Assembly (NCBI GenBank): GCA_031403955.1
Contig: JANNGR010000583.1
Location: 3,865-67,864 of the forward strand
Length of the DNA stretch: 64,000 nt
Source of the DNA: Betaproteobacteria bacterium
GTDB taxonomy: Bacteria > Pseudomonadota > Gammaproteobacteria > Burkholderiales > Burkholderiaceae_C
Reading direction: 5' to 3'
Positions 1 to 64,000 of this stretch are shown in pieces. Below the pieces are notes generated by a model. The model saw only the letters and a list, made by a program, of their open reading frames with translations. It ran no database searches and had not been told where the DNA came from. The stretch's first letter is position 1, and each line of letters starts with the position of its first letter. A program made the position numbers and the translations under genes.

Positions 1-565
1 GGGTGCCGGTGGCGCTCAGGTGCCCGAGTCCATGCCATATCGTCCGGAAAATGTCGGCAATGATGCTTCAGCCCGGCCCTGGGAACGCAGTAACCCAATG
101 GCACTGGATCCTCTGGGCGGTGCGCCGGCTTCCAAATCGATGATTGGCTCCGCGTTAGCCGCCTCCCCGAGTTGGGGTATTCCGGACGGCTTTGACTCCG
201 ACGGTTTTCTCAAAGCGGCCAAGGCAAATTTCGTCACCCTGCAGGCGGCATGGGACAAGTCGGACATCACCGCCCTGCGCGCGATGATGACAGATGAGAT
301 GCTCGGTGAAATGAAGACCCAGCTAGCAGAGCGCGAAGTGCACACCGGCGGCCCCGCAAACCGTACCGACGTGGTGATGATCGACGCCAAACTTTTGGGC
401 ATCGACGACACCGCGGCCGATTACATGGCCAGTGTCGAGTTCTCCGGGATGATCCGCGAAGATCCGTCGGCCGGTCCGCGCCCGTTCCGGGAAGTGTGGA
501 ACATGACCAAACCCAAGGCCGGCTCAAGCGGCTGGTTGGTGGCCGGCGTGCAGGCGCTGCAATAG
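1..565 (+). CDS. Tim44-like domain protein, 5'-partial (frame is open to the window edge)
   Basis: C-terminal 'FLKAAKANFVTLQAAWD...ASVEFSGMIRE...FREVWNMTKP...WLVAGVQ' is Tim44-like; lies upstream of ubiJ-ubiB as in the usual ubiE-Tim44-ubiJ-ubiB cluster. Confidence 0.85.
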   Translation, partial: GAGGAQVPESMPYRPENVGNDASARPWERSNPMALDPLGGAPASKSMIGSALAASPSWGIPDGFDSDGFLKAAKANFVTLQAAWDKSDITALRAMMTDEMLGEMKTQLAEREVHTGGPANRTDVVMIDAKLLGIDDTAADYMASVEFSGMIREDPSAGPRPFREVWNMTKPKAGSSGWLVAGVQALQ

Positions 566-624
566 GGCGGCGTTTTGCCCGGCGCCGGCAAGGCGCCGGG
601 TGATTGCGGGAATAATCGGGGACT

Positions 625-1176
625 ATGGCAACACAGTCCCCTTTTCTTTTGCTTCAGAGTTTCGCGCAAACATTCAAAGCCAATTTTCAGGTTCCGACCT
701 GGGTGATCGAAGAAGTACAGCGGCGCATCCTGCTTCTTCTCAATCACGTACTAATGCAGGAAAAGGCGGCGACCAGCCGCCTGGTGAGGCAAAAGGGTCG
801 AGTCGTGTTGGTGCAGTGGCGCTCGTACTCCATGCGTTTTCTCGTCACTCCGGCTGGATTGCTGGATATTGCAGTTGCCACCGCGACGCCAGACCTTAGC
901 CTGTCGGTGACCGAAGAGTCCGTCGTTTCGATTGCCCAATCGGCGCTGCGCGGTGACAAACCCGCGGTGCGCATTGTTGGTGATGTGCAACTGGCCGCGG
1001 AAGTCAACTGGCTGGTCGACCATGTCCGCTGGGATATTGAAGAGGACCTTTCACGCGTGTTAGGCGACGCGCCCGCCCACGCCATGGGACAGGTTGCCCA
1101 GCGTATGGCGCGGGCATTGCGAGAGTTTGCCGGTGGGCGTTCCACTCCGGCGGATGCGGGTGGTGCGTCGGCATGA
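625..1176 (+). CDS. ubiJ: Ubiquinone biosynthesis accessory factor UbiJ (SCP2 domain)
   Basis: '[14 protein letters not shown]...[14 protein letters not shown]' signature; ATGA overlap with ubiB. Confidence 0.85.
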
Positions 1177-2738
1177 GGCGCCTTTTTCGGGGCCTATTCA
1201 TCGTCTGGGTGGTATTGCGTTACGGGCTTGATGAACTGCTCCTGAGCAGCTTTCAGAAACCCGGGCTAGTGGTGTTGGCCCGCGTGGTGACGACCGGGCG
1301 CAAGCTGGACGCTCCGCGCGGCCAGCGGCTGCGACAGGCGCTGGAGCACCTTGGCCCGATTTTCGTGAAATTCGGCCAGGTTTTGTCGACCCGGCGCGAC
1401 TTGTTGCCGCTAGATATTGCGGACGAATTGGCGCGCCTGCAAGACCGGGTGCCGCCGTTTGACTCGGACATTGCGATTGCCAGCATTGAGCGCGCTTTTC
1501 GTAAACCCCTGAATGAGATATTTACATCGTTTGAACGCGAGCCGGTGGCCAGCGCATCGATCGCGCAAGTGCATTTTGCGGTTCTCAAGGACCGCAGCGG
1601 GAAACAAAGGGACGTGGCGGTCAAGGTACTGCGTCCAGGTATGTTGCCGGCAATTGAAAAGGATCTGAGCCTGATGCGCATGATGGCCGCGTGGGTTGAA
1701 AACATTTCGGCCGATGGCAAACGGCTGAAACCGCGTGAGGTCGTGGCCGAATTCGACAAATACCTGCACGATGAGCTGGATCTGGTTCGGGAGGCGGCGT
1801 GCGCGGCACAATTACGGCGCAACATGGCCGGATTGGACCTGGTCCTGATACCGGAAATGTATTGGGACTATTGCAGCCCTGACGTGATCGTGATGGAGCG
1901 TATGCGTGGCATTCCGATCAGCCAGACGGCCAGGCTTCGGGAGGCCGGGGTTGACATACCCAAACTTGCGCGTGACGGTGTAACCCTGTTTTTCACGCAG
2001 GTGTTTCGCGATGGCTTTTTCCATGCCGACATGCATCCCGGCAATATTCAGGTCAGCGTTGATCCATCTACTTTCGGGCGCTATATCTCACTGGACTTCG
2101 GCATCGTCGGCACTCTGACCGAATTCGACAAAGAATACCTGGCGCAAAATTTCACGGCGTTTTTTCGCCGTGACTACAAGCGGGTCGCCGAGTTGCATAT
2201 CGAGTCGGGCTGGGTGCCGGCGGGCACGCGGGTGGACGAGCTCGAAGGGGCGGTGCGTTCGGTCTGCGAACCGTATTTCGACCGGCCGCTAAAGGAGATT
2301 TCGCTCGGCATGGTGCTGATGCGCCTGTTTCAGACCTCGCGCCGCTTCCATGTCGAGATCCAGCCGCAGCTGGTGCTGTTGCAAAAGACGCTGCTCAATA
2401 TTGAAGGACTGGGGCGCGAACTCGACCCTGACCTTGACCTATGGAACAGCGCCAAGCCGTTTCTCGAAAAATGGATGGTCGAGCAGTTGGGCCCGCAGAA
2501 ATTGATGGACCAACTCAAGGAGGAAGCGCCCCGGTACGCCAAACTGCTGCCCGAACTACCACGTTTGCTGCATGACTATCTCAAGCAGCAGCCTGACAAT
2601 CTGAAGCGGGAATTGAGCGATTTGCTGGCCGAACAGAAACGGACCAACCGCTTGTTGCAGGGGCTGATTTATGGCGGAGTTGGTTTCGCCCTGGGCTTGT
2701 TGCTGATGCAGTTGATCGTGCGGGTTAAGGTGTTTTAG
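1173..2738 (+). CDS. ubiB: Ubiquinone biosynthesis ABC1-family kinase UbiB
   Basis: '[17 protein letters not shown]', 'ASASIAQVH', 'VAVKVLRP', '[10 protein letters not shown]', 'LDFGIVG'. Confidence 0.97.
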
Positions 2739-2853
2739 GGCGCGCGTAAGCAGACTTGGCAACGCCGTCGCTCAAAGTGGTCATGTGGTCTGTAGTGGTC
2801 GCGAAGTTATACTTGAAGGTTTTTGCAACCGGCAAAACCAGAGCGACAACACC

Positions 2854-3216
2854 ATGCCCATTTACTCCTACAAATGTGATTCCTGCGGGTTTGCGAAGGA
2901 TGTTTTGCAGAAACTTTCCGATGTACCCTTGTCGCAGTGCCCGTCCTGCGGCGTTGCGTCTTTCATGAAACAAGTCACCTCGGCGGGCTTTCTGCTCAAG
3001 GGCTCTGGCTGGTACGCGACCGACTTCAAAGGCGGCAACAACGTTGCCCCGGCGGCGGGTGAAGATAAGTCCGCCACCAGTGGTGAACCCAAGACGGACG
3101 GCAACAAGGACGCCAAATCCGAACCCAAGAGTGAGCCCAAGGTCGAAACCAAACCGGCCGACAGCGCGGCCGTGAAGAAACCCGCCGCAGCGCCGGCAGC
3201 GGGGTCTGGGACTTGA
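2854..3216 (+). CDS. FmdB-family zinc ribbon protein with low-complexity tail
   Basis: 'MPIYSYKCDSCG...CPSCG...GSGWYATDF'; ATG at 2854 chosen. Confidence 0.9.
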   Translation: MPIYSYKCDSCGFAKDVLQKLSDVPLSQCPSCGVASFMKQVTSAGFLLKGSGWYATDFKGGNNVAPAAGEDKSATSGEPKTDGNKDAKSEPKSEPKVETKPADSAAVKKPAAAPAAGSGT

Positions 3217-3244
3217 GTCTGGTCGCGCGATTGCACGACTTTCC

Positions 3245-3892
3245 ATGCCGATAAAGAAATACCTGATAACAGGCCTGTTGGTCTGGCTGCCGTTGGCCAT
3301 CACGGTGTGGGTGATGTTATGGCTGATTGGCCTGCTGGATGGCATTTTTGGTGGCGTGTTGTCCGGCCTGGAGGCTTTTGTACCTGGTGGCACCAGTCCG
3401 GTTATCGACCAGCTACGGTCGATTCACGGACTCGGCGTCATCCTGGTGTTCGTGACCCTGTTGGCAACTGGCGCACTGGTGTCCAACGTGGCGGGGCGTT
3501 GGTGGGTCAGGCAGTGGGATCGGCTGTTTGCCAATATTCCGATATTCAAATCTATCTACACCAGCGTCAAGAAAATATCGAACACCCTGTTTTCCAGCGA
3601 CGGCAACGCGTTTCGCAGGGCTTTGCTGATCCAGTACCCGCGCGCGGGTTCCTGGACAGTGGCTTTTCAGACCGGTACTCCTGGCGGGGAAGTGGCGCAA
3701 CACCTTGGCGCGGAGTATGTCAGTGTGTACGTACCAACCACGCCGAATCCGACCAGCGGCTTTTTCCTGATGCTGCCGCGAGTCGAAGTGATTGAGTTGG
3801 AGATGAGTGTGGACGAAGCGCTGACTTACGTAATCTCCATGGGTGCCGTTGCGCCAAGTCCCAGCATCCGGAGCCGTCCCGGCTCGAAATAA
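3245..3892 (+). CDS. DUF502 membrane protein
   Basis: '[17 protein letters not shown]', '[13 protein letters not shown]'; typical position between FmdB and aspS. Confidence 0.9.
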
Positions 3893-3942
3893 ATCAATTG
3901 TTAGCTGAGCCGGCGTCTGCCGCGGCGCCCAGAAAGCCAATT

Positions 3943-5769
3943 ATGTCCATGCGTTCGCATTACTGCGGTCTTGTGACCGAAGCCCTGTTAGGTCAATCCG
4001 TTTCCCTGTGTGGATGGGTAAACCGGCGCCGCGACCACGGTGGCGTTATTTTTGTCGATGTGCGTGACCGTGAAGGTTATGTTCAGGTGGTTTGCGATCC
4101 GGACCGGGCGGATATGTTCGCGCGCGCGGAAGGATTGCGCAACGAGTTTTGTATTCAGGTTCGCGGTCTGGTACGCGAGCGGCCGGCGGGCACTGTCAAT
4201 GACAACCTGCGCAGTGGAAAAATCGAAGTCCTTTGCCATGAATTGACAGTGCTCAACCCGTCGGTGACGCCGCCGTTCCAGCTTGACGACGACAATCTGA
4301 GCGAAACGACGCGCCTGACACACCGGGTACTTGACTTGCGCCGCCCTTACATGCAGAACAATTTGATGCTGCGCTACCGGGTGTCGATGGAAGTGCGGAA
4401 GTTTCTCGACGCCAACGGTTTCATCGATATTGAAACCCCCATGTTGACCAAGTCGACGCCCGAAGGTGCGCGCGACTACCTGGTTCCCAGCCGCGTACAC
4501 GACGGTTATTTTTTCGCCTTGCCGCAGTCACCGCAGTTGTTCAAGCAGTTGCTGATGGTGGCGGGTTATGACCGGTATTACCAGATCACGAAATGTTTTC
4601 GCGACGAAGACTTGCGCGCCGACCGGCAACCCGAGTTCACCCAGATTGACATCGAGACTTCCTTCATGGACGAGCAGGAAATTCGCGCCTTGACGCAGGC
4701 CATGATTACCACCGTGTTCAGGAACACAATGGGCGTCGATCTGGGTGAGTTTCCGGTGATGGCGTATTCGGAGGCAATGCACCGCTACGGCTCCGACAAA
4801 CCGGACTTGCGCGTGCAGCTGGAATTCACCGAGCTGACTGAAGTGATGGCCGATGTCGATTTCAAGGTGTTTTCGAGTGCTGCCAACGCCAAAGGCGGGC
4901 GGGTGGTTGCGTTGCGTGTGCCGTTCGGCGCCAGGGAATCAGGCGGTTTGAGCCGCGGCGACATTGACGCTTATACCGAGTTCGTGAAGATTTACGGCGC
5001 CAAAGGCCTGGCGTACATCAAGGTAAATGACGCCGCACGCGGCGCGGGTGACAAGCAGGCGCGCTGGCCAGGTTTGCAAAGCCCGATTGTCAAGAACCTG
5101 CACGACCGGGCTATTACCGAGGTTTTGGCACGTACCGGCGCGCAGGATGGCGATTTGATTTTTTTCGGCGCGGACAAGGCCAAAATCGTCAACGACGCCA
5201 TCGGTGCGCTGCGGGTGAAAATCGGGCACAGTGAGTTTGGCCGCAATCACGGCCTGTTTGTGTCTGGCTGGCGCCCGTTGTGGGTGGTGGATTTCCCGAT
5301 GTTCGAGTTTGACGAGGAAGCACAGCGTTACAGCGCGACCCACCATCCGTTCACGGCGCCCAAGGATGGCCATGAAGACTGGATGGTTTCCGCGCCCGAG
5401 AAATGTATCTCCAAGGGTTACGACATGGTGCTCAACGGCTGGGAGATGGGTGGCGGATCGGTGCGTATCCACCGCGCCGATGTGCAGCAGAAGGTTTTCG
5501 ACGCGCTAAAGATCACGCCCGATGAGGCGCAACTCAAGTTTGGTTTTCTTCTCGATGCGCTGCAGTACGGCGCGCCGCCCCATGGTGGGCTGGCGTTCGG
5601 TCTGGACCGCATCGTGACGCTGATGACCGGAGCCGAGTCGATCCGGGACGTGATCGCTTTCCCGAAAACCCAACGCGCCCAATGTCTGCTCACCAACGCG
5701 CCGTCGCCGGTGGACGAAAAGCAGTTGCGCGAATTGCATATCCGGCTACGAACGGTTGCAGTGGATTGA
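3943..5769 (+). CDS. aspS: Aspartate--tRNA(Asp/Asn) ligase, non-discriminating type
   Basis: 'MRSHYCG', 'RRRDHGG', '[18 protein letters not shown]', '[14 protein letters not shown]'; His in RDHGG and Gly in RPAG are the non-discriminating determinants. Confidence 0.97.
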
Positions 5770-5783
5770 CCTGGGCGCCAACC

Positions 5784-6263
5784 ATGCCCGGAGATTTCAA
5801 GATTCCGCAATCGGTGCTGGTGGTTATCTACACCCGGGCGCTGGATGTGCTGCTGATCAAACGCGCCGATGCAGTGGATTTCTGGCAATCCGTCACCGGC
5901 AGCCTGGAGAGCCTGCAGGAGTCATACCAGGTGACCGCGGCGCGCGAGGTATTCGAAGAAACCGGCATCGACTGTCGGCCTGGCACGCCGCTGCATCCAA
6001 ACCTGGTCGATTGGCAGCTAGAGAACGTGTACGACATCTACCCCCGATGGCAACACCGTTATGCTGAAGGCGTCAGCCGCAATACCGAACATCTTTTTGG
6101 CTTGTTGGTTCCGTCCGGCACACCGGTATTGCTAAGCCCGCCGGAGCACAGCGCCTACCAGTGGCTGGGCTGGCGTCAAGCCGCCGATGCCTGTTTTTCC
6201 CCTTCCAACGCCGAAGCCATATTGATGTTGCCGCGCTGCAGCGCCCTGGAGCGTGCCCTTTGA
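5784..6263 (+). CDS. nudB: Dihydroneopterin triphosphate diphosphatase (Nudix)
   Basis: 'FKIPQSVLVVI', 'FWQSVTGS', Nudix box 'AAREVFEETGI', 'CFSPSNAEAI'; follows aspS. Confidence 0.92.
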   Translation: MPGDFKIPQSVLVVIYTRALDVLLIKRADAVDFWQSVTGSLESLQESYQVTAAREVFEETGIDCRPGTPLHPNLVDWQLENVYDIYPRWQHRYAEGVSRNTEHLFGLLVPSGTPVLLSPPEHSAYQWLGWRQAADACFSPSNAEAILMLPRCSALERAL

Positions 6264-6994
6264 ACCTGATACGGGTTGCCACCTACAACATCCACAAGGG
6301 CGTGCAGGGTGTAGGTCCGCGGCGCCGTCTGGAGATTCACAACCTGGGCCATGCGGTCGAGCAACTAGACGCGGATATCGTCTGTTTGCAGGAGGTGCGC
6401 AAGGTCCATCGAGGGGAGGCGCGGTATTTCACGCGCTGGCCGGAACTGCCACAGGCCGACTTCCTCGCGCCGGAAGGTTACCAAGCGGTGTACCGCTCCA
6501 ACGCCTTTACGCGTCACGGTGAACATGGCAACGCACTGTTGTCGCGCTGGCCGGTGCTTGACCACCAGCATGAGGATATTTCAGACCACCGCTTCGAGCA
6601 GCGGGGTTTGCTGCATTCGGAGTTGATGGTGCATGGCCGCGCCGTACACGTGGTGGTGGTGCACCTGGGGCTGATCCGCGCCAGCCGCGCGCGCCAGGTT
6701 GCACAACTGCAGCGCTTTGTCGAGCGCGAAGTGCCCGCCGGTGCGCCGCTGCTGGTGGCCGGTGATTTCAATGATTGGGGAGCGATGGTGCAGCGCGAGC
6801 TGGCCACCATCGGTCTGCACGCCTTCCAGGGTTTGCGCCAGGCGACCTTTCCGGCCCGGCTTCCGCTGGTGCAACTGGACCATGTATTCGCGCGCGGATT
6901 GGAGCCATTGAGCGCACACGTTCCACGCGGGCGGATTTGGTGGCGCATGTCCGACCATCTGCCGCTGATCGCCGAATTCGCATTGCGCGGTTGA
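6260..6994 (+). CDS. Endonuclease/exonuclease/phosphatase family protein (YbhP-like)
   Basis: 'VATYNIHKG', 'DIVCLQEV', 'AGDFNDW', 'LDH', 'SDHLPL'; TTG start overlaps the nudB stop. Confidence 0.9.
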   Translation: MNLIRVATYNIHKGVQGVGPRRRLEIHNLGHAVEQLDADIVCLQEVRKVHRGEARYFTRWPELPQADFLAPEGYQAVYRSNAFTRHGEHGNALLSRWPVLDHQHEDISDHRFEQRGLLHSELMVHGRAVHVVVVHLGLIRASRARQVAQLQRFVEREVPAGAPLLVAGDFNDWGAMVQRELATIGLHAFQGLRQATFPARLPLVQLDHVFARGLEPLSAHVPRGRIWWRMSDHLPLIAEFALRG

Positions 6995-8253
6995 CTGGTC
7001 TGGCACCCGCCGTGGCACAGTTTCGGCCAGCGCACCAGGTGCAACTATTGCAAGGCGGGCAAGAGTATTTTGCGTCGCTGGTACAGGCCATCGACCAGAG
7101 CCGGCGTGAAGTCCAGATGGAAACCTACATCTTCCACACCGACGCCTCGGGCGGTCTGGTGGCCGCGGCACTGGAGCGTGCTGCCGCGCGTGGGGTGCAG
7201 GTCTGCCTGATGATGGATGGTTTCGGCACACCGCAGTTGCCACCCGAATGGGTCGCGCGTTTTGACCACAGTGGCGTGCGTTGGCGCATTTTTTCGCCGC
7301 TCGGGCGGCTTGGAATGTTTATTCCGAGCCGGTGGCGGCGCTTGCATCGCAAGCTGTGTGTGGTTGATGGCACTTTTGCTTATTGCGGTGGCATCAACGT
7401 GCTGGATGATTTTTTTGACCCGAACCACGGGGCCTTGAACGAACCGCGGCTGGACTTCGCCGTGCGCGTGACCGGCCCGCTGGTGCAGGATGTGCTGGAG
7501 GCCATGACCCGATTCTGGTTGCGTTTGAAGTTGACCGCCGAAATGCGCGGCAGCGAGTTCCCGGCCGCATGGCGAGCCCTGCAAAGCTCCATGCGCCTGG
7601 TGTTGTCGGACCGCCTGCGCAGTGACGCCGGTGCGCAAGAGCGGATGCCGGGCCAGGGCGACACGGCGTCCAGCCGCGGCGCGCGGGCCGAACTGGTGTT
7701 GCGCGACAACCTGCGCAACCGCACCCGCATCGAGCGCGCGTATCGCAAGGCCATCGGCGAGGCGCGCCAGGAAATCATCATCGCGAATGCGTATTTCCTG
7801 CCCGGTGCGAGGTTGCGCAAGGCCCTGATCCATGCGGCCCGGCGCGGGGTGCGGGTGCGATTGCTGTTGCAGGGGCGGTACGAGTATTTTCTGCAATACC
7901 ACGCGTCGCGACCGGTGTATGGCGCGTTGCTGGACGCTGGCATCGAGATTCACGAATACTCGGCCAGTTTTCTGCACGCCAAAGTCGCGGTCGTCGATGC
8001 CCGTTGGGCCACCGTGGGGTCTTCGAATCTCGATCCGCTGAGCCTGCTGCTGGCGCGTGAAGCCAACGTGGTGGTAGACGACGTGGAATTTGCCGGCACG
8101 TTACGCGAGCGCCTGGAGCACGCCATGGCGCATGGGGGCAAACTGGTCGACGCGGCCGCGTTTGCCAACCGTCCGTGGCGCCAGCGCCTGCTCGAAACGC
8201 TGGCCTTCGCGGGCATGCGTACGGCACTGTTTCTGATTGGCCGGCGTTATTGA
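6991..8253 (+). CDS. clsB: Cardiolipin synthase B (two HKD motifs)
   Basis: 'LHRKLCVVDG' and 'LHAKVAVVD'; TTG start at 6991 overlaps the upstream stop; EEP-clsB pairing as in ybhP-clsB. Confidence 0.9.
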   Translation: MTGLAPAVAQFRPAHQVQLLQGGQEYFASLVQAIDQSRREVQMETYIFHTDASGGLVAAALERAAARGVQVCLMMDGFGTPQLPPEWVARFDHSGVRWRIFSPLGRLGMFIPSRWRRLHRKLCVVDGTFAYCGGINVLDDFFDPNHGALNEPRLDFAVRVTGPLVQDVLEAMTRFWLRLKLTAEMRGSEFPAAWRALQSSMRLVLSDRLRSDAGAQERMPGQGDTASSRGARAELVLRDNLRNRTRIERAYRKAIGEARQEIIIANAYFLPGARLRKALIHAARRGVRVRLLLQGRYEYFLQYHASRPVYGALLDAGIEIHEYSASFLHAKVAVVDARWATVGSSNLDPLSLLLAREANVVVDDVEFAGTLRERLEHAMAHGGKLVDAAAFANRPWRQRLLETLAFAGMRTALFLIGRRY

Positions 8254-8285
8254 TTGCATGCATCAAACGCTGGTAGGATGGGCTC

Positions 8286-9011
8286 ATGTTGATGCCGTCC
8301 CACACTACCATGCCTGCAACCGATGCCGATGAAGGCACGCCGGTTTCGGTCCGGATCCGCGAACGTTTGAAGAGCGCGCGCAAGCGCTTCAACGCCAACG
8401 ACAATATTGCGGACTATATCGAGCCAGGCGAACTTGAATTGCTGCTCGACGAGGTCGAAGTCAAGATGAAGGGTGTCCTGAGCAGTCTGGTGATTGACAC
8501 CGAGCGTGACCACAACACCGACGATACGGCGCGCCGCGTCGCCAAGATGTATGTCAACGAAGTTTTCAGGGGCCGTTACGTCAAGGCCCCGACCATCACC
8601 GAGTTTCCCAACGCCGAACATTTGAACGAACTCTTGATCGTCGGCCCGATTACGGTGCGCAGCGCGTGTAGTCACCATTTCTGTCCGGTGATCGGCAAGA
8701 TCTGGATTGGCGTGATGCCCAACGAACATACCAACGTGATCGGTCTGTCCAAATACGCGCGCCTGGCCGAGTGGATCATGGGCCGTCCGCAGATCCAGGA
8801 AGAAGCGGTGGTGCAGTTGGCCGACCTGATCCAGCAAAAAACCCAGCCTGATGGTCTGGCCATCGTGATGGAAGCCAGCCACTATTGCATGGCCTGGCGT
8901 GGCGTGAAGGACATGGACAGCAAGATGATCAATTCGGTGATGCGCGGCGTATTCCTGAAGGATTCCACCTTGCGCCGGGAATTCCTTTCCCTGCTCCCCC
9001 GCAAAGGCTGA
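8286..9011 (+). CDS. folE: GTP cyclohydrolase I
   Basis: 'TARRVAKMY', 'SACSHH', 'GLSKYARL', 'RPQIQEE', 'HYCMAWRGV'; the start could be 8310. Confidence 0.95.
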   Translation: MLMPSHTTMPATDADEGTPVSVRIRERLKSARKRFNANDNIADYIEPGELELLLDEVEVKMKGVLSSLVIDTERDHNTDDTARRVAKMYVNEVFRGRYVKAPTITEFPNAEHLNELLIVGPITVRSACSHHFCPVIGKIWIGVMPNEHTNVIGLSKYARLAEWIMGRPQIQEEAVVQLADLIQQKTQPDGLAIVMEASHYCMAWRGVKDMDSKMINSVMRGVFLKDSTLRREFLSLLPRKG

Positions 9012-9015
9012 AACC

Positions 9016-9438
9016 ATGCTGGTACGTCTTCTTTATGCGAGCCGCGCCGTGGATACCAGCAGCGACGCAATCGACGCAATCCTGTCGCAGTCACGCCACT
9101 CCAATCCGATGTGCGGCATTACCGGCATTCTTTGTTACGGTGGTGGCATATTCCTGCAGGCGATCGAAGGTGGCCGCATGGCGGTAAGCGATCTCTATGG
9201 GCATATCCAGAGGGATGCGCGCCATAAAGACGTGGTGCTGTTGCATTATGAGGAAATCACCGAACGCCGTTTTGGCGGTTGGACCATGGGCCAGGTGAAC
9301 ATGTCCAGAATCAACGCCTCGATTCTGCTCAAGTACGCCGAAAAATCCGAACTTGACCCGTACTCGGTGTCGGGCAAGGTGTCGCTCGCCTTGCTGGAAG
9401 AATTGATGGCCACCGCGTCCATCATGGGACGGGCGTAG
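9016..9438 (+). CDS. Stand-alone BLUF blue-light sensor protein
   Basis: Y7, N30, Q48, W89 and M91 all present ('LLYAS', 'SNPMCGITG', 'FLQAIEG', 'RRFGGWTM'); no effector domain. Confidence 0.93.
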   Translation: MLVRLLYASRAVDTSSDAIDAILSQSRHSNPMCGITGILCYGGGIFLQAIEGGRMAVSDLYGHIQRDARHKDVVLLHYEEITERRFGGWTMGQVNMSRINASILLKYAEKSELDPYSVSGKVSLALLEELMATASIMGRA

Positions 9439-9449
9439 AAGTCAATACA

Positions 9450-10310
9450 GTGGCCGGGTTGATCGGTTGCGACTTCAGCAGTCGTCCCGGCAAGAACAAG
9501 CCGATTGTGATCGCCCGCGGTGTCCTGCATGACACCGATGTGCACCTCCAGGCAATTGAGCGGCTCGAAACACTGGATGCGTTTGGGCACTGGCTCGCCG
9601 GACCCGGTGATTGGGTGGGCGCATTTGATTTCCCTTTTGGCTTGCCGCGCGAACTGGTGCAAGCGCTGAACTGGCCGACGACCTGGGAGGCTTGTATAGC
9701 CCACTTTGCGAGCCTGAGCCGGCAGGAGATCCGTGACCGGTTCGCCGCCTTTTGTAATGCCCGTGTCCCCGGCGCCAAGTTCGCGCACCGTGCGACCGAT
9801 CGGCCGGCAGGTTCGAGCCCATCGATGAAATGGGTCAATCCCCCGGTCGCCTACATGCTGCATGCCGGTGTACCGCGGTTGATTGCCGCGGGGATCCATA
9901 TTCCGGGTCTATATGCTGGGCAGCGCAGCGAATTCGATGGTGATGGCCGGCCGCGCCGGGTTGCCCTTGAAGGTTACCCGGGCATGCTGGCGCGTGAAGT
10001 TTTGGGCGCGGTTAGTTACAAGAGCGACGACAAGGCCCGGCAGTCACCGCAACGATTGGCGCGTCGCAGGCATTTGCTTGAAGTCCTCGAAAACGGCAAC
10101 ACCAGGCTTGGTTTGCGGCTCAAACTGAACCAACGCCAACGCGCCTTGCTGGTAACCGACGCGAGCGGCGACAGCCTGGACGCTGTCTTGTGTCTGCTGC
10201 TGGCGGGTTGGGGCAGTCAACGCGGGTGGCCCTGGTTTGGCCTGCCCGAAACGTTTGATCCGCTGGAAGGCTGGATCGTCGGCGCGATGCCCGCAGCGCA
10301 CGATCGATGA
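9450..10310 (+). CDS. DUF429 domain protein (predicted RNase H-like nuclease)
   Basis: 'IGCDFSS', 'AFDFPFGLP', 'LEGYPG', 'DSLDAVLC' acidic pattern. Confidence 0.8.
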   Translation: MAGLIGCDFSSRPGKNKPIVIARGVLHDTDVHLQAIERLETLDAFGHWLAGPGDWVGAFDFPFGLPRELVQALNWPTTWEACIAHFASLSRQEIRDRFAAFCNARVPGAKFAHRATDRPAGSSPSMKWVNPPVAYMLHAGVPRLIAAGIHIPGLYAGQRSEFDGDGRPRRVALEGYPGMLAREVLGAVSYKSDDKARQSPQRLARRRHLLEVLENGNTRLGLRLKLNQRQRALLVTDASGDSLDAVLCLLLAGWGSQRGWPWFGLPETFDPLEGWIVGAMPAAHDR

Positions 10311-10314
10311 ATTT

Positions 10315-11154
10315 TCAGGCAGCCGAGGGAATGACGCTTTGTTCCAGTTTGCCGGCCAGTTGGGTAATCGCCAAAGCCGCCGGACATCCCGGCAAAGCCT
10401 GCATCAGCAATTGGCGGCGCATCACCGCCTGGCGCACCGACGGGTCGGCCGGAATATCGCCCAGGTGAACCAGGCGCACTCCGCGCCCGGGCTCAGACAC
10501 AACAAACCGGTCCAGTACCTGCTGCAACTGGCTGGTGATGGCGCGGCCGTCACCCAGTCGCGCGGTCTGGTTGATGATCATGTGGATGTTGGCCCTTTTT
10601 TGCTGGCCGGCCAGCACCTTGATGGTGGCGTAGGCATCGGTGAGTGAAGTCGGCTCGGGTGTTGCGACCACCAGCACAACCGAGGCCAGCGAAACGGCGA
10701 ACAGAACCACGTCCGAGATGCCGGCGCCGGTATCGAGCAGCACCACGTCGTAATGCGGAATCAGCCCGCTGATAATGCGCAGGAAGTCATTACGTACCTC
10801 GGGCGTCAGGCGTGAATACTCGACCATGCCGGATCCGGCCAGCAGCACCGAAAACCCGCCCGGCGCCCGGATGATCGCGTCTTCGAGCTTGGCCTTGCCG
10901 GTGAACACGTCGTGCAACGTGATCTTCGGATACAGGTTGAGCACCACGTCCAGGTTGGCCAACCCCAGGTCAGCATCCAGCACCAGCACGCGTTGTCCGC
11001 GTTTTGCCAGCGCCGCGGCCAGATTGGCCGAGACAAAAGTCTTGCCGACGCCACCTTTGCCACTGGTGACGGCCAACACCTTGCCTTGCGGCTTGAGTGG
11101 CACCGCCGGCACCAGCGGTTCGCTCGAAGAGGCTGATTGCACATCACTCATCAA
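10315..11154 (-). CDS. FlhG/FleN-like MinD/ParA ATPase
   Basis: 'AVTSGKGGVGKT', 'LDADLGLANLDV', 'DTGAGIS', 'TPEPTSLTDAYATIK'. Confidence 0.9.
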   Translation of the reverse strand: MMSDVQSASSSEPLVPAVPLKPQGKVLAVTSGKGGVGKTFVSANLAAALAKRGQRVLVLDADLGLANLDVVLNLYPKITLHDVFTGKAKLEDAIIRAPGGFSVLLAGSGMVEYSRLTPEVRNDFLRIISGLIPHYDVVLLDTGAGISDVVLFAVSLASVVLVVATPEPTSLTDAYATIKVLAGQQKRANIHMIINQTARLGDGRAITSQLQQVLDRFVVSEPGRGVRLVHLGDIPADPSVRQAVMRRQLLMQALPGCPAALAITQLAGKLEQSVIPSAA

Positions 11155-12035
11155 TTCACCCCACTCACAACGCTGCTTGTCGGCTCGACCACTACACGCT
11201 CAATCCAGGCCGGCGCACCGACCGATAAATGACCAAACAAAAGATTCTTCTCCTCTGCACTGACGGCGATGACCTGCTGCTGGTCGATACATACCCGGTT
11301 GCGGCCTTCCGCCTTGGCGCGGTACAAAAGGCTGTCGGCGCGTTCAATCCACAATGCCGCCGTGGAACGCACCCACTCTGGCGCGTAGGCGCCACCGATG
11401 CTGATCGTGGCATGCACATTGGTCACCGGGCCGATCTTGATCGTCAGGGACTCAACCGTCTGGCGAATCCGCTGGGCCACCGCCTGGCCGACCGATACCA
11501 GACAGTTCGGCAACACGACGGCAAATTCCTCACCGCCATAACGCGCTACCGTGTCCATCGGCCGTATGCAACCGGCCAGACACCTGGCGACCGCCTGCAA
11601 AACCTGGTCGCCGGCGATATGGCCATGGGTGTCATTGATGGACTTGAAATGGTCGATGTCGAGCATCAGCAGCAAGGCCGGTTCGCCGGAGCGGGCGACC
11701 CCATCGATTTCACGTTCCAGAACGGAGCGGAAATGGCGCCGGTTGGCCAGACCGGTCAACGGGTCTTTGAGCGAGAGTTCACACAGGCCATCGATCACGC
11801 CCTGCACATAGGCGGTGGGTGAAGCCTCGATATCCGGCAAAACCGTTGTTGGGCCGTGCTCAAGCAAGGCGCGCGCATCACCCAGGCGCAGATCACTGAT
11901 ATCCACCACGGACGATGCAATCGATGAAGTCACAGGGGCAATTTGATTGGTCAGAGCCAAAAGTCTAACAGTATCGGCCTGGGCCAAAGCAAGAGAATGC
12001 GCCGGGTTTACCGGGTAAAAATTGGCTACGGTCAT
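11151..12035 (-). CDS. Diguanylate cyclase (GGDEF) with a short uncharacterised N-terminus
   Basis: 'DPLTGLANRR', 'DIDHFKSINDTHGHIAGD', I-site 'RPMD', intact 'GGEEF'; 4-nt overlap with the ATPase gene. Confidence 0.92.
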   Translation of the reverse strand: MTVANFYPVNPAHSLALAQADTVRLLALTNQIAPVTSSIASSVVDISDLRLGDARALLEHGPTTVLPDIEASPTAYVQGVIDGLCELSLKDPLTGLANRRHFRSVLEREIDGVARSGEPALLLMLDIDHFKSINDTHGHIAGDQVLQAVARCLAGCIRPMDTVARYGGEEFAVVLPNCLVSVGQAVAQRIRQTVESLTIKIGPVTNVHATISIGGAYAPEWVRSTAALWIERADSLLYRAKAEGRNRVCIDQQQVIAVSAEEKNLLFGHLSVGAPAWIERVVVEPTSSVVSGVN

Positions 12036-12849
12036 GTTGCGGCTACACGTCAAGTTGGGCTCTTGCCTAGGGAAGACCCTCGTGCCAGAAAACGCAGATA
12101 TGCCAACATCAAGGCTCGATGCCCCGCGGTTATTCTGGCTGTGAACGGGTCCAAGGAGCCACCATGCGGCAATACCCCGGTGCGATTCACCCGCCGTGCA
12201 GCCGGTGCGGTGTATGCCTTGTTCGCGGACGAGACTTCGGCTACCGACTTTGCCGCTTTGTGGAGCCTGGCAGTTCGGGCGCACTGTCCGTTACTCAGCT
12301 TCAATCAGGCGATGGTATTTGGCGACAGCGACTTTGGCGTGCTAAAGGCAGGCACGACCGCCTTGGGCCATGCGCGGTCCCTTGCCGCGCGGGAGCTGCC
12401 GTTGGCGACCCCGATCACGGAACGTGCGCAGCGTACGGGCCGGGCTATGGTTGGAAGGTGGTCACCAATCCTGCCATGGTCTCACGCCTTTGGCGGAGGT
12501 TGACGCCGTTGCTTAAACCGCCTGGCCTTTGCCGCGTCAATGGAGTCGGTCCAGTCGGTCCGGATTTTTGCCGCCTGCCGATTGACGGATGCCTTGTTGA
12601 CTAGTGGTCTGACTTCCTGAATCCTGGCCCAGATCGCAGCAAAGGTGTTGGGGCGCTCATGAGCCGGCCTGTGGCAAGCGCCATTGTTATGGCCGACTAT
12701 TTCATGATCCGAGTCAAAAAGAGGCGCAGGTAGAGATTGATGCCGTCATTGATATCTGGATGCTCAGAGCCGGCCACACACCGTCAAGTGCAAGTCAAAC
12801 GGCTCAATCCTGTTATTAGTTTCCGGGTGCTCAGAGTCATGAACTAAGA

Positions 12850-12922
12850 AACCGCCGGATACCTGATCCGTGCGTCCGGTGGGGTGGGAGGGAGGGGCCG
12901 CCAGTCCTCTTCCTACGTCGAT
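12850..12922 (+). mobile_element. Group IIC intron 3' relic (domains V and VI)
   Basis: ACCGCCGGATAC..GT(GC)GTCCGGTGG forms a DV stem with CGC triad and G-U wobble, followed by a GGGAGG...TCCTAC hairpin with a candidate bulged A (12915), ending CGAT; no RT ORF nearby. Confidence 0.72.
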
Positions 12923-13118
12923 TTGACTTCTCTATGATGGTTCCTAGTTGGATTAAAACAGGCTGTGAAATTCATCGCCGTGGTCGACGGTTTTGATCTG
13001 ACTGGTGGATTGGTGCACTGAAAGTCGTGCAAGAAAAACGCGGTCGGCATATCTGCATTCAGGCCAGCCATGCCGCCGTGAACGGGCATAACCAGTTAGG
13101 AGACGAAAGAGGTGCACC

Positions 13119-13691
13119 ATGAGCGCTGACCTTCCCAAGATGGCTCGACAACCGGTTGGTGACAAGTTAGCGCGCCAGAGATTCATCGCCAGGACGATCT
13201 GGTTCACGGTCCCCGGGACTTACCTGCTGCTCGGGGTGGCGTATGTGATCCTTCCGCCGCTCCAGGGGCTGGAGCAGGCCAGCGCGCGACTCTTGCTGGC
13301 CGTGCGATGGCTCTTGGTCGCCATGATTCCCTATGCGGCGGTTTGTATGGCGATTGCGTCCGCCCGTTTTTTCGAGGGGGCACACAACCCTATTTTGGGC
13401 GCGGAGAGCGAGCGCCTGAAGATTCACTGCCGCGTCATGCAGAACACCCTCGAGCAACTGGTCTGGTTCGCGCTCTGCGTGGTTCCCCTGGCGACTTATC
13501 TCGAACCCGCGCAAGCGCGCCTCGTCCCGATCGTGTGTATATTCTTCGCCCTTGCTCGTTTCGTCTACTGGTGGGGATATCTGCGCAACGGCACGCTCGG
13601 ACGGGCGCCCGGCGTGCAGTTCACATTTACACTGAACATCTCCTTGCTTGTGCTCGTATTGATGCTGTTCGCAAGACACCTGGCCTCGTGA
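13119..13691 (+). CDS. MAPEG family membrane protein
   Basis: Four hydrophobic segments; 'RVMQNTLEQL' and 'FALARFVYWWGY'. Confidence 0.8.
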   Translation: MSADLPKMARQPVGDKLARQRFIARTIWFTVPGTYLLLGVAYVILPPLQGLEQASARLLLAVRWLLVAMIPYAAVCMAIASARFFEGAHNPILGAESERLKIHCRVMQNTLEQLVWFALCVVPLATYLEPAQARLVPIVCIFFALARFVYWWGYLRNGTLGRAPGVQFTFTLNISLLVLVLMLFARHLAS

Positions 13692-13717
13692 CCAGGTCTG
13701 CTCCTTTCCTGTTGTTG

Positions 13718-15172
13718 CTACGCGCGGTCTGAATCCAGTGCCCGCGGCCGGCGCGAAACAATGTCCTGTGCGCGCAGCTCGTACGCGCGGGCAATCTGCA
13801 AAACCGCCAGATCCGCCTGCGGGCGTCCGATCAACTGCATGCCCATCGGCAATCCGGCCGAGTTAAAACCCACCGGAACGCTGATGGCGGGCAGGCCCGC
13901 CAGCGTGGCATAAATCACCACCTCCATCCAGCGGTGGTAGGTATCCATCACCCGAGCGCCGATCGTCCGCGGCTAATGCAGCGTGGCGTCAAATGGCCAT
14001 ACCTGTGCCGCCGGCAGTGCCAGGAAATCGCAGTGCTCGAACAGGCGCAACAGCTGCTGGTAGAAAGCGGTTCGTGCCACACTGGCGTCGAACACGTCGC
14101 GGGCCGATAACTGCTCGCCCTGCGCGGCTTCCCATTGGGCTTCGGGTTTTAGCTGTGCGCGTTGCGCCGGATCGTCCCAATATGGCTGCTGCGTGGCGGC
14201 GACCAACCAACGGCGCCAGATGAGCCAGGTTTGCCAGACGTCGGCGGGCGCAAAGCCTGGGGCCGTGGCCTGCACGATGCAGCCGTCCAGGGCCAGCCGT
14301 GCCAGCGCCTGCTCGCACAGCGCCAATATGCCGTCTTCCATCGGAAGGTAAGCGTCGAGGTTGCCGAGCCATCCGATACGTACGGTTTTCAGGTCCAGCG
14401 ATAGATCGAGCGACGCGGCGGGCCAGTGGCCGGCAATCGACAAGGGTGCCCGGTCGTCGCGTCCGGCTTGTACTGACAACAACCGCGCCACGTCTTCAAC
14501 CGTGCGCCCCATCGCTCCTTCGGTGCCAAGCTGGCTCAGCCATTGATCGGGTCGGGGCCCGCCCGGCACCCGGCCATGGCTGGGACGCAGTCCAAACACG
14601 TTGTTGAACGCAGCCGGGTTGCGCAGTGAGCCCATCATGTCACTGCCGTCGGCCACCGGCAACAAACGTAGCGCGAGCGCCACCGCCGCCCCGCCGCTGG
14701 ACCCACCGGCGCAGCATTGTGGATCGTAGGCGTTGCGCGTGATGCCAAATACCGGGTTGTAGGTGTGCGAGCCCAGACCAAACTCGGGTGTATTGGTCTT
14801 GCCAATCAGAATGCCACCGGCGGCTTTCATGCGCTGGACCATTATGTCGTCGTGCACCGGAACGTTGTTCGCGAGCAAGGGCGAACCTTTGGTCGTGACA
14901 ACACCGGCGGTCGCGCTCAGGTCCTTGACGGCCATCGGAAAGCCATGCATCCAGCCGCGACTGGTGCCGGTGGCCAACTCAAGGTCGCAGGTGTCGGCCT
15001 GCGCCAGCAAGTTGTCCGCATCGACACGACTGACGATCGCATTGAAGCCTGGATTCAGGCGGTCGATCTGCGCCAGGCTGGCTTGCATGGCTTCCCGGCA
15101 TGACAACTGCCGGGCGTGGATGCGCAGGCTTAGCTCGGTGGCGCTTAAGTCCGTGATGGTGTTTGACAACAT
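13718..15172 (-). pseudogene. Amidase signature family protein interrupted by an in-frame TAG at 13973-13975
   Basis: 'AVKDL', 'GKTNTPEFG', 'GGSSGG', 'GSDMMGSLRNPA'; the frame continues past TAG as '[17 protein letters not shown]...[10 protein letters not shown]'. Confidence 0.85.
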
Positions 15173-15179
15173 GCCGCGC

Positions 15180-16295
15180 TCACCAATGCAACTGGCGCAG
15201 GGTTTCAAATTGCGCCGCCAGGTTGGTCACCAGACGCTGTTGATCACTCTGCAGGCGCTGCCCCGGCGTCATGTCGTGTTGCGCCGTGAATGGGCAAACC
15301 ACGTCGGTACGGATGCCCGACAATTGTTCCAGCACCGCCAGCCCCCAGAACGGCACCGACACCGGGCAATAACCACCTTCGTGCAACAAAATGATGCGGC
15401 TCTGGGCATGGCGGCGCGCAACGTCCACCATCAGCTCGGTCATCCAGCGAAACGCAATATCGTCCAGCAGCATGCGCCCGAGCTGGTCGAATTTTCCGGC
15501 GTCGTAACCGCAGGGGATGATCACCAGTTCAGGGGCAAAGGCATCCAGCGCGGGAACCACAATACGCTCGAACACGTCGCGGTAGGCGCCAAAACCGCAG
15601 CCCGCGGGCAATGGCACGTTCAGGCTGTATCCGAGACCGGGACCGGACCCGATCTCATCCGCTTCCCCGGCCACTTGCAGGTAACCGGCCTGCTGGTGCA
15701 CCGAGATGTTCAGCACATCCTTGCGGCTCTCGAAACAGGCCTGGGTACCGTTGCCAAAATGCACGTCCCAGTCCACGATCGCGACGCGTTTCAGGCCGTA
15801 TTGCGTAATCGCGTGTTCGGCTGCCAGCGCGGCGTTGGCAAACACGCAAAAACCCATCGACCGGTCGGGTTCGGCATGGTGACCGGGCGGGCGTGTCAAT
15901 GCATAGGCGTGTTGCACCGTGCCAGACATTACCGCGTCTGCCGCGGCCAGGCCACAACCGGCGGAACGTACCGCGCAGTCCCAGCCATTGGACGAGATCG
16001 GCGCGCCGATGCCAAGTTCGCCGCCGCCGGCCTGGGCAACGGTTTGCACGTGTGCGACATGGCGCGCGGTATGCAGGCGCAGCAACTCATCGGTCGAGGC
16101 GTCGCGCGACGCAATGTTGGTGAGCTGGCTGCCCAGTCCGCTGGCATTCACCAGGTTGAGCAGGCGCCGCTTCGGGTCCGGATTCTCGATGTGCCGGTTG
16201 TAGGGCTCGATGTAGCCGCCGGGTTTTAGCATTAAGGCGTAATTGCCCGGGTCGTGCCAGAAGCAGCGCTCGTCGGTGACAAAGCCGGTTTTCAT
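15180..16295 (-). CDS. Class II HDAC-like Zn-dependent amidohydrolase (deacylase)
   Basis: 'RPPGHHA', 'DWDVHFGNG', 'GYDA', 'EGGY': catalytic His pair, Zn ligands and Tyr are intact. Confidence 0.93.
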   Translation of the reverse strand: MKTGFVTDERCFWHDPGNYALMLKPGGYIEPYNRHIENPDPKRRLLNLVNASGLGSQLTNIASRDASTDELLRLHTARHVAHVQTVAQAGGGELGIGAPISSNGWDCAVRSAGCGLAAADAVMSGTVQHAYALTRPPGHHAEPDRSMGFCVFANAALAAEHAITQYGLKRVAIVDWDVHFGNGTQACFESRKDVLNISVHQQAGYLQVAGEADEIGSGPGLGYSLNVPLPAGCGFGAYRDVFERIVVPALDAFAPELVIIPCGYDAGKFDQLGRMLLDDIAFRWMTELMVDVARRHAQSRIILLHEGGYCPVSVPFWGLAVLEQLSGIRTDVVCPFTAQHDMTPGQRLQSDQQRLVTNLAAQFETLRQLHW

Positions 16296-17803
16296 GCTGG
16301 CCTCCTTTTGCCGGGCCACAACTGATCAATCAAGCGTTGAACCAGCGGCCAGCAGATGATCAACAACGTCAGGCCGACCATCCAGGCCGACAGCGGGCGG
16401 GTGATAAACGGCATGAATGATCCTTCGCTCACCGCCAAGGTCTGGCGCAGATTGGCTTCCAGCGTGTCGCCCATGACCATGCCCAGTACCATCGGAATGG
16501 TGGGAATCTTGCAGCGCGCGCACATCAAACCAAAAATGCCGAAACCGAGCGCCAGCCAGACCAGGTACCAGGAGTTCGCGGAGGAATAGGCGCCCACAAG
16601 ACACAACACGAGGATGGCCAACCCGAGTTTGCGCGGATTCACATACGCCAGCCGGGCAAGGTATCTCACGCCCCAGATCAACATCAGCATCACCAGCGCG
16701 TTTAGCACCAGCAGCCCGGCAAATATTCCGTTGACGATCTCCGGGCGCTCGGCAAACAAGGATGGCCCGGGAACGATGCCGTGCACCACAAAAACGCCCA
16801 TGATGATGGCTGTCATGGCGTCGCCGGGAATGCCCAGCGCCAGCACGGTGATCATGGCGCCGCCGGAGTTGGAATTGTTTGCCGCTTCGGCCGCCACGAT
16901 ACCCTCCGGGTTGCCTTCACCAAATGGTGTTGGGTCGGTGGCGCCGCGTTGGGCCCAAAAATACGCCATCGAAGTCGACAACGCCGCGCCTACCGCCGGC
17001 AGGATGCCGATCGCGGTGCCCAGGAACAGACCCTTGCACAAGCTGCGCGGGTAACGCAACGGCTCCAGGAATGCGCGCCACGACAGCCCGGCCTGGTTGA
17101 TCAACGAGGCGTCGAATTTTGGAACCGGAGAACTCACCATTACCAGCGCCTGGGCCAGACCAAACAGGCCGACCACCACCGGCACCAGCGGAATACCGCT
17201 GAGCATGTCGGCGCCGCCAAAGGTATAACGCTGCTCGTTCGAGTTGGGGTCGATGCCAACCGAGGCCAGGAAGAAGCCCAGGGCCATCATCATCATCGCC
17301 GAGCCAAACTGTTTCTGGTACGCCTTGCCTACACACAGCGCCGCCAGCACAATCGCCATCACACCTTCCGCGACGCCGAAACGCGCCGCAAAACTTGCCA
17401 CCGGTTTGGCCGCCAGCCCGAGCAACAGCGCACTGACGATGCCGCCAATAAACGAGGCCATGAAAGCCAGCGACAAAGCGCGCTGCGCTTCACCCCGTTT
17501 GGCCATCGGGTAACCGTCAAACATGGTCATGATGGATGAGGCTTCTCCCGGTGTTCGGATCAGGATCGAGGTTACCGCCCCGCCCGGAAACGAGCCCACA
17601 TACACCCCCAGCAACAGCGCGATGCCGGCCATTGGCGGCATTCCATAGGTAAAGGGCAACATTACCGCAATCGTCACGCCAGGGCCAACACCTGGCAATA
17701 CGCCGACCACGACGCCAATCGCCGCGCCAGCGATCATCGCGATGGCCACCGGCAGGGTGCTGATGGCACCGAAGCCTTGCGCCAGACTGTTCAGAAAATC
17801 CAT
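16292..17803 (-). CDS. Tripartite tricarboxylate transporter large permease (TctA family)
   Basis: 'GVLPGVGPG', 'RTPGEASSIMTMFDGYPMA', 'AAEAANNS', 'LGIPGD'. Confidence 0.93.
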   Translation of the reverse strand: MDFLNSLAQGFGAISTLPVAIAMIAGAAIGVVVGVLPGVGPGVTIAVMLPFTYGMPPMAGIALLLGVYVGSFPGGAVTSILIRTPGEASSIMTMFDGYPMAKRGEAQRALSLAFMASFIGGIVSALLLGLAAKPVASFAARFGVAEGVMAIVLAALCVGKAYQKQFGSAMMMMALGFFLASVGIDPNSNEQRYTFGGADMLSGIPLVPVVVGLFGLAQALVMVSSPVPKFDASLINQAGLSWRAFLEPLRYPRSLCKGLFLGTAIGILPAVGAALSTSMAYFWAQRGATDPTPFGEGNPEGIVAAEAANNSNSGGAMITVLALGIPGDAMTAIIMGVFVVHGIVPGPSLFAERPEIVNGIFAGLLVLNALVMLMLIWGVRYLARLAYVNPRKLGLAILVLCLVGAYSSANSWYLVWLALGFGIFGLMCARCKIPTIPMVLGMVMGDTLEANLRQTLAVSEGSFMPFITRPLSAWMVGLTLLIICWPLVQRLIDQLWPGKRRPA

Positions 17804-17828
17804 GCTGATCCCGGGGCCTCGACAGACC

Positions 17829-18323
17829 CTAGGGCAACAGGCCGTGCCCGAAGGCAACCTTCAATACCCGAACAAAAACCAGCCACATGCCGGCGCTCAT
17901 GAGCACGGCGAGGACCAGAGTCTCCCTCAGGCGCAGGCCCAGAAACATACCGGTGAGACAAATGAACAAGAAGCTACAAGTCGCGTATCCAAGCCAGGGT
18001 ATCGCCCATAGGTAGGCCATGAACAATACGACCACCATGGCGGCCTGCCGCAGGTTGGCGCTGCTGGAATCGAGTTCCTCACTGCCACCGCGGTCAGAAC
18101 CACCGCGCCGGCGCACCAGCATTTCCCCCAGGCCACCGAGCAGCGCGAGACCAAGCGTGAGGCGCGGGAACAGGGCGGAAGACTCGTACCAGGGAGCGTT
18201 ATGCGGGTACGGAACGATCAGTGCCGGGGTGGCTGCAAAAAGTGCCGCTGCTGTCACCGCCAAGGTGATCAGCAGCAGTTGGTCTGTATTGCGGCCGCGC
18301 GCCCTGGTGTCGGGTGCCGTCAT
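17829..18323 (-). CDS. TTT small permease (TctB family)
   Basis: Four TM segments; 'LFPRLTLGL', 'WLGY'; lies between the TctC and TctA genes with a TAATG overlap. Confidence 0.8.
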   Translation of the reverse strand: MTAPDTRARGRNTDQLLLITLAVTAAALFAATPALIVPYPHNAPWYESSALFPRLTLGLALLGGLGEMLVRRRGGSDRGGSEELDSSSANLRQAAMVVVLFMAYLWAIPWLGYATCSFLFICLTGMFLGLRLRETLVLAVLMSAGMWLVFVRVLKVAFGHGLLP

Positions 18324-19276
18324 TATTTTTTCGCGAATCCGAGTTCGCTCATCAGTTCGGTGATCCACTTGGTATCGGCTGCCACCTGTCTGGTCATTTG
18401 CTCGCTGTTCATCACGACCGCGGGCACGCCGAGTTTGGCCAGCAAGTCCAGCACCGGTTTGTCTTTCAGGGTTTCAGCAATCACGGTAGACAGCCGCGCC
18501 ACAACGTCCTTTGGAACACCGACTGGCGCCACCATGCCGGTCCACAGGAACATGTCACCGTAACCGTCTTCCTTGGCGGTGGCAACTTTAGGCAATAGCG
18601 GGTTGCGCTCCAGGGTCCAGGCCGACAAGACCTTGACCTGGCCGTCCTTCACATAGGAAGAAACCATTTCGGCGCCAGTGGTCGTGACGTCGGCGTCCCC
18701 CGCGACCAGTTCCTTCGCGCCCGGGTTTCCAAACGCCACCACCTTGAACGGCCAGCCATCCTTGCGCGCGATTTTCACCGCCATCAGCGCCGGCACGGCA
18801 GCCGGGGCATAACTGCCGATGATGACGGGTTTGCCGTTTTTCTTGGCCCACTCCGCAAACTCCTTCAGGTTGTTGGCGGGGATATTGCCTCTGGACGCCA
18901 GAACGAAGTCATTCGCAAAAATGCCCGCCACCGCAACATAGTCACTTTGTTTGTAGGGCGTATTGCCGGCGACGATTTGTGAAATGCCGGGGCCCGGTGT
19001 CCAGCTGCCGATGGTGTAGCCATCGGGCTTGGCTCGCACCATCTCGCCAAAACCCACCACACCGCCGCCGCCCGGTTTGTTGATCACCTGCACGGGTACG
19101 CCCAGGCGTTTGCTCATGCCCTCGGCCAGCACGCGCATAACGGCGTCGGCGTCATTTCCCGGTGGGTAGGGATAAATTATCTCGATCGTCTTGCTGGGCC
19201 ATTTGTCCTGCGCAATCACGTGCATCGGCACAAACATGGCGCTAACGAGCCCAATTACGGTAATTAACTTTTTCAT
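18323..19276 (-). CDS. TTT periplasmic substrate-binding protein (TctC/Bug family), divergent
   Basis: Signal peptide; 'WPSKTIEIIYPYPPG', 'INKPGGGG', 'PDGYTI', 'VPKDVVARL'. Confidence 0.88.
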   Translation of the reverse strand: MKKLITVIGLVSAMFVPMHVIAQDKWPSKTIEIIYPYPPGNDADAVMRVLAEGMSKRLGVPVQVINKPGGGGVVGFGEMVRAKPDGYTIGSWTPGPGISQIVAGNTPYKQSDYVAVAGIFANDFVLASRGNIPANNLKEFAEWAKKNGKPVIIGSYAPAAVPALMAVKIARKDGWPFKVVAFGNPGAKELVAGDADVTTTGAEMVSSYVKDGQVKVLSAWTLERNPLLPKVATAKEDGYGDMFLWTGMVAPVGVPKDVVARLSTVIAETLKDKPVLDLLAKLGVPAVVMNSEQMTRQVAADTKWITELMSELGFAKK

Positions 19277-19332
19277 GACAGTCTCCAATTGGTTGGGTAA
19301 AACAAGAAGACGATACCGGCGCCGGTCCGGGT

Positions 19333-20709
19333 TCAAGCGGCCGTCGCCTGGGTAAACGCAGTGTGCAGAATCGCCACCGTTTCATCAACATGGCTGCGGG
19401 TAAACACCAGGGGTGGCGAGAGGATCAGGCGATTGCCCTGGATCCGCACGATGGCACCCTCGCGGCGCGCAATCGCGACCAAACGCTGGGATGGCACTTC
19501 GGTTGGCATCAGGGGCTGTTTCGTGGAACGGTCCTTGACCAGTTCCAGTGCCGCCATCAGACCCTTGCCACGGATGTCGCCCACCATGGCATAACGGTCG
19601 AATTCGCGCAGCCGTTCCAGCATGTAGGCGCCAACCGCCAGGGCGTTGCCAGCCAGGTCTTCGGCCTGAACAATATCCAGGTTGGCGTTGGCGGCGGCGC
19701 AGGCCAACGGATGGCCCGAGTAGGTGTAGCCATGCATCACGGCGGCCAGTGGGTGCTCGCGTTTCCAGGCGCTTGCCACGCGTTGGTTGACAAGTGTGGC
19801 GCCCAGCGGCACATAACCCGAGTTGATGCCCTTGGCCATGGCCATCATGTCTGGCGCCACACCCCAGGCGCGGGCCCCGCACATGCTGCCGATACGGCCA
19901 AAACCGGTCACCACTTCGTCCGAGATGAGCAAAATGCCGTATTGGTCCAGTATGCGGCGCACACCGGGCCAATACCCCGGCGGCGGTACGATGACACCAC
20001 CGGCCCCCTGTACCGGCTCGGCCAGGAAAGCAGCGATGGTCGAAGGCCCCTGGTACTGGATCGCGCGTTCCAGTTCCGCAAGCGAGAAATTCAGCAACTG
20101 CTCATCGTTGCTGGCGCCCCACGGATTGCGGTAGGCGTAGGGCCCTTCAAGCTGGAAAAAGCCCGGCATCAAAGGCTCGTAGGCGACCCGAAACAAGGGG
20201 TTGCCGTTGGCCGACGCCCCACCGAAGTGAACCCCGTGGTAACCCAGTTTGAGCGACAGGATTTTCACCCGCTCGCCTTGCCCCTCGAGTTTCCAGTACT
20301 GTCGAGCGAGCTTGATCGCGGTTTCCACCGCGTCCGAGCCACCCGAGCTGAACAACACTTTGGCCATGTCTTCGGGCGCGAACATTTTCATCAGCCGACC
20401 GGTGAGTTCGACCGCCGGGGTATTGGACGTATTCACGAAGGTCGAGTAATAGGCCAGCTTGTCGAGTTGCGCAACGATCGCATTCCTGATTTCGGGCCGG
20501 TTGTGCCCGACGTTGACGTTCCACAACGAGGCCACCGTGTCGAGGTATTTCTTACCGGTCGCGTCATAGACATACACCCCGTCGCCGCGTTCGATCAGCA
20601 GCGGTGGATGACGCTCCGGCAGTTTGGGGTCCACCATCGGGTGAAGCATCTGGTGGCCGGGCTGCTGGGCCACGGCGGCTTGTTCGGCGCTGGAGGTTGG
20701 GGCATTCAT
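19333..20709 (-). CDS. Class III PLP aminotransferase (SpuC/omega-amine transaminase-like)
   Basis: 'LDTVASLWNVNVGH', 'SGGSDAVE', 'GYHG', 'AEPVQGAGG', 'DEVVTGFGR', PLP Lys in 'AKGINSGY', 'HGYTYSGHP'. Confidence 0.93.
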   Translation of the reverse strand: MNAPTSSAEQAAVAQQPGHQMLHPMVDPKLPERHPPLLIERGDGVYVYDATGKKYLDTVASLWNVNVGHNRPEIRNAIVAQLDKLAYYSTFVNTSNTPAVELTGRLMKMFAPEDMAKVLFSSGGSDAVETAIKLARQYWKLEGQGERVKILSLKLGYHGVHFGGASANGNPLFRVAYEPLMPGFFQLEGPYAYRNPWGASNDEQLLNFSLAELERAIQYQGPSTIAAFLAEPVQGAGGVIVPPPGYWPGVRRILDQYGILLISDEVVTGFGRIGSMCGARAWGVAPDMMAMAKGINSGYVPLGATLVNQRVASAWKREHPLAAVMHGYTYSGHPLACAAANANLDIVQAEDLAGNALAVGAYMLERLREFDRYAMVGDIRGKGLMAALELVKDRSTKQPLMPTEVPSQRLVAIARREGAIVRIQGNRLILSPPLVFTRSHVDETVAILHTAFTQATAA

Positions 20710-20864
20710 GGTGTCCGGTATTTGAGGCTGCGTGACTGCGATGGTAGGAGCCGCCCGTATCGCGTGGCTAGCAAAAATCGGCAACATTCCGGCGCTAGCA
20801 CTGCTCGTTTTCCCTTACTCAAGGTACGATGGTCATACCCGAATCCGCCCAACCCAGAACTAGC

Positions 20865-21824
20865 ATGTCCGCTGACTGGCAGATCCAACAGATACACACT
20901 TCGGACGTGGACGAACTGTCGATGTCGCTGCCGGGCTGGCACCAGCGTTACACCAAGCTGGCACGCGGCAGATTCAGCGGCGACCTGACGTTGGCGTCGG
21001 GTGATGGCCTGCAGGTCTACCGTGAGCGCACCCAGGGCGTCATTCTGGAAGAGGGCGAAACCGACGGCGATACGATTGGACTGGCAATTCCGGTACGTGC
21101 CAGCGGTGATGCTTTCTCGTTTGGCTCCAAACTGGCGGCTGAGCGCGAGGTGATGGGCTTTTTTTCACCCCGGCGCTTGAACTTGCGTACCCCCGAGAAC
21201 TTTGAACTGCTGGTGGTCAGTGTGCGCAAAGACGTGTTTGCGCGCTTCGACCAAGCGCATCACTTCTCGCCCGCGCCACTTTGGATGCCGGGCCGGGCCG
21301 GCCGCCTGCCGCATTGGATGCGGCAGCAGTTGGTCGAAGCGATTTGCGTCTTGATCAGTTCGCAAACCCGCGAACTTGATCTGCCGCGGGCGAAACTCGC
21401 CCTGCTCGACTGCCTGGCCGAGGCCTGGTTGAAATTTGAATCGGCACCGGTGCGCGGCAAGGTTTTGGTGTGCAAGCAGACGGTTGAGTTGGCGCTGGCT
21501 CGGGTGCAGGAATGGATGCGCGAGCGCGCCGATACGCCGTTGAACGTTGCCGCGTTGTGTGCCGAACTGGGTCTGCCGCGGCGCACGTTGCAGTATTCGT
21601 TTGAACAGGCGCTGGGCATCACGCCATTGCAATACCTAAAGAGCGTGCGGCTGGCTGGAGCCCGGCGTGGTCTGAAGCTTGGCTTGGGGTCGGTGCTGGA
21701 GTCCGGCCTGCAATGGGGATTCGACCACCCAAGCGGGTTTGCGCGCGACTACCAGGCGATGTTTGGAGAGCTTCCGTCACAAACGCTGGAGCGCTCCAAA
21801 CCGGTCCAGCGTGCGCGCCCCTAA
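20865..21824 (+). CDS. AraC-family regulator, EutR-like
   Basis: N-terminal 'WHQRYTKLARGRFSG'; C-terminal double HTH 'LCAELGLPRRTLQYSF...YLKSVRL...WGFDHPSGFARDY..MFGELPSQTL'; divergent from the aminotransferase operon. Confidence 0.9.
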   Translation: MSADWQIQQIHTSDVDELSMSLPGWHQRYTKLARGRFSGDLTLASGDGLQVYRERTQGVILEEGETDGDTIGLAIPVRASGDAFSFGSKLAAEREVMGFFSPRRLNLRTPENFELLVVSVRKDVFARFDQAHHFSPAPLWMPGRAGRLPHWMRQQLVEAICVLISSQTRELDLPRAKLALLDCLAEAWLKFESAPVRGKVLVCKQTVELALARVQEWMRERADTPLNVAALCAELGLPRRTLQYSFEQALGITPLQYLKSVRLAGARRGLKLGLGSVLESGLQWGFDHPSGFARDYQAMFGELPSQTLERSKPVQRARP

Positions 21825-22570
21825 CGTGAGGCGCAGACCGGGCAGTTGGCGTTGCGTGGCACCTGTACCTCGTTCCACTCCATCGAACGTCCATCTAGCA
21901 TCAGCAAACGCCCGGCCAGTGACCGGCCTACACCGGCCAGCAGCTTTAGCGCTTCGGCGGCCTGCATGGCTCCAATAATGCCCACCAGCGGGGCAAACAC
22001 GCCCATGGTGGCGCAACGTGTTTCCTCGAAAGTGGTGTCGGGTGGAAATACGCAGGCGTAACAGGGCGATTTTTCGTCGCCTGTGTCATATACGCTGAGC
22101 TGGGCGTCGAACCGGATCGCCGCGCCCGATACCAATGGTTTGTGGTGTGTGACACACGCCGTGTTGATCACATGCCGGGTGGCGAAGTTGTCGCTGCAGT
22201 CGAGCACCACGTCACAGTGCGGCACCAGTTTCTCCAGCAGCACCGCGTCGGCGCGTTGTTGCAGCGTCGTTACTTGCACATCTGGGTTGATGGCGGTGAC
22301 CGCAGTTCGGGCGGATTCCACCTTGGGAAGGCCGACACGGGCAAGGGTGTGGGCGATCTGGCGCTGCAAATTTGTCAGGTCGACGGTATCGTGATCGACC
22401 AGCGTGATTCGCCCGACACCCGCTGAGCCCAGGTACAGCATTGCCGGAGAACCCAGACCACCGGCACCGATGACCAGGGCATGCGCGCTTGCGATACGCT
22501 GCTGGCCATCAATACCGATTTCATTGAGCAGAATGTGGCGCGAGTAGCGCAGCAGCTGTTCGTCAGTCAT
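21821..22570 (-). CDS. moeB: MoeB/ThiF family adenylyltransferase
   Basis: 'LLRYSRHILL', 'IGAGGLG', 'DLTNLQRQ', 'DCSDNFATR', CxxC motifs; could be thiF. Confidence 0.85.
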   Translation of the reverse strand: MTDEQLLRYSRHILLNEIGIDGQQRIASAHALVIGAGGLGSPAMLYLGSAGVGRITLVDHDTVDLTNLQRQIAHTLARVGLPKVESARTAVTAINPDVQVTTLQQRADAVLLEKLVPHCDVVLDCSDNFATRHVINTACVTHHKPLVSGAAIRFDAQLSVYDTGDEKSPCYACVFPPDTTFEETRCATMGVFAPLVGIIGAMQAAEALKLLAGVGRSLAGRLLMLDGRSMEWNEVQVPRNANCPVCASR

Positions 22571-22606
22571 GGGGCCGCTGTGGCGCCGGTCTTCCGGGGT
22601 CGAGCC

Positions 22607-24043
22607 CTAATTTTCTTTCGGCTCGTCCTTGCGTTCAGCCAGAGTCTTGCTGACCATGACTGGTTGACCTTTGAGTTTGTTGATCGCCTGGAGTAATGGA
22701 AAGTCCTTGTCCGAACCGAATTCCGGCATCCTGCGTTCAGCCACCGGCTTGCGGCTTTCATCTTCCATTTTCTTGCGCGCGTCTTCCCTGGCCTTTTCGC
22801 GTGCCGCGTCTTTCTTCTCTTCACCCTGGCCGCTGTTGAGGTGTTTCTCCAGGTCGGCCTCGCGGGTGCGCAGGGCGGAGAACAGGTTGCCTTCCTCGGT
22901 TTCGTCGATCATCACATCCGGCACGATGCCTTTGGCCTGAATTGACTTTCCGCTGGGTGTGTAATACCGCGCCGTAGTTATTTTTAGCCCGGTGTCGGGT
23001 CCGAGCGGACGCACGGTTTGTACCGAGCCCTTGCCAAAGGTCTGGTTGCCCATGATGGTGGCGCGTTTGTAGTCTTGCAGTGCGCCAGCAACAATCTCGC
23101 TGGCCGAGGCGGAGCCTTCATTGACCAGCACCACCAAAGGAACGTTTTTCAGTGCCGCCGGCAGGCGTTTAAGCGGGTCATTGCCGCTGCGACGCTGGTA
23201 AAACTCCGGTGAAGCCTTGTAGGTGAATTTGCTTTCGGGCAATTGGCCGTTGGTGGAGACCACGTTCACGTTTTCGGGCAGGAACGCCGCTGACACGGCT
23301 ACAGCGGCATCCAGCAGACCACCCGGGTCGTTGCGCAGATCAAGCACCAGACCCTTCAGGTTGGGTTCCTGCTTGTAAATCTCTTCCACCTTGCGCACGA
23401 AATCGTCGACCGTGCGTTCCTGGAACTGACTCAGGCGAATCCAGCCATAACCGGGCTCAATCATTTTGCCGCGCACCGACTGGGTCCGGATTTCCTCGCG
23501 GGTGATGGTCACCGGGAAGGTGCGGTTTTCGTCCTTGCGGTAGATCGTCAAGTTCACTTTGGTGTTGGGTTCGCCACGCATGCGTTTGACAGCCTCGTTG
23601 AGCGACAACCCTTTTACGGCCGTGTCATCAATCCGGGTGATCAGGTCATTGGTCTTAAGGCCGGCGCGAAACGCCGGTGTGCCCTCGATCGGTGTCACGA
23701 CCTTGACCAGCCCGTCTTCCTGCGTAATCTCAATCCCAACGCCCACGAAGCGGCCGGTGGTTCCCTCGCGAAATTCCTTGAACGACTTCTTGTCGAAATA
23801 CTGGGAATGGGGGTCCAGACTGGCGACCATGCCCGAGATGGCGTCGGTGATCAGCTTCTTTTCGTCCACCGGCTCTACGTAGTCACTCTTGACCATGCTG
23901 AAAACAGCCGCCAACTGTTGCAATTCCTCTAGCGGCAATGGCGCCAAAGTGCCGCGCGCGACGGTTTGCAGCGACACGGTGGTCAACGCGCCGGCTACCA
24001 CTCCGAGAGAGATCCAGGCGGCAATTTTCAGTTTCTGGCCCAT
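22607..24043 (-). CDS. ctpA: S41 carboxy-terminal processing protease
   Basis: PDZ domain; 'LDLRNDPGG', 'SASASEIVAGALQD', 'TFGKGSVQ', 'TARYYTPSG'. Confidence 0.93.
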   Translation of the reverse strand: MGQKLKIAAWISLGVVAGALTTVSLQTVARGTLAPLPLEELQQLAAVFSMVKSDYVEPVDEKKLITDAISGMVASLDPHSQYFDKKSFKEFREGTTGRFVGVGIEITQEDGLVKVVTPIEGTPAFRAGLKTNDLITRIDDTAVKGLSLNEAVKRMRGEPNTKVNLTIYRKDENRTFPVTITREEIRTQSVRGKMIEPGYGWIRLSQFQERTVDDFVRKVEEIYKQEPNLKGLVLDLRNDPGGLLDAAVAVSAAFLPENVNVVSTNGQLPESKFTYKASPEFYQRRSGNDPLKRLPAALKNVPLVVLVNEGSASASEIVAGALQDYKRATIMGNQTFGKGSVQTVRPLGPDTGLKITTARYYTPSGKSIQAKGIVPDVMIDETEEGNLFSALRTREADLEKHLNSGQGEEKKDAAREKAREDARKKMEDESRKPVAERRMPEFGSDKDFPLLQAINKLKGQPVMVSKTLAERKDEPKEN

Positions 24044-24157
24044 ATTTGTTCCTATGTTGCTTCAATTCAATATACACCTTGGAGACGCGTGCGGTGCTTC
24101 GGTTCCTGGTGCCCTGGGCGATTTGCGGAAATAGTCGCGCCAAACCTGCGCATTGCT

Positions 24158-24895
24158 TCAGGCCCTGCCTTGTGCCGCCACTGCCGCCGCGGCGGCGGCA
24201 GCGGCATCGCCAAGGTAGTAATGGCGGATTGGCTGCAGGTCGGTGTCTAGCTCATACACCAGCGGCATGCCGTTGGGGATATTGAGGCCAACTATGTCGG
24301 TATCGGAAATCTTGTCCAGATGCTTCACCATGGCCCGGATTGAGTTGCCGTGCGCCGCCACGACAATGCGTTTGCCGGCCCTGATCGCCGCAGCCATCGA
24401 TTCGTTCCAGAACGGCAATACACGGTCAACCGTGTCTTTTAGGCATTCCGTCAGGGGTACCTGGCCGGGTGCAAGGCTGGCATAACGAATGTCCGTACGT
24501 TCCCAGCGCGGGTCCTCCGGCTCCAGAGCCGGCGGTGGTGTGTCATAGCTCCGGCGCCAGATCAACACCTGAGCGGCGCCATATTGTTTGGCCATGTCGG
24601 CCTTGTTCAAACCCTGCAACGCGCCGTAGTGCCTCTCGTTCAGGCGCCAGTCATGGACCACCGGCAACCAGGTCCGGTCCATCTCATCGAGGCAATGCCA
24701 GAGGGTGCGGGTGGCCCGTTTGAGTACGCTGGTGTAAGCGACATCGAACTCGTAGGCGTCCTGGCGCAGCAGACGGCCGGCGGCTTTGGCCTGCTCAATT
24801 CCGGTGCTGGTCAGGTCCACGTCGGTCCAGCCGGTAAAGCGGTTCTCCAGGTTCCAGGTCGATTCACCATGGCGTATCAGGACCAGTTTGTGCAT
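24158..24895 (-). CDS. gpmA: 2,3-BPG-dependent phosphoglycerate mutase
   Basis: '[18 protein letters not shown]', '[11 protein letters not shown]', 'AAHGNSIR'. Confidence 0.96.
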
Positions 24896-25065
24896 GGTTT
24901 CCATCATGAAAGGCGTGAGCGGCTTGGCAGGGGCGAGCGAATGGCTGGCAATGGCCGTCGGCATAACAGGGGCCAAAACAGCGGCGCGGCACCGCTGCGC
25001 TGGCAGCATTCTAAAATGCCGGGCCGGCGTGCGTGTCGCCGGGCTGCTTACCAACAAGGAACAAC

Positions 25066-25473
25066 GTGAAATTTATTGTCGATAACTGGATGTTGCTGCT
25101 GGTCGCATTGTCTTCCGGTGCCATGTTGTTGTGGCCGGTCGTGCAGGGCGCCACTCACGCGGGGCTGACGCCCTCCGGGGCGGTACAACTTATCAACCGC
25201 GAGAAGGCGGTAGTGGTCGATGTGTGCGAAACCGAAGAGTTTGCCGCCGGCCATGTTGGGGGCGCGAGGAATATTCCGTTGAACCAACTGGAAGAAAAAC
25301 TGCCCACGGCGGTGAAAAACAAGGCGCTACCGCTGATTTTGGTGTGCCAGACCGGGGCACGTTCCGGCCGGGCGCTGGCGATCGCCAAAAAGCTCGGCTA
25401 CGCACAGGCCCAGTCCCTTGGCGGCGGGCTTGGAGCCTGGAAAACCGCCAACCTTCCGATCGAGAAGGCTTGA
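25066..25473 (+). CDS. Rhodanese-like domain protein
   Basis: N-terminal TM; '[13 protein letters not shown]', 'LVCQTG.RS'; sits before grxC-secB. Confidence 0.88.
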
Positions 25474-25559
25474 ATCGTGCCGCGCGCCGGGGCTGGTTGA
25501 TTGCACTGGTGCCGGGCTTGAACAAAATTCGGTCCAGCTTTTAACGAGAAACACCTGCC

Positions 25560-25820
25560 ATGCAAGTCGTGAAAATGTATACCACCGACGGATGTCCGTA
25601 TTGCATCCGCGCCAAACAGATGCTGCAGTCCAGGGGCGTCCAGAGCATCGAGGAAATCCGTGTCGATCTCGACTACGGGCAGCGGATCAAAATGATGGAG
25701 ATCACCGGCCGGCGCACGGTGCCGCAGATTTTCATCGGCCAGACCCATGTGGGCGGCTGTGATGACCTGGTGGACCTGGATGGCCGTGGCGCCCTGGTTC
25801 CATTGCTTGGCGCCGGCTGA
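25560..25820 (+). CDS. grxC: Glutaredoxin 3
   Basis: 'CPYC', 'TVPQIFI', 'GGCDDL'. Confidence 0.95.
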   Translation: MQVVKMYTTDGCPYCIRAKQMLQSRGVQSIEEIRVDLDYGQRIKMMEITGRRTVPQIFIGQTHVGGCDDLVDLDGRGALVPLLGAG

Positions 25821-25935
25821 CCCGTTCGGTCGCTGCGCCTACTGAGATAATTCCCCCGAGCGCAAGCCCGGCTGCCGCGGACACTGCAGCGGCACGGCGC
25901 GGCTTGCCGACCTTTTCCAACCTGAAAGCATTTCC

Positions 25936-26394
25936 ATGGCCGACGAAAACACCCCGATTTTCCAGATTCAACGCGTTTACCTGAAGGAGTCGTCGCTGGA
26001 GCAACCCAATTCGCCCGCAATATTGCTGGAGAAAGAGCAACCGACGGTGGACATTCAGCTTGGCGTTGAAGCCAATGCCGCAGCCGATGGCATCTTCGAG
26101 GTGTGCGTCACCGCGACGGTGCAGACCAAAATCAAGGAAAAAACCGTTTTCCTGGTGGAGGTCAAGCAGGCCGGCATTTTCGAGATCCGCAATGTTGAGG
26201 ACGAGCAAATGAGCCAGATCATGGGTATTGCATGTCCGCAAATTGTTTATCCGTATTTGCGCGCCAACGTGGCGGATTTGATCCAGCGCAGCGGTTTCCC
26301 GCCAGTGCACCTGTCCGAAATCAACTTTCAGGCGATGTACGAACAACAGCGCGCAAAAGCCGCCGCCGACGCACCACGCATCGTGACGCAATAG
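25936..26394 (+). CDS. secB: Protein-export chaperone SecB
   Basis: '[16 protein letters not shown]', 'EVKQAGIF', 'CPQIVYPY.R'. Confidence 0.96.
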
Positions 26395-26457
26395 AGACAG
26401 CGCTCAGCGGGTCCAGGCGCTTGGCATGCGGTCGAATTTCCCGCGACAGGAGCGGCC

Positions 26458-27519
26458 ATGAAAATCGCCATTGTTGGTGCCGGTGCTTGGGGAACCGCTC
26501 TGGGAATCAGTGCTTGCCGCAACGCGCTTGCTCAGCACAAAGTTAGCTTGTGGGCGCGCGACCCGCAGCAGGTTCATGACATGCAGGTTCAGCGCGTCAA
26601 CCTGCGTTACCTGCCAGGCATCCCCTTACCCGCGGAGCTGGCGGTTCGCGCGTGGCCGGCGCAAGCCATTGGCAGCGGCGCGCCACACACCGGCGCGGCG
26701 TTGTTATTGGCCGATCAGGACCTGATCGTGGTGGCCACGCCGATGGCGGCATTACGCGCGCTTTTGTGGCAACTGCGCGATTGCACCGTGCCGGTAGCCT
26801 GGTTGTGCAAAGGCTTCGAGGCGGCCTTGCCGGGTGCTCCGGAGTCGATGGAATTGCCACTCGGTCTGCTGGCCCATGAGGTATTGGAGCAGGCCGCCCC
26901 CAATTTGCACGCTGGTGTATTAAGCGGCCCGAGCTTCGCGCAAGAGGTAGCAAAGGGCCAGCCGAGCGCATTGGTGGCTGCAAGCGCCGTGCCGGCGGTG
27001 CGCGCGAGCCTGGTGCAGGCCTTTCACAGTCCCAGCTTGCGGGTTTATGCCAGTGATGATGTGGTGGGGGTGGAAGTGGGTGGGGCGGTCAAGAACGTGT
27101 TGGCGATTGCCACCGGCCTGTGCGACGGTTTGCAGCTCGGGCTGAACGCCCGCGCCGCGTTGATTACGCGCGGCCTGCATGAGATGACGCGGCTGGGGGT
27201 AACACTCGGTGCCCGGCCGGAAACCTTTATGGGTTTGAGTGGGCTGGGAGACCTGGTGCTCACCGCCACCGGTGACTTGTCGCGCAACCGCAAGGTCGGG
27301 TTGGCGCTGGCGCAGGGCCAGACGCTGGGGCAAGTGGTGCAGTCGCTGGGCCACGTTGCTGAAGGCGTCTATTGCGCCCACACCGTGGTTCAACGCGCCC
27401 GGCGCCTGGCGGTCGATATGCCGATTTCCGTTGCCGTGGAGGCATTGCTGGACGCCCGCCTGAGCCCTGCCCAGGCGCTGGCGGCGCTGATGGGTCGCGA
27501 GTCGCGCGACGAGTCGTAG
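26458..27519 (+). CDS. gpsA: NAD(P)H-dependent glycerol-3-phosphate dehydrogenase
   Basis: 'GAGAWGTAL', 'SGPSFAQEV', '[11 protein letters not shown]', 'GLGDLVLT', 'SRNR'. Confidence 0.96.
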
Positions 27520-27529
27520 GCCGCTCAGT

Positions 27530-28393
27530 TCAGGTCAGGGTGTATGCCAGGCGCACATAAATCGGCGCAAACGACTCCGCCTGGGTGATCTCGATCAGGG
27601 TTTCCTTGGCCAGTTCCAGCAGCGCCAGAAAAGTCACGACCAGTACCTGCGAACCTTTGGACCGATCGAACAGGTTTTCGAATTCGACGAATTTGTGGCC
27701 TTGCAAAAGGCGCAAAACCATGCTCATGTGCTCGCGCACCGACAGTTGCTCGCGTGTGATGTGGTGGTTCTGGATCAGCCGGGCGCGCTTCAGAATGTCT
27801 TGCCATGCCTGCTGCAAATCCAGCACGTTGACATCCGGGAAACGCGGCTGCATCGATTGCTCGATCACGACCTGCGCCTTGAGAAAGTCCCGGCCGCTTA
27901 GCGGCATCGCGTTCAGGGCGGCCGCGGCCAGCTTGGTTTGTTCGTACTCGAGCAAGCGGCGCACCAGCGCGGCCCGCGGGTCTTCGGCCTCCTGGCCCTC
28001 GGCCAGCTTGCGTGGCGGCAACAACATGCGCGACTTGATTTCAATCAACATCGCAGCCATCAGCAGGTATTCAGCTGCCAACTCCAGATTGCGTCCGCGA
28101 ATTTCCTCCACGTAGACCAGGTACTGGCGCGTGACGCCGGCCATGGGTATGTCCAGGATATTGAAGTTCTGCTTGCGAATCAGGTACAGCAGCAGGTCCA
28201 GCGGGCCTTCGAACGCCTCCAGGAATACCTCCAGCGCATCCGGCGGTATGTAGAGATCCAGTGGCATCGAGAACAGCGGCTCGCCGTACAGCCGCGCCAA
28301 CGCGACCTGGTCCACCACCTGCGGCATACCCGCGTTATCTGCCGTATCGGCAAGCAGCGATGTCGCCGCGACCGGTATCGAAAGTTCTGCCAA
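27530..28393 (-). CDS. scpA: Segregation and condensation protein A
   Basis: 'FEGPLDLLLYLIRK', 'AAEYLLMAA.LIEIKSR.LLP', 'TFLALLEL'. Confidence 0.93.
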   Translation of the reverse strand: MAELSIPVAATSLLADTADNAGMPQVVDQVALARLYGEPLFSMPLDLYIPPDALEVFLEAFEGPLDLLLYLIRKQNFNILDIPMAGVTRQYLVYVEEIRGRNLELAAEYLLMAAMLIEIKSRMLLPPRKLAEGQEAEDPRAALVRRLLEYEQTKLAAAALNAMPLSGRDFLKAQVVIEQSMQPRFPDVNVLDLQQAWQDILKRARLIQNHHITREQLSVREHMSMVLRLLQGHKFVEFENLFDRSKGSQVLVVTFLALLELAKETLIEITQAESFAPIYVRLAYTLT

Positions 28394-28402
28394 GAGGGTC
28401 AG

Positions 28403-28609
28403 CTACTTGGGGCCGGTCTGGTAGACGTACGGCTTTTGCGGGTCGTCAGCGGCGCGGTATTCGCGCCAGGCGATGCGGTCCACGGCCTTGTCCCACAACA
28501 ACTCTCGCCCCTGACGTTGCTGCGCCTCCAGTTCGGGATTGTTGCGTTTTAGCTCGGTGATGAACTGGGTGATCTCGGACTCGTAGTCCGGGCGGCGAAA
28601 TATGGACAT
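28403..28609 (-). CDS. DUF3460 family protein
   Basis: 'YESEITQFI..LK..NPELE..QRQGR.LLWDK...PYVY'. Confidence 0.85.
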   Translation of the reverse strand: MSIFRRPDYESEITQFITELKRNNPELEAQQRQGRELLWDKAVDRIAWREYRAADDPQKPYVYQTGPK

Positions 28610-28647
28610 AGACTTGAACCTCTGGCATGAATTTTACAGGGGTGCCG

Positions 28648-29154
28648 ATGGTCAATCGTTTTATTCGGGTCGGCCTGTTCACCGCGCTGCTGGCAATGGC
28701 TGCCTGCGACCCGCAGAGGATCAGTGCGCTTGAGGAAGGTCTGGCGAGCGAAGCCGACGTACGGGCGCGTTTTGGCGAACCCGAGAAAATATGGGACGCT
28801 CCCAATGGAGGTCGTACGTTCGAGTACAACCGGCAGCCGGCCGGGGCCAAGAACTACATGATCACGATTGGCGCGGACGGCAAGATGAGTGCGCTGCGCC
28901 AGGTATTGACGCCGCAAAACTTTGCCAAAGTGGTGCCGGGAATGATGATGGAGGACCTGCGCCGGCTGCTCGGAAAACCGATGCGCGTCACGACGTTTGC
29001 GCTCAAGAATCAAACCCACTACGACTGGCGTTATCTGGACGGCGTCAATGCGTCGGACGCAAAAATATTCACTGCTGTGCTGGATGCAGACCTGCGGGTT
29101 GTGTCGACCAATTCGACCAGTGATCCGGACGCCGACAAAAGCAATCGGCGTTGA
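28648..29154 (+). CDS. Lipoprotein with two SmpA/BamE-like repeats
   Basis: Lipobox 'LAMAAC'; two 'V..GM...D.RR.LGKP'-like units; alternative start at 28627. Confidence 0.75.
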   Translation: MVNRFIRVGLFTALLAMAACDPQRISALEEGLASEADVRARFGEPEKIWDAPNGGRTFEYNRQPAGAKNYMITIGADGKMSALRQVLTPQNFAKVVPGMMMEDLRRLLGKPMRVTTFALKNQTHYDWRYLDGVNASDAKIFTAVLDADLRVVSTNSTSDPDADKSNRR

Positions 29155-29223
29155 TATTTCGTGGTACTTCGGTCCCTTACACTCGAACGATGATTGGCTC
29201 ACTTCAGGCGCAACGCGAGACAT

Positions 29224-31248
29224 ATGGGCGCTCTGGCTGACCCGTCGCGGTGGGTTCACCTGGACTGGGTGCTGGTGGCGGTGGGAGCGTGGCTGGTAGT
29301 GGGTGTGGCGGGGGTGTTCGCGCTGCGCCGACTGGTGTTTGTCGCGCGTTTCCTGTTCCCGGCTGGCGGGGTGATCGCGCTCGGATTGTTTGCCGTCGCT
29401 TTGCAGGCGGTTTTCTCGACCCCGCAGACCGCGGTGTTGGCTATTGGTCTGCCGCAGTTGCCGTTTCATCTGCGCCTTGACGCGCTCTCGGCTTTTTTCC
29501 TGATCGTGATCGCCGCCACGGCGGTCGGCGTGTCGGCATTTGCAGCCGGTTATTTTCGCAAGGGGGAGGGCACCCCGCCCGGCTTGTTGTGCCTTGAGTA
29601 CCATGTTTTCCTGGCGGCCATGGTGATGGTGTTGCTGGCCGATGACGCATACGCCTTCATGGTGATGTGGGAGACGATGGCGCTGTCTTCGTTTTTCCTG
29701 GTGATCGCCAACCACCGCATTCCCGAGATCCGCCAGGCTGGTTATCTGTACCTGTTGATCGCCCATATCGGCGCGATCGGCATCCTGCTGTGTTTTGGCG
29801 TGCTGCAGGCCAATACCGGCGACTACACGTTTGCCAATATGCGTTTGCAGCACCTGACGCCATTCTGGGCCTCGGTCGCGTTCCTGCTGGCGCTGTTCGG
29901 TTTTGGCGCCAAGGCCGGCATTCTGCCGCTGCATGTGTGGTTGCCCGAGGCGCATCCGGCGGCGCCGTCGCCGGTATCCGCACTGATGAGCGGCGTGATG
30001 TTGAAGACCGCCATCTACGGCGTGTTGCGGGTCGCGTTTGATCTGTTGCAGATTCAACTCTGGTGGTGGGGTGTGTTGTTGCTGGCATTGGGATTGGCTA
30101 CGGCTATCTACGGTGTGGTGTTCGCCGCCGTGCAGGTCGACATGAAGCGTTTGCTGGCTTATTCGTCGATCGAGAACATCGGCCTGATGTTTGCCGCCAT
30201 CGGACTGGCGCTGATTTTCTGGGCCTACCGCATGCAGGCCATGGCTGCACTGGCGCTCACCGCCGCGCTCTACCATGTGGCGAGCCACGCCTTCTTCAAG
30301 AGCCTGTTGTTTCTGGGCACCGGGGCGGTGTTGCACGCCACCCACGAGCGCAGTCTGGGCAAACTTGGCGGCCTGATCCGCAGCATGCCGTGGGTGGCCT
30401 GGATGACCCTGGTCGGGGCCTTGGCCAGCGCCGGTCTGCCGCCACTCGGCGGTTTTGTCGCCGAATGGTTGCTGTTGCAAAGTTTCCTGTTCACGCCGGG
30501 CCTGCCGAATTCTTTCCTCAACATGCTGATCCCGGCCGTGACGGCGCTGATTGCGATGGTGTCGGCGCTCGCCGGCTACACCATGGTCAAGTTCTTTGGC
30601 GTGATTTTTCTGGGCCAGCCGCGCGAGGAAAGACTGCTGCAAGCGCGGGACGCCGACCGCTGGGAGCGTTTGGGCATGTTGTGGCTGGTGGCTGGATGTA
30701 TCGCGCTGGGGCTGTTGCCAAACCAGTTCATTCAGCTCATCGATCCAGTGACGCAACAACTGGTTGCGGCTGGCCTGGGCGCAACGGCGGCCACCAGTGG
30801 CTGGTTGCTGGTGCCGGTGGACATAGAGCGGGCCAGTTACGGACCGGTGATTTTCCTGCTCGGTGTGGCGGCGTGTTACGCGCTGGCTTACCTGCTGGTG
30901 CGCCGGTTCTACCACGGCCGCGTGCGGCGCTCCGATCCGTGGGACTGCGGTTACCCATGGCAGACGGCGCGCATGCAGGACACGGCCGAGGGTTTCGGCC
31001 AGCCGATTCGTCAGATTTTCGAGCCGTTTTTTCGCATCGAACGGCATCTGCCGAGCCCGTTTGACGCCGCGCCGCGTTACCGCGTGGTGCTCGGCGACCA
31101 TTTTTGGCACTGGCTGTACTTGCCGGTGGCGTCTCTTATCGATCGGACTTCCAGGCTGATCGGCCGGCTCCAGCAGGGGCGCATAGCGTTGTACCTGTTG
31201 TGCAGCTTTGTGACCCTGATCGCCGTGCTGGTGGTGGTAACGCGATGA
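29224..31248 (+). CDS. hyfB: HyfB-like antiporter subunit of an Ehr/hydrogenase-4-like complex
   Basis: 'VMWETM', 'GAKAGILPLHVWLPEAHPAAPSPVSALMSG', 'KRLLAYSSIEN', 'WDCG'. Confidence 0.9.
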   Translation: MGALADPSRWVHLDWVLVAVGAWLVVGVAGVFALRRLVFVARFLFPAGGVIALGLFAVALQAVFSTPQTAVLAIGLPQLPFHLRLDALSAFFLIVIAATAVGVSAFAAGYFRKGEGTPPGLLCLEYHVFLAAMVMVLLADDAYAFMVMWETMALSSFFLVIANHRIPEIRQAGYLYLLIAHIGAIGILLCFGVLQANTGDYTFANMRLQHLTPFWASVAFLLALFGFGAKAGILPLHVWLPEAHPAAPSPVSALMSGVMLKTAIYGVLRVAFDLLQIQLWWWGVLLLALGLATAIYGVVFAAVQVDMKRLLAYSSIENIGLMFAAIGLALIFWAYRMQAMAALALTAALYHVASHAFFKSLLFLGTGAVLHATHERSLGKLGGLIRSMPWVAWMTLVGALASAGLPPLGGFVAEWLLLQSFLFTPGLPNSFLNMLIPAVTALIAMVSALAGYTMVKFFGVIFLGQPREERLLQARDADRWERLGMLWLVAGCIALGLLPNQFIQLIDPVTQQLVAAGLGATAATSGWLLVPVDIERASYGPVIFLLGVAACYALAYLLVRRFYHGRVRRSDPWDCGYPWQTARMQDTAEGFGQPIRQIFEPFFRIERHLPSPFDAAPRYRVVLGDHFWHWLYLPVASLIDRTSRLIGRLQQGRIALYLLCSFVTLIAVLVVVTR

Positions 31249-32192
31249 GTTATTTCGGCTTCATTTCCCAGTTGCTGGAGATCGCCGTCGCGTTGGCGCT
31301 GGCGCCGCTGCTCAGTGGCTGGGTCAACCAGTGGCGCGCCTGGTTGCAGAACAAGTCGGCACCCAGCTTGTTGCAGCCGTATCGCCTGCTGCACAAGTTG
31401 TTTCACAAGGACTCGGTGGTGGCACACCACGCTTCGCCGCTGTTTCGTGTCGCGCCGTACATTATTTTTGGCTGCATGACACTGGCCTGCGCCATTATTC
31501 CGACCCTGTCGACTGACTTGCCCCTGTCAGCCGCTGCCGATGCGATTGCACTGGTTGGTCTGTTTGCGCTGGCGCGGGTGTTCATCTCGCTGGCGGCAAT
31601 GGACATCGGCACATCGTTTGGCAGTCTCGGCGCGCGGCGCGAGATGTTGATCGGGTTTCTCGCCGAACCGGCGCTGTTGATGGTGTTGTTCTCGGCCTCG
31701 CTGATTTCCAAGTCGACTTCGCTGACCACCATCGTGGCCACGCTGGCACACCGCGAGTTCGCCATCTATCCCAGCCTGGCTTTTGCCGGCGTGGCATTTG
31801 CCATGGTGTCGCTGGCCGAAAACGCGCGGGTGCCGGTGGACAACCCGGCCACCCACCTGGAACTGACCATGATCCATGAGGCCTTGATTCTGGAGTATTC
31901 GGGGCGCCATCTGGCGTTGCTCGAATGGGCCGCGAGCCTGAAATTGTTTGCCTATTCATGTATCGGGCTGGCGTTGTTTTTTCCGTGGGGCGTCGCCAAC
32001 GCGCACGCTCCGCTGGCCCTGCTGCTGGCGCTGCCAACCCTGGTATTCAAGCTGGCGGTTGGCGGCGTATTGCTGGCGGTGCTGGAGACACTGAGCGCCA
32101 AGATGCGCATTTTCCGGGTGCCGGAGTTTCTGGCCACCGCCTTCATGCTGGCCGTGATCGGCCTGCTGGTGCGCATCTTGTTGGGGGCATGA
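31245..32192 (+). CDS. hyfC: HyfC/NuoH-like membrane subunit
   Basis: 'PSLLQPY..L.KL..K', 'ENARVPVDNP.THLELTMIHEA..LEYSG', 'AKMRIFRV'. Confidence 0.9.
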   Translation: MSYFGFISQLLEIAVALALAPLLSGWVNQWRAWLQNKSAPSLLQPYRLLHKLFHKDSVVAHHASPLFRVAPYIIFGCMTLACAIIPTLSTDLPLSAAADAIALVGLFALARVFISLAAMDIGTSFGSLGARREMLIGFLAEPALLMVLFSASLISKSTSLTTIVATLAHREFAIYPSLAFAGVAFAMVSLAENARVPVDNPATHLELTMIHEALILEYSGRHLALLEWAASLKLFAYSCIGLALFFPWGVANAHAPLALLLALPTLVFKLAVGGVLLAVLETLSAKMRIFRVPEFLATAFMLAVIGLLVRILLGA

Positions 32193-32193
32193 G

Positions 32194-32853
32194 TTGACGG
32201 ACCTGATCACCCAACTCATCAACCTGTTCGCGGCCATCATCCTGATGCTGGCTTTCGCGATGATTTCGCAGCGGCGCATTCTGTCGCTGATCCATCTCTT
32301 CACGCTGCAGGGTGTCGCCCTGGTGGCCGCCACGGTAACGGTGGGTTATGTCACGCACCAGCCGCATTTGTATCTGTCGGCCGGCCTTACCTTGCTGCTC
32401 AAGGTAATCCTGATTCCGTATTTGCTGCACCGGGTGGTAAACCGGCTCGACGTGCGCTGGGACGTCGAGGCGCTTATCAATATCCCCACCACCATGCTGA
32501 TTGGCATCGTGCTGGTGATTTTTGCGTTCAACCTGGCGTCGCCGATCGCCCATCTGTCATCGACCATCGCACGCGGCACGCTCGGAATCGCGCTGGCCTG
32601 TATCTTGTTGTCGTTCCTGATGATGATCGTTCGCTCCAAGGCGGTGCCGCAGGTGATCGGCTTTCTGTCGATGGAAAACGGCTTGTTTTTTGCCGCCACT
32701 TCGGCTACCTACGGCATGCCGATGGTGGTCGAACTCGGTATCGCGCTCGATGTGCTGGTCGGCATCCTGATCATGGGGGTTTTCCTGTTCCAGATCCGCG
32801 AGCAGTTCGACAGTCTGGATATTCGCCACCTTGAGAAGTTGCGCGAAGAATGA
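32194..32853 (+). CDS. hyfE: HyfE-like membrane subunit
   Basis: 'LKVILIP', 'QVIGFLSMENG', 'PMVVELG..LDV'. Confidence 0.88.
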   Translation: MTDLITQLINLFAAIILMLAFAMISQRRILSLIHLFTLQGVALVAATVTVGYVTHQPHLYLSAGLTLLLKVILIPYLLHRVVNRLDVRWDVEALINIPTTMLIGIVLVIFAFNLASPIAHLSSTIARGTLGIALACILLSFLMMIVRSKAVPQVIGFLSMENGLFFAATSATYGMPMVVELGIALDVLVGILIMGVFLFQIREQFDSLDIRHLEKLREE

Positions 32854-34310
32854 CCCTGCAAGCGCTGCATTTTGTTTTCGGCATTCCGCTGCTGGGCAGC
32901 ATCGTGCTGGCGTTTACCGGGCAGCGCGACGTGGCGCGCGACATCAACGCCGCATTCAGCCTGGGCACCTTCATCGCCGCCTGCGTTTTGACGGCGCAAA
33001 TTGTCAGCGACGGGCCGTTGTTGGCCCTCGATGACCAGTTCTACATCGATCCGCTGAACGTCTTCCTGGTTACCCTGACCGCGTTTGTCGGCTTGACCAC
33101 GGCGTTGTTCTCGCGTCCCTACATGCTGGTGGAGCGCGACCGCGGCAAGATGACGCCGCCGCGCATGCGGCTGTACCACAGCATGTACCAGTTGTTCAGC
33201 TTCACGATGCTGGTGGCGCTGATGACCAACAACATGGGCATCCTGTGGGTGGCGATGGAGGCGGCCACGCTCACCACCGTGTTGCTGGTCAGCGTGTACC
33301 GCACCGCCGCCAGTCTGGAGGCGGCCTGGAAATATTTCATACTTTGCGGAGTCGGCATCGCGCAGGCACTGTTCGGAACGGTGCTGTTGTACATGGCAGC
33401 CGAAAAAGTGTTGGGCGCTGAAGGCGGCGCCTTGTTGTGGACCAACCTGGACGCGGTCAAGTCGCAACTCGACCCCGACATAATTACGCTGGCGTTTGCT
33501 TTCCTGTTCATTGGCTACGGCACCAAGGTCGGCTTGGTGCCGTTGCATAACTGGTTGCCCGACGCCCACGCCGAGGGTCCAACACCGGTGTCGGCGGTAC
33601 TTTCCGGTTTGTTGCTCAATGTGGCGCTGTACGCGCTGCTGCGCTGCAAGGTACTCACCGACGGCGCGCTGCACAGCCCGCTGGCAAGCCAGCTGATGTT
33701 GGGATTTGGCTTGCTCTCGGTGCTGGTGGCGGCATTTTTCCTGTCGCGCCAGAAGGACGTGAAACGCATGTTTGCTTATTCGTCGATAGAGCATATGGGG
33801 CTGATCACGTTTGCGTTTGGCCTGGGCGGACCGATTGCCAACTTTGCCGGGCTACTGCACATGACGGTGCACTCGTTGATCAAGTCCGCTATTTTCTTCG
33901 CCGTCGGCCATGCGACGCAAAAAGCCGGCACACAGAATATGGACGACATACGAGGCTTGATCACGGTCAGCCCGACGGTCGGCTGGGGCCTGATGCTGGG
34001 CTCGCTGGCGATCCTGGGCATGCCGCCATTCGGCGTGTTTGCGAGCGAATTCCTGATCCTGACCACCGCCATGCGCGAGCAGCCCTGGGCCACACCCTTG
34101 TTGCTGCTGGCGCTCGGGGTGGCTTTCGCGGCCGTTTTGAGCCGGGTTCTGCCGATGGTATTTGGCCAGACCACGTTGAAGCCGCTGAAGCATTCGCCGG
34201 CGCTGCTGCCAGTGTTCGTTCACCTGGCGCTGGGCCTGATGCTGGGCCTGTACATACCGCCCTACCTGGATGCGTGGTTCCGGCAGGCGGCTCGCATGAT
34301 CGGAGGTTGA
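32850..34310 (+). CDS. hyfF: HyfF-like antiporter subunit
   Basis: 'WVAMEAATL', 'AAWKY', 'GYGTKVGLVPLHNWLPDAH', 'KRMFAYSSIEH'. Confidence 0.9.
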   Translation: MTLQALHFVFGIPLLGSIVLAFTGQRDVARDINAAFSLGTFIAACVLTAQIVSDGPLLALDDQFYIDPLNVFLVTLTAFVGLTTALFSRPYMLVERDRGKMTPPRMRLYHSMYQLFSFTMLVALMTNNMGILWVAMEAATLTTVLLVSVYRTAASLEAAWKYFILCGVGIAQALFGTVLLYMAAEKVLGAEGGALLWTNLDAVKSQLDPDIITLAFAFLFIGYGTKVGLVPLHNWLPDAHAEGPTPVSAVLSGLLLNVALYALLRCKVLTDGALHSPLASQLMLGFGLLSVLVAAFFLSRQKDVKRMFAYSSIEHMGLITFAFGLGGPIANFAGLLHMTVHSLIKSAIFFAVGHATQKAGTQNMDDIRGLITVSPTVGWGLMLGSLAILGMPPFGVFASEFLILTTAMREQPWATPLLLLALGVAFAAVLSRVLPMVFGQTTLKPLKHSPALLPVFVHLALGLMLGLYIPPYLDAWFRQAARMIGG

Positions 34311-34314
34311 TGGC

Positions 34315-35862
34315 ATGTCGATTCCTGGTATGACGCTGGGTCTGCGCCGCCTGTCGGCGCCCTTGCCGGTCTGGCATGCTGGCGTGGGTACAGATGAGTG
34401 GCAACTCGCGGCGCGTGTGGTGCGTGAAGGTGGCGGCCGCTTGGTATCGGTGTGGGGGTCGCACGCCAACGGGCTGAGCGCCCACGCGGCCTATGCGGTC
34501 CAGGATGGCCTGGTCTGGCTGCAACTGGCGCTCGAGGATAGCCATCCCCACTACCCTGACCTGGCGCCGGTTTTTCCAGCGGCCGCCCGGATGCAGCGTG
34601 CCGCGGCGGACCTGCTCGGCATTCACGCCGAGGGGGCGGCGGACGTGCGTCCGTGGCTCAACCATGGTGCCTGGAGCGCCGACTATTTGCCTTTGCGGCA
34701 GTCTGCGTCCGGCGACGAAGTTCCGGCTGGCGCCAGCGTTGCCAACTACCCTTTTGTGCGGGTCGAGGGTGAAGGCGTGCATGAAATACCGGTCGGTCCG
34801 GTACATGCCGGAATCATCGAACCCGGCCATTTCCGTTTCTCGGTGGTAGGCGAAAAGCTGCTGCGCCTGGAGCAGCGGCTGGGCTACACCCACAAGGGCA
34901 TTGCGCGGCGTTTCACCCAACTGGCGCCACTGCAGGCGCACCGGCTCGCGGCGCGCATGTCGGGCGACTCCACGGTGGCTGGCGCCTGGGCCTATTGCAT
35001 GGCGCTGGAGTCGGCTGCGGCTTGTGAATTGCCGCCGCGCGCGGCCTGGTTGCGCGCCTTGATGCTGGAGCGCGAACGGGTCGCCAACCACCTCGGCGAT
35101 CTGGGGGCTTTGGGCAACGACGCGGCGCTCGCGTTCGGTCTGGCCCAGTTCTCGCGCTTGCGAGAAGACTGGCTGCGCCTGTCTGGCCAGGTGTTCGGCC
35201 ACCGGCTGATGATGGACAACCTGCTGCCGGGTGGCGTGGCACAGGATGTAAACCAGGCCGCTGTCGACCAGCTTTGCCGGCAATGCGACGCCATTGAGCG
35301 CGAGGTGCGCGTGTTGCGTGTGGTGTACGACGAACATGCCGGATTGCAGGACCGGTTTCTTGGTACCGGCCAGGTATTGCCGGCGCTGGCGGCCCAACTT
35401 GGCCTGGCGGGACTGGCAGGCCGCGCCAGCGGGCAATCCTGGGACCTGCGCAGCGACCATGCCTGGCCACCTTATGACGACCTGGACGTGAAAATTGCCA
35501 CCCACCGCAATGGCGACGTGGCCGCACGGGTGATGGTGCGTTTTGATGAGCTGTTTGAGTCACTACGCCTGATTCGGACGATTGCGCGGCGGTTGCCCGG
35601 CGGTGCGCTGCGAAGCGCGCTCGACCTGCCGGCTGAGCCGTCGCTTGGTGCCGGTTGGATAGAAGGCTGGCGCGGCGAGATTCTGGTGGCGCTGGAGCTC
35701 GATGGGTCGGCCAACAGTGGCCGCATTTTGGGTTGCCACTGCCATGACCCCTCGTGGCACAACTGGCCGGTGCTGGAACATGCGGTGATAGGCAACATCG
35801 TTCCGGACTTCCCGTTGATCAATAAGTCCTTTAACCTGAGTTACTCGGGGCATGATTTATGA
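34315..35862 (+). CDS. HyfG/HycE-like large subunit (NuoC+NuoD-like) lacking NiFe ligands (EhrL type)
   Basis: 'PVGPVHAGIIEPGHFRF', 'LGYTHKG', 'ERERVANH'; L1 reads 'RMSGDS' and L2 reads 'NKSFNLSYSGHDL', with no Cys pairs. Confidence 0.9.
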   Translation: MSIPGMTLGLRRLSAPLPVWHAGVGTDEWQLAARVVREGGGRLVSVWGSHANGLSAHAAYAVQDGLVWLQLALEDSHPHYPDLAPVFPAAARMQRAAADLLGIHAEGAADVRPWLNHGAWSADYLPLRQSASGDEVPAGASVANYPFVRVEGEGVHEIPVGPVHAGIIEPGHFRFSVVGEKLLRLEQRLGYTHKGIARRFTQLAPLQAHRLAARMSGDSTVAGAWAYCMALESAAACELPPRAAWLRALMLERERVANHLGDLGALGNDAALAFGLAQFSRLREDWLRLSGQVFGHRLMMDNLLPGGVAQDVNQAAVDQLCRQCDAIEREVRVLRVVYDEHAGLQDRFLGTGQVLPALAAQLGLAGLAGRASGQSWDLRSDHAWPPYDDLDVKIATHRNGDVAARVMVRFDELFESLRLIRTIARRLPGGALRSALDLPAEPSLGAGWIEGWRGEILVALELDGSANSGRILGCHCHDPSWHNWPVLEHAVIGNIVPDFPLINKSFNLSYSGHDL

Positions 35863-36392
35863 CCTGGAACATCATCAAGCAGATCGCTCGCAACGGCATT
35901 CGCACCGAGGCCCCACCGCACGGCGCCGCTGGTTTGCAGGCCGAGGTGTTGCATATCCACCAGGACCTGCTGGACATACTGGGCCAGGCGCTGACGATCC
36001 GCCAAGTCGATGCCGGTTCGTGTAATGGATGCGAGCTGGAAATCAACGCGCTGGGCAACCCGTACTACAACATCGAGGGCTTGGGCATACAGTTCGTTGC
36101 CAGCCCGCGCCATGCCGACATGTTGCTGGTGACCGGGCCGGTGTCGCGCAACATGGAGCTGGCCTTGCAGCGCACCTATGACGCCACACCCGATCCCAAG
36201 CTGGTGGTGGCGGTTGGCGATTGTGCCGCGGATGGCGGCATATTCGGCGAGAGTTATGCCAGTTGCGGCCGGGTGTCCAACGTCATACCGGTGCATCTGA
36301 CGGTGCCGGGTTGCCCGCCGCCGCCGCTCGAAATCTTGCGCGGCATCCTGACGGCGGTGCGTCGCGTGCGTGGCCAGGACGGCCATGTCTGA
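35859..36392 (+). CDS. NuoB/HyfI-like [4Fe-4S] small subunit (EhrS type)
   Basis: 'GSCNGCE', 'SPRHAD', 'VGDC', 'PGCPP'. Confidence 0.92.
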   Translation: MTWNIIKQIARNGIRTEAPPHGAAGLQAEVLHIHQDLLDILGQALTIRQVDAGSCNGCELEINALGNPYYNIEGLGIQFVASPRHADMLLVTGPVSRNMELALQRTYDATPDPKLVVAVGDCAADGGIFGESYASCGRVSNVIPVHLTVPGCPPPPLEILRGILTAVRRVRGQDGHV

Positions 36393-37563
36393 ACGCGCCA
36401 CGCGCATGGGAGACAAGACATTCAAGTGCATCGTGGTGCTGGTCTGCGTGATCAACCTGGCGGCCATCGGTATTGGACTGGGTGGCAGTGGCGCCGTATC
36501 CGTCGTCTGGCTGGCGGTATTGGGCGCCGCCGGGTGCGTGGGCACCCTGGCCCTGGTGCTGGCGGTGCGCGGTGGCCGGCGCCAGCTTGAAGCCGCGACT
36601 GCGTTACTGCCGCTGCATGAACTGGAACTGGCGCGCGCGCAGGCACGCGCCGCCGAATTGCGTTTGCGCGAGGTGATCGACGTTATTCCCGCGGGTCTGG
36701 CGATCTACGACAACCAGGACCGGCTGGTCAGCTACAACCAGGAGGTGTCGCGGCAGTACCCGTACCGCGGCGAAGGCAACGTGATGGGTGAGTCCTATGA
36801 AGGCTTGATGCGCCGCGCGCTTGCCACCGGAAGTATCCCCGACGCGGTGGGACGCGAGGAAGAATGGCTGGCGCTGCGCATGGCCGGACGTGGTGCGCTG
36901 AATGGGCCGTTGCTGCGGCATACCGACGATGGCCACTGGGTGCACTTCTATGAATCGCGTACCCCGTCGGGTTATCTGGTCATGACGCGGCTGGACATCA
37001 CGCCGATGGTTGAGAAAGGACTGGCGCTGGAACGCGCCAACGAGCAATTGCTGCGCCTGTCAACGACCGACGGACTGACTGGAATAACGAACCGGCGCCG
37101 GTTTGACCAGACCTTGCAAAACGAATGGCAACGATGTGCGCGCAACCAGTCCTGGTTGTCGTTGTTGATGATCGACATCGACCATTTCAAGCGTTACAAC
37201 GAGCACTATGGCCATTTGACCGGCGACGAGTGCCTGCGCCAGGTGGCGCGGATCCTGGGGTTGTGTATCAAGCGCTCGGGAGAACTGGTGGCGCGTTACG
37301 CCGGCCAGAAATTCGCCGTTTTGTTGCCTGGCGCCGACGCGGCAGAGGCCAAGTGCCTGGCACAACGTTGCAACCACGAGATGCTGAATGCCAGAATTCC
37401 GCACGCCGACTCGCCGGTGTCGCCCTGGCTGAGTGTGAGTATCGGTGTGGCGACCATGGTGGCCGCGCCCGGCTTGTTGCCAGCCACTTTGCTGGAGCAT
37501 GTCGAGCAGGCGACGGCCAAGGCAAAAAGCGCCGGGCGGGCACGCTTCGAGGTTTTCGACTGA
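36385..37563 (+). CDS. Membrane-anchored PAS-fold plus degenerate GGDEF protein
   Basis: Two TM segments, PAS-like segment, 'DGLTGITNRR', 'DIDHFK'; the active-site motif reads AGQKF. Confidence 0.85.
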   Translation: MSERATRMGDKTFKCIVVLVCVINLAAIGIGLGGSGAVSVVWLAVLGAAGCVGTLALVLAVRGGRRQLEAATALLPLHELELARAQARAAELRLREVIDVIPAGLAIYDNQDRLVSYNQEVSRQYPYRGEGNVMGESYEGLMRRALATGSIPDAVGREEEWLALRMAGRGALNGPLLRHTDDGHWVHFYESRTPSGYLVMTRLDITPMVEKGLALERANEQLLRLSTTDGLTGITNRRRFDQTLQNEWQRCARNQSWLSLLMIDIDHFKRYNEHYGHLTGDECLRQVARILGLCIKRSGELVARYAGQKFAVLLPGADAAEAKCLAQRCNHEMLNARIPHADSPVSPWLSVSIGVATMVAAPGLLPATLLEHVEQATAKAKSAGRARFEVFD

Positions 37564-37570
37564 CTGTATC

Positions 37571-37684
37571 GAAACTTCCCACACCTACAACCGGGCCGTT
37601 GCGCAAGCCGTGTTCGCCATGGCGCCGGTATTTGCACAGCAGGCCCAACTGTTGCTTTCGAAGCTGCAGGATCGCAATGATTGA
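37571..37684 (+). pseudogene. C-terminal remnant of an HI0074-type HEPN (nucleotidyltransferase substrate-binding) gene
   Basis: 'ETSHTYNRAVAQAVF...FAQQAQLLLSKLQDRND*' with no start or N-terminal part; overlaps the MNT start. Confidence 0.72.
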
Positions 37685-37970
37685 CCTGTCTGAGGAGCAC
37701 CTCGAGCAGGTCCGCAAGATTGTCAAGCTGCACCTGCATGACGCAGAGGTGTTTGCCTTTGGATCGCGGGTCACAGGCAAGGCCAGCAAGTTTTCGGATC
37801 TGGACCTGATGGTCAAAACCAACGGCAGCCTGCCATGGAGGAAGCTAGCCGACTTGCGAGAATCGTTCGAAGCGTCCGACCTGCCGATCACGGTTGATGT
37901 GCTGGACTGGGGCAACTGCTCGGACGTCTTTCGCGGAATCGTCGCGCCCGAGCTGGTTCGGGTTGTCTGA
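37677..37970 (+). CDS. Minimal nucleotidyltransferase (MNT antitoxin-type)
   Basis: 'VFAFGSRVTG.A..FSDLDL', 'SDLPITVDVLDW'. Confidence 0.88.
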   Translation: MIDLSEEHLEQVRKIVKLHLHDAEVFAFGSRVTGKASKFSDLDLMVKTNGSLPWRKLADLRESFEASDLPITVDVLDWGNCSDVFRGIVAPELVRVV

Positions 37971-38051
37971 GCCAGTGACCCGACATGCCGGCGTGGCGCA
38001 AGGCGCGGGTGCCAGCCGTCAAGCCTATTTGGGGACGTCGTCATGTGAACG

Positions 38052-38075
38052 TGCCGCACTGCGCGCAGTGCGGCA
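38052..38075. terminator. Perfect 24-bp palindrome between convergent genes, possible bidirectional hairpin terminator
   Basis: TGCCGCACTGCGCGCAGTGCGGCA; no clear U-tract, so function is uncertain. Confidence 0.35.
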
Positions 38076-38091
38076 TTGCCGCAACGGACTG

Positions 38092-40230
38092 TCAACGCAC
38101 CCGCATACCGGGCTGTGCCCCAATGGAAGGCTCCAGCACATGGATGCCGGGTTGGGCCTTTTCGTCAGCATGGCTGGCCGCCAGCACCATGCCTTCGCTG
38201 ACGCCAAACTTCATCTTGCGCGGCGCCAGGTTGGCGACCATGACCGTCAACTTACCGACCAAATTTTCGGGCTTGTAGGCGCCGGCGATACCGCTGAAAA
38301 CGTTTCTGGTTTTTCCCTCGCCGGTGTCGAGGGTCAGGCGCAGCAGTTTGGTGCTGCCTTCGACGGCCTCGCAGTTGACTATTTTGGCGATGCGCAGGTC
38401 GATCTTCGCGAAGTCGTCGATGGTGATGGTGGGGGCGATGGCTTCGCCGCCGGGTACCAGATTCTCAGTCTCTGCTTGCGCCGGGGCTTCAAAAAGGGAT
38501 TCGAGTTGCTTGGGGTCGACGCGTTGCATCAGGTGCCGGTAGTGCCCGATTTTGTGACCGGGTGGAAAACTCTTCGCGGCGTCCGGGAAGAGCAGCGGAG
38601 CAACACCAAGAAACCGTTCCGCTTGTTCGGCCAAAGACGGCAGGATTGGCTTCAGATAAATCGTCAGCAACCGGAAACACTCGATCACGGCAGAGCAAAC
38701 CATGTGGAGCTTTGCGCGAGCCTCGGGCTGTTTCGCCAGCTCCCAAGGCTTGAACGCGTCATACATGGTGTTGACAAGATCCGCTAGCTGCATTACCTTG
38801 CGCACGGCCTTGGCAAACTCGCGCGCTTCATAAAGCGCTTCTATCTCCTTGCTCTGGGCGCGAACAAAAGCCGTTACATCCGCCGGAGCACCCGGGCCGG
38901 CATGTTTTGCGGCGTCGAAGACCATCGACTCGGTCATCCCGGAGGCGCTCAGAAATTGAACGCCACCCATGCCCACTTCACCATTGAATATCCTGCCAAT
39001 AAAGCTGGCCGCGCGGCTCGCGATATTCACATACTTGCCAATCAGGTCGCTGTTGACGCGGGCCATGAAATCTTCCGGGCTGAATTCGATGTCTTCATTG
39101 CGTGACGACAACTTCGCCGCGATGTAGTAACGCAACCACTCCGGGTTCATGCCCAGACTCAGGTACTTGAGCGGGTCCAGTCCGGTGCCGCGGCTCTTGC
39201 TCATCTTCTCGCTATCGACTGTCAAAAATCCGTGCACGAAAATCGCGCTGGGTGTCTTGCGGCCGCTGAAATGCAGCATGGCGGGCCAGAACAGGGTGTG
39301 AAAAGTGATGATGTCCTTGCCGATGAAGTGGACCTGCTCTACCGCCGGGTCGGCCATGAAGGCGTCGAACTGAGCCGCGCCTTGGGCCGCTCCGCTGATC
39401 TTGACGAAGCGGTTTTTCAGCGCCGCGAGGTAACCAATCGGCGCGTCCAGCCAGACATAAAAATACTTGCCCGGCGCGTCGGGGATTTGTATGCCGAAGT
39501 AGGGTGCGTCGCGGCTAATGTCCCAGTCGCCCAGGTCGCGTTTGCCGGCTTCATCGGGTGTTAGCCATTCCTTGATCTTGTTGTAGACCTCGCTTTGCAA
39601 GCGCCCGCTGGTGCGGGTCCACTGCTCCAGAAACGCCACGCAGCGTGGGTCGGACAGGCTGAAGAAATAATGTTCCGAGTCACGCAGCACCGGCGTCACG
39701 CCGCTCAGCGCGGAATATGGGTTTTTCAGTTCGGTCGGGCTGTAGACGGCGCCACACACCTCGCAGTTATCACCGTACTGGTCCTTGGCGCCGCACTTGG
39801 GGCATTCGCCCTTGATGAAGCGGTCAGGCAGGAACATGTTTTTTTGCGGGTCGAAGAACTGTTTAATCACGCGCGAACTGATCAGACCGGCGCTTTTCAG
39901 GTCGAGGTAAATCTTCTGCGCCAGTTCATGGTTCTCTGGCGCATCGGTCGAATGCCAATTGTCGAAACTGATGTGAAAGCCATCCAGATACGGCTTGCGG
40001 CCGGCCGCGATGTCGGCCACAAACTGCTGCGGCGTCTTGCCGGCCTTTTCGGCGGCGATCATGATGGGTGCGCCGTGCGCGTCGTCGGCGCAGACAAAAT
40101 GCACTTCATGGCCCAGCATCCTCTGGAACCGCACCCAGATATCAGCCTGGATGTATTCCATGATGTGGCCGATGTGGAAGTTGCCGTTGGCGTACGGCAA
40201 GGCGGTGGTGACGAAGAGTTGGCGTGGCAT
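38092..40230 (-). CDS. metG: Methionine--tRNA ligase with C-terminal tRNA-binding domain
   Basis: 'HIGH', Zn knuckle 'CPKC...CEVC', 'KMSKS', C-terminal 'FAKIDLRIA'. Confidence 0.97.
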
Positions 40231-40299
40231 CGGACAAGCGCGGTTGAATGCGGCCGGGACTGGCCGAAGCGCCTGATTCTAGTCGGCCCAAAAAGCGCG

Positions 40300-41610
40300 T
40301 TAACGCACCCGCAACGGATCGCGGCGCCGCTCGACCAGGGGTTTTGCGCCGAAGCGCTCATCCGGCGCGGTCGCTGGCGCGCTGGCGTCGCACCAACCAA
40401 AAAAAGCGCAAATCTCCGCACGTTGGCGCAGCGCGTCGGCATGCCCCAGCGCCATCAGTTCCTGTGTGAAGGCGGGCTCGAACAGCAGGTAACTCGCCAA
40501 CACGGCACCTTTCACGTCCGCCTTGTCCGATGTCACGCCGACACCACCGAGCAGGCTACGCACCGCGCGTGGCAGGTCACGCACGTGGCGTGCGGCTATC
40601 GCATCGATTCGTTGTGAGGGTGCAATCAGCAGCAGGTCGATGGCTCGCAAGCCGCTGCCCTGGCGCGCCTCGGGTGGCACCAGCGTTATGGTGTGGTTGA
40701 TGCGGCGCACGCGTTCTACATCCACCGCCAGCGCATCGAGAAAAATATTCGACAAGGTGTGCCCGGCAATCTGGGCCAAGGACGGGTAGGTGTTGGGCGG
40801 TGCCAATCGCCCATCGATTCTGGGCTCGTGCATGCGCCCGGCGCCCACCACCAGGATACGCTGCGCCCCCAAATGGATCGCCGCCGCTACCGGCGCCGAC
40901 TGGCGCATGGAACCGTCGCCAAAATACTCGGTACGCCCGTCGATTTGCAGCGCCGCGGCCGGAAAAACAAATGGAATCGCCGATGACGCCAGCAGGTGCT
41001 GGTGCGTTATCCGGTCGCGCACGGCGAAGCGTTGTGAGCGCACCCAGGGCGTAAGCCCGGCGGCCCCTTCAAAGAAGGTCACATGCTCGCCCGAGCTGTA
41101 ACTCGATGCGGTCACCGCCAATGCGTGCACATGGCCCAGGCGAATCAGCTCGGGCAGGCGTTCCAGCGGCACCATGGAATGCAGCAAATCATGCAGCGGT
41201 GCGTTGTCCAGCAACGAACGCGGTTTGAGCCGGTGCCACTTGGCCAGCAGCCAACCTAGCGACAACAAGGTCAGCCAAGTGGCGCCGGTACGCAATATGC
41301 CCAGTGAATCGGCCCGGTATACCTGGTGCGCATGAAAATGTCTCCATACCTCTGCCATGCGTCGCACGGCGGCATCGAAGTCATCGGCGGCGGCATCGAA
41401 GTCATCGGCGGCGCAGGCCAGCGCCGACGCATTGATGGCCCCGGCCGAGGTGCCGGTGATGATTGGAAACGGATTGGGTTCCCCCAGTGTGGCGCACGTT
41501 TTGCGAATATCGGCCACCGCCTCCAGCACGCCCACTTGATAGGCCGCACGTGCTCCACCGCCAGTCAGCAGGAGTCCGGTTTTTGGCAGGTTCTGGTCGA
41601 TGCTTGGCAT
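40300..41610 (-). CDS. Patatin-like phospholipase
   Basis: 'GGGARAAYQVG', 'GTSAG', 'GDGS'. Confidence 0.88.
   Translation of the reverse strand: MPSIDQNLPKTGLLLTGGGARAAYQVGVLEAVADIRKTCATLGEPNPFPIITGTSAGAINASALACAADDFDAAADDFDAAVRRMAEVWRHFHAHQVYRADSLGILRTGATWLTLLSLGWLLAKWHRLKPRSLLDNAPLHDLLHSMVPLERLPELIRLGHVHALAVTASSYSSGEHVTFFEGAAGLTPWVRSQRFAVRDRITHQHLLASSAIPFVFPAAALQIDGRTEYFGDGSMRQSAPVAAAIHLGAQRILVVGAGRMHEPRIDGRLAPPNTYPSLAQIAGHTLSNIFLDALAVDVERVRRINHTITLVPPEARQGSGLRAIDLLLIAPSQRIDAIAARHVRDLPRAVRSLLGGVGVTSDKADVKGAVLASYLLFEPAFTQELMALGHADALRQRAEICAFFGWCDASAPATAPDERFGAKPLVERRRDPLRVR
41368..41409. repeat. Exact 21-bp tandem duplication inside the patatin gene (ADDFDAA twice)
   Basis: GGCGGCATCGAAGTCATCGGC at 41368-41388 and 41389-41409. 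Confidence 0.9.
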
Positions 41611-41686
41611 CGAAGCATTATCGATTGGCCCGCGCGAACCGGGCACAAACAGCCTTCGCTAGACTACATGCCTCTAGGAGTAATTA

Positions 41687-42778
41687 ATGGCAGTTTCAGA
41701 ACAAGGTTTGATGGATGCGCTCAAGTCTGTCGTCGATCCAAATACCGGACGCGACTTTGTGTCAACGCGCGCCATCAGAAACCTGAGCGTGCTGGAGGGC
41801 GACGTGGCTTTTGACGTCGAGTTGGGATACCCGGCCAAAAGCCAGATTGCGGGCTTTCGCAAAGCCCTGGTGGCTGCCGCCAAATCGGTTGCCGGGGTCG
41901 AGAATGTCTCGGTCAACGTCAGCATGAAAATCATCCCGCACTCGGTGCAACGCGGCGTGCAGTTGATGCCCAACATCAAGAATATCGTTGCCGTTGCGTC
42001 CGGCAAGGGCGGCGTGGGTAAAAGCACGATGGCGGTGAACCTGGCCTTGGCGCTGGCGGCGGAAGGCGCGAGTGTGGGGGTGCTGGACGCCGACATCTAT
42101 GGCCCCAGTGTTCCGATGATGCTGGGCATCAGCGGCAAGCCCGACAGCGCCGACGGCAAAAGCATGGAGCCAATGGAGAACTACGGTGTGCAGGTAATGT
42201 CGATCGGGTTCCTGGTGGCGCAGGACGAGGCCATGATCTGGCGCGGCCCGATGGCGACGCAGGCGCTGGAGCAGTTGCTGCGCCAGACCAACTGGAAGGA
42301 CCTGGACTACCTGATTGTCGACATGCCGCCCGGTACCGGAGACATACAGCTGACCATGAGCCAGCGGGTGCCGATGACCGGCGCCATCATCGTCACGACG
42401 CCGCAGGACATAGCCTTGCTGGACGTGAAAAAAGGCATCAAGATGTTCGAGAAGGTGGGCGTGCCGATTCTGGGCATCGTGGAAAACATGGCGGTGCATG
42501 TTTGCAGCCAGTGTGGCCACCAGGAACATATTTTTGGCGCGGATGGCGGCAAGAAAATGGCGGCCGAGTACGGTATGGATTACCTGGGCGCCTTGCCGCT
42601 CGACATGCAAATCCGCCTTCAGGCCGATAACGGCCATCCGACGGTGGTCGCCGACCCGGATGGCGAAGTGGCGGCCATCTACAAGGCCGTAGCGCGGCAG
42701 ATCGCGGTGTCGATAGCCGCCAAGAACAAGGACTTTTCGTCGAAGTTCCCGTCCATCAAGATTTCGAAGGAAACTTGA
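41687..42778 (+). CDS. apbC: Fe-S cluster carrier ApbC/Mrp
   Basis: 'ASGKGGVGKST', 'DADIYGPS', 'WRGPM', 'DMPPGTGD', 'CSQC'. Confidence 0.95.
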   Translation: MAVSEQGLMDALKSVVDPNTGRDFVSTRAIRNLSVLEGDVAFDVELGYPAKSQIAGFRKALVAAAKSVAGVENVSVNVSMKIIPHSVQRGVQLMPNIKNIVAVASGKGGVGKSTMAVNLALALAAEGASVGVLDADIYGPSVPMMLGISGKPDSADGKSMEPMENYGVQVMSIGFLVAQDEAMIWRGPMATQALEQLLRQTNWKDLDYLIVDMPPGTGDIQLTMSQRVPMTGAIIVTTPQDIALLDVKKGIKMFEKVGVPILGIVENMAVHVCSQCGHQEHIFGADGGKKMAAEYGMDYLGALPLDMQIRLQADNGHPTVVADPDGEVAAIYKAVARQIAVSIAAKNKDFSSKFPSIKISKET

Positions 42779-42787
42779 GCAGCCGAA

Positions 42788-42905
42788 ATCCTGAAACCTG
42801 GTGGGACAGACCGCAGCCACACGCAGTGGGCAAGCTCTGTCCCCAAAGCCTGAGACCTTGTGGGACAGACCGCAGCCACACGCAGTGGGCAAGCTCTGTC
42901 CCCAA
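42788..42905. repeat. Two tandem 59-bp-period REP-like units, each with a GGGACAGA...TCTGTCCC inverted repeat
   Basis: 46-bp core identical at 42801-42846 and 42860-42905. Confidence 0.88.
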
Positions 42906-42911
42906 CACTTC

Positions 42912-42967
42912 GTCGGATGTTGGATGTTGGATGTCAGAAGTCAGATGTCAGATGCCGGATGTCGGAT
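42912..42967. repeat. Heptamer tandem array, 8 units (consensus GTYRGAT)
   Basis: GTCGGAT GTTGGAT GTTGGAT GTCAGAA GTCAGAT GTCAGAT GCCGGAT GTCGGAT. Confidence 0.9.
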
Positions 42968-43036
42968 TGTTGAATTGCCCAACGCCCCAGTCCAATTGGA
43001 CTGCAACCTGACGCTCGGTCATACTGCGCCCACCCC

Positions 43037-44701
43037 TTGAACCAACAAGGCGATAACCACGAGAAACTGATGTCAGGGTTTCTGGACAAGGAACGTACGA
43101 TTGCCGGGCCCGGTTTCAATCGCTGGTTGGTCCCGCCTGCCGCCTTGGCGATTCATTTGTGCATCGGCATGGCGTATGGTTTTTCCGTGTTCTGGTTGCC
43201 GCTGTCCAGGGCGCTGGGCAAAACGCAACCGATCGACTGTGGCCCGGATTCCGGTTTCTTCGCCGAACTGTTCACCACCAGCTGCGACTGGAAGATTTCG
43301 ACGTTGGGTTGGATGTACACGCTGTTTTTTGTGCTGCTGGGCTCAAGCGCGGCAATTTGGGGCCGCTGGCTGGAACGTGTCGGACCACGCAAGGCGGGCG
43401 TGGTGTCGGCGTTGTGCTGGTGTGGTGGCATGTTGATATCGGCGTTGGGCGTCTACCTGCACCAGTTCTGGATCATGGCGCTGGGCTCGGGCGTGATTGG
43501 CGGCATCGGACTTGGACTGGGCTATATATCACCGGTGTCCACGTTAATCAAATGGTTTCCCGACCGCCGGGGCATGGCTACCGGCATGGCGATCATGGGC
43601 TTTGGCGGCGGCGCGATGATCGGCTCGCCCCTGGCCGCCGATTTGATGCAGTATTTCGCCACTCCCAACGACGTCGGTGTGGTGCCAACCTTTGTTGTGA
43701 TGGCGCTGGTGTACTTCGTCTTCATGCTGGCCGGTGCGCTCGGTTACCGGGTACCCGAGACCGGCTGGAAGCCCGCAAACTGGACGCCGCCACCGGCGCA
43801 TGCGCGCAACGCCATGATCACACAGCGCCACGTGCACGTCGCCAAGGTCTGGGCGATACCGCAGTTCTGGCTGCTCTGGATGGTGCTGTGCATGAATGTC
43901 AGCGCCGGCATCGGTGTCATCGGCATGGCCTCGCCGATGCTCCAGGAGGTGTTTGGTGGTTCGCTTATCGGCGTTGACCGGAAATATGACGAACTCAACC
44001 CGGCGCAACTGGCGGCGATTGCCAGCGTGGCAGCGGGTTTTACCGCGTTATTGAGTTTGTTCAATATTGGCGGGCGTTTTTTCTGGGCCAGCCTGTCCGA
44101 TCTGCTTGGCCGCAAGATTACTTACGTGGTGTTTTTTGTGCTCGGTGGTGTGTTGTATTTGAGTGTTCCGGGCAGCGCGGCGGCGGGCAGCGTGGTGTGG
44201 TTTGTGGTTGCGTTTTGTGTCATCCTGAGTATGTACGGCGGCGGCTTCGCAACCGTGCCGGCTTATCTGGCGGATTTGTTTGGCACGCAGATGGTGGGCG
44301 CCATTCATGGCCGGCTGCTCACGGCATGGGCCACCGCCGGTGTGCTGGGGCCAGTGGTGGTGAATTACATGCGTGAGTACCAGATCGGCCTGGGTCTGCC
44401 GCGTGAACAGGTGTACAACCAGACCATGACGATACTCGCTGGTATGCTGGCGGTGGGCCTGGTGTGCAACCTGATGGTGCGCCCGTTGGCCGGCAAATGG
44501 TTCATGACCGACGCCGAGCTGGCGGATGAAAAACTGCTGGCGCACGAAAAAGCGGCGGCTGGCGTGCCGGTGCCTGGCGACGGTGGCGGCGCTGCTGCCG
44601 TGAGCCCGGTGCTGGTGGTGCTGGCCTGGGCCGCGGTCGGTTTTCCCTTGGCTTGGGGGGTGTACCGCACATCGCAAAGTGTCGCAAAATTCTTTAGCTG
44701 A
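43037..44701 (+). CDS. OFA-family MFS transporter (oxalate/formate antiporter-like)
   Basis: 'RWLVPPAALAIHLCIG..YGFSVF', 'GLGYISPVSTLIKWFPDRRGMATGMAIMGFGGGA', 'YGGGFATVPAYLADLFG'; alternative start at 43070. Confidence 0.9.
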   Translation: MNQQGDNHEKLMSGFLDKERTIAGPGFNRWLVPPAALAIHLCIGMAYGFSVFWLPLSRALGKTQPIDCGPDSGFFAELFTTSCDWKISTLGWMYTLFFVLLGSSAAIWGRWLERVGPRKAGVVSALCWCGGMLISALGVYLHQFWIMALGSGVIGGIGLGLGYISPVSTLIKWFPDRRGMATGMAIMGFGGGAMIGSPLAADLMQYFATPNDVGVVPTFVVMALVYFVFMLAGALGYRVPETGWKPANWTPPPAHARNAMITQRHVHVAKVWAIPQFWLLWMVLCMNVSAGIGVIGMASPMLQEVFGGSLIGVDRKYDELNPAQLAAIASVAAGFTALLSLFNIGGRFFWASLSDLLGRKITYVVFFVLGGVLYLSVPGSAAAGSVVWFVVAFCVILSMYGGGFATVPAYLADLFGTQMVGAIHGRLLTAWATAGVLGPVVVNYMREYQIGLGLPREQVYNQTMTILAGMLAVGLVCNLMVRPLAGKWFMTDAELADEKLLAHEKAAAGVPVPGDGGGAAAVSPVLVVLAWAAVGFPLAWGVYRTSQSVAKFFS

Positions 44702-44762
44702 AAATCCTTCCTGAGCCATTCCAGCCGTAGCGCGATTGTTGCGCGTCGGCGGCCTAAAAGAT

Positions 44763-46574
44763 ATGAATCGAACCAGCCAATCCCGTGAAATCCCTGCCGT
44801 AGTGGTGGCTACCGTTGAGGAACTGCGCGAGCGCATCCGCCGCAAGCGCCAGCTAAAGGGTCGGCAGGCGGACCAGGTGTCGCTTGGCGAAGTACGTTCC
44901 TTGATCGGCGAGCCGGCGATCGGCGGGCATCGGCGTGACTTGTTGATTGAACACTTGCACAAACTCAACGATGCCTACCGCTGCCTGCATGACCGCCATC
45001 TGGTTGCCCTGTCCAAAGAGATGAATATCCCGATGGCGGAGGTTTATGAGGTGGCCACCTTCTACCACCATTTCGACGTTGTCAAGGGTGATGCCCAGGC
45101 GCCGGGCCTGACGGTGCGGGTGTGTGATGGCCTGAGTTGTGAACTGGCCGGGTCAAGAGATTTGATGGAGCGCCTGCCCGCCTTGTTGGGCAATCTGGAT
45201 GTGCGCGTGATGCCGGCACCCTGTGTGGGACGCTGCGAGCAGGCGCCGGTAGCCGTGGTGCACCAATACCCGGTGTTGCATGCCACGCCCGAGCGGGTGG
45301 CGGCGAGTGTGCGGGGCGGGATGACCCAACACCCGGCAGCGCTCGGGTCGACCGATTTTGACGCAGCGTCGAAGGCCGAAAAGAGCGTGTCACCGCCACC
45401 GCAAGACGTTCAGGTTTCGCCCGGCTACACCGGATATGACAACTACCGGGCGAATGGCGGTTATGCACTGGCGGCAGCGCTAGTAAATGGTGAAGAAGAA
45501 GCAGAGCGTATCCTGAAGGCAATGGAAGATTCCGGTCTGCGTGGGCTGGGCGGCGCGGGCTTCCCGGCTGGGCGCAAGTGGCGCATTGTGAGCGAGCAAG
45601 CCGCGCCGCGTGTCATGGCCGTGAACATTGACGAAGGGGAGCCCGGTACCTTCAAGGACAGAACTTACCTGGAGCGGGACCCGCACCGTTTTCTGGAAGG
45701 CATGCTGGTTGCGGCGCAGGTGGCGGGCACTGACGTCTGCTACCTGTACCTGCGTGACGAATACCATGGCTGCCGGGCGATATTGGAGGCCGAACTGGCC
45801 CTGCTGCGGGCCAACCCGCCGTGCCCGTTGCCCGCGATTGAGTTGCGCCGCGGCGCCGGTGCCTATATCTGCGGCGAAGAGTCGGCCATGATTGAGAGTA
45901 TCGAAGGCAAACGCGGCGAGCCACGCATGCGCCCGCCCTACATTGCCCAAGTCGGTTTGTTTGGCCGCCCCACGCTCGAACACAACTTGGAGACCCTGTA
46001 CTGGGTGCGCGATATTGTGGAAAAAGGCGCCGGCTGGTTCAGCGGCTTTGGCCGCCACGGCCGCAAAGGCTTGCGGTCCTTCAGTGTCAGCGGTCGTGTC
46101 AGTCATCCCGGTGTGAAGCTGGCGCCCGCGGGTATTACGGTGCAGGAGTTGATCGACGAATACTGCGGCGGCATGCTGGATGGCCATACGCTTTACGCCT
46201 ATCTGCCGGGTGGTGCGTCGGGCGGCATTTTGCCGGCCAGCCTGAGCAATATAGCGCTGGATTTCGACACCTTGCAAGCCTATGGCTGCTTCATTGGGTC
46301 CGCCGCCGTGATCGTGCTCAGCCACAAAGACCGGGCGCGTGATGCCGCGCTGAACATGATGCGGTTTTTTGAACATGAGAGTTGCGGCCAGTGCACGCCC
46401 TGCCGTGTGGGAACCGCGAAGGCGGTTCGGTTGATGCAAGCGCCGGTTTGGGACAACGACACGCTGGAAGACTTGAACCTGGTGATGGCAGATGCATCGA
46501 TTTGTGGCCTGGGGCAGGCTGCGCCCAATCCGGTGCGCAGCATCCAGCAGTATTTCGCGCAGGAGATCACTTGA
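44763..46574 (+). CDS. Formate dehydrogenase beta subunit, NuoE+NuoF fusion (2Fe-2S, FMN, 4Fe-4S)
   Basis: 'VATFYHHF', 'CDGLSC...CVGRC', 'GLRGLGGAGFP', 'YICGEESA', 'CGQCTPCR...C'. Confidence 0.92.
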   Translation: MNRTSQSREIPAVVVATVEELRERIRRKRQLKGRQADQVSLGEVRSLIGEPAIGGHRRDLLIEHLHKLNDAYRCLHDRHLVALSKEMNIPMAEVYEVATFYHHFDVVKGDAQAPGLTVRVCDGLSCELAGSRDLMERLPALLGNLDVRVMPAPCVGRCEQAPVAVVHQYPVLHATPERVAASVRGGMTQHPAALGSTDFDAASKAEKSVSPPPQDVQVSPGYTGYDNYRANGGYALAAALVNGEEEAERILKAMEDSGLRGLGGAGFPAGRKWRIVSEQAAPRVMAVNIDEGEPGTFKDRTYLERDPHRFLEGMLVAAQVAGTDVCYLYLRDEYHGCRAILEAELALLRANPPCPLPAIELRRGAGAYICGEESAMIESIEGKRGEPRMRPPYIAQVGLFGRPTLEHNLETLYWVRDIVEKGAGWFSGFGRHGRKGLRSFSVSGRVSHPGVKLAPAGITVQELIDEYCGGMLDGHTLYAYLPGGASGGILPASLSNIALDFDTLQAYGCFIGSAAVIVLSHKDRARDAALNMMRFFEHESCGQCTPCRVGTAKAVRLMQAPVWDNDTLEDLNLVMADASICGLGQAAPNPVRSIQQYFAQEIT

Positions 46575-49475
46575 ATGAATGAACCTGCCAGACTGGCTGA
46601 AGTAACGCTGCCGACAGTCGAGTTCCAGCTCGACAAGCAGACCATACATGCGTTTGAGGGTGAAACCATCCTGAAGGCCGCCCGGCGCCATGGGGTGGAG
46701 ATTCCCACTCTGTGTTACCAGGACGGTTACCGCGCTGACGGCAACTGTCGTGCCTGCGTCGTCGAGATAAAGGGCGAGCGCATATTGGCGCCGAGCTGCT
46801 GCCGCACCGCGACCGCGGGCATGCAGGTGCAGGCCAGCAGCGAACGCGCCGTGAAGAGCCAGCAGATGGTGCTGGAGATGTTGTTGTCGGACATGCCAGA
46901 CGTAGGCTACAAGTGGAACGATGGCGCTGCTGACGCACCAGGCGATGCCGGCCAGCACGGTGAACTCAGTCAATGGGCCGCGCGCATGCAGGTCACGGTG
47001 CGCCCGGCACTCAAGGTCTTGCGGCGCGAACAACCCCAAGCCGATCTGTCGCACCCGGCGATGGCGGTCAATCTGGACGCCTGCATCCAGTGCAAGCGCT
47101 GCGTGCGTGCCTGCCGTGAAGAGCAGGTAAACGACGTAATTGGTTACGCCATGCGCGGCTCGCACAGCGAAATCGTGTTCGACCTGGGCGACCCGATGGG
47201 CGACAGCAGTTGCGTGGCGTGTGGTGAATGTGTGCAGGCCTGTCCCACCGGCGCCCTAATGCCCAAAACCCAGATCGGCTCGCAGGTGGTGGACAAAAAG
47301 GTCGACTCGGTATGCCCGTTTTGCGGCGTTGGTTGCCTGCTGACCTACAACGTCAAAGACAACCGAATCATCAGTGTCGATGGGCGCGACGGACCTGCCA
47401 ACCACAAACGTTTGTGCGTCAAGGGCCGTTATGGTTTTGACTATGCGCACCACGATCAGCGCCTGACGCAACCGCTGATTCGCATCGCGGGCGTTCCCAA
47501 GGACCCGGCCGTGGCGCCCAATCCGGCCGATTGGCGCGCGGTGTTTCGTGAGGCCTCGTGGGAAGAGGCGCTCGATCTGACGGCCGGCAAGCTGAAGGGC
47601 CTGCGCGACAGACACGGCAAGAAGTCTTTGGCGGGGTTCGGTTCGGCCAAGGGCAGCAACGAGGAAGCCTACCTGTTCCAGAAACTGGTGCGTACCGGCT
47701 TTGGGTCGAACAACGTGGACCACTGCACCCGCTTGTGCCATGCCTCCAGCGTGGCCGCACTGCTCGAAGGCGTGGGTTCTGGCGCGGTCAGCAACCAGGT
47801 CAACGACGTTGAACATGCCGGGCTGATACTGGTGATTGGCTCCAACCCTACGTCCAACCACCCGGTGGCCGCGACCTTCATGAAGAACGCCGCCAAAAAG
47901 GGGGTGCGGATCGTGCTGGCCGACCCGCGTCTGACCGACCTTGGCAAATACGCCTGGCGCACGCTGCAGTTCAAGGCCGATACCGATGTGGCGATGCTAA
48001 ACGCGCTGATCCATGCCGTGATCGACGAAGGGCTGGTGGACGAGGAATTTGTTCGTACCCGGGCCAGCAATTTTGAGGCCCTGAAAGACAACGTCAAGGG
48101 CTACAGCCCGGAAGCCATGGCGCCGATTTGCGGCATCGACGCGCGCACGCTGCGCGAAGTGGCGCGGGAGTTCGCGCGACCCGCAGGGTCAGTGCCCGGC
48201 GCCGTCAAGGGCTCAATGATCTTGTGGGGCATGGGCATCAGCCAGCATGTGCACGGCACCGACAATGCGCGCTGCCTGATCGCGTTGGCCACGGTTACCG
48301 GCCAGATCGGCAAACCAGGCTCCGGGCTGCACCCGTTGCGGGGTCAAAACAATGTGCAGGGCGCGAGCGACGCGGGCCTGATTCCGATGATGTTCCCCAA
48401 CTACCAGCGGGTCACCGACAGCGGCGCGCACCATTGGTTCGAGAAATTCTGGAACACCTCCCTGGACGACCAGCCGGGTTACACGGTGGTCGAAATCATG
48501 CACAAGGCGCTGGCACCGGACAGCGACCCGCACAAGGTGCGCGGCATGTACATCATGGGTGAAAACCCGGCCATGAGCGACCCCGATCTGAACCACGCGC
48601 GCCACGCGCTGGCCTCGCTGGAGCACCTGGTGGTGCAGGACATTTTCATGACCGAAACCGCCTGGCTGGCCGACGTGGTGCTGCCGGCCACGGCCTGGCC
48701 GGAAAAGACCGGTACCGTGAGTAATACCGATCGCATGGTGCAGTTGGGGCTGCAGGCGATCGACCCACCACGGGATGCCAAACCCGATTTGTGGATCATC
48801 CAGCAAATCGCAAAACGAATCGGCCTGCCTTGGAACTACCAGGGCGAACACTGTGGTGTCGCCGAGGTTTATGAAGAAATGCGCCAGGCCATGCACACCG
48901 CTATCGCGGGCATCACCTGGGAGCGGCTGCAGCGTGAATCGAGCGTGACTTACCCGTGTCTGAGCGCCGATGATCCGGGTGCGCCCACGGTGTTCATCGA
49001 CAGTTTCCCGACCGAAGATGGACGTGTGCAACTGGTGCCGGCCGACATAATCCCCGCCGATGAGCGGCCCGATGCCGAGTTTCCTTTTGTGCTGATAACC
49101 GGGCGTCAGCTGGAACACTGGCATACCGGCAGCATGTCGCGCCGTGCCAGCGTGCTCGACGCGATCGAGCCGATGGCCACCGCTTCATTGTGTGGTGCCG
49201 ACCTGCTGAGCCTGGGGCTGGAGCCAGGCGACGTTATCACGGTGCAGTCGCGCCGCGGTCAAGTGGCTATCCATGTGCGGCGCGACGACGGCACGCCGCC
49301 TGGCGCGGTGTTTATCCCGTTTGCGTATTACGAAGCGGCCGCCAACCTGATGACCAATGCCGCGCTCGACCCGGTCGGCAAGATTCCCGAATTCAAATAT
49401 TGCGCGGTAGCGATTCGTCGCGGTGGCGCATTGCAGAGCGTGGCGGGCTACGGCACGGGTGCCGAGGGGCCGTGA
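46575..49475 (+). CDS. Formate dehydrogenase alpha subunit (Mo/W-bisPGD, Cys ligand)
   Basis: N-terminal 2Fe-2S, two ferredoxin motifs, 'CPFCGVGC', 'NNVDHCTRLCH', 'LRGQNNVQG', 'GKIPEFKYCAV'. Confidence 0.95.
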   Translation: MNEPARLAEVTLPTVEFQLDKQTIHAFEGETILKAARRHGVEIPTLCYQDGYRADGNCRACVVEIKGERILAPSCCRTATAGMQVQASSERAVKSQQMVLEMLLSDMPDVGYKWNDGAADAPGDAGQHGELSQWAARMQVTVRPALKVLRREQPQADLSHPAMAVNLDACIQCKRCVRACREEQVNDVIGYAMRGSHSEIVFDLGDPMGDSSCVACGECVQACPTGALMPKTQIGSQVVDKKVDSVCPFCGVGCLLTYNVKDNRIISVDGRDGPANHKRLCVKGRYGFDYAHHDQRLTQPLIRIAGVPKDPAVAPNPADWRAVFREASWEEALDLTAGKLKGLRDRHGKKSLAGFGSAKGSNEEAYLFQKLVRTGFGSNNVDHCTRLCHASSVAALLEGVGSGAVSNQVNDVEHAGLILVIGSNPTSNHPVAATFMKNAAKKGVRIVLADPRLTDLGKYAWRTLQFKADTDVAMLNALIHAVIDEGLVDEEFVRTRASNFEALKDNVKGYSPEAMAPICGIDARTLREVAREFARPAGSVPGAVKGSMILWGMGISQHVHGTDNARCLIALATVTGQIGKPGSGLHPLRGQNNVQGASDAGLIPMMFPNYQRVTDSGAHHWFEKFWNTSLDDQPGYTVVEIMHKALAPDSDPHKVRGMYIMGENPAMSDPDLNHARHALASLEHLVVQDIFMTETAWLADVVLPATAWPEKTGTVSNTDRMVQLGLQAIDPPRDAKPDLWIIQQIAKRIGLPWNYQGEHCGVAEVYEEMRQAMHTAIAGITWERLQRESSVTYPCLSADDPGAPTVFIDSFPTEDGRVQLVPADIIPADERPDAEFPFVLITGRQLEHWHTGSMSRRASVLDAIEPMATASLCGADLLSLGLEPGDVITVQSRRGQVAIHVRRDDGTPPGAVFIPFAYYEAAANLMTNAALDPVGKIPEFKYCAVAIRRGGALQSVAGYGTGAEGP

Positions 49476-49507
49476 TCGGCTGGTCATTTTTGTTGTAGGC
49501 TCCAGCC

Positions 49508-50365
49508 ATGCCCGGTTCAACATTACCCAGCCTGACGCAGGCCCAGGCGCCGTTGACTTGCGAAATCGGCACCGTCAACGAATACGGCGAGCAACGCAGA
49601 GTTGCCATTCCGGCCGAACGCGCGCTGACGTTGTATGTCGACCGGCGCGAACTGGTGACACTCATGACGTTGGGCGCGCAACCTGAACTCTTGGTGCTCG
49701 GCTACCTGCGCAACCAGCGGTTGGTCAACGCGGTGCACGAGATCGAATCCATCACCGTCGATTGGGACGCCGGTGCGGCTGCTGTCAAGACCCGTCACGG
49801 CATTGCCGATATCGAGTCCAAGACGATGAGCCGCGTCGTCACTACCGGCTGCGGCCAGGGTAGTGTGTTTGGTGACTGGATGGGAGACATCGACAGTCTG
49901 GCGTTGCCGCCGGCCAAACTGATGCAGTTGCAGCTTTATGGCATCGTGAATGCGATCCGCTTGCGCGACAGCATCTATAAATCGGCCGGGTCAGTGCATG
50001 CCTGTGCATTGTTTCGCGGTGAAGAAATGCTGATTTTTGTCGAAGACGTGGGCCGCCACAACGCCATCGATACGATTGCCGGCTGGATGTGGATGCAGGA
50101 TGCCCAAACCCTGGAAGGGCGTGACAAGGTGTTTTACACCACTGGACGTCTGACCAGTGAAATGGTCATCAAATCCTCGCAGATGGGTGTGCCGATCGTG
50201 GTCTCGCGCAGCGGTATCACCCAAATGGGCCATGCGGTGGCGCAGCGCCTTGGCTTGTGTGCCATTGGCCGCGCCACCAACAAGCGTTTCCTCTGCTACA
50301 GCGGGGCAGACCGACTGATCTTGCAGCCCGATCTGGCCGGCGCCAGGCTGCGTGCCGTAGCTTGA
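49508..50365 (+). CDS. fdhD: Formate dehydrogenase accessory sulfurtransferase
   Basis: 'TTGCG', 'GSVHACALF', 'EDVGRHNAIDTIAG', 'TGRLTSEMV.K'. Confidence 0.93.
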   Translation: MPGSTLPSLTQAQAPLTCEIGTVNEYGEQRRVAIPAERALTLYVDRRELVTLMTLGAQPELLVLGYLRNQRLVNAVHEIESITVDWDAGAAAVKTRHGIADIESKTMSRVVTTGCGQGSVFGDWMGDIDSLALPPAKLMQLQLYGIVNAIRLRDSIYKSAGSVHACALFRGEEMLIFVEDVGRHNAIDTIAGWMWMQDAQTLEGRDKVFYTTGRLTSEMVIKSSQMGVPIVVSRSGITQMGHAVAQRLGLCAIGRATNKRFLCYSGADRLILQPDLAGARLRAVA

Positions 50366-50413
50366 GGCTTCGCCCATTACCCGTTCTTCGGTCAGATGTA
50401 CTAAGGTAGCAGC

Positions 50414-52936
50414 ATGAACGCTTCTTTTTGGCGCCTTGGCTGGCGCACCCTTTGGCGCGACTTGCGCTCGGGCGAATTGCGACTGCTGATCGTCGCCGTG
50501 ACGCTGGCGGTGGCGGCCCTAACCGCGGTAGGATTTTTCGCCGACCGCTTGAAGGGCGGCTTGCAACGTGATGCGCGCCAACTGCTTGGTGGCGACGCGG
50601 TGGTGTCGAGCGACAAACCAACGCCGCAGGCCTTTATCGACAAAGCGCGGTCGCTGCGTTTGCAGATGTCGACCACGCTCGGATTTCCCACTATGGGACG
50701 CGCCAGCGAAGGCCAGGGCGGCGCCAGCAAGCTGGTGGCGCTAAAAGTCGTGCAGGCCGGTTATCCGTTGCGCGGGCGCCTGACGGTGGCTGCTATGCCG
50801 GATACACCAGGTCAGACCACGCGCGAGGTTCCCGCAAGCGGCGAAGTGTGGGTGGAGGCGGCACTGCTCGAAGCGCTGAATCTGAATATGGGCGACCCGT
50901 TGCTGCTCGGTGACGCCAGACTGAAAGTCAGCCGTATCATCCTGATCGAACCCGACCGGGGCGGTGGCTTCATGAACTTTGCGCCTCGCGTGATGCTCAA
51001 CCAGGCTGACCTGGACGCAACCCGGTTGGTGCAGCCGGCCAGCCGCCTGACCTACCGCTTCGCGGTTGCGGGTGAAGACGCGCAGGTCAAACTGTTTGCG
51101 CAATGGGCGGCGTTACAGGCCGAAAAGCCCGAGGTGCGCGGCTTGCGGGTGGAGTCGCTGGACAGCGGGCGGCCCGAAATGCGCCAGACCATGGACCGGG
51201 CGGAGAAATTCCTAAATCTGGTAGCGCTGCTGGCGGCCATGCTAAGCGCCGTAGCGGTGGCGCTGGCGGCGCGCGGATTTGCCGCCAACCACCTAGATGA
51301 CTGCGCGATGTTGCGCGTGTTGGGTCTGAGCCAGCGCACCATCGCGCTCAGTTACACGCTGGAGTTTGCCTTGATTGGCGTGGCTGCCAGCGCATTGGGC
51401 GTGGCCATTGGTTATGCCGTGCATTATGCGTTTGTGGTGTTGCTGGCCGGTTTGGTCGAGGCCACGCTGCCGGCGGCAAGTTTGTGGCCGGTGGCATTTG
51501 GCCTGGGTATGGGCGTGACGCTGCTGTGTGCGTTTGGGTTGCCGCCGGTGCTGCAACTGGCGCAGGTGCCGCCGTTGCGGGTGATCCGGCGCGACGTAGG
51601 CAACCTAAAGCCGGCATCCATGGCGGTGTTGGGCATCGGTGTGGCGGGTTTTGCCGCGCTGCTGCTGGCCGCCAGCAGCGATCTGACGCTGGGGCTGATC
51701 GCGGTGGGTGGGTTTGCGGGCGCGGTGTTGCTGTTTGCGGCCATGAGTTGGCTGGCTGTGAAACTGCTGCGGCGCAGTGTCAATGAATCCACCGCGCCGC
51801 GCTGGCTGGTGTTGGCCACGCGCCAGATCTCGGCGCGCCCGGCGTATGCCGTGGTGCAGGTGAGTGCGTTGGCGGTGGGATTGCTGGCGCTGGTGTTGCT
51901 GGTGTTATTGCGCACCGACTTGATCAGCAGTTGGCGCCAGGCGACGCCGGCCGGCGCGCCAAACCGCTTCGTGATCAATGTCATGCCGGAGCAGGGCGAG
52001 GCGTTCCAGCAGACCTTGCGTAACGCCGGGGTAAAAAACTACGACTGGTTTCCGATGATTCGCGGGCGGCTGGTGGCGGTCAACGGCAAGACCATGACGC
52101 CGGACGATTTCGCCGACCGGCGCGCCAAAGGCATGGTCGACCGGGAGTTCAATTTGTCCCACACCGCTACCAAGCCGCAACATAACGAGGTGATTGCCGG
52201 CCGATGGACCGCCGAAGAGGTGGGCGCCATCAGCGTCGAGGAAAGTATCGTCACCACGCTGAACGTTAAGATGGGCGACTGGTTGCGGTTCGACATCGGC
52301 GGGCTGCCGGTGGAAGCCAGGATTACCTCGGTGCGCAAAGTGGACTGGGGCTCGATGCGGGCGAACTTTTACGTTATCTACCCGGTCAGCCAGATGGCCG
52401 ATGTGCCAAGCACTTTCATGACGGCGTTCAAGGCGCCGCCGACCAAAGGTTTCGATAACGCGCTGGTGCGCGATTTCCCCAACATCACCAGCGTGGATGT
52501 GAGCGCCACACTGTCTCAAATTCAGCGCGTGCTGGACCAGGTGATCCGCGCTGTTGAGTTCCTGTTTGGCTTCACGCTTGCGGCCGGCTTGGTGGTGCTG
52601 TTCGCGGCCATCACCGCCACGCGCGAGGAGCGCGCGCGCGAGTTTGCGATCATGCGGGCGGTGGGCGCGCAGGGCAAGTTGTTGCGCCAGGTGCAGCGGG
52701 CCGAATTGGCCGGCGTTGGCCTGCTGGCGGGCTTGCTGGCCAGCGTGGTGGCGATTATTGTCGGTTGGGGGCTGGCGAAATTCGTGTTTGGTTTTGAGTG
52801 GACGGCGTCGCCCCTGGTGCCGCTGGCAGGTGCCGTGACCGGTGCGTTACTGGCCATGGCCGCCGGCTGGTGGGGTCTGCGTGACGTATTGCGCCGCCCA
52901 GTGATCGAGACGCTGCGCAGAGCGCCACAAAACTAA
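50414..52936 (+). CDS. YbbP-like ABC transporter permease (double FtsX)
   Basis: 'WRDLRSGEL', 'LLGGDAVV', 'APNRFVIN', 'VDREFNLS', 'RKVDWGSMRANF'. Confidence 0.88.
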   Translation: MNASFWRLGWRTLWRDLRSGELRLLIVAVTLAVAALTAVGFFADRLKGGLQRDARQLLGGDAVVSSDKPTPQAFIDKARSLRLQMSTTLGFPTMGRASEGQGGASKLVALKVVQAGYPLRGRLTVAAMPDTPGQTTREVPASGEVWVEAALLEALNLNMGDPLLLGDARLKVSRIILIEPDRGGGFMNFAPRVMLNQADLDATRLVQPASRLTYRFAVAGEDAQVKLFAQWAALQAEKPEVRGLRVESLDSGRPEMRQTMDRAEKFLNLVALLAAMLSAVAVALAARGFAANHLDDCAMLRVLGLSQRTIALSYTLEFALIGVAASALGVAIGYAVHYAFVVLLAGLVEATLPAASLWPVAFGLGMGVTLLCAFGLPPVLQLAQVPPLRVIRRDVGNLKPASMAVLGIGVAGFAALLLAASSDLTLGLIAVGGFAGAVLLFAAMSWLAVKLLRRSVNESTAPRWLVLATRQISARPAYAVVQVSALAVGLLALVLLVLLRTDLISSWRQATPAGAPNRFVINVMPEQGEAFQQTLRNAGVKNYDWFPMIRGRLVAVNGKTMTPDDFADRRAKGMVDREFNLSHTATKPQHNEVIAGRWTAEEVGAISVEESIVTTLNVKMGDWLRFDIGGLPVEARITSVRKVDWGSMRANFYVIYPVSQMADVPSTFMTAFKAPPTKGFDNALVRDFPNITSVDVSATLSQIQRVLDQVIRAVEFLFGFTLAAGLVVLFAAITATREERAREFAIMRAVGAQGKLLRQVQRAELAGVGLLAGLLASVVAIIVGWGLAKFVFGFEWTASPLVPLAGAVTGALLAMAAGWWGLRDVLRRPVIETLRRAPQN

Positions 52937-52949
52937 GAACTTGGAGAAC

Positions 52950-53026
52950 TTGGGGTCAGATCCCGATTCCGGACGGTTGCTCGCCTAAGCGACACTAACC
53001 CGTACGGAATCGGGCTCTGACCCCAA
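52950..53026. repeat. 77-bp REP/MITE-like hairpin element
   Basis: TTGGGGTCAGATCCCGATTCCG...CGGAATCGGGCTCTGACCCCAA: 22-bp inverted repeat with one mismatch and an internal TCGC/GCGA hairpin. Confidence 0.8.
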
Positions 53027-53062
53027 CAAATTAGATCCCTGCGCGGCGGACCGCCCGCTCGG

Positions 53063-53467
53063 CTACTCCAGGTCTTCAATCACCAGGAACCGGTATTTCT
53101 CGGCGATCGAAAAGGGCACCGTGCGAACCACTTCCATGACATGTTCCGAGTGCTCAGCGGAACCGGCGCGAATCATCAGCGCGCAATGGCCCTCGAGCGC
53201 CAGCGCCCGGTATTTCATCACCGTCGCGCTCTCGGTTCCCACGGAAGGTACGGTGTCGCCATGGTGGAGCGCGGTTGGAACGATCTGTGCCAGTATGACT
53301 TCGGCTGTCAGCAACATCACATCGTCCCCACCGATGTTGCGCGCCAGCAACCCGCGCTCGACCTTGCTGGCGTCTTCCAGGCTTGGCAGCATCACGAACA
53401 GGAATCCGGTCGGATAAAACTCGCCACGCATCGTCAGCATGCGGGACGCAAGTGCGAAATCTTTCAT
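53063..53467 (-). CDS. Conserved hypothetical protein
   Basis: Coherent ORF 'MKDFALASRMLTMRGEFYPTG...KYRFLVIEDL' with an AGAGG RBS-like element upstream. Confidence 0.7.
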   Translation of the reverse strand: MKDFALASRMLTMRGEFYPTGFLFVMLPSLEDASKVERGLLARNIGGDDVMLLTAEVILAQIVPTALHHGDTVPSVGTESATVMKYRALALEGHCALMIRAGSAEHSEHVMEVVRTVPFSIAEKYRFLVIEDLE

Positions 53468-53522
53468 AGTTGATCCTCTTGTTGGCTTGCGCAACCATTA
53501 GAACAAATCCGCCCGCGCCCGG

Positions 53523-54149
53523 TCAAGTTGTTACCGGTTTGAGCAATACCACCAGCGCCCCCGCGCCGCCATCGGCCGGCCTGGCCTGAACAAACGCCAG
53601 CACCTCGTTTTTTTGCACCAACCAGCCATGCACTTTTTTCTTCAGCACCGGAGCCTTGCCGGGCGAGCCCAGGCCTTTGCCATGAATGACACGCACGCAG
53701 CGGATGCCGAGTTGGCATGCTTCGCGGATGAAACGGCCCAGCGCCTGGCGCGCGTCGTCGCTGCGCAGCCCATGCAGATCCAGTTGGCGCTGGATGCTCC
53801 AGTGGCCCTTGCGCAGCTTGGATGTCACGTCGCTACCGATACCGGGGCGCCGGAAACTCAATTGGTCATCAATGTCGAGCAAGGTGTCGACGTCGAACTG
53901 GTCGCTGATGGCCTCACGTAATACAGCAAGTTCGTCGCGCAGGTGTTGCCGCGGCACCGGCTCCGGTGGCACTTTGGGTAACTGGGCCCGGCCGTGGTCC
54001 GGCAACACATGTACCGCGCCAGCGGCGCGGACAAAAAGTTCCTTCGCGCTGGTGCTGCGTTTGGGCGCCTGGGCAAGTTTGGCCAGGGCCAACGCCTGTT
54101 GCCGCGCATGGGCGTCGATGGCCAGTTTGACTACCCCGAGGTCCGCCAT
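53523..54149 (-). CDS. Smr/MutS2 domain protein
   Basis: 'LDLHGL', 'VRVIHGKG.GS', 'LKKKV..WL', 'DGGAGALVVLL'; start uncertain. Confidence 0.88.
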   Translation of the reverse strand: MADLGVVKLAIDAHARQQALALAKLAQAPKRSTSAKELFVRAAGAVHVLPDHGRAQLPKVPPEPVPRQHLRDELAVLREAISDQFDVDTLLDIDDQLSFRRPGIGSDVTSKLRKGHWSIQRQLDLHGLRSDDARQALGRFIREACQLGIRCVRVIHGKGLGSPGKAPVLKKKVHGWLVQKNEVLAFVQARPADGGAGALVVLLKPVTT

Positions 54150-54175
54150 GGAACGTACCCGTGGGGCGCCGGACT

Positions 54176-54877
54176 TCACACTAATCCCCGTTCGGCCATC
54201 GACAGGGTCTCGCCGGCACCGACAATTATGTGGTCCAGCACCCGCACATCGACCAGCGCCAGCGCGGCCTTCAGGGTTTGTGTCAACGCCTCGTCGGCGC
54301 GCGATGGTTGCACCGAACCACTTGGATGGTTGTGCGCCAGCACCACCGCCGCGCATTGGTGGTGCAGGGCGCGCAGCACCACTTCACGCGGGTAAACGCT
54401 GGTTTGCGTCAAGGTGCCTCGAAACAGCTCTTCCATCGCCAGCAGGCGGTTTTGCACATCCACGAACAACACCGCAAATACTTCGTGCGGTTTGGACGCC
54501 AGGTGCAATTGAAGGTATTGCTTGACCGCCCCGGGCGAGGCGAACACTTCACGTTGACGCAGTTGTTGCGCCAGCGCGCGGCGTGCCAGTTCGAGCACCG
54601 CGATCAGTTCCGAGCGTTTGGCCGGCCCCAGGCCTTTTACCCGGTCAAGGTCGTCGGCGGTCGCGTTGAGCAGGCCCGCGATTCCGTCAAACCCCGGTCT
54701 GCCGTCGCCATTCGTTTTGAGTTGCAGCAACTCGTCTGCCATCTGCAGCACGCCTTTGCCCTTGGTACCGGTGCGCAGCAACAAGGCCAGCAACTCGGCG
54801 TCGCTCAAGGCGCCAGCGCCACGTGCAAGCAACTTTTCGCGCGGGCGTGAGTCTGGGGGAAGGTCTTTGAAGGGCAT
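54176..54877 (-). CDS. radC: RadC-family JAB domain protein
   Basis: 'RPREKLL..G...[11 protein letters not shown]', 'HNHPSG...PS.AD', 'VLDHIIV'. Confidence 0.94.
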
Positions 54878-54949
54878 GGGGGATTGGGCAGCAGGCGCGG
54901 TTCGAATCCAGCCGGCTTTCTACAATACAGGCAGTTTATCGAGAGTTTC

Positions 54950-55414
54950 ATGTCTTCCACCCTACCCACCGTCGAGCCGGGCTCATTTCTCACCCTGCAC
55001 TACCGGCTCGGGGGGCCGCACGGGGACATCATCAATACCTTTGGCGACAGACCCGCCACCTTGTCGCTGGGCACCGGTGAGTTGTCACCTGCGGTCGAAA
55101 AATGCCTGCTCGGAATGCCGGAAGGCAGCCGCGCCATATTCGATTTGCCCGCCGGCGCTGCGTTTGGCGAACGTAAGGAAGACATGCTGCAGTGGGTTGC
55201 GCGCAAGCTGCTGGACCGGATGGGTGACCCGGCCCAGAGCTACCGTGTTGGTGACGTGGTGCGGTTCCCTACGCCTGACGGGCAGGGCAGTTACGCCGGG
55301 TCCGTGCTGCGCGCCAGTACCGATGACGGCCATGGAGCGGTGTTGTTCGACTTCAACCATCCCTTGGCTGGCCAGCCAGTGGCGTTCGAAGTGTACGTAA
55401 TAGGTGTCTTATGA
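54950..55414 (+). CDS. FKBP-type peptidyl-prolyl isomerase (FkpB/SlpA-like)
   Basis: 'LTLHYRL', 'AFGER', '[10 protein letters not shown]'; ATGA overlap with ispH. Confidence 0.88.
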
Positions 55415-56370
55415 AACCGGTCGTGCTGCCGCAGGAAATCATTCTGGCCGAACCACGCGGCTTTTGTGCCGGTGTAGACCGGGCGATTGAAATTGTTGAG
55501 CGCGCGTTGCAAAAGTTTGGCGCCCCGATTTATGTGCGCCACGAGATCGTGCACAACACCTATGTGGTGAACGACCTGAAGGCCAAGGGCGCGGTCTTCA
55601 TCGAAGAACTCGATGCGGTACCGGCTGGTGCAACGCTGGTCTTCTCCGCCCACGGTGTGAGCCGCTCGGTGCATGACGACGCACGCGCGCGCGGCTTCCG
55701 GATTTTTGATGCCACCTGCCCGCTGGTAACCAAGGTCCATGTGGAAGTGGCCAAGTTGCACCAGCAGGGTTATGAGTTCATCATGATTGGCCACAAGGGC
55801 CACCCCGAAGTGGAAGGCACGATGGGGCAACTGGACAGTGGCATCCATCTGGTCGAGCAGGTGTCTGACGTGGCGCGGGTGCAGCCGTCTCAAATCGAAA
55901 AACTGGCGATGGTCACGCAAACCACGCTGAGCGTGGACGACGCGGCCGAGATCGCGGCCGCGATCAAGGCGCGTTTCCCGATGGTGCGAGAACCCAAACA
56001 GCAGGACATCTGTTACGCCACGCAAAATCGCCAGGATGCGGTGAAAATGCTGAGCCCGCAGGTGGATGTGGTGATCGTGGTTGGCAGCCCGACCAGTTCC
56101 AACAGCAACCGCCTGCGCGAATTGGCGGACAAACTCGGCACCCCCAGTTTCATGGTTGACAGCGCCGATGAAATCCAGCCGGATTGGTTTGCGGGCCTCC
56201 AGCGGGTTGGTCTGACTGCCGGCGCTTCGGCCCCGGAACTGCTGGTACGCCAGGTTGTGGACCGCATCAAGGCGCTCGGCGCGGTGTCGGTACGCACATT
56301 GCCCGGGATCGAGGAAACAGTCAAGTTTCCGTTGCCCAAGGGTTTGAAGGTCCGGGACCGGAACGATTGA
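55411..56370 (+). CDS. ispH: 4-hydroxy-3-methylbut-2-enyl diphosphate reductase
   Basis: 'PRGFCAGV', 'SAHG', 'DATCPLV', 'ICYATQNRQ', 'SSNS', 'TAGASAPE'. Confidence 0.97.
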
Positions 56371-56394
56371 GTGGCGGCTGAATGGCGTCACTAA

Positions 56395-57726
<1,332 letters not shown>

Positions 57727-57861
57727 GGCGGGCCGGCGCCAGGCATTTCGATGTTGTGCAACTTAGGCCGCTAGCTACCTGGGTACAACTCTTCCATCGA
57801 TCCACGCGGACACGGCAGGCTGGTACATGCGGTGAGCTGCAACGGCGCTGTCAGAAAAACA

Positions 57862-57951
57862 GTCGGCAGCCAGTTCTTCCAGCAAGATCAGGGTGCCGGT
57901 CGAGCGGCTGTTGGGCGCATGAAAAAGCGTCACATGGCGCGAATCAGGCAT
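57862..57951 (-). pseudogene. N-terminal fragment of a glutathione S-transferase
   Basis: 'MPDSRHVTLFHAPNSRSTGTLILLEELAAD' matches the GST N-terminal strand-helix pattern; similarity is lost after about 30 codons. Confidence 0.72.
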
Positions 57952-58087
57952 GGCTTGCGTCCCGGAGTTGTGGCAGCGGATTTTACGTCTCGCGGCGGTA
58001 CCCAACGCGGTGTTGCGCAGGCGTGATTTTTCATCCGGTATCGGGCCTGATCCTGCATACTAGGCGCTTCACCCGCAGGAGCGAGAG

Positions 58088-58687
58088 ATGAAGAATTCTG
58101 GCGCCACGCCCAGCCCGGTTGTGCCGGGCAAGTATTTCGTGTTTGTCGAGCGCCTGGTGCAGGAGCAGTACCAGACATTGGTCGTCGACGCTGACTCGGA
58201 AAGCGACGCACGCGACAAGGCATTGGCTATGTTCTTCGCCGGTTCGGTGGCGTATATGAGCTGCACCCAGATCGAGCCACCGACAACCCGGGTCAGGCCG
58301 ATGCGGGAGAAACACTTGCGCAAGGCCGAAGCCAGAGACAAGTTGCAGGACCCGGAACTGGACTTCCGGACCTCCGAGCGCTTCATCGGCGACAGCGCGG
58401 AAATGGTCCAGCCAGCCGGTTTTTTTCCCGGCACCCGGCCGTCACCGGTAACCCGCGCACAGGCTCGCGTGTTGTGCCAGAATTTTGACGCCAGCGGGCA
58501 TTCCAACCACAGCGGTCAAGGCACGACGTTGTGGGTCATCCTGGAACATTGCGCGGGCGCCGACATCGCCTACAACCTGCATGCGTTGCCCGGCCTGGGT
58601 TACTACGTTGAACGCTACAAGTCGGTGAGTGACGGGCTGGCGCTTCGCATGTCGGTGGAAACCGTCTTCGGATCACCACCGGATTGA
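58088..58687 (+). CDS. Hypothetical protein (orphan)
   Basis: 199-aa ORF with AGGAG upstream of the ATG and a protein-like composition; no family confidently recognised. Confidence 0.6.
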   Translation: MKNSGATPSPVVPGKYFVFVERLVQEQYQTLVVDADSESDARDKALAMFFAGSVAYMSCTQIEPPTTRVRPMREKHLRKAEARDKLQDPELDFRTSERFIGDSAEMVQPAGFFPGTRPSPVTRAQARVLCQNFDASGHSNHSGQGTTLWVILEHCAGADIAYNLHALPGLGYYVERYKSVSDGLALRMSVETVFGSPPD

Positions 58688-58767
58688 GCGGCGGCCGCCG
58701 GCCGGCCCGGATTACGTGCCTGGGCCCGGTGAGACAATCGAAGGTTGTTCCTTACCCGCGTGTTGCC

Positions 58768-59523
58768 ATGAGCGAAACGGCTCCTGAAATCTCAATTGTT
58801 GTGCCGGTCCATAACGAATCACGCAACGTCTTGCCCCTGCTGACCCAGATCGAGGCCGCGCTGACGGGTACGGCGCGCTTCGAAGCTGTTTTTGTCGACG
58901 ATTGCAGCAACGACGACACGGCGCGCGTGCTGGCCGAATATGCGCAGTCCCATCCCTGGCTGGTGGTGCTGCGGCACCGTAACAATTGTGGCCAAAGCAC
59001 GGCTGTGCGCACCGGCGTGCGTGAGGCGCGCGGCCTGGTGGTCGCAACGCTGGACGGCGACGGTCAGAACGACCCGGCCGATATTCCGGCTCTGCTGGCG
59101 CGCTGGCGCGAACTGCGGCAAACCGGAACGCCGCCACCGGTGCTGATCGCCGGCTGGCGGGCCAAGCGGCGCGATACCTGGATCCGCCGCCTGTCTTCGC
59201 GTATTGCGAACCGGGTGCGGGGCGCGCTGCTGGGTGACGCGACGCCCGATAGCGGTTGTGGCCTGAAGCTGTTTGGGCGCGATGATTTCCTCGCGTTGCC
59301 ATACTTCGACCATATGCACCGTTTCTTGCCGGCCTTGGTGCGGCGCGCCGGTGGCACGGTCGAATCGGTACCGGTTGCGCACCGGCCGCGCGAGCATGGC
59401 CTATCGCATTACGGCATCCACAACCGCTTGTGGGTCGGCCTGGTGGACATGCTCGGTGTAATCTGGTTACAGCGGCGCGCGCGCGTGCCGGTGGTTGAAC
59501 GCTTGATGGTGAAGGAACAGTGA
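58768..59523 (+). CDS. GT2 polyprenyl-phosphate glycosyltransferase (ArnC/Dpm1-like)
   Basis: 'ISIVVPVHNE', 'VDDCSND', 'GQSTA', 'LDGDGQNDP', 'DSGCGLK', 'HRFLP'. Confidence 0.92.
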   Translation: MSETAPEISIVVPVHNESRNVLPLLTQIEAALTGTARFEAVFVDDCSNDDTARVLAEYAQSHPWLVVLRHRNNCGQSTAVRTGVREARGLVVATLDGDGQNDPADIPALLARWRELRQTGTPPPVLIAGWRAKRRDTWIRRLSSRIANRVRGALLGDATPDSGCGLKLFGRDDFLALPYFDHMHRFLPALVRRAGGTVESVPVAHRPREHGLSHYGIHNRLWVGLVDMLGVIWLQRRARVPVVERLMVKEQ

Positions 59524-59801
59524 TGGAAATCGATAAAACCTGGTTGGTGGTGGGCCTGATTGGGCAGGCACTTTTTTCGGCGCGTTTTTTCGTGCAATGG
59601 CTGCACAGCGAGAAAGTGAAGAAAAGCGTGATTCCGACGGCCTTCTGGTATTTCAGCGTTGCCGGTGGGGTCACGTTGCTGGCTTACGCGATCCACCGGC
59701 GTGATCCGGTTTTTATCATCGGTCAGGGCGCCGGGCTATTCATCTACTTTCGCAATCTGCAGTTCGTCTGGCGTGATTACGTCAAGCGCCGCCAAGGCTG
59801 A
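59523..59801 (+). CDS. Lipid-A-disaccharide synthase N-terminal (LAB_N) domain membrane protein
   Basis: 'GQALFSARFFVQWL.SE..KKSVIP..FWYFS', 'RDPVFIIGQ'. Confidence 0.9.
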   Translation: MEIDKTWLVVGLIGQALFSARFFVQWLHSEKVKKSVIPTAFWYFSVAGGVTLLAYAIHRRDPVFIIGQGAGLFIYFRNLQFVWRDYVKRRQG

Positions 59802-59820
59802 GTTGCCTGAGACAGTCGCC

Positions 59821-61572
59821 ATGACCGCCATCTTGCCGCTGGCAAATCCGGCCACCAGCAGTGCCGACCGGCGGCAGTTCTGGCTGCTGATGCTGGCGGC
59901 GCTGGTGGTGCTCGGCGCGGGGATCGGGCTGCGGGACCCATGGCCATCGGATGAGCCACGTTTCACCTTGGTTGCCAAGCAAATGGTCGAGTCGGGCGAC
60001 TGGTTGTTTCCACATCGCGGCAGCGAGTTGTATTCGGACAAACCGCCCATGTTGATGTGGTTCGAAGCGGCTCTTTACCAGTTGCTCGGCAACTGGCGCG
60101 TCGCCTTCTTGTTGCCGTCGCTGCTGGCTGGCCTGGTGACACTGGCGCTCACCTGGGATATCGGGCGGCGCTTGTGGAGCCCGCGTGTGGGGCTGTTGGC
60201 GGCGGTGGCGGTATTGACCACCTTTCAGTTTGCCTACCAGGTCAAGCGCGCCCAGATTGACCCATTGGTGATGGCCATGGTGACGTTGGCGAATTGGGGG
60301 TTGTTGCTGCATTTCTTGCGCGGACCGAACTGGCGCGCCTACTGGTTGGGCTGTTTTGCCGCCGGACTCGGCGTCATAACCAAGGCCGTCGGCGTGCTGG
60401 CCTTGCTGATGTTCGTGCCGTACCTGTTTGCCTGTTGGCGCCGCTGGGACGGCGTGTCTTACCCTGCTGGTTGCGTGATGCGCTGGGCCGGCGGCGCGCT
60501 CGCGTTCATGGCGGCCATCGCGTTGTGGCTGGTCCCTATGCTGCTGGTGGCGCAGGCGCGTGGTGGCCCGGAATACGAAGCCTACGTCAACGACATCCTG
60601 CTGCGGCAAACTGCCCAACGTTACACCGGCGCCGTGGGGGGCCACGCGCAGCCATTTTGGTATTACCTGCCGGTGTTGCTGTTCCATTTTTTTCCGATGT
60701 CGCTGGCGTATGTGAGCGCGTGGCGCGATTGGTGGCAGGCATTGAAATCGGGCGACTCGCGTTTGCTGCTGCTGCTGGCTTGGTGCGTGCTGGTGATCAC
60801 TTTTTTCAGCATTGCCGGTGGCAAGCGCGAGGTCTATCTGATGCCGGTGTTGCCGATGTTGGCGTTGGCGCTGGCGCCGACACTGGAGCGCATTGCCGGG
60901 GCGCGCTGGTTGCGTCACACTGCTTTCGCCTGTACGTTGCTGTTCGGCATGGCACTGGTGGGCGGCGGCATCTGGGCGCTGCAGGGTCACTGGACCAGCA
61001 TGAACACCATGGTGGCCGAGCGTGAACTCGCCCAGGGCGGGCGCGGCTTGTGGTGGATGGTCATCACACTTGGCGCTGTGTTCGCCGCGTCTGCGATTGC
61101 CTTTCGCCCGCGGCGTGGTCTGCACGCGTTATTGGTCGGCACCGCTGGCTTCTGGATTGTCTGGGGCTTTTGGGCATCGCCGTTGCTCAACGACTCCAAT
61201 TCGGCCGCCGGCGTGATGCGACGGGCGGGCCAGATCGCCGGGCCGGACGCGCAAATTGGCATGGTGGCCTGGAAGGAGCAGAACCTTCTGATGGCTGACC
61301 GGCCGATGAAGGATTTCGGCTTCCTAAAGCCGTGGCCGCAACAGTTCATTGACGCCACCCGCTGGCAGTCCGACGCGCCGGGACAGCGCTGGATATTCGG
61401 CTTGCGGGAAGCGGTCAAGCCGTGTGTGGATCGCTCGAAAGTGATCATTGCGGGTTACGCCAACCGGCGCCAATGGTGGATGTTTCGCGCCGACGCCGTA
61501 GTGCCCAATTGCGTGCCGAAAATCGCTGGCCCCGACGACAACGCGGACGCGGCTGAAGCGTCAGGCAATTGA
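59821..61572 (+). CDS. ArnT-family (GT-C) glycosyltransferase
   Basis: 'DEPRF', 'YSDKPP', 'RLPS'-like 'FLLPS', 'AQID', 'TKAV', 'KR..YLMP'. Confidence 0.9.
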   Translation: MTAILPLANPATSSADRRQFWLLMLAALVVLGAGIGLRDPWPSDEPRFTLVAKQMVESGDWLFPHRGSELYSDKPPMLMWFEAALYQLLGNWRVAFLLPSLLAGLVTLALTWDIGRRLWSPRVGLLAAVAVLTTFQFAYQVKRAQIDPLVMAMVTLANWGLLLHFLRGPNWRAYWLGCFAAGLGVITKAVGVLALLMFVPYLFACWRRWDGVSYPAGCVMRWAGGALAFMAAIALWLVPMLLVAQARGGPEYEAYVNDILLRQTAQRYTGAVGGHAQPFWYYLPVLLFHFFPMSLAYVSAWRDWWQALKSGDSRLLLLLAWCVLVITFFSIAGGKREVYLMPVLPMLALALAPTLERIAGARWLRHTAFACTLLFGMALVGGGIWALQGHWTSMNTMVAERELAQGGRGLWWMVITLGAVFAASAIAFRPRRGLHALLVGTAGFWIVWGFWASPLLNDSNSAAGVMRRAGQIAGPDAQIGMVAWKEQNLLMADRPMKDFGFLKPWPQQFIDATRWQSDAPGQRWIFGLREAVKPCVDRSKVIIAGYANRRQWWMFRADAVVPNCVPKIAGPDDNADAAEASGN

Positions 61573-61601
61573 ACCAGTGATTGGGAGTAGGCGCGATTCC
61601 A

Positions 61602-62093
61602 ATGAAGACGCTGTTGATCGTCTACCACTCGATGACCGGCGGCGCCGAGCAGATGAGTCGTGCCGCGGCGCAGGGTGCGTCCGATGAAGCGTCGGTGCAG
61701 GTCAGGTTGTTGCGCGCCGTGGACGCTGGGCCGGCGGATGTGTTGTCGGCCGATGGTTACATCTTCGCGACACCCGAGAACCTGGCGGCGATGTCCGGAC
61801 TGATGAAGGATTTTTTCGACCGTACCTACTACGCTGCGCTGGACCGCATCAATGGCCGGCCCTACGCGACGCTGGTGTGCGCCGGCAGCGACGGCCAGAA
61901 CGCGGTGCGGCAGCTCGAGCGCATCGCCACCGGATGGCGATTGAAGGCGGTGGCCCCGGCGCTGATAGTGTGTACGCATGCCCAGACGCCGCAGGAGATT
62001 CTGCGAGCCAAGCGGATCAAGGCGCAGGACCTGGAGCAGTGCCGCGAGATCGGTGCCGCGATGGCGGCGGGCATCGCACTGGGCGTGTTTTGA
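61602..62093 (+). CDS. Flavodoxin-like (WrbA-related) protein
   Basis: 'LIVYHSMTG', 'FATPENLAAMSG.MKDFFDR'. Confidence 0.88.
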   Translation: MKTLLIVYHSMTGGAEQMSRAAAQGASDEASVQVRLLRAVDAGPADVLSADGYIFATPENLAAMSGLMKDFFDRTYYAALDRINGRPYATLVCAGSDGQNAVRQLERIATGWRLKAVAPALIVCTHAQTPQEILRAKRIKAQDLEQCREIGAAMAAGIALGVF

Positions 62094-62415
62094 CGAGAAC
62101 CAGCTCGGCGAAGTCGGCGGCAAACGCAAGCTCGCGCGCAAGCTACGATGGTTCCCGAGTACACGAAGCGCTGGGTGTCAGTAAGCGCGGCGAGCAAATT
62201 CCCTAGGTGGCGCAATGACCTCCTGTCGCCGGTTCTTTTGCCACAACATAAACCAGCTCGCGCAAGAACTTGACGGATGGATCCCCGGCCACTCTGGCCG
62301 GGCACTGCTAACGACGCGACCTGCGTAGGATTCGAAGCCACTAGCCGTGCCGCGTTCGACGCAACCATGGCGCGGCTGCGCAAGCGGGACTGAATCCCGT
62401 GCCAGCAACGGACGA

Positions 62416-62982
62416 TCAGAGAAAAAAGCGGCGCGTGAAGGAAATGGTCAGCGTACCAGCCCCATTGGGCGTGGACGTGGAAGTGGTCATGGGACTGGAG
62501 GAAGCTGCGACCCCGTTTGCGAGCGCTGCTTTTCCAGCGGGCTTCAATACCAAGGACCAGGGCTTTGGGCATTTCGTTTTTGGGGTCGCGGGAAGCCCAC
62601 GAATGGCTGCCTCCACGTGCGCAATCAAAGCGTCGACGGTGGACAGGACGGTGTCACGTTTCAAAGGCGAGTCCGATTCCAGGTGCCCTTCCTCGTAGCG
62701 CGCTTGATGCGCGTAAATGGTGAACTCATCAGTTCCCCAGAACGCCGCTACGTCAGCCCCCGCATCACTCAAGAGGACCAGAAGTCAATTAATGTGATGG
62801 CTATGCGGGTAGGTCATCCCAAGCGCGCACATCCAGGCCTTTAGGGCTTTTTCAATTGCCTGTTGGGCATGGAACCCGAAAATCTCGTCGGCGAACACCG
62901 AAACGTCCCGCATGCCATGCAGGGCCGTCCGATCGCGATGCGCCATGCGCACCATGGCATCGGTCTGCTTAATGTCAGACAT
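62416..62982 (-). pseudogene. HEPN domain protein with an in-frame TGA at 62785-62787
   Basis: 'FHAQQAIEKALKA...YPHSHHIN*LLVLLSDAG...YAHQARY'; the same frame continues after the stop; the tail after 'VEAAI' looks non-homologous. Confidence 0.8.
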
Positions 62983-63304
62983 GCAGTACTATGCCTTCGC
63001 GGTTGACTCTGCCGACGACATGGTTGGGGGAGTCTTTCCAATATTCAAACTCATCCTTGCTGTACAAAAGGATGTCCTTGGCAAAAGGAAAATCCCGCAG
63101 GGCCATGGAAAGACGCGAATACTCGGCGCGTCTGCTTCGCTGGGCGGAAAACGGCTCATGCTCCACCACCATCAAATCAACATCGGAGTCCGCGCGAGCG
63201 TCTCCACGCGCTTGGGAGCCGAACAGAATTACAGTGTCAGGTGCAGCTTCCCGCACGATGACCCGCACCAGCTGATCGATGGTTTCTTGAGATATGAACC
63301 GCAT
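62975..63304 (-). CDS. Minimal nucleotidyltransferase (MNT)
   Basis: 'VILFGSQARGDARADSDVDL', 'DILLY', 'REGIVL'; AGGAGG RBS; 8-nt overlap with the HEPN start. Confidence 0.9.
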   Translation of the reverse strand: MRFISQETIDQLVRVIVREAAPDTVILFGSQARGDARADSDVDLMVVEHEPFSAQRSRRAEYSRLSMALRDFPFAKDILLYSKDEFEYWKDSPNHVVGRVNREGIVLHV

Positions 63305-63529
63305 GGCGTCCTCCTGCAACGCCTGCATATTATTGCTTGGGGTTGAGGTTGTCCCGCTGCCTCGAGCACCTAAATCCGATTCCACGCAGAGCGAGTTGCT
63401 GCGCGGCGTCTTGCGCCTGCAGTGCTTGCACCACGGCATCATGTCGCGTTCCATGTTAACGAGCGGCTCGTACAGAGCCAGCTCGACGCGGTGGCCCGGG
63501 ACCAACTCTCCAGGTGTTTGGCCACCGCT

Positions 63530-64000
63530 GTCGCCGACTACGGCCAACTGATCGTCGACGAGTGCCATCACCTCCCCGCGCAGAGCTTCGAGCAGGTGGC
63601 GCGCCGGACTAAGGCACGGTTCGTCGCCCGGTTGGCCGCAGGACGTGCCCCTGCCCACCGAGCCTGCATGGAAGCGCGACTACTCGGGCAGTGTGCGCAG
63701 ACTGGTCGCGGACGGCGTGGACACGGCGCAAGCGAGCGCCGCCGGGCCGCCCCAAGGCGCGAGGGCCCCCTCGGGGGGCAGCGCAGTCCACGCAGTGACA
63801 AGCGTGGGGGCCATGTTCCCGAGCCTTTTCGTCCACTTCGCCCGGCCGCTGGCGTCCGACGCCGAGGGCGCGGACCGGGCGCGTGCGCGAGCTAAGCCTT
63901 CCTGTACCGCCGTTTCGAGACCTTGCCGCAAACGCGGGGACGTTTCCGCCTCAACGCCGTGCTGCCGATCGCATTCGATGGCCAGGGGCAACTGGAAGTC
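63530..64000 (+). pseudogene. Decayed SF2 (DExH) helicase / C-terminal endonuclease gene, continuing past the window edge
   Basis: 'ADYGQLIVDECHHL.AQSFEQVARR.KARFV' (63530-63625), then in another frame 'GWPQDVPLP.EPAWKRDY..SVRRL..DGVD', then after a frameshift and TAA (63893-63895) 'FLYRRFETLP.TRGRFRLN..LPI.FDG.G.LEV'. Confidence 0.7.
63741..63815 (+). repeat. Palindromic element inserted in frame in the helicase remnant
   Basis: GGGCCGCCCCAAGG..GGCCCCCTCGGGGGGCAGCG..AGCGTGGGGGCC; translates as GPPQGARAPSGGSAVHAVTSVGA. Confidence 0.65.

Follow-up and report, generated by a model that had tools for sequence, protein, structure and literature searches.

A conserved five-gene transporter, transaminase and HDAC-fold deacylase module in freshwater Comamonadaceae, with a proposed role in the catabolism of N-acylated omega-amino compounds

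The window analysed here is a stretch of 64,000 nucleotides from a freshwater Rhodoferax genome. The locus of interest contains seven genes, whose families were all confirmed by profile searches with Pfam and NCBIfam (Table 1). The gene of an AraC-type regulator, on the plus strand, diverges from a minus-strand run encoding successively an aminotransferase, TctC, TctB, TctA, an HDAC-fold amidohydrolase (hereafter the deacylase) and an amidase. DNA conservation, together with the genes called on identical or related contigs, served to refine the gene boundaries. The junctions along the run are, in order, of +56, -1, +25, -4 and +7 nt. The start of tctB overlaps the stop of tctC by 1 nt, and the ATG of the deacylase, with AGGAGG upstream, overlaps the stop of tctA (ATGA); this second overlap is also seen in the orthologous loci L016 and L102. 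The three genes tctA, tctB and tctC are adjacent and overlapping, so that all three subunits of a TTT transporter are present. Together with the gene order kept across species, these overlaps and short gaps are indirect evidence that the run is a single operon. A previous sequence-only reading of this DNA had described the same gene order, orientation and families with a head-to-head AraC gene, and the profile searches recovered all of them as stated. The gaps of at most 56 nt that it reported, some of them overlaps, match the measured junctions (-4 to +56 nt), and its divergent intergenic region has boundaries that agree with the refined gene starts.

Table 1. Genes and control region of the locus (positions in the window).
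Feature	Position	Strand	Profile or method
AraC-family transcription regulator, 319 aa	20865-21824	+	HTH_18, HTH_AraC
Divergent intergenic control region	20710-20864		MAFFT alignment
Class III (omega) aminotransferase, 458 aa, PRK07481; first gene of the putative operon	19333-20709	-	PF00202, NF005683
TctC-type periplasmic solute-binding protein, 317 aa	18323-19276	-	PF03401
TctB small membrane subunit, 164 aa	17829-18323	-	PF07331
TctA large membrane subunit, 503 aa	16292-17803	-	PF01970 (414 bits)
HDAC-fold Zn amidohydrolase, 371 aa, PA3774/DmhA/PrpH type	15180-16295	-	PF00850
Amidase-signature amidase, PRK07486, interrupted	13718-15172	-	PF01425, NF005686

The aminotransferase scores 317 bits with PF00202 and 656.1 bits with NF005683 (cut-off 575). 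Among solved proteins it scores highest with two amine:pyruvate transaminases, 6s54 (518 bits) and 5lh9 (508 bits), and it obtains 219 bits with the beta-alanine:pyruvate transaminase. An identity of SpuC type was considered and rejected, the putrescine/polyamine transaminases 6gwi and 9j4z reaching 322 and 301 bits against 508-518 bits for the amine:pyruvate transaminases. SpuC, which the sequence-only reading had cited for this enzyme, is therefore not its nearest relative. No characterised close relatives were found for the aminotransferase, TctC or the amidase.

The motifs of the two canonical carboxylate-clamp loops, G-G-x-T/S-D and G-x-G-S/T..H, were looked for in TctC, and neither is present: the sequences are PPGNDAD in loop 1 and GSYAPAAVPAL in loop 2, both non-canonical. 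Of 31 orthologous loci, 29 have exactly this loop 2 and the other two have GSYAAASSPAL. Among the 67 TctC paralogues of the genome most are canonical and about 12 are not, and none of them has G-N-D in loop 1. Since the canonical clamp loop is missing, a non-carboxylate ligand is possible. The characterised TTT systems (TctCBA for citrate, BugD for aspartate, BugE for glutamate, AdpC for adipate and TphC for terephthalate) have the same three subunits and the same TctC fold family. They differ from the present system in that its TctC is only a distant relative of the solved TctC/Bug proteins, scoring no more than 114 bits with any of them, and lacks, in loop 2, the G-x-G-S/T..H motif that forms the clamp of BugD, BugE and AdpC.

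The deacylase matches PF00850 over residues 43-322 (263.7 bits). Compared with solved structures, it scores 339 bits with PA3774, 336 bits with an entry named "Deacetylase" (KpHdaH- or VsHdaH-type), 334 bits with DmhA and 332 bits with PrpH; more distant are HDAC6 (301 bits), FB188 HDAH (249 bits) and APAH/HDAC10 (121-130 bits). On these similarities the deacylase groups with sub-cluster 1b (PA3774, DmhA, PrpH) and not with the acetylpolyamine amidohydrolases. It shares with the enzymes of this sub-cluster (PA3774, KpHdaH, VsHdaH, DmhA, PrpH) the fold, the length, about 48% identity and all catalytic and zinc residues. DmhA and PrpH demonstrate that small-molecule amides can be substrates within this sub-cluster. 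The His-His dyad, the zinc ligands Asp/His/Asp (D-x-H and D) and the catalytic Tyr (in GHH, DWDVH, GYDA and EGGY, respectively) align with those of PA3774 and are invariant in 43 orthologues, and the enzyme is catalytically complete as judged from these residues. Also kept is the Asn of GNGTQ, which orients the second His. Unlike the PA3774 type, the deacylase belongs to an orthologous clade of its own and has a Phe where DVHH has its second His. Among the orthologues, the window copy alone shows Gln instead of Pro in the conserved DPLG motif (residue 279 of the 379-aa ORF). Its N-terminus, MKTGFVTDERC, does not look by eye like an export signal, which suggests that hydrolysis follows import. 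The main survey by Graf et al. 2024 assayed peptides and did not use genomic context, and the terms "tripartite", "TctC", "aminotransferase" and "genomic context" are not mentioned in that article (PMC11532494). In contrast to the sub-cluster 1b cases of this survey, the window deacylase sits within a run of transporter and transaminase genes.

The amidase frame is split by an in-frame TAG at 13973-13975 into pieces of 399 and 77 aa, which match PF01425 and NF005686 (model positions 8-403 and 414-482). The N-terminal piece alone reaches 579 bits with NF005686 (cut-off 465), and the translation has the Lys, cis-Ser and Ser motifs (VKDL, GGSSGG and GSLRNPA). TAG is an ordinary stop in the window, where it serves as the stop of tctB and of the amidase itself, as well as of 10 of the 50 long ORFs. 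An intact orthologue of 485 aa from another Rhodoferax species (77% identity) has a Trp (TGG) at the TAG position. A second Rhodoferax species retains a deletion relic consisting of the last ~125 codons, a third (L020) has no amidase after the deacylase, and the gene is missing from all Limnohabitans and Variovorax versions. The amidase of this genome is thus a putative pseudogene, its stop being read from the assembly sequence. Being broken here, a relic in the second species and absent in the third, it has the features of a decaying accessory gene, and the functional unit in this genome would consist of five genes and the regulator. The sequence-only reading, which counted the amidase as a pathway member, had missed the TAG.

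Across different species of Limnohabitans, Rhodoferax and other Comamonadaceae, with Variovorax terrae among them, the core order aminotransferase-TctC-TctB-TctA-deacylase is kept in about 33 of 41 orthologous loci, which argues that the arrangement is not due to chance. From these comparisons the conserved unit comprises five genes; of the six-gene unit initially proposed, this core stands, and the amidase is not part of it. The TctA orthologues share 72-90% identity. Those of the deacylase form a tight clade (63-85% identity) from which paralogues are set apart at about 50%, and an orthologue of the aminotransferase adjoins the deacylase in 32 loci. Flanking genes and regulators vary between the core-bearing loci. 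In basal members of the clade (L112 and L018) the aminotransferase-deacylase pair stays, and SsuA-like ABC transporters stand in for the TTT. The transporters paired with the deacylase clade, TTT or SsuA-like ABC, are all of the anion-binding type. The persistence of the enzyme pair despite the change of transporter indicates that the pair is the functional core and that the cargo is an anion. The accessory enzymes differ by locus and include aldehyde dehydrogenase, M20 or S58 hydrolases and GMC oxidoreductase; some versions encode N-acyl amide hydrolases (families M20, S58 and AS), and in 18 loci a GMC alcohol dehydrogenase is accompanied by a TctC of its own. In Variovorax terrae the cluster also includes an aldehyde dehydrogenase whose nearest relatives are SSADH and aminobutyraldehyde dehydrogenase (382 bits for the latter). 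The module is found in genera of pristine lakes and is common in freshwater metagenomes, with sequence clusters of up to 298 members.

The AraC-type regulator belongs to the AraC family (HTH_18) and has an EutR-like overall architecture. It aligns over nearly its full length with the EutR model NF007522, and its score of 115.6 bits does not reach the equivalog cut-off of 319; the argument that EutR senses an amine is consequently of little weight here. Orthologues of this regulator (63-70% identity) were found only in L013, L014 and L020. The initial description of the cluster as being under an EutR-like regulator does not hold in general, the AraC protein being confined to Rhodoferax and most versions having a MarR regulator. 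For the AraC gene, the start codon follows from conservation and from the gene called on an identical contig. The MAFFT alignment of the intergenic region (window, L013/L102, L014 and L100) reveals a block at about 20767-20818 (GGCTAGCAAAAATCGGCAA ... CTCGTTTTCCCTTA, plus strand) where, unlike in the flanks, the sequence is conserved among three Rhodoferax species. An upstream ATG at 20787 is not kept across species (ATC in L014), which argues for regulatory rather than coding DNA, and the block is a candidate operator or promoter. Scans for consensus sigma-70 promoters and terminators gave no signal above chance.

We consider it probable that the cluster is a catabolic module by which an anionic N-acyl (likely N-acetyl) omega-amino compound is imported, deacylated and transaminated. 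From family chemistry and gene linkage we infer the following steps. The periplasmic TctC would bind the N-acyl compound, most likely N-acetylated, and TctAB would import it; the cytoplasmic deacylase would cleave the amide into acetate and a primary amine; the transaminase would then convert the amine into an aldehyde, probably with pyruvate as acceptor. Oxidation of this product would be carried out by an aldehyde dehydrogenase, which is encoded in the cluster of Variovorax terrae and elsewhere in the present genome; the presence of this enzyme in the V. terrae version fits the scheme, as it is the step expected after transamination. The N-acyl amide hydrolases and the GMC alcohol dehydrogenase of other versions are also in keeping with it. 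The best candidate substrates would be short N-acetyl-omega-amino acids (N-acetyl-beta-alanine, 4-acetamidobutanoate), followed by N-acetyltaurine or a related aminosulfonate and then by free N-epsilon-acetyl-lysine or N-delta-acetyl-ornithine. The Rhodoferax version of the core may have come under the AraC-type activator and gained the amidase-signature amidase. The general logic of the sequence-only reading (import of an N-acylated amine, deacylation, transamination) fits the conserved core, the tctA/deacylase overlap and the aldehyde dehydrogenase of V. terrae. That reading knew of no described pathway pairing a TTT with an HDAC-like enzyme, and there is none in the literature searched here. 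The same logic is seen in ectoine degradation (deacetylase DoeB, transaminase DoeD and dehydrogenase DoeC, with a TRAP or ABC importer), which shares binding-protein-dependent uptake, N-deacetylation, omega-transamination and aldehyde oxidation. However, every protein of that system is of another family (M14 or M20 hydrolases there, HDAC fold here; TRAP there, TTT here) and this cluster contains no doeA or ectoine genes. The M20 hydrolase of one cluster version resembles DoeB2 (329 bits, cut-off 550).

A substrate-level variant of this explanation, which we regard as unlikely, is that N-acetyltaurine or a homologue is imported. Taurine would then be released by the deacylase, and the aminotransferase would act as a taurine:pyruvate transaminase, yielding sulfoacetaldehyde for Xsc or for oxidation or reduction by the aldehyde dehydrogenase or SDR of some versions. 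The SsuA/TauA-like (NMT1) ABC system of the basal members points this way, but the NMT1 proteins fall under the cut-offs of both SsuA and TauA. Sulfatases lie nearby in three unrelated versions, and SDR genes are next to the deacylase in L017, L018, L112 and L115. Xsc is encoded in this genome (1061 bits, cut-off 676), but it is lacking in three core-bearing genomes (V. terrae, G659 and G720) and present in several core-less ones. The closest Rhodoferax homologue of the Limnohabitans GMC (50%) lies within an IclR/xsc-pta-GMC cluster typical of isethionate degradation, a similarity that hardly separates paralogues (50% versus 47-48%). Against the taurine route, the aminotransferase scores 230 bits with the sole solved taurine transaminase versus 518 bits with amine transaminases. 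Moreover, the known bacterial system of Cupriavidus necator and Ruegeria pomeroyi, in which this anionic N-acetyl amine is likewise imported and deacetylated before taurine is transaminated or oxidised, is made up of other genes according to the annotation in PMC4334477: the amidohydrolase NaaS, a putative metallochaperone, the two-permease two-ATPase ABC importer NaaABB'CC' and a LysR regulator. Nothing ties that system to a TTT.

The catabolism of acetylpolyamines, an option of the sequence-only reading, appears improbable. In this case N-acetylputrescine, N-acetylcadaverine or N-acetylspermidine would be imported and deacetylated, and the diamine would be transaminated in a SpuC-like manner. 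The APAH enzymes (M. ramosa APAH; P. aeruginosa PA0321/PA1409) are indeed HDAC-fold deacetylases of small molecules, releasing a primary amine that is then catabolised, the amine:pyruvate group of the aminotransferase also contains SpuC (301-322 bits), and the V. terrae aldehyde dehydrogenase is also like aminobutyraldehyde dehydrogenase. The additional Asp of TctC loop 1 and the loss of the clamp in loop 2 could suit a cationic ligand. The deacylase is however far from APAH/HDAC10 (121-130 versus 339 bits to PA3774), and the substrates of APAH are cations, whereas both transporter types paired with the clade are anion importers. The polyamine gatekeeper of HDAC10 is the Glu of a D-P-E-G motif; the corresponding motif here is FD(P/Q)LG, and all 43 orthologues have Leu instead of an acidic residue at the gatekeeper position. 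The genome also encodes a separate APAH-like paralogue on another contig (G000:C293), which aligns over the same region as APAH. Still more improbable, in our view, is a deacylase that removes acetyl groups from protein lysines or serves as a general detoxifying amidase, adjacent to a transporter with no pathway between them. Sub-cluster 1b does hold the efficient protein lysine deacetylases KpHdaH and VsHdaH, together with small-molecule amidohydrolases, DmhA and PrpH, that act on pesticides (PMC11532494). Against this are the gene order shared by more than 30 species and the translational overlap with tctA, the tie to one aminotransferase subfamily that survives a change of transporter type, and the occurrence of the module in pristine-lake genera and freshwater metagenomes.

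For the present genome, these results lead to the annotation of a five-gene functional unit with its regulator, the amidase being marked as a pseudogene. Among the PA3774-type HDAC homologues, the tie of one tight clade to a transporter and a transaminase points to a role in small-molecule catabolism, and the cellular role of such enzymes can be addressed in cultured strains (Limnohabitans planktonicus II-D5, several Limnohabitans isolates and Variovorax terrae). More tentatively, abundant freshwater Comamonadaceae may use the five-gene module as a hitherto unassigned route for the catabolism of N-acetylated omega-amino acids or aminosulfonates, such as N-acetyl-beta-alanine, 4-acetamidobutanoate or N-acetyltaurine. 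In that case, a PA3774-type bacterial HDAC homologue would for the first time have a physiological small-molecule substrate. The module would also provide bacterial genes for the deacetylase activities EC 3.5.1.21 and 3.5.1.63, to which no bacterial gene is assigned in the literature searched. It would further establish a subtype of TctC in which the ligand is bound without the canonical carboxylate clamp, add a new ligand class to the poorly characterised TTT family, and name a source of dissolved organic nitrogen for dominant lake bacteria.

Seven genes were confirmed by the ORF listing and by family searches in the window, one on the plus strand and six on the minus strand. The start codons were refined by comparison with the genes called on an identical Logan contig and in a sister species, and additionally from the DNA conservation of the divergent region. 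The minus-strand junctions, from the aminotransferase through the amidase, are of +56, -1, +25, -4 and +7 nt, and the coordinates and gap sizes given by the sequence-only reading are therefore correct. The ATG of the deacylase is located inside the stop codon of tctA (ATGA), with the sequence AGGAGG just ahead. The compact run of six genes noticed in that reading is real, except that one of them, the amidase, is probably a pseudogene. Promoter and terminator consensus scans gave no match above the shuffled controls.

Genes of the cluster, with refined coordinates in the window and the searches that support them
Gene	Position	Strand	Support
AraC-family regulator	20865-21824	+	ORF listing, family searches
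Class III aminotransferase	19333-20709	-	NCBIfam PRK07481, 656 bits (cut-off 575)
TctC	18323-19276	-	Family searches
TctB	17829-18323	-	Family searches
TctA	16292-17803	-	Family searches
Deacylase	15180-16295	-	Hist_deacetyl domain
Amidase-signature amidase	13718-15172	-	NCBIfam PRK07486

The related loci place the window in the genus Rhodoferax, among freshwater metagenome-assembled genomes. An orthologue of the deacylase is present in 3-4 of 25 genomes in the genus sample, in none of 400 genomes sampled evenly across the order, and in 7 of 201 genera in a family-wide sample (the window's own included). It is common in Limnohabitans, and Limnohabitans planktonicus II-D5 and Variovorax terrae are cultured carriers. 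A large protein database contains about 100 deacylase clusters at 63-85% identity, below which the next ones lie at about 54%; some of these protein clusters comprise nearly 300 members from freshwater metagenomes. The Rhodoferax carriers have the gene cluster at the same chromosomal place. The downstream run GGDEF, ParA, DUF429, BLUF and folE is common to the window and the sister species, MoeB adjoins the regulator in two species, and the insertion of a MAPEG gene is present only in the window. This extra MAPEG-family gene (13119-13691, plus strand) is found with about 0.8 kb devoid of long ORFs within positions 12300-13700; at the syntenic position in the sister species, GGDEF directly follows the amidase.

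The window proteins were searched by tblastn against 45 loci and all neighbouring ORFs were then clustered. The order aminotransferase-TctC-TctB-TctA-deacylase is identical in about 33 of the 41 orthologous loci. The regulator is of the AraC family in Rhodoferax only and is replaced by MarR in Limnohabitans and Variovorax. The AraC-family protein displays an EutR-like overall architecture and reaches 115.6 bits against an EutR cut-off of 319, so that its earlier description as an EutR-like regulator went too far. A block of about 50 nt, at about 20767-20818 in the divergent intergenic region (20710-20864), is conserved in three Rhodoferax species. Other genes are added in certain lineages: Variovorax terrae has an aldehyde dehydrogenase nearest to aminobutyraldehyde dehydrogenase and SSADH, one lineage has an M20 N-acyl-amino-acid amidohydrolase together with an SDR and an enzyme of the enolase superfamily, and five Limnohabitans loci encode an S58 aminopeptidase. 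In 18 loci, a LysR-controlled second TctC (TctC') and a GMC alcohol dehydrogenase are located immediately upstream of the cluster. In these Limnohabitans-type loci (L027-L058, e.g. L044:1334-5002), LysR, TctC' and GMC precede MarR-aminotransferase-TctCBA-deacylase; the upstream TctC is canonical and the GMC protein is a "choline dehydrogenase-like" oxidoreductase. Both binding proteins may share one TctAB.

The deacylases form a single tight clade in the tree, with L018/L019, L112 and L115 as basal loci. These basal members have no tripartite tricarboxylate transporter (TTT); SsuA-like (NMT1) ABC transporters and SDRs are found in its place, and the link with the aminotransferase subfamily is retained (PRK07481, 668 bits). 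A deacylase paralogue (48%) in one Rhodoferax is likewise accompanied by an aminotransferase and an NMT1 ABC system, and also by a sulfatase. Judged from gene content, the enzymatic core is the aminotransferase-deacylase pair, because this pair persists where the TTT is swapped for an NMT1 ABC transporter. The importer is exchangeable, yet always of an anion-binding type. The paralogous cluster (L015, G006:C61:17000-34000) comes from a Rhodoferax that also carries the orthologous one; it begins with IclR and an aminotransferase (54% identical), and continues with the NMT1-type ABC transporter, the sulfatase, the deacylase (48% identical) and a further aminotransferase.

The amidase frame is interrupted by an in-frame TAG at 13973-13975, and the two fragments align with positions 8-403 and 414-482 of the amidase models. 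An intact orthologue of 485 amino acids from another Rhodoferax species (77% identity) has a Trp at the position of the TAG (LHWPKTIGG versus LH*PRTIGA in the window). A reading of this TAG as a sense codon was rejected, since TAG is an ordinary stop in the window, where 10 of 50 long ORFs end with it, as do tctB and the amidase itself. Exact-sequence look-ups found no second copy of the read-through or truncated amidase, and a 25-nt pattern scan permitting TGG or TAG found no match to the site in metagenome contigs. An identical copy of the cluster lies on an independent Logan contig, which runs out 232 nt into the amidase gene. A third Rhodoferax species (L014/L057) has a deletion of about 360 N-terminal codons, including those of the catalytic residues, and only the last ~125 codons remain directly after the deacylase. 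The deacylase of a fourth, Rhodoferax-like genome (L020/L114) is directly followed by a TctC gene in convergent orientation. The amidase is interrupted in the window, a deletion relic in L014/L057 and intact in one species only; its inclusion in the proposed pathway was an over-reading, and the comparison with other Rhodoferax suggests a real gene loss. A wider decay of the whole cluster in the window's genome was also considered and ruled out: where the other species are invariant, each window copy shows 0-1 private substitutions, and those in the window's other cluster genes are not above the level of other species.

The aminotransferase is closest to the amine:pyruvate transaminases 6s54 and 5lh9 (508-518 bits) and more distant from the SpuC-type (301-322 bits), taurine (230 bits) and beta-alanine (219 bits) enzymes. 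TctC is remote from all solved TctC proteins (at most 114 bits). Its first loop is PPGNDxD, and the loop GSYAPAAVPAL stands where BugD, BugE and AdpC carry G-x-G-S/T..H. This second motif is unchanged in 29 of the 31 orthologous loci; the other two have GSYAAASSPAL. The window's own genome encodes about 67 TctC-family paralogues; most are canonical and about 12, without the G-x-G-S/T..H loop, may represent a sub-class.

The deacylase is about 48% identical to PA3774 from P. aeruginosa. Its scores are 331-339 bits against PA3774, DmhA, PrpH and two chains deposited as "Deacetylase", 249 bits against FB188 HDAH, and just 121-130 bits against APAH and HDAC10; acetylpolyamines are an unlikely substrate. 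The PA3774-like enzymes belong to sub-cluster 1b, which includes both lysine deacetylases and small-molecule amidohydrolases (Graf et al. 2024, PMC11532494). In the cluster studied here, a role as a pure protein deacetylase is very unlikely. The catalytic and zinc residues are all invariant across 43 orthologues, and the second His of the PA3774 motif DVHH is a Phe in this clade. In the window, the Pro of the D-P-L-G motif adjoining the zinc-binding Asp is a Gln (15459-15461, residue 279 of the 379-aa ORF); Pro is conserved in the 42 other orthologues, and this Gln is the exception to the window's normal substitution load.

From the chemistry of the three families and their conserved linkage, we infer that an anionic N-acyl amine would be captured in the periplasm and imported, then hydrolysed in the cytoplasm to acetate (or another acid) and a primary amine, which would be transaminated to an aldehyde that would finally be oxidised. 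The outline of the sequence-only reading is retained here, without its amidase and EutR-like regulator. Ectoine degradation (DoeB, DoeD, DoeC) and the use of acetylpolyamines or N-acetyltaurine follow the same logic with other protein families. As candidate substrates, N-acetyl-omega-amino acids are ranked before N-acetyltaurine-type sulfonates, and omega-N-acetyl diamino acids come third. By analogy, the TctC'-GMC pair of Limnohabitans suggests that an omega-hydroxy analogue would be oxidised to the same aldehyde, as 3-hydroxypropionate parallels beta-alanine and isethionate parallels taurine. HpdH, a 3-hydroxypropionate dehydrogenase (PMC6572756), is a GMC enzyme that carries a choline dehydrogenase annotation. 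In the test for an HpdH or IseJ-like identity, the Limnohabitans GMC gene displayed 42-50% similarity to its Rhodoferax paralogues, with no clear orthologue; the closest Rhodoferax homologue is located in an IclR|xsc-pta-GMC cluster. As a check on the taurine route, sulfoacetaldehyde acetyltransferase (Xsc) was looked for: it occurs in 6 of the 10 genomes that carry the deacylase orthologue and in 3-4 of the 14 that do not (one of these matches is partial, at the end of a contig), and its presence does not follow that of the cluster. IclR-controlled Xsc clusters were detected in Rhodoferax at L122 (G010:C2:542-7710; xsc-pta-GMC) and in the window's own genome (G000:C264; xsc-ackA, then a molybdopterin oxidoreductase). 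The Rhodoferax Xsc clusters indicate C2-sulfonate degradation.

An unrelated HDAC-like/TTT pairing was observed in Roseomonas and other Acetobacteraceae (L068-L096, e.g. L075:10007-11965). There, in at least 14 loci, an orphan TctC lies 3 nt downstream of a Hist_deacetyl protein of 309 amino acids that shares about 40% identity with the query, and the flanks are housekeeping genes (ROK kinase, ispA, dxs). Full-text searches of the literature outside subscription journals revealed neither a described pairing of a TTT with an HDAC-like enzyme nor a bacterial gene for an N-acetyl-beta-alanine or 4-acetamidobutyrate deacetylase; the sole N-acetyl-beta-alanine enzyme found was the mammalian PTER. 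In the same literature, nothing relevant linked Limnohabitans with a TTT or a deacetylase. The known bacterial N-acetyltaurine system consists of NaaS and an ABC importer (PMC4334477). Transporters, aminotransferases and genomic context are absent from the discussion of Graf et al. 2024 (PMC11532494). The combination of a substrate-binding-protein importer, a deacylase and a transaminase is a kind of system already known, of which the module is a variant. The five genes conserved together make a good candidate, amenable to testing, both for a catabolic route not yet described and for what a PA3774-type deacylase does physiologically.

Follow-up and report, generated by a model that had tools for sequence, protein, structure and literature searches.

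The window, a stretch of 64,000 nucleotides from the assembly of a Betaproteobacteria bacterium (GCA_031403955.1, JANNGR010000583.1:3865-67864), contains at positions 29224-36392 on the + strand six genes, hyfB-C-E-F-G-I in this order, that are translationally coupled. The host is a freshwater Rhodoferax-like bacterium. Along the operon, the junctions are a 4-nt overlap, a 1-nt gap, a 4-nt overlap, a 4-nt gap and a 4-nt overlap. Coordinates, junctions and Pfam/NCBIfam matches agree with the tightly coupled hyfB-C-E-F-G-I-like genes reported in a preliminary description of this DNA. The genes are as follows:

29224..31248, + strand: EhrA (HyqB, HyfB-like), antiporter-like subunit, 674 aa; Pfam Proton_antipo_M E=8e-53, NCBIfam 'hydrogenase 4 subunit B' 930 bits
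31245..32192, + strand: EhrB (HyqC, HyfC-HycD-NuoH-like), coupling subunit, 315 aa; Pfam NADHdh (NuoH) E=1e-32
32194..32853, + strand: EhrC (HyqE, HyfE-like), membrane subunit, 219 aa; NCBIfam 'hydrogenase 4 membrane subunit' (HyfE) E=1e-26, below cut-off
32850..34310, + strand: EhrD (HyqF, HyfF-like), antiporter-like subunit, 486 aa; Pfam Proton_antipo_M E=8e-53, NCBIfam 'hydrogenase 4 subunit F' 906 bits
34315..35862, + strand: EhrL (HyqG), large subunit, a NuoC-like and NuoD/HycE-like fusion without Ni-Fe site, 515 aa; Pfam Complex1_30kDa and Complex1_49kDa
35859..36392, + strand: EhrS (HyqI), small subunit, 177 aa; Pfam Oxidored_q6 E=8e-31
36370..37563, + strand: membrane PAS-GGDEF protein; Pfam PAS_7 and GGDEF
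44736-49475: NAD-type formate dehydrogenase (FDH) genes, 8.4 kb downstream of the operon

On the 5' side, the operon is preceded by scpA and a gene for a BamE-like lipoprotein; matches to a sigma-54 element upstream of the operon were at chance level only, and none was convincing. On the 3' side, ehrS ends inside or right next to the PAS-GGDEF ORF, and the latter gene is probably co-transcribed with the ehr operon in the window. It lies outside the conserved six-gene unit, as most relatives do not have it downstream. In its translation, the signature expected to be GG[D/E]EF reads AGQKF.

Redox subunits and membrane arm

In a phmmer search, the best PDB match to EhrL was E. coli HycE (7z0s_E, E=2e-53). 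In this alignment, which has high posterior probability and with which a MAFFT alignment agrees, RVCGIC of HycE corresponds to RMSGDS in EhrL and DPCYSC to NLSYSG, i.e. HycE C241, C244, C531 and C534 fall on EhrL S216, S219, S509 and G512. Therefore, all four Ni-Fe ligands are lost in EhrL. The preliminary description, which had proposed an alignment to HycE, was thus right that RMSGDS stands in place of RxCGxC and that DPCxxC is lost at the C terminus. The two replaced stretches are:

34960..34971, + strand: S216-G217-D218-S219, replaces the first Ni-Fe motif CGxC; aligned to HycE C241-G-I-C244
35821..35859, + strand: EhrL C terminus, N503-K-S-F-N-L-S509-Y-S-G512-H-D-L515, replaces DPCxxC and the cleaved extension; aligned to HycE ...SLDPC531YSC534

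The stop codon directly follows L515, and EhrL ends 3 residues past the last ligand position while HycE runs 35 residues further; in the alignment to HycE, the C-terminal extension for protease cleavage is absent from EhrL. The residues G217, D218, N503, K504, S505, Y510, G512 and D514 do not vary among 30 diverse family members, and S216 is conserved in at least 90% of them; by contrast, the large subunits of 30 diverse clade members have no conserved Cys at any position. From representatives, we derived a replacement signature for the clade consisting of [S/A]-G-D-[S/T/E/N] and a C-terminal N-K-S-F-N-x-S-Y-[S/A]-G-x-D-L; in the window EhrL, its two parts read SGDS and NKSFNLSYSGHDL. Moreover, the hydrogenase-type beta1-beta2 loop PxH..EPGHFR is retained with E169. 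We conclude that the former Ni-Fe site is occupied by a strictly conserved polar pocket of S216, G217, D218, S219, N503, K504, S505, S509, Y510, G512 and D514.

EhrS matched MbhJ (2.5e-35) and HycG (5e-32) in the PDB, and its cysteines C55, C58, C122 and C152, four as previously counted, follow the CxxC...C...C pattern of these two proteins. All four are kept in 13/13 clade-a small subunits aligned (that of the window and 12 orthologues) as well as in HycG and HyfI. EhrS therefore keeps the ligands for one [4Fe-4S] cluster of the proximal, N2-type. It is without a ferredoxin-like extension, and no 2x[4Fe-4S] ferredoxin-like subunit of the HycF/EchF/MbhN/NuoI type was found in the operon or its flanks, as had been stated for the window. 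In tblastn searches of the assembly with HycF and HyfH, the sole matches were nuoI, which adjoins nuoLMN, and one weak match on another contig. The earlier label 'no input module' holds for this clade; within this bacterial family, it does not hold for a paralogous clade that has a CxxCxxCxxxCP ferredoxin-type motif fused to the N terminus of the small subunit.

In the membrane arm, EhrA keeps the NuoM-type channel residues E150, K230, K261, H355 and E414, and EhrD keeps E137, K226, H315, H341 and E400, with N257 matching HyfF N263. All charged residues that are invariant in NuoH, HycD and HyfC are kept in EhrB, where NuoH R148, E157, D213, E220, E228, K274 and R293 correspond to R132, E141, D199, E206, E217, K269 and R288. 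The membrane acidic residues E161 and E180 of EhrC are invariant, and with a profile of ten homologues its C-terminal half gave weak matches to MrpC and MbhG (E=0.04 to 0.1). Thus, the proton-channel residues of EhrA and EhrD and the coupling residues of EhrB are intact. Identity among orthologues is 61-78% for EhrA and 67-88% for EhrB; across genus boundaries, orthologous membrane subunits share 80-88% identity, which indicates strong selection.

Family membership and genome content

In a quick tree without bootstrap, read by its SH-aLRT supports, EhrL lies inside a 73-row clade without Ni-Fe cysteines (SH-aLRT 99), and this clade is sister to CCCC group 4 hydrogenases, with which it shares the NKSF motif. 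Within it, the window EhrL belongs to a 15-row subclade (support 94) nested in a starred clade (96) of 18 rows. Of 94 related loci, 70 have the whole six-gene unit, the remaining ones being cut by contig ends, and the hosts are Beta-, Gamma-, Alpha- and Zetaproteobacteria, Acidobacteria and Nitrospirota, with many chemolithoautotrophs among them (Gallionella, Thiobacillus, Acidithiobacillus, Nitrospirota, Mariprofundus). Across the 94 loci, neither a recurring accessory or partner gene beside the unit nor a partner carrier gene near the operon was found. Close relatives have the public names 'Ni,Fe-hydrogenase III large subunit', 'NADH-quinone oxidoreductase subunit C' and 'HypE', which bears out the earlier warning that automated annotation would mislead.

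The assembly comprises 630 contigs and is 92.8% complete, and this is the scope of all genome-wide absences reported here. In the whole of it, the HypD and NiFeSe_Hases profiles had no match, and neither did E. coli HypA, HypB, HypC, HypD, HycI, HycH, HycA and FocB by tblastn. HypE and HypF gave one weak match each, and these were not accepted as orthologues (partial, E about 4e-4 to 8e-4). The same assembly contains no other [NiFe] hydrogenase and no nitrogenase (no nifD); a separate canonical nuo operon is present on contigs C87 and C247. The preliminary description had noted that the window is without hyp genes and endopeptidase, and had suggested a genome search for hyp genes; hyp, hycI and hycF-like genes are indeed absent from the window, and the search of the assembly returned no HypD and no convincing HypA-F homologue. 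HypD is also missing in 9 of 15 related operon-bearing genomes, including the closed or at least 99% complete genomes G010, G106, G117 and G147. We conclude that presence of the operon does not depend on Hyp machinery.

A group 4 [NiFe] hydrogenase (Hyc, Hyf, Ech, Mbh) does not fit, there being no RxCGxC/DPCxxC and no cleavable tail in EhrL, no HypD, endopeptidase or convincing HypA-F homologue in the 92.8%-complete assembly, and no ferredoxin-like subunit gene in the operon or its flanks. In total, the complex is very probably Ehr/Hyq and not a Hyp-matured [NiFe] hydrogenase, in line with the earlier assignment and with the position of EhrL in the tree, and the operon is an ordinary member of this widespread, already described family. 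Also in agreement with the preliminary description, which called the substrate unresolved, the literature describes Ehr as of unknown function (PMC6349859, PMC10284858, PMC7894505, PMC3569383).

Proposed mechanism and alternatives

Our explanation as a whole, held with moderate confidence, joins the identity of the complex to a proposed function. The complex is of the Ehr/Hyq type and intact, and with its six subunits forms a self-contained relative of hydrogenase-4 and of the complex I core. Tentatively, we suggest that this complex functions as a carrier:quinone pump, i.e. a redox-coupled ion pump around a single N2-like cluster. Because there is no HycF/NuoI subunit, electrons would pass straight between the cluster and a soluble one-electron carrier, which could be ferredoxin, flavodoxin or a different Fe-S protein and would dock on the exposed EhrS/EhrL face. 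The second redox partner of the cluster would be a membrane quinone, or some other small acceptor, bound at the EhrL/EhrS/EhrB junction, and the charge change would pass via EhrB and EhrC to EhrA and EhrD. The reverse direction may be possible, with the proton-motive force (PMF) driving quinol electrons onto a low-potential carrier. The donor, the acceptor and the direction of electron flow are putative. Against this mechanism speak the lack of a nearby partner carrier gene in all 94 loci, the replacement of the complex I quinone ligands in EhrL and the reading of the Hyq mutants as H2 chemistry.

In a more far-reaching proposal, which we consider quite unlikely, the former Ni-Fe cavity would have been rebuilt as an oxygen-ligand pocket, a catalytic or cation-binding centre of undescribed kind. 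This pocket would consist of S216, D218, S219, S509, N503, K504, Y510 and D514 together with the retained hydrogenase-type E169 and H172, and would lie about one electron-transfer step from the [4Fe-4S] cluster. Ehr/Hyq complexes would then be Hyp-independent, cofactor-poor H2-active enzymes or PMF-driven quinol:low-potential-carrier reductases; the latter would bear on how aerobic lithotrophs and diazotrophs obtain reduced ferredoxin.

Several alternatives to the carrier:quinone pump were considered. A redox-independent Mrp-like cation/proton antiporter or pH/ion-homeostasis device, with a merely structural or regulatory L/S cap, would fit a complex that has neither an input module nor a catalytic metal site, has complete channel residues in both antiporter-like subunits and has an EhrC weakly resembling MrpC; however, the four cluster ligands are invariant, as is the former Ni-Fe pocket across deep divergence, the six-gene unit has no MrpE/F/G-like genes and, to our knowledge, NuoH-like subunits occur solely in redox-coupled members of the superfamily, all of which makes such a device unlikely. 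The conserved [4Fe-4S] ligands would equally be left unexplained if the polar pocket performed ion-flow-driven non-redox chemistry, e.g. vectorial CO2 hydration or bicarbonate handling as in DAB or CupA. The many chemolithoautotrophic carriers, and an Accumulibacter locus in which the operon is directly followed by DabB-DabA and three more antiporter-like genes, are consistent with this idea, but DabA adjoins the operon in only 1 of 94 loci and is absent from the 92.8%-complete assembly, and we regard the idea as the most improbable of all. Alternatively, the operon could encode the membrane arm of a formate dehydrogenase-Ehr supercomplex in which the NAD-type FDH passes electrons from formate on to the cluster in EhrS. 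A complex of FDH with Ehr, in which FDH subunits resemble NuoE/F, was put forward in PMC6349859, the Ehr subunits of Geobacter reach higher abundance on formate (PMC7894505), and the FDH of the window carries a NuoE-NuoF fusion subunit. Moreover, FDH orthologues are present in 12/15 operon-bearing genomes, in two of which (G106 and G052) they lie on the operon contig about 18-19 kb off. Nevertheless, this enrichment is not significant (12/15 vs 103/186, Fisher p=0.10), the closed genome G010 has the operon without such an FDH, no other locus examined has an FDH within 9-10 kb of the operon, and five unrelated genes (a nucleotidyltransferase gene, metG, patatin, apbC and an MFS gene) intervene in the window, arguing that the supercomplex is highly improbable.

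The remaining alternative is an 'endo-hydrogenase' of the Hyq type. It would be a core H2:quinone oxidoreductase whose catalytic site is non-canonical and poor in cysteines, serving to oxidise H2 in the cytoplasm or, with an over-reduced quinone pool, to evolve it. Hyq is the 'endo-hydrogenase' of Azorhizobium caulinodans, encoded by hyqRBCEFGI (AZC_4360-4355) (Ng et al. 2009, PMC2650096; Sprecher et al. 2012, PMC3357923). In these two reports, a hyq deletion lowers diazotrophic growth and abolishes ~80% of the H2 produced under microaerobic conditions, in a nifK background too, and the mutants were taken to show bidirectional H2:quinone oxidoreductase activity. The six structural genes of Hyq have the B-C-E-F-G-I order of the window and encode matching subunits, HyqG likewise is without both CxxC motifs, HyqI has Cys55/Cys58/.../Cys152 as in EhrS (PMC3357923), and the Hyq-like representatives P0130 and P0134 fall in the starred (96) clade that contains the window subclade. 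On the other hand, the evidence for Hyq is genetic only, no enzyme having been purified, the 92.8%-complete genome has no hyp genes and neither another hydrogenase nor a nitrogenase as a source of H2, and, as noted above, HypD is absent from 9/15 carriers. Moreover, the three Cys given as fully conserved in HyqG in PMC3357923 (Cys258, Cys491 and Cys497) correspond to G267, I502 and L508 in the window EhrL (alignment to P0130 and P0134), and the large subunit has no clade-wide conserved Cys. We therefore find an H2:quinone oxidoreductase very doubtful here. That the complex has no H2 chemistry is well supported for this genome; for the Ehr/Hyq family it is contested because of the interpretation of the Hyq mutants.

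Comparison with known systems

While the assignment to Ehr stands, the preliminary description missed Hyq of A. caulinodans, the nearest studied relative. In both systems, the large subunit is a NuoC-NuoD-like fusion about 504-515 aa long, and both are without HyfA, HyfD or HyfH equivalents. In the comparisons, P0130 (from a Falsiroseomonas cluster) was used as a stand-in for A. caulinodans HyqG, with which, as published, it agrees in length and in Cys491/Cys497. EhrL is 48% identical to P0130 and 45% to P0134, and alphaproteobacterial Hyq-like representatives share the SGD[ST] and NKSFNxSYSGxDL signatures with the window subclade. Unlike hyq, which belongs to the nif regulon of a diazotroph, the window operon has no hyqR in front and, unlike the Hyq host, the window genome (92.8%-complete assembly) has no nitrogenase, hyp or hup genes.

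The name Ehr (Ech- or energy-converting-hydrogenase-related) was first given to Geobacter sulfurreducens GSU0739-0745 (Coppi 2005; Marreiros et al. 2013; in PMC7894505, PMC3569383, PMC6349859); it is a loose umbrella that also covers members with all four Cys (PMC3569383). Like the window unit, the Geobacter complex is described as having a NuoL-like EhrA, a HyfE-like EhrC, an EhrL without Ni-Fe cysteines and an EhrS. Its cluster spans seven locus tags as opposed to six genes in the window, and presumably includes a second EhrA.

Compared to hydrogenase-4 and formate hydrogenlyase (HyfA-J; HycB-G), the window unit is without the Ni-Fe cysteines, the C-terminal extension, HycI, Hyp, HycF/HyfH, the HycB/HyfA ferredoxin subunits, HyfD and an FdhF partner. 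HycE (PDB 7Z0S; HycB-G) is the best solved-structure match to EhrL, and E. coli HyfB and HyfF are each 43% identical over the core to their window counterparts.

Compared to complex I, the unit has no NuoA, NuoI, separate NuoJ or N-module, and EhrS has CxxC instead of the tandem CC of NuoB. Tyr87 and His38 of T. thermophilus Nqo4, which we take to be the quinone-ligating residues, are replaced by G217 and I168 in EhrL (phmmer alignment); therefore, quinone binding by EhrL, if any, would need other residues. As in complex I, one N2-type cluster is predicted beside a NuoD-like subunit seated on a NuoH-like subunit, the Glu/Lys/His chains are conserved in the antiporter-like subunits, and the equivalent of Nqo4 Asp139, EhrL D269, is conserved.

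The six-gene operon and its large and small subunits

The operon consists of six ORFs on the + strand (window positions 29224-36392) joined by 4-nt overlaps or 1-4-nt gaps, bearing out the tight coupling of hyfB-C-E-F-G-I-like genes seen in the preliminary description.

Genes of the operon (names from Pfam/NCBIfam matches)
29224-31248, + strand: gene 1 (ehrA), antiporter-like, NCBIfam 'hydrogenase 4 subunit B' (930 bits)
31245-32192, + strand: gene 2 (ehrB), NuoH/HycD-like
32194-32853, + strand: gene 3 (ehrC), HyfE-like
32850-34310, + strand: gene 4 (ehrD), second antiporter-like gene, NCBIfam 'hydrogenase 4 subunit F' (906 bits)
34315-35862, + strand: gene 5 (ehrL), large subunit, NuoC plus NuoD/HycE-like fusion
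35859-36392, + strand: gene 6 (ehrS), small subunit, NuoB/HycG-like

Among solved structures, the large subunit best matches E. coli HycE (7z0s_E, E=2e-53), followed by complex I Nqo4 (8e-28) and MbhL. Two of the Ni-Fe ligands of HycE lie in R-V-C241-G-I-C244, which pairs with R-M-S216-G-D-S219, and the other two in D-P-C531-Y-S-C534, which pairs with N-L-S509-Y-S-G512; both pairings have high posterior probability, and MAFFT gave identical columns. Thus, two methods agree with the earlier reading that RMSGDS and an altered C terminus replace the Ni-Fe motifs. Moreover, the large subunit stops three residues past the last ligand position, whereas HycE and HyfG have 35 further C-terminal residues that are cut off by the maturation protease. 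The small subunit, in which four Cys had been noted, matches MbhJ (2.5e-35) and HycG (5e-32) and keeps C55, C58, C122 and C152.

Four other Cys of the large subunit, C228, C324, C474 and C476, are kept in 11/12, 11/12, 12/12 and 9/12 Burkholderiales orthologues, respectively, and are not conserved across the wider clade; they may form a lineage-specific metal or disulfide site. C476 aligns with HycE C510, which is not a ligand.

The pump residues are intact. EhrA keeps E150, K230, K261, H355 and E414, corresponding to E144, K234, K265, H348 and E407 of E. coli NuoM, and EhrD keeps E137, K226, H315, H341 and E400; the reference numbers, those of the channel residues in the literature, were confirmed on the E. 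coli sequences. EhrB keeps all charged residues that are invariant among NuoH, HycD and HyfC, and EhrC has two invariant membrane glutamates. Against the PDB, EhrC gave no match with phmmer and only marginal matches to MrpC/MbhG in a profile search.

The flanks are unrelated to the operon. Upstream are gpsA, scpA and a gene for a BamE-like lipoprotein; downstream are genes for a PAS-GGDEF protein and a nucleotidyltransferase, metG, and genes for a patatin, ApbC, an MFS transporter and a two-subunit NAD-type formate dehydrogenase (FDH) with fdhD. Scans for promoters, terminators and sigma-54 sites around the operon gave nothing exceeding chance.

Features downstream of the operon
36370-37563, + strand: PAS-GGDEF gene, two TM, abutting ehrS
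about 37700-37970, + strand: small ORF with a nucleotidyltransferase domain (NTP_transf_2/Polbeta, MNT-like), after the GGDEF gene and ahead of metG
38092-40230, - strand: metG, followed by the patatin gene
41687-42778, + strand: apbC, after the patatin gene

The PAS-GGDEF protein has R-Y-A-G-Q-K-F at the position of the diguanylate cyclase signature GG[D/E]EF and probably serves, without catalytic activity, as a sensor or receptor and not as a cyclase. GGDEF or response-regulator genes, which are generic families, adjoin the operon in other loci too (L058, L098 and L037). ApbC is an Fe-S carrier of the NUBPL/Mrp family, and its gene is close to the operon in a few of the 11 betaproteobacterial loci with metG beside the operon. 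Because metG-apbC pairing is common in proteobacteria, the nearness of the two genes to the operon is probably plain synteny.

Conservation and distribution of the family

An orthologous operon was found in 15 genomes (14 other genera and the window's own) of a 200-genera sample of the family, with large-subunit identities of 55-73%; the only other genome of the window's genus is without it. These relatives have the same six genes on every contig of sufficient length, several of them between scpA and metG as in the window. Beyond the family, a search of 5.8 billion proteins yielded at least 8000 homologues, all with E <= 1e-20, including proteins from Polaromonas, Hydrogenophaga, Rhodoferax, Caldimonas, Accumulibacter and many metagenomes. 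In public records they go under names such as 'Ni,Fe-hydrogenase III large subunit' or 'NADH-quinone oxidoreductase subunit C', and one related alphaproteobacterial cluster is labelled 'HypE'; the warning that hydrogenase-type automated names mislead was thus well founded.

A scan of one genome per species gave at least 598 loci. Those listed are from Burkholderiales, Gallionella, Thiobacillus, Thiomonas, Paraburkholderia, Burkholderia, Rhodanobacter, Steroidobacter, Acidithiobacillus, Methylobacter, Granulicella, Nitrospirota, Bradyrhizobium, Hyphomicrobiaceae and Mariprofundus, and the family ranges over Beta-, Gamma-, Alpha- and Zetaproteobacteria, Acidobacteria and Nitrospirota. All six genes are present in 70 of 94 loci, the remainder being interrupted by contig ends.

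Among large-subunit representatives at 50% identity, the four ligand columns mostly read SSSG, STSG, SESG, SNSG, ATSG or similar; all four Cys (CCCC) are present in 13 of the sequences in the alignment, the references HycE and HyfG among them. The sequences lacking the Ni-Fe Cys share the signature [S/A]-G-D-[S/T/E/N] together with a C-terminal N-K-S-F-N-x-S-Y-[S/A]-G-x-D-L, whereas the nearest true hydrogenases have RxCGxC and NKSFELCY[A/S]C at the same motifs. Across 30 diverse members, whose identity to the window protein is 31-58%, G217, D218, N503, K504, S505, Y510, G512 and D514 as well as H164, P170 and G171 of a loop are invariant, and S216, S509, E169, H172, H259 and D269 are at least 90% conserved; no Cys of the large subunit is conserved across these members.

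In a quick maximum-likelihood tree of the large subunit, with SH-aLRT as its only branch support, the sequences lacking the Ni-Fe Cys form one clade (SH-aLRT 99) apart from one nested CCCC sequence, and the window protein lies within a subclade of 15 rows. The CCCC relatives fall outside this clade without the Ni-Fe Cys, with HycE, HyfG and NuoCD further out. The nested sequence, P0177 from the 'Ca. Wujingus californicus' cluster (Planctomycetota), has RICGVC ... NKSFELCYSC; its placement reflects either a retained ancestral state or an artefact.

The bacterial family also contains a second clade of six-gene units, paralogous to the first and at times next to it (L025 1690-8980 and 10299-17209; L035-L038; L112). 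At 33-37% identity, this clade likewise lacks the complete set of Ni-Fe ligands; in its small subunit, in contrast to that of the window type, the N terminus bears a CxxCxxCxxxCP ferredoxin motif. The two clades are neighbours on opposite strands in one genome (G052), adjoining metG, and in L112 (Nitrospirota) two six-gene units stand in tandem.

A pseudogene or decaying remnant is ruled out by the six intact frames, the 54-88% identity to orthologues from other genera (80-88% for the membrane subunits) and the invariant signatures. Judged by these patterns of conservation, the complex is a machine under selection and not a relic.

Maturation machinery and candidate partners

The preliminary description reported no hyp genes, endopeptidase or HycF/NuoI-like partner in the window, and the search was widened to the full assembly (5.7 Mb in 630 contigs, fragmented, 92.8% complete). 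There, HypD and [NiFe] large-subunit profiles had no match, and neither did E. coli HypA, HypB, HypC, HypD, HycI, HycH, HycA and FocB in tblastn. HypE and HypF each gave one weak partial tblastn match, and the HycF and HyfH queries matched only nuoI plus one weak match elsewhere. The assembly contains only two Complex1_49kDa genes, canonical nuoD and the operon's large-subunit gene, and no other hydrogenase and no nifD or nitrogenase were found in it. A hidden ferredoxin subunit was rejected for the operon, its flanks and the relatives' neighbourhoods. Moreover, HypD is missing from 9/15 operon-bearing genomes; of these nine, one is closed and three reach 99-100% completeness. We therefore conclude that the complex can do without the universal [NiFe] maturation pathway.

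Clustering of flanking ORFs in the 94 loci revealed no conserved partner gene, only generic response regulators (15), metG synteny (11, betaproteobacterial) and a spermidine-synthase-like methyltransferase (9). The last, of about 250 aa, is missing from the window and lies directly beside the operon in its nine loci, upstream on the same strand in L046, L028, L056, L062, L078, L089 and L025 and downstream in L069; the hosts are Burkholderiales, Paraburkholderia/Burkholderia and an Acidobacteriaceae MAG.

The hyqRBCEFGI operon of Azorhizobium caulinodans encodes the same six subunits in identical order (PMC3357923). HyqG, of 504 aa, has neither CxxC motif, and HyqI carries Cys55, Cys58 and Cys152 (PMC3357923). 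Deletion of hyq removed about 80% of microaerobic H2 output, also in a nifK background (PMC2650096, PMC3357923); its authors concluded from the mutants that nitrogenase H2 is recycled (PMC2650096, PMC3357923) and that Hyq evolves H2 at high rate below 1 uM O2, while conceding the presence of a Ni-Fe site to be 'uncertain, if not unlikely' (PMC3357923). The representative P0130 (504 aa, Cys491, Cys497) fits the published HyqG description and belongs to the starred clade within which the window's subclade falls; since representatives of this type are found there, Hyq is, as placed through such proxies, the closest studied relative. The shared subunits and the deletion phenotype would favour H2 chemistry of the Hyq type, but the three conserved Cys of HyqG, known here by description and proxies, are G267, I502 and L508 in the window protein, and the genome lacks nitrogenase, Hyp and any other hydrogenase, making such chemistry improbable. 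nifD is modestly enriched with the operon (3/15 operon-bearing versus 9/186 genomes, p=0.049); a nitrogenase link was rejected, nifD being absent here and in 12/15 operon-bearing genomes.

Somewhat less probable still is coupling to FDH. A link between Ehr and an FDH with NuoE/F-like subunits has been proposed (PMC6349859), growth on formate goes with higher amounts of Ehr proteins in Geobacter (PMC7894505), and an FDH of this kind is encoded 8.4 kb downstream of the operon; however, five unrelated genes intervene, the other loci examined have no FDH close to the operon, and FDH orthologues are in any case common in the family (12/15 genomes with the operon versus 103/186 without, p=0.10). The association is weak, not significant and contradicted by one closed genome that has the operon without FDH. 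The least probable alternative is CO2/bicarbonate chemistry, which is very doubtful: in Accumulibacter, the operon is followed by DabB-DabA, an energy-coupled CO2 hydration system (DabA is PF10070), but among 94 loci this adjacency is limited to Accumulibacter, and this genome has no DabA. In L041 (12332-21563; also L042 and L043), three more Proton_antipo_M genes accompany the same-strand DabB-DabA. Ahead of all three, although itself unlikely, is a redox-independent antiporter.

Putative mechanism and comparison with known systems

In total, the complex very probably belongs to the Ehr/Hyq type and is not a Hyp-matured [NiFe] hydrogenase; the initial assignment to Ehr, with the substrate left unsettled, was correct. 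Its core comprises six subunits and a single cluster, the pump and coupling residues are intact, and a conserved polar pocket lies at the former Ni-Fe position. Tentatively, we favour a carrier:quinone pump, a possible mechanism that we rank above each alternative. Electrons would pass between the N2-like cluster and two partners, a soluble one-electron carrier docked at the HycF/NuoI position and, at the L/S/B junction, a quinone or another small acceptor; turnover would be coupled to ion translocation, possibly reversibly. A quinone site like that of complex I is counted against because the equivalents of Nqo4 Tyr87 and His38 are G217 and I168.

No annotation of the operon should read hydrogenase-4, formate hydrogenlyase or NADH dehydrogenase, and H2 metabolism in this genome should not be deduced from it. 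The Ehr class, first named in Geobacter, has been known since 2005 and Hyq since 2009, and the operon described here is one of thousands of copies; the residual interest lies in the chemistry of the family and not in this copy. Nevertheless, neither Hyp nor nitrogenase nor any conserved partner gene accompanies this copy, which has no conserved large-subunit Cys, a strictly conserved polar pocket, and an intact Fe-S site and pump residues. These constraints narrow the options for the reaction of Ehr/Hyq complexes; few members of the complex I superfamily that have no assigned reaction are as widespread.
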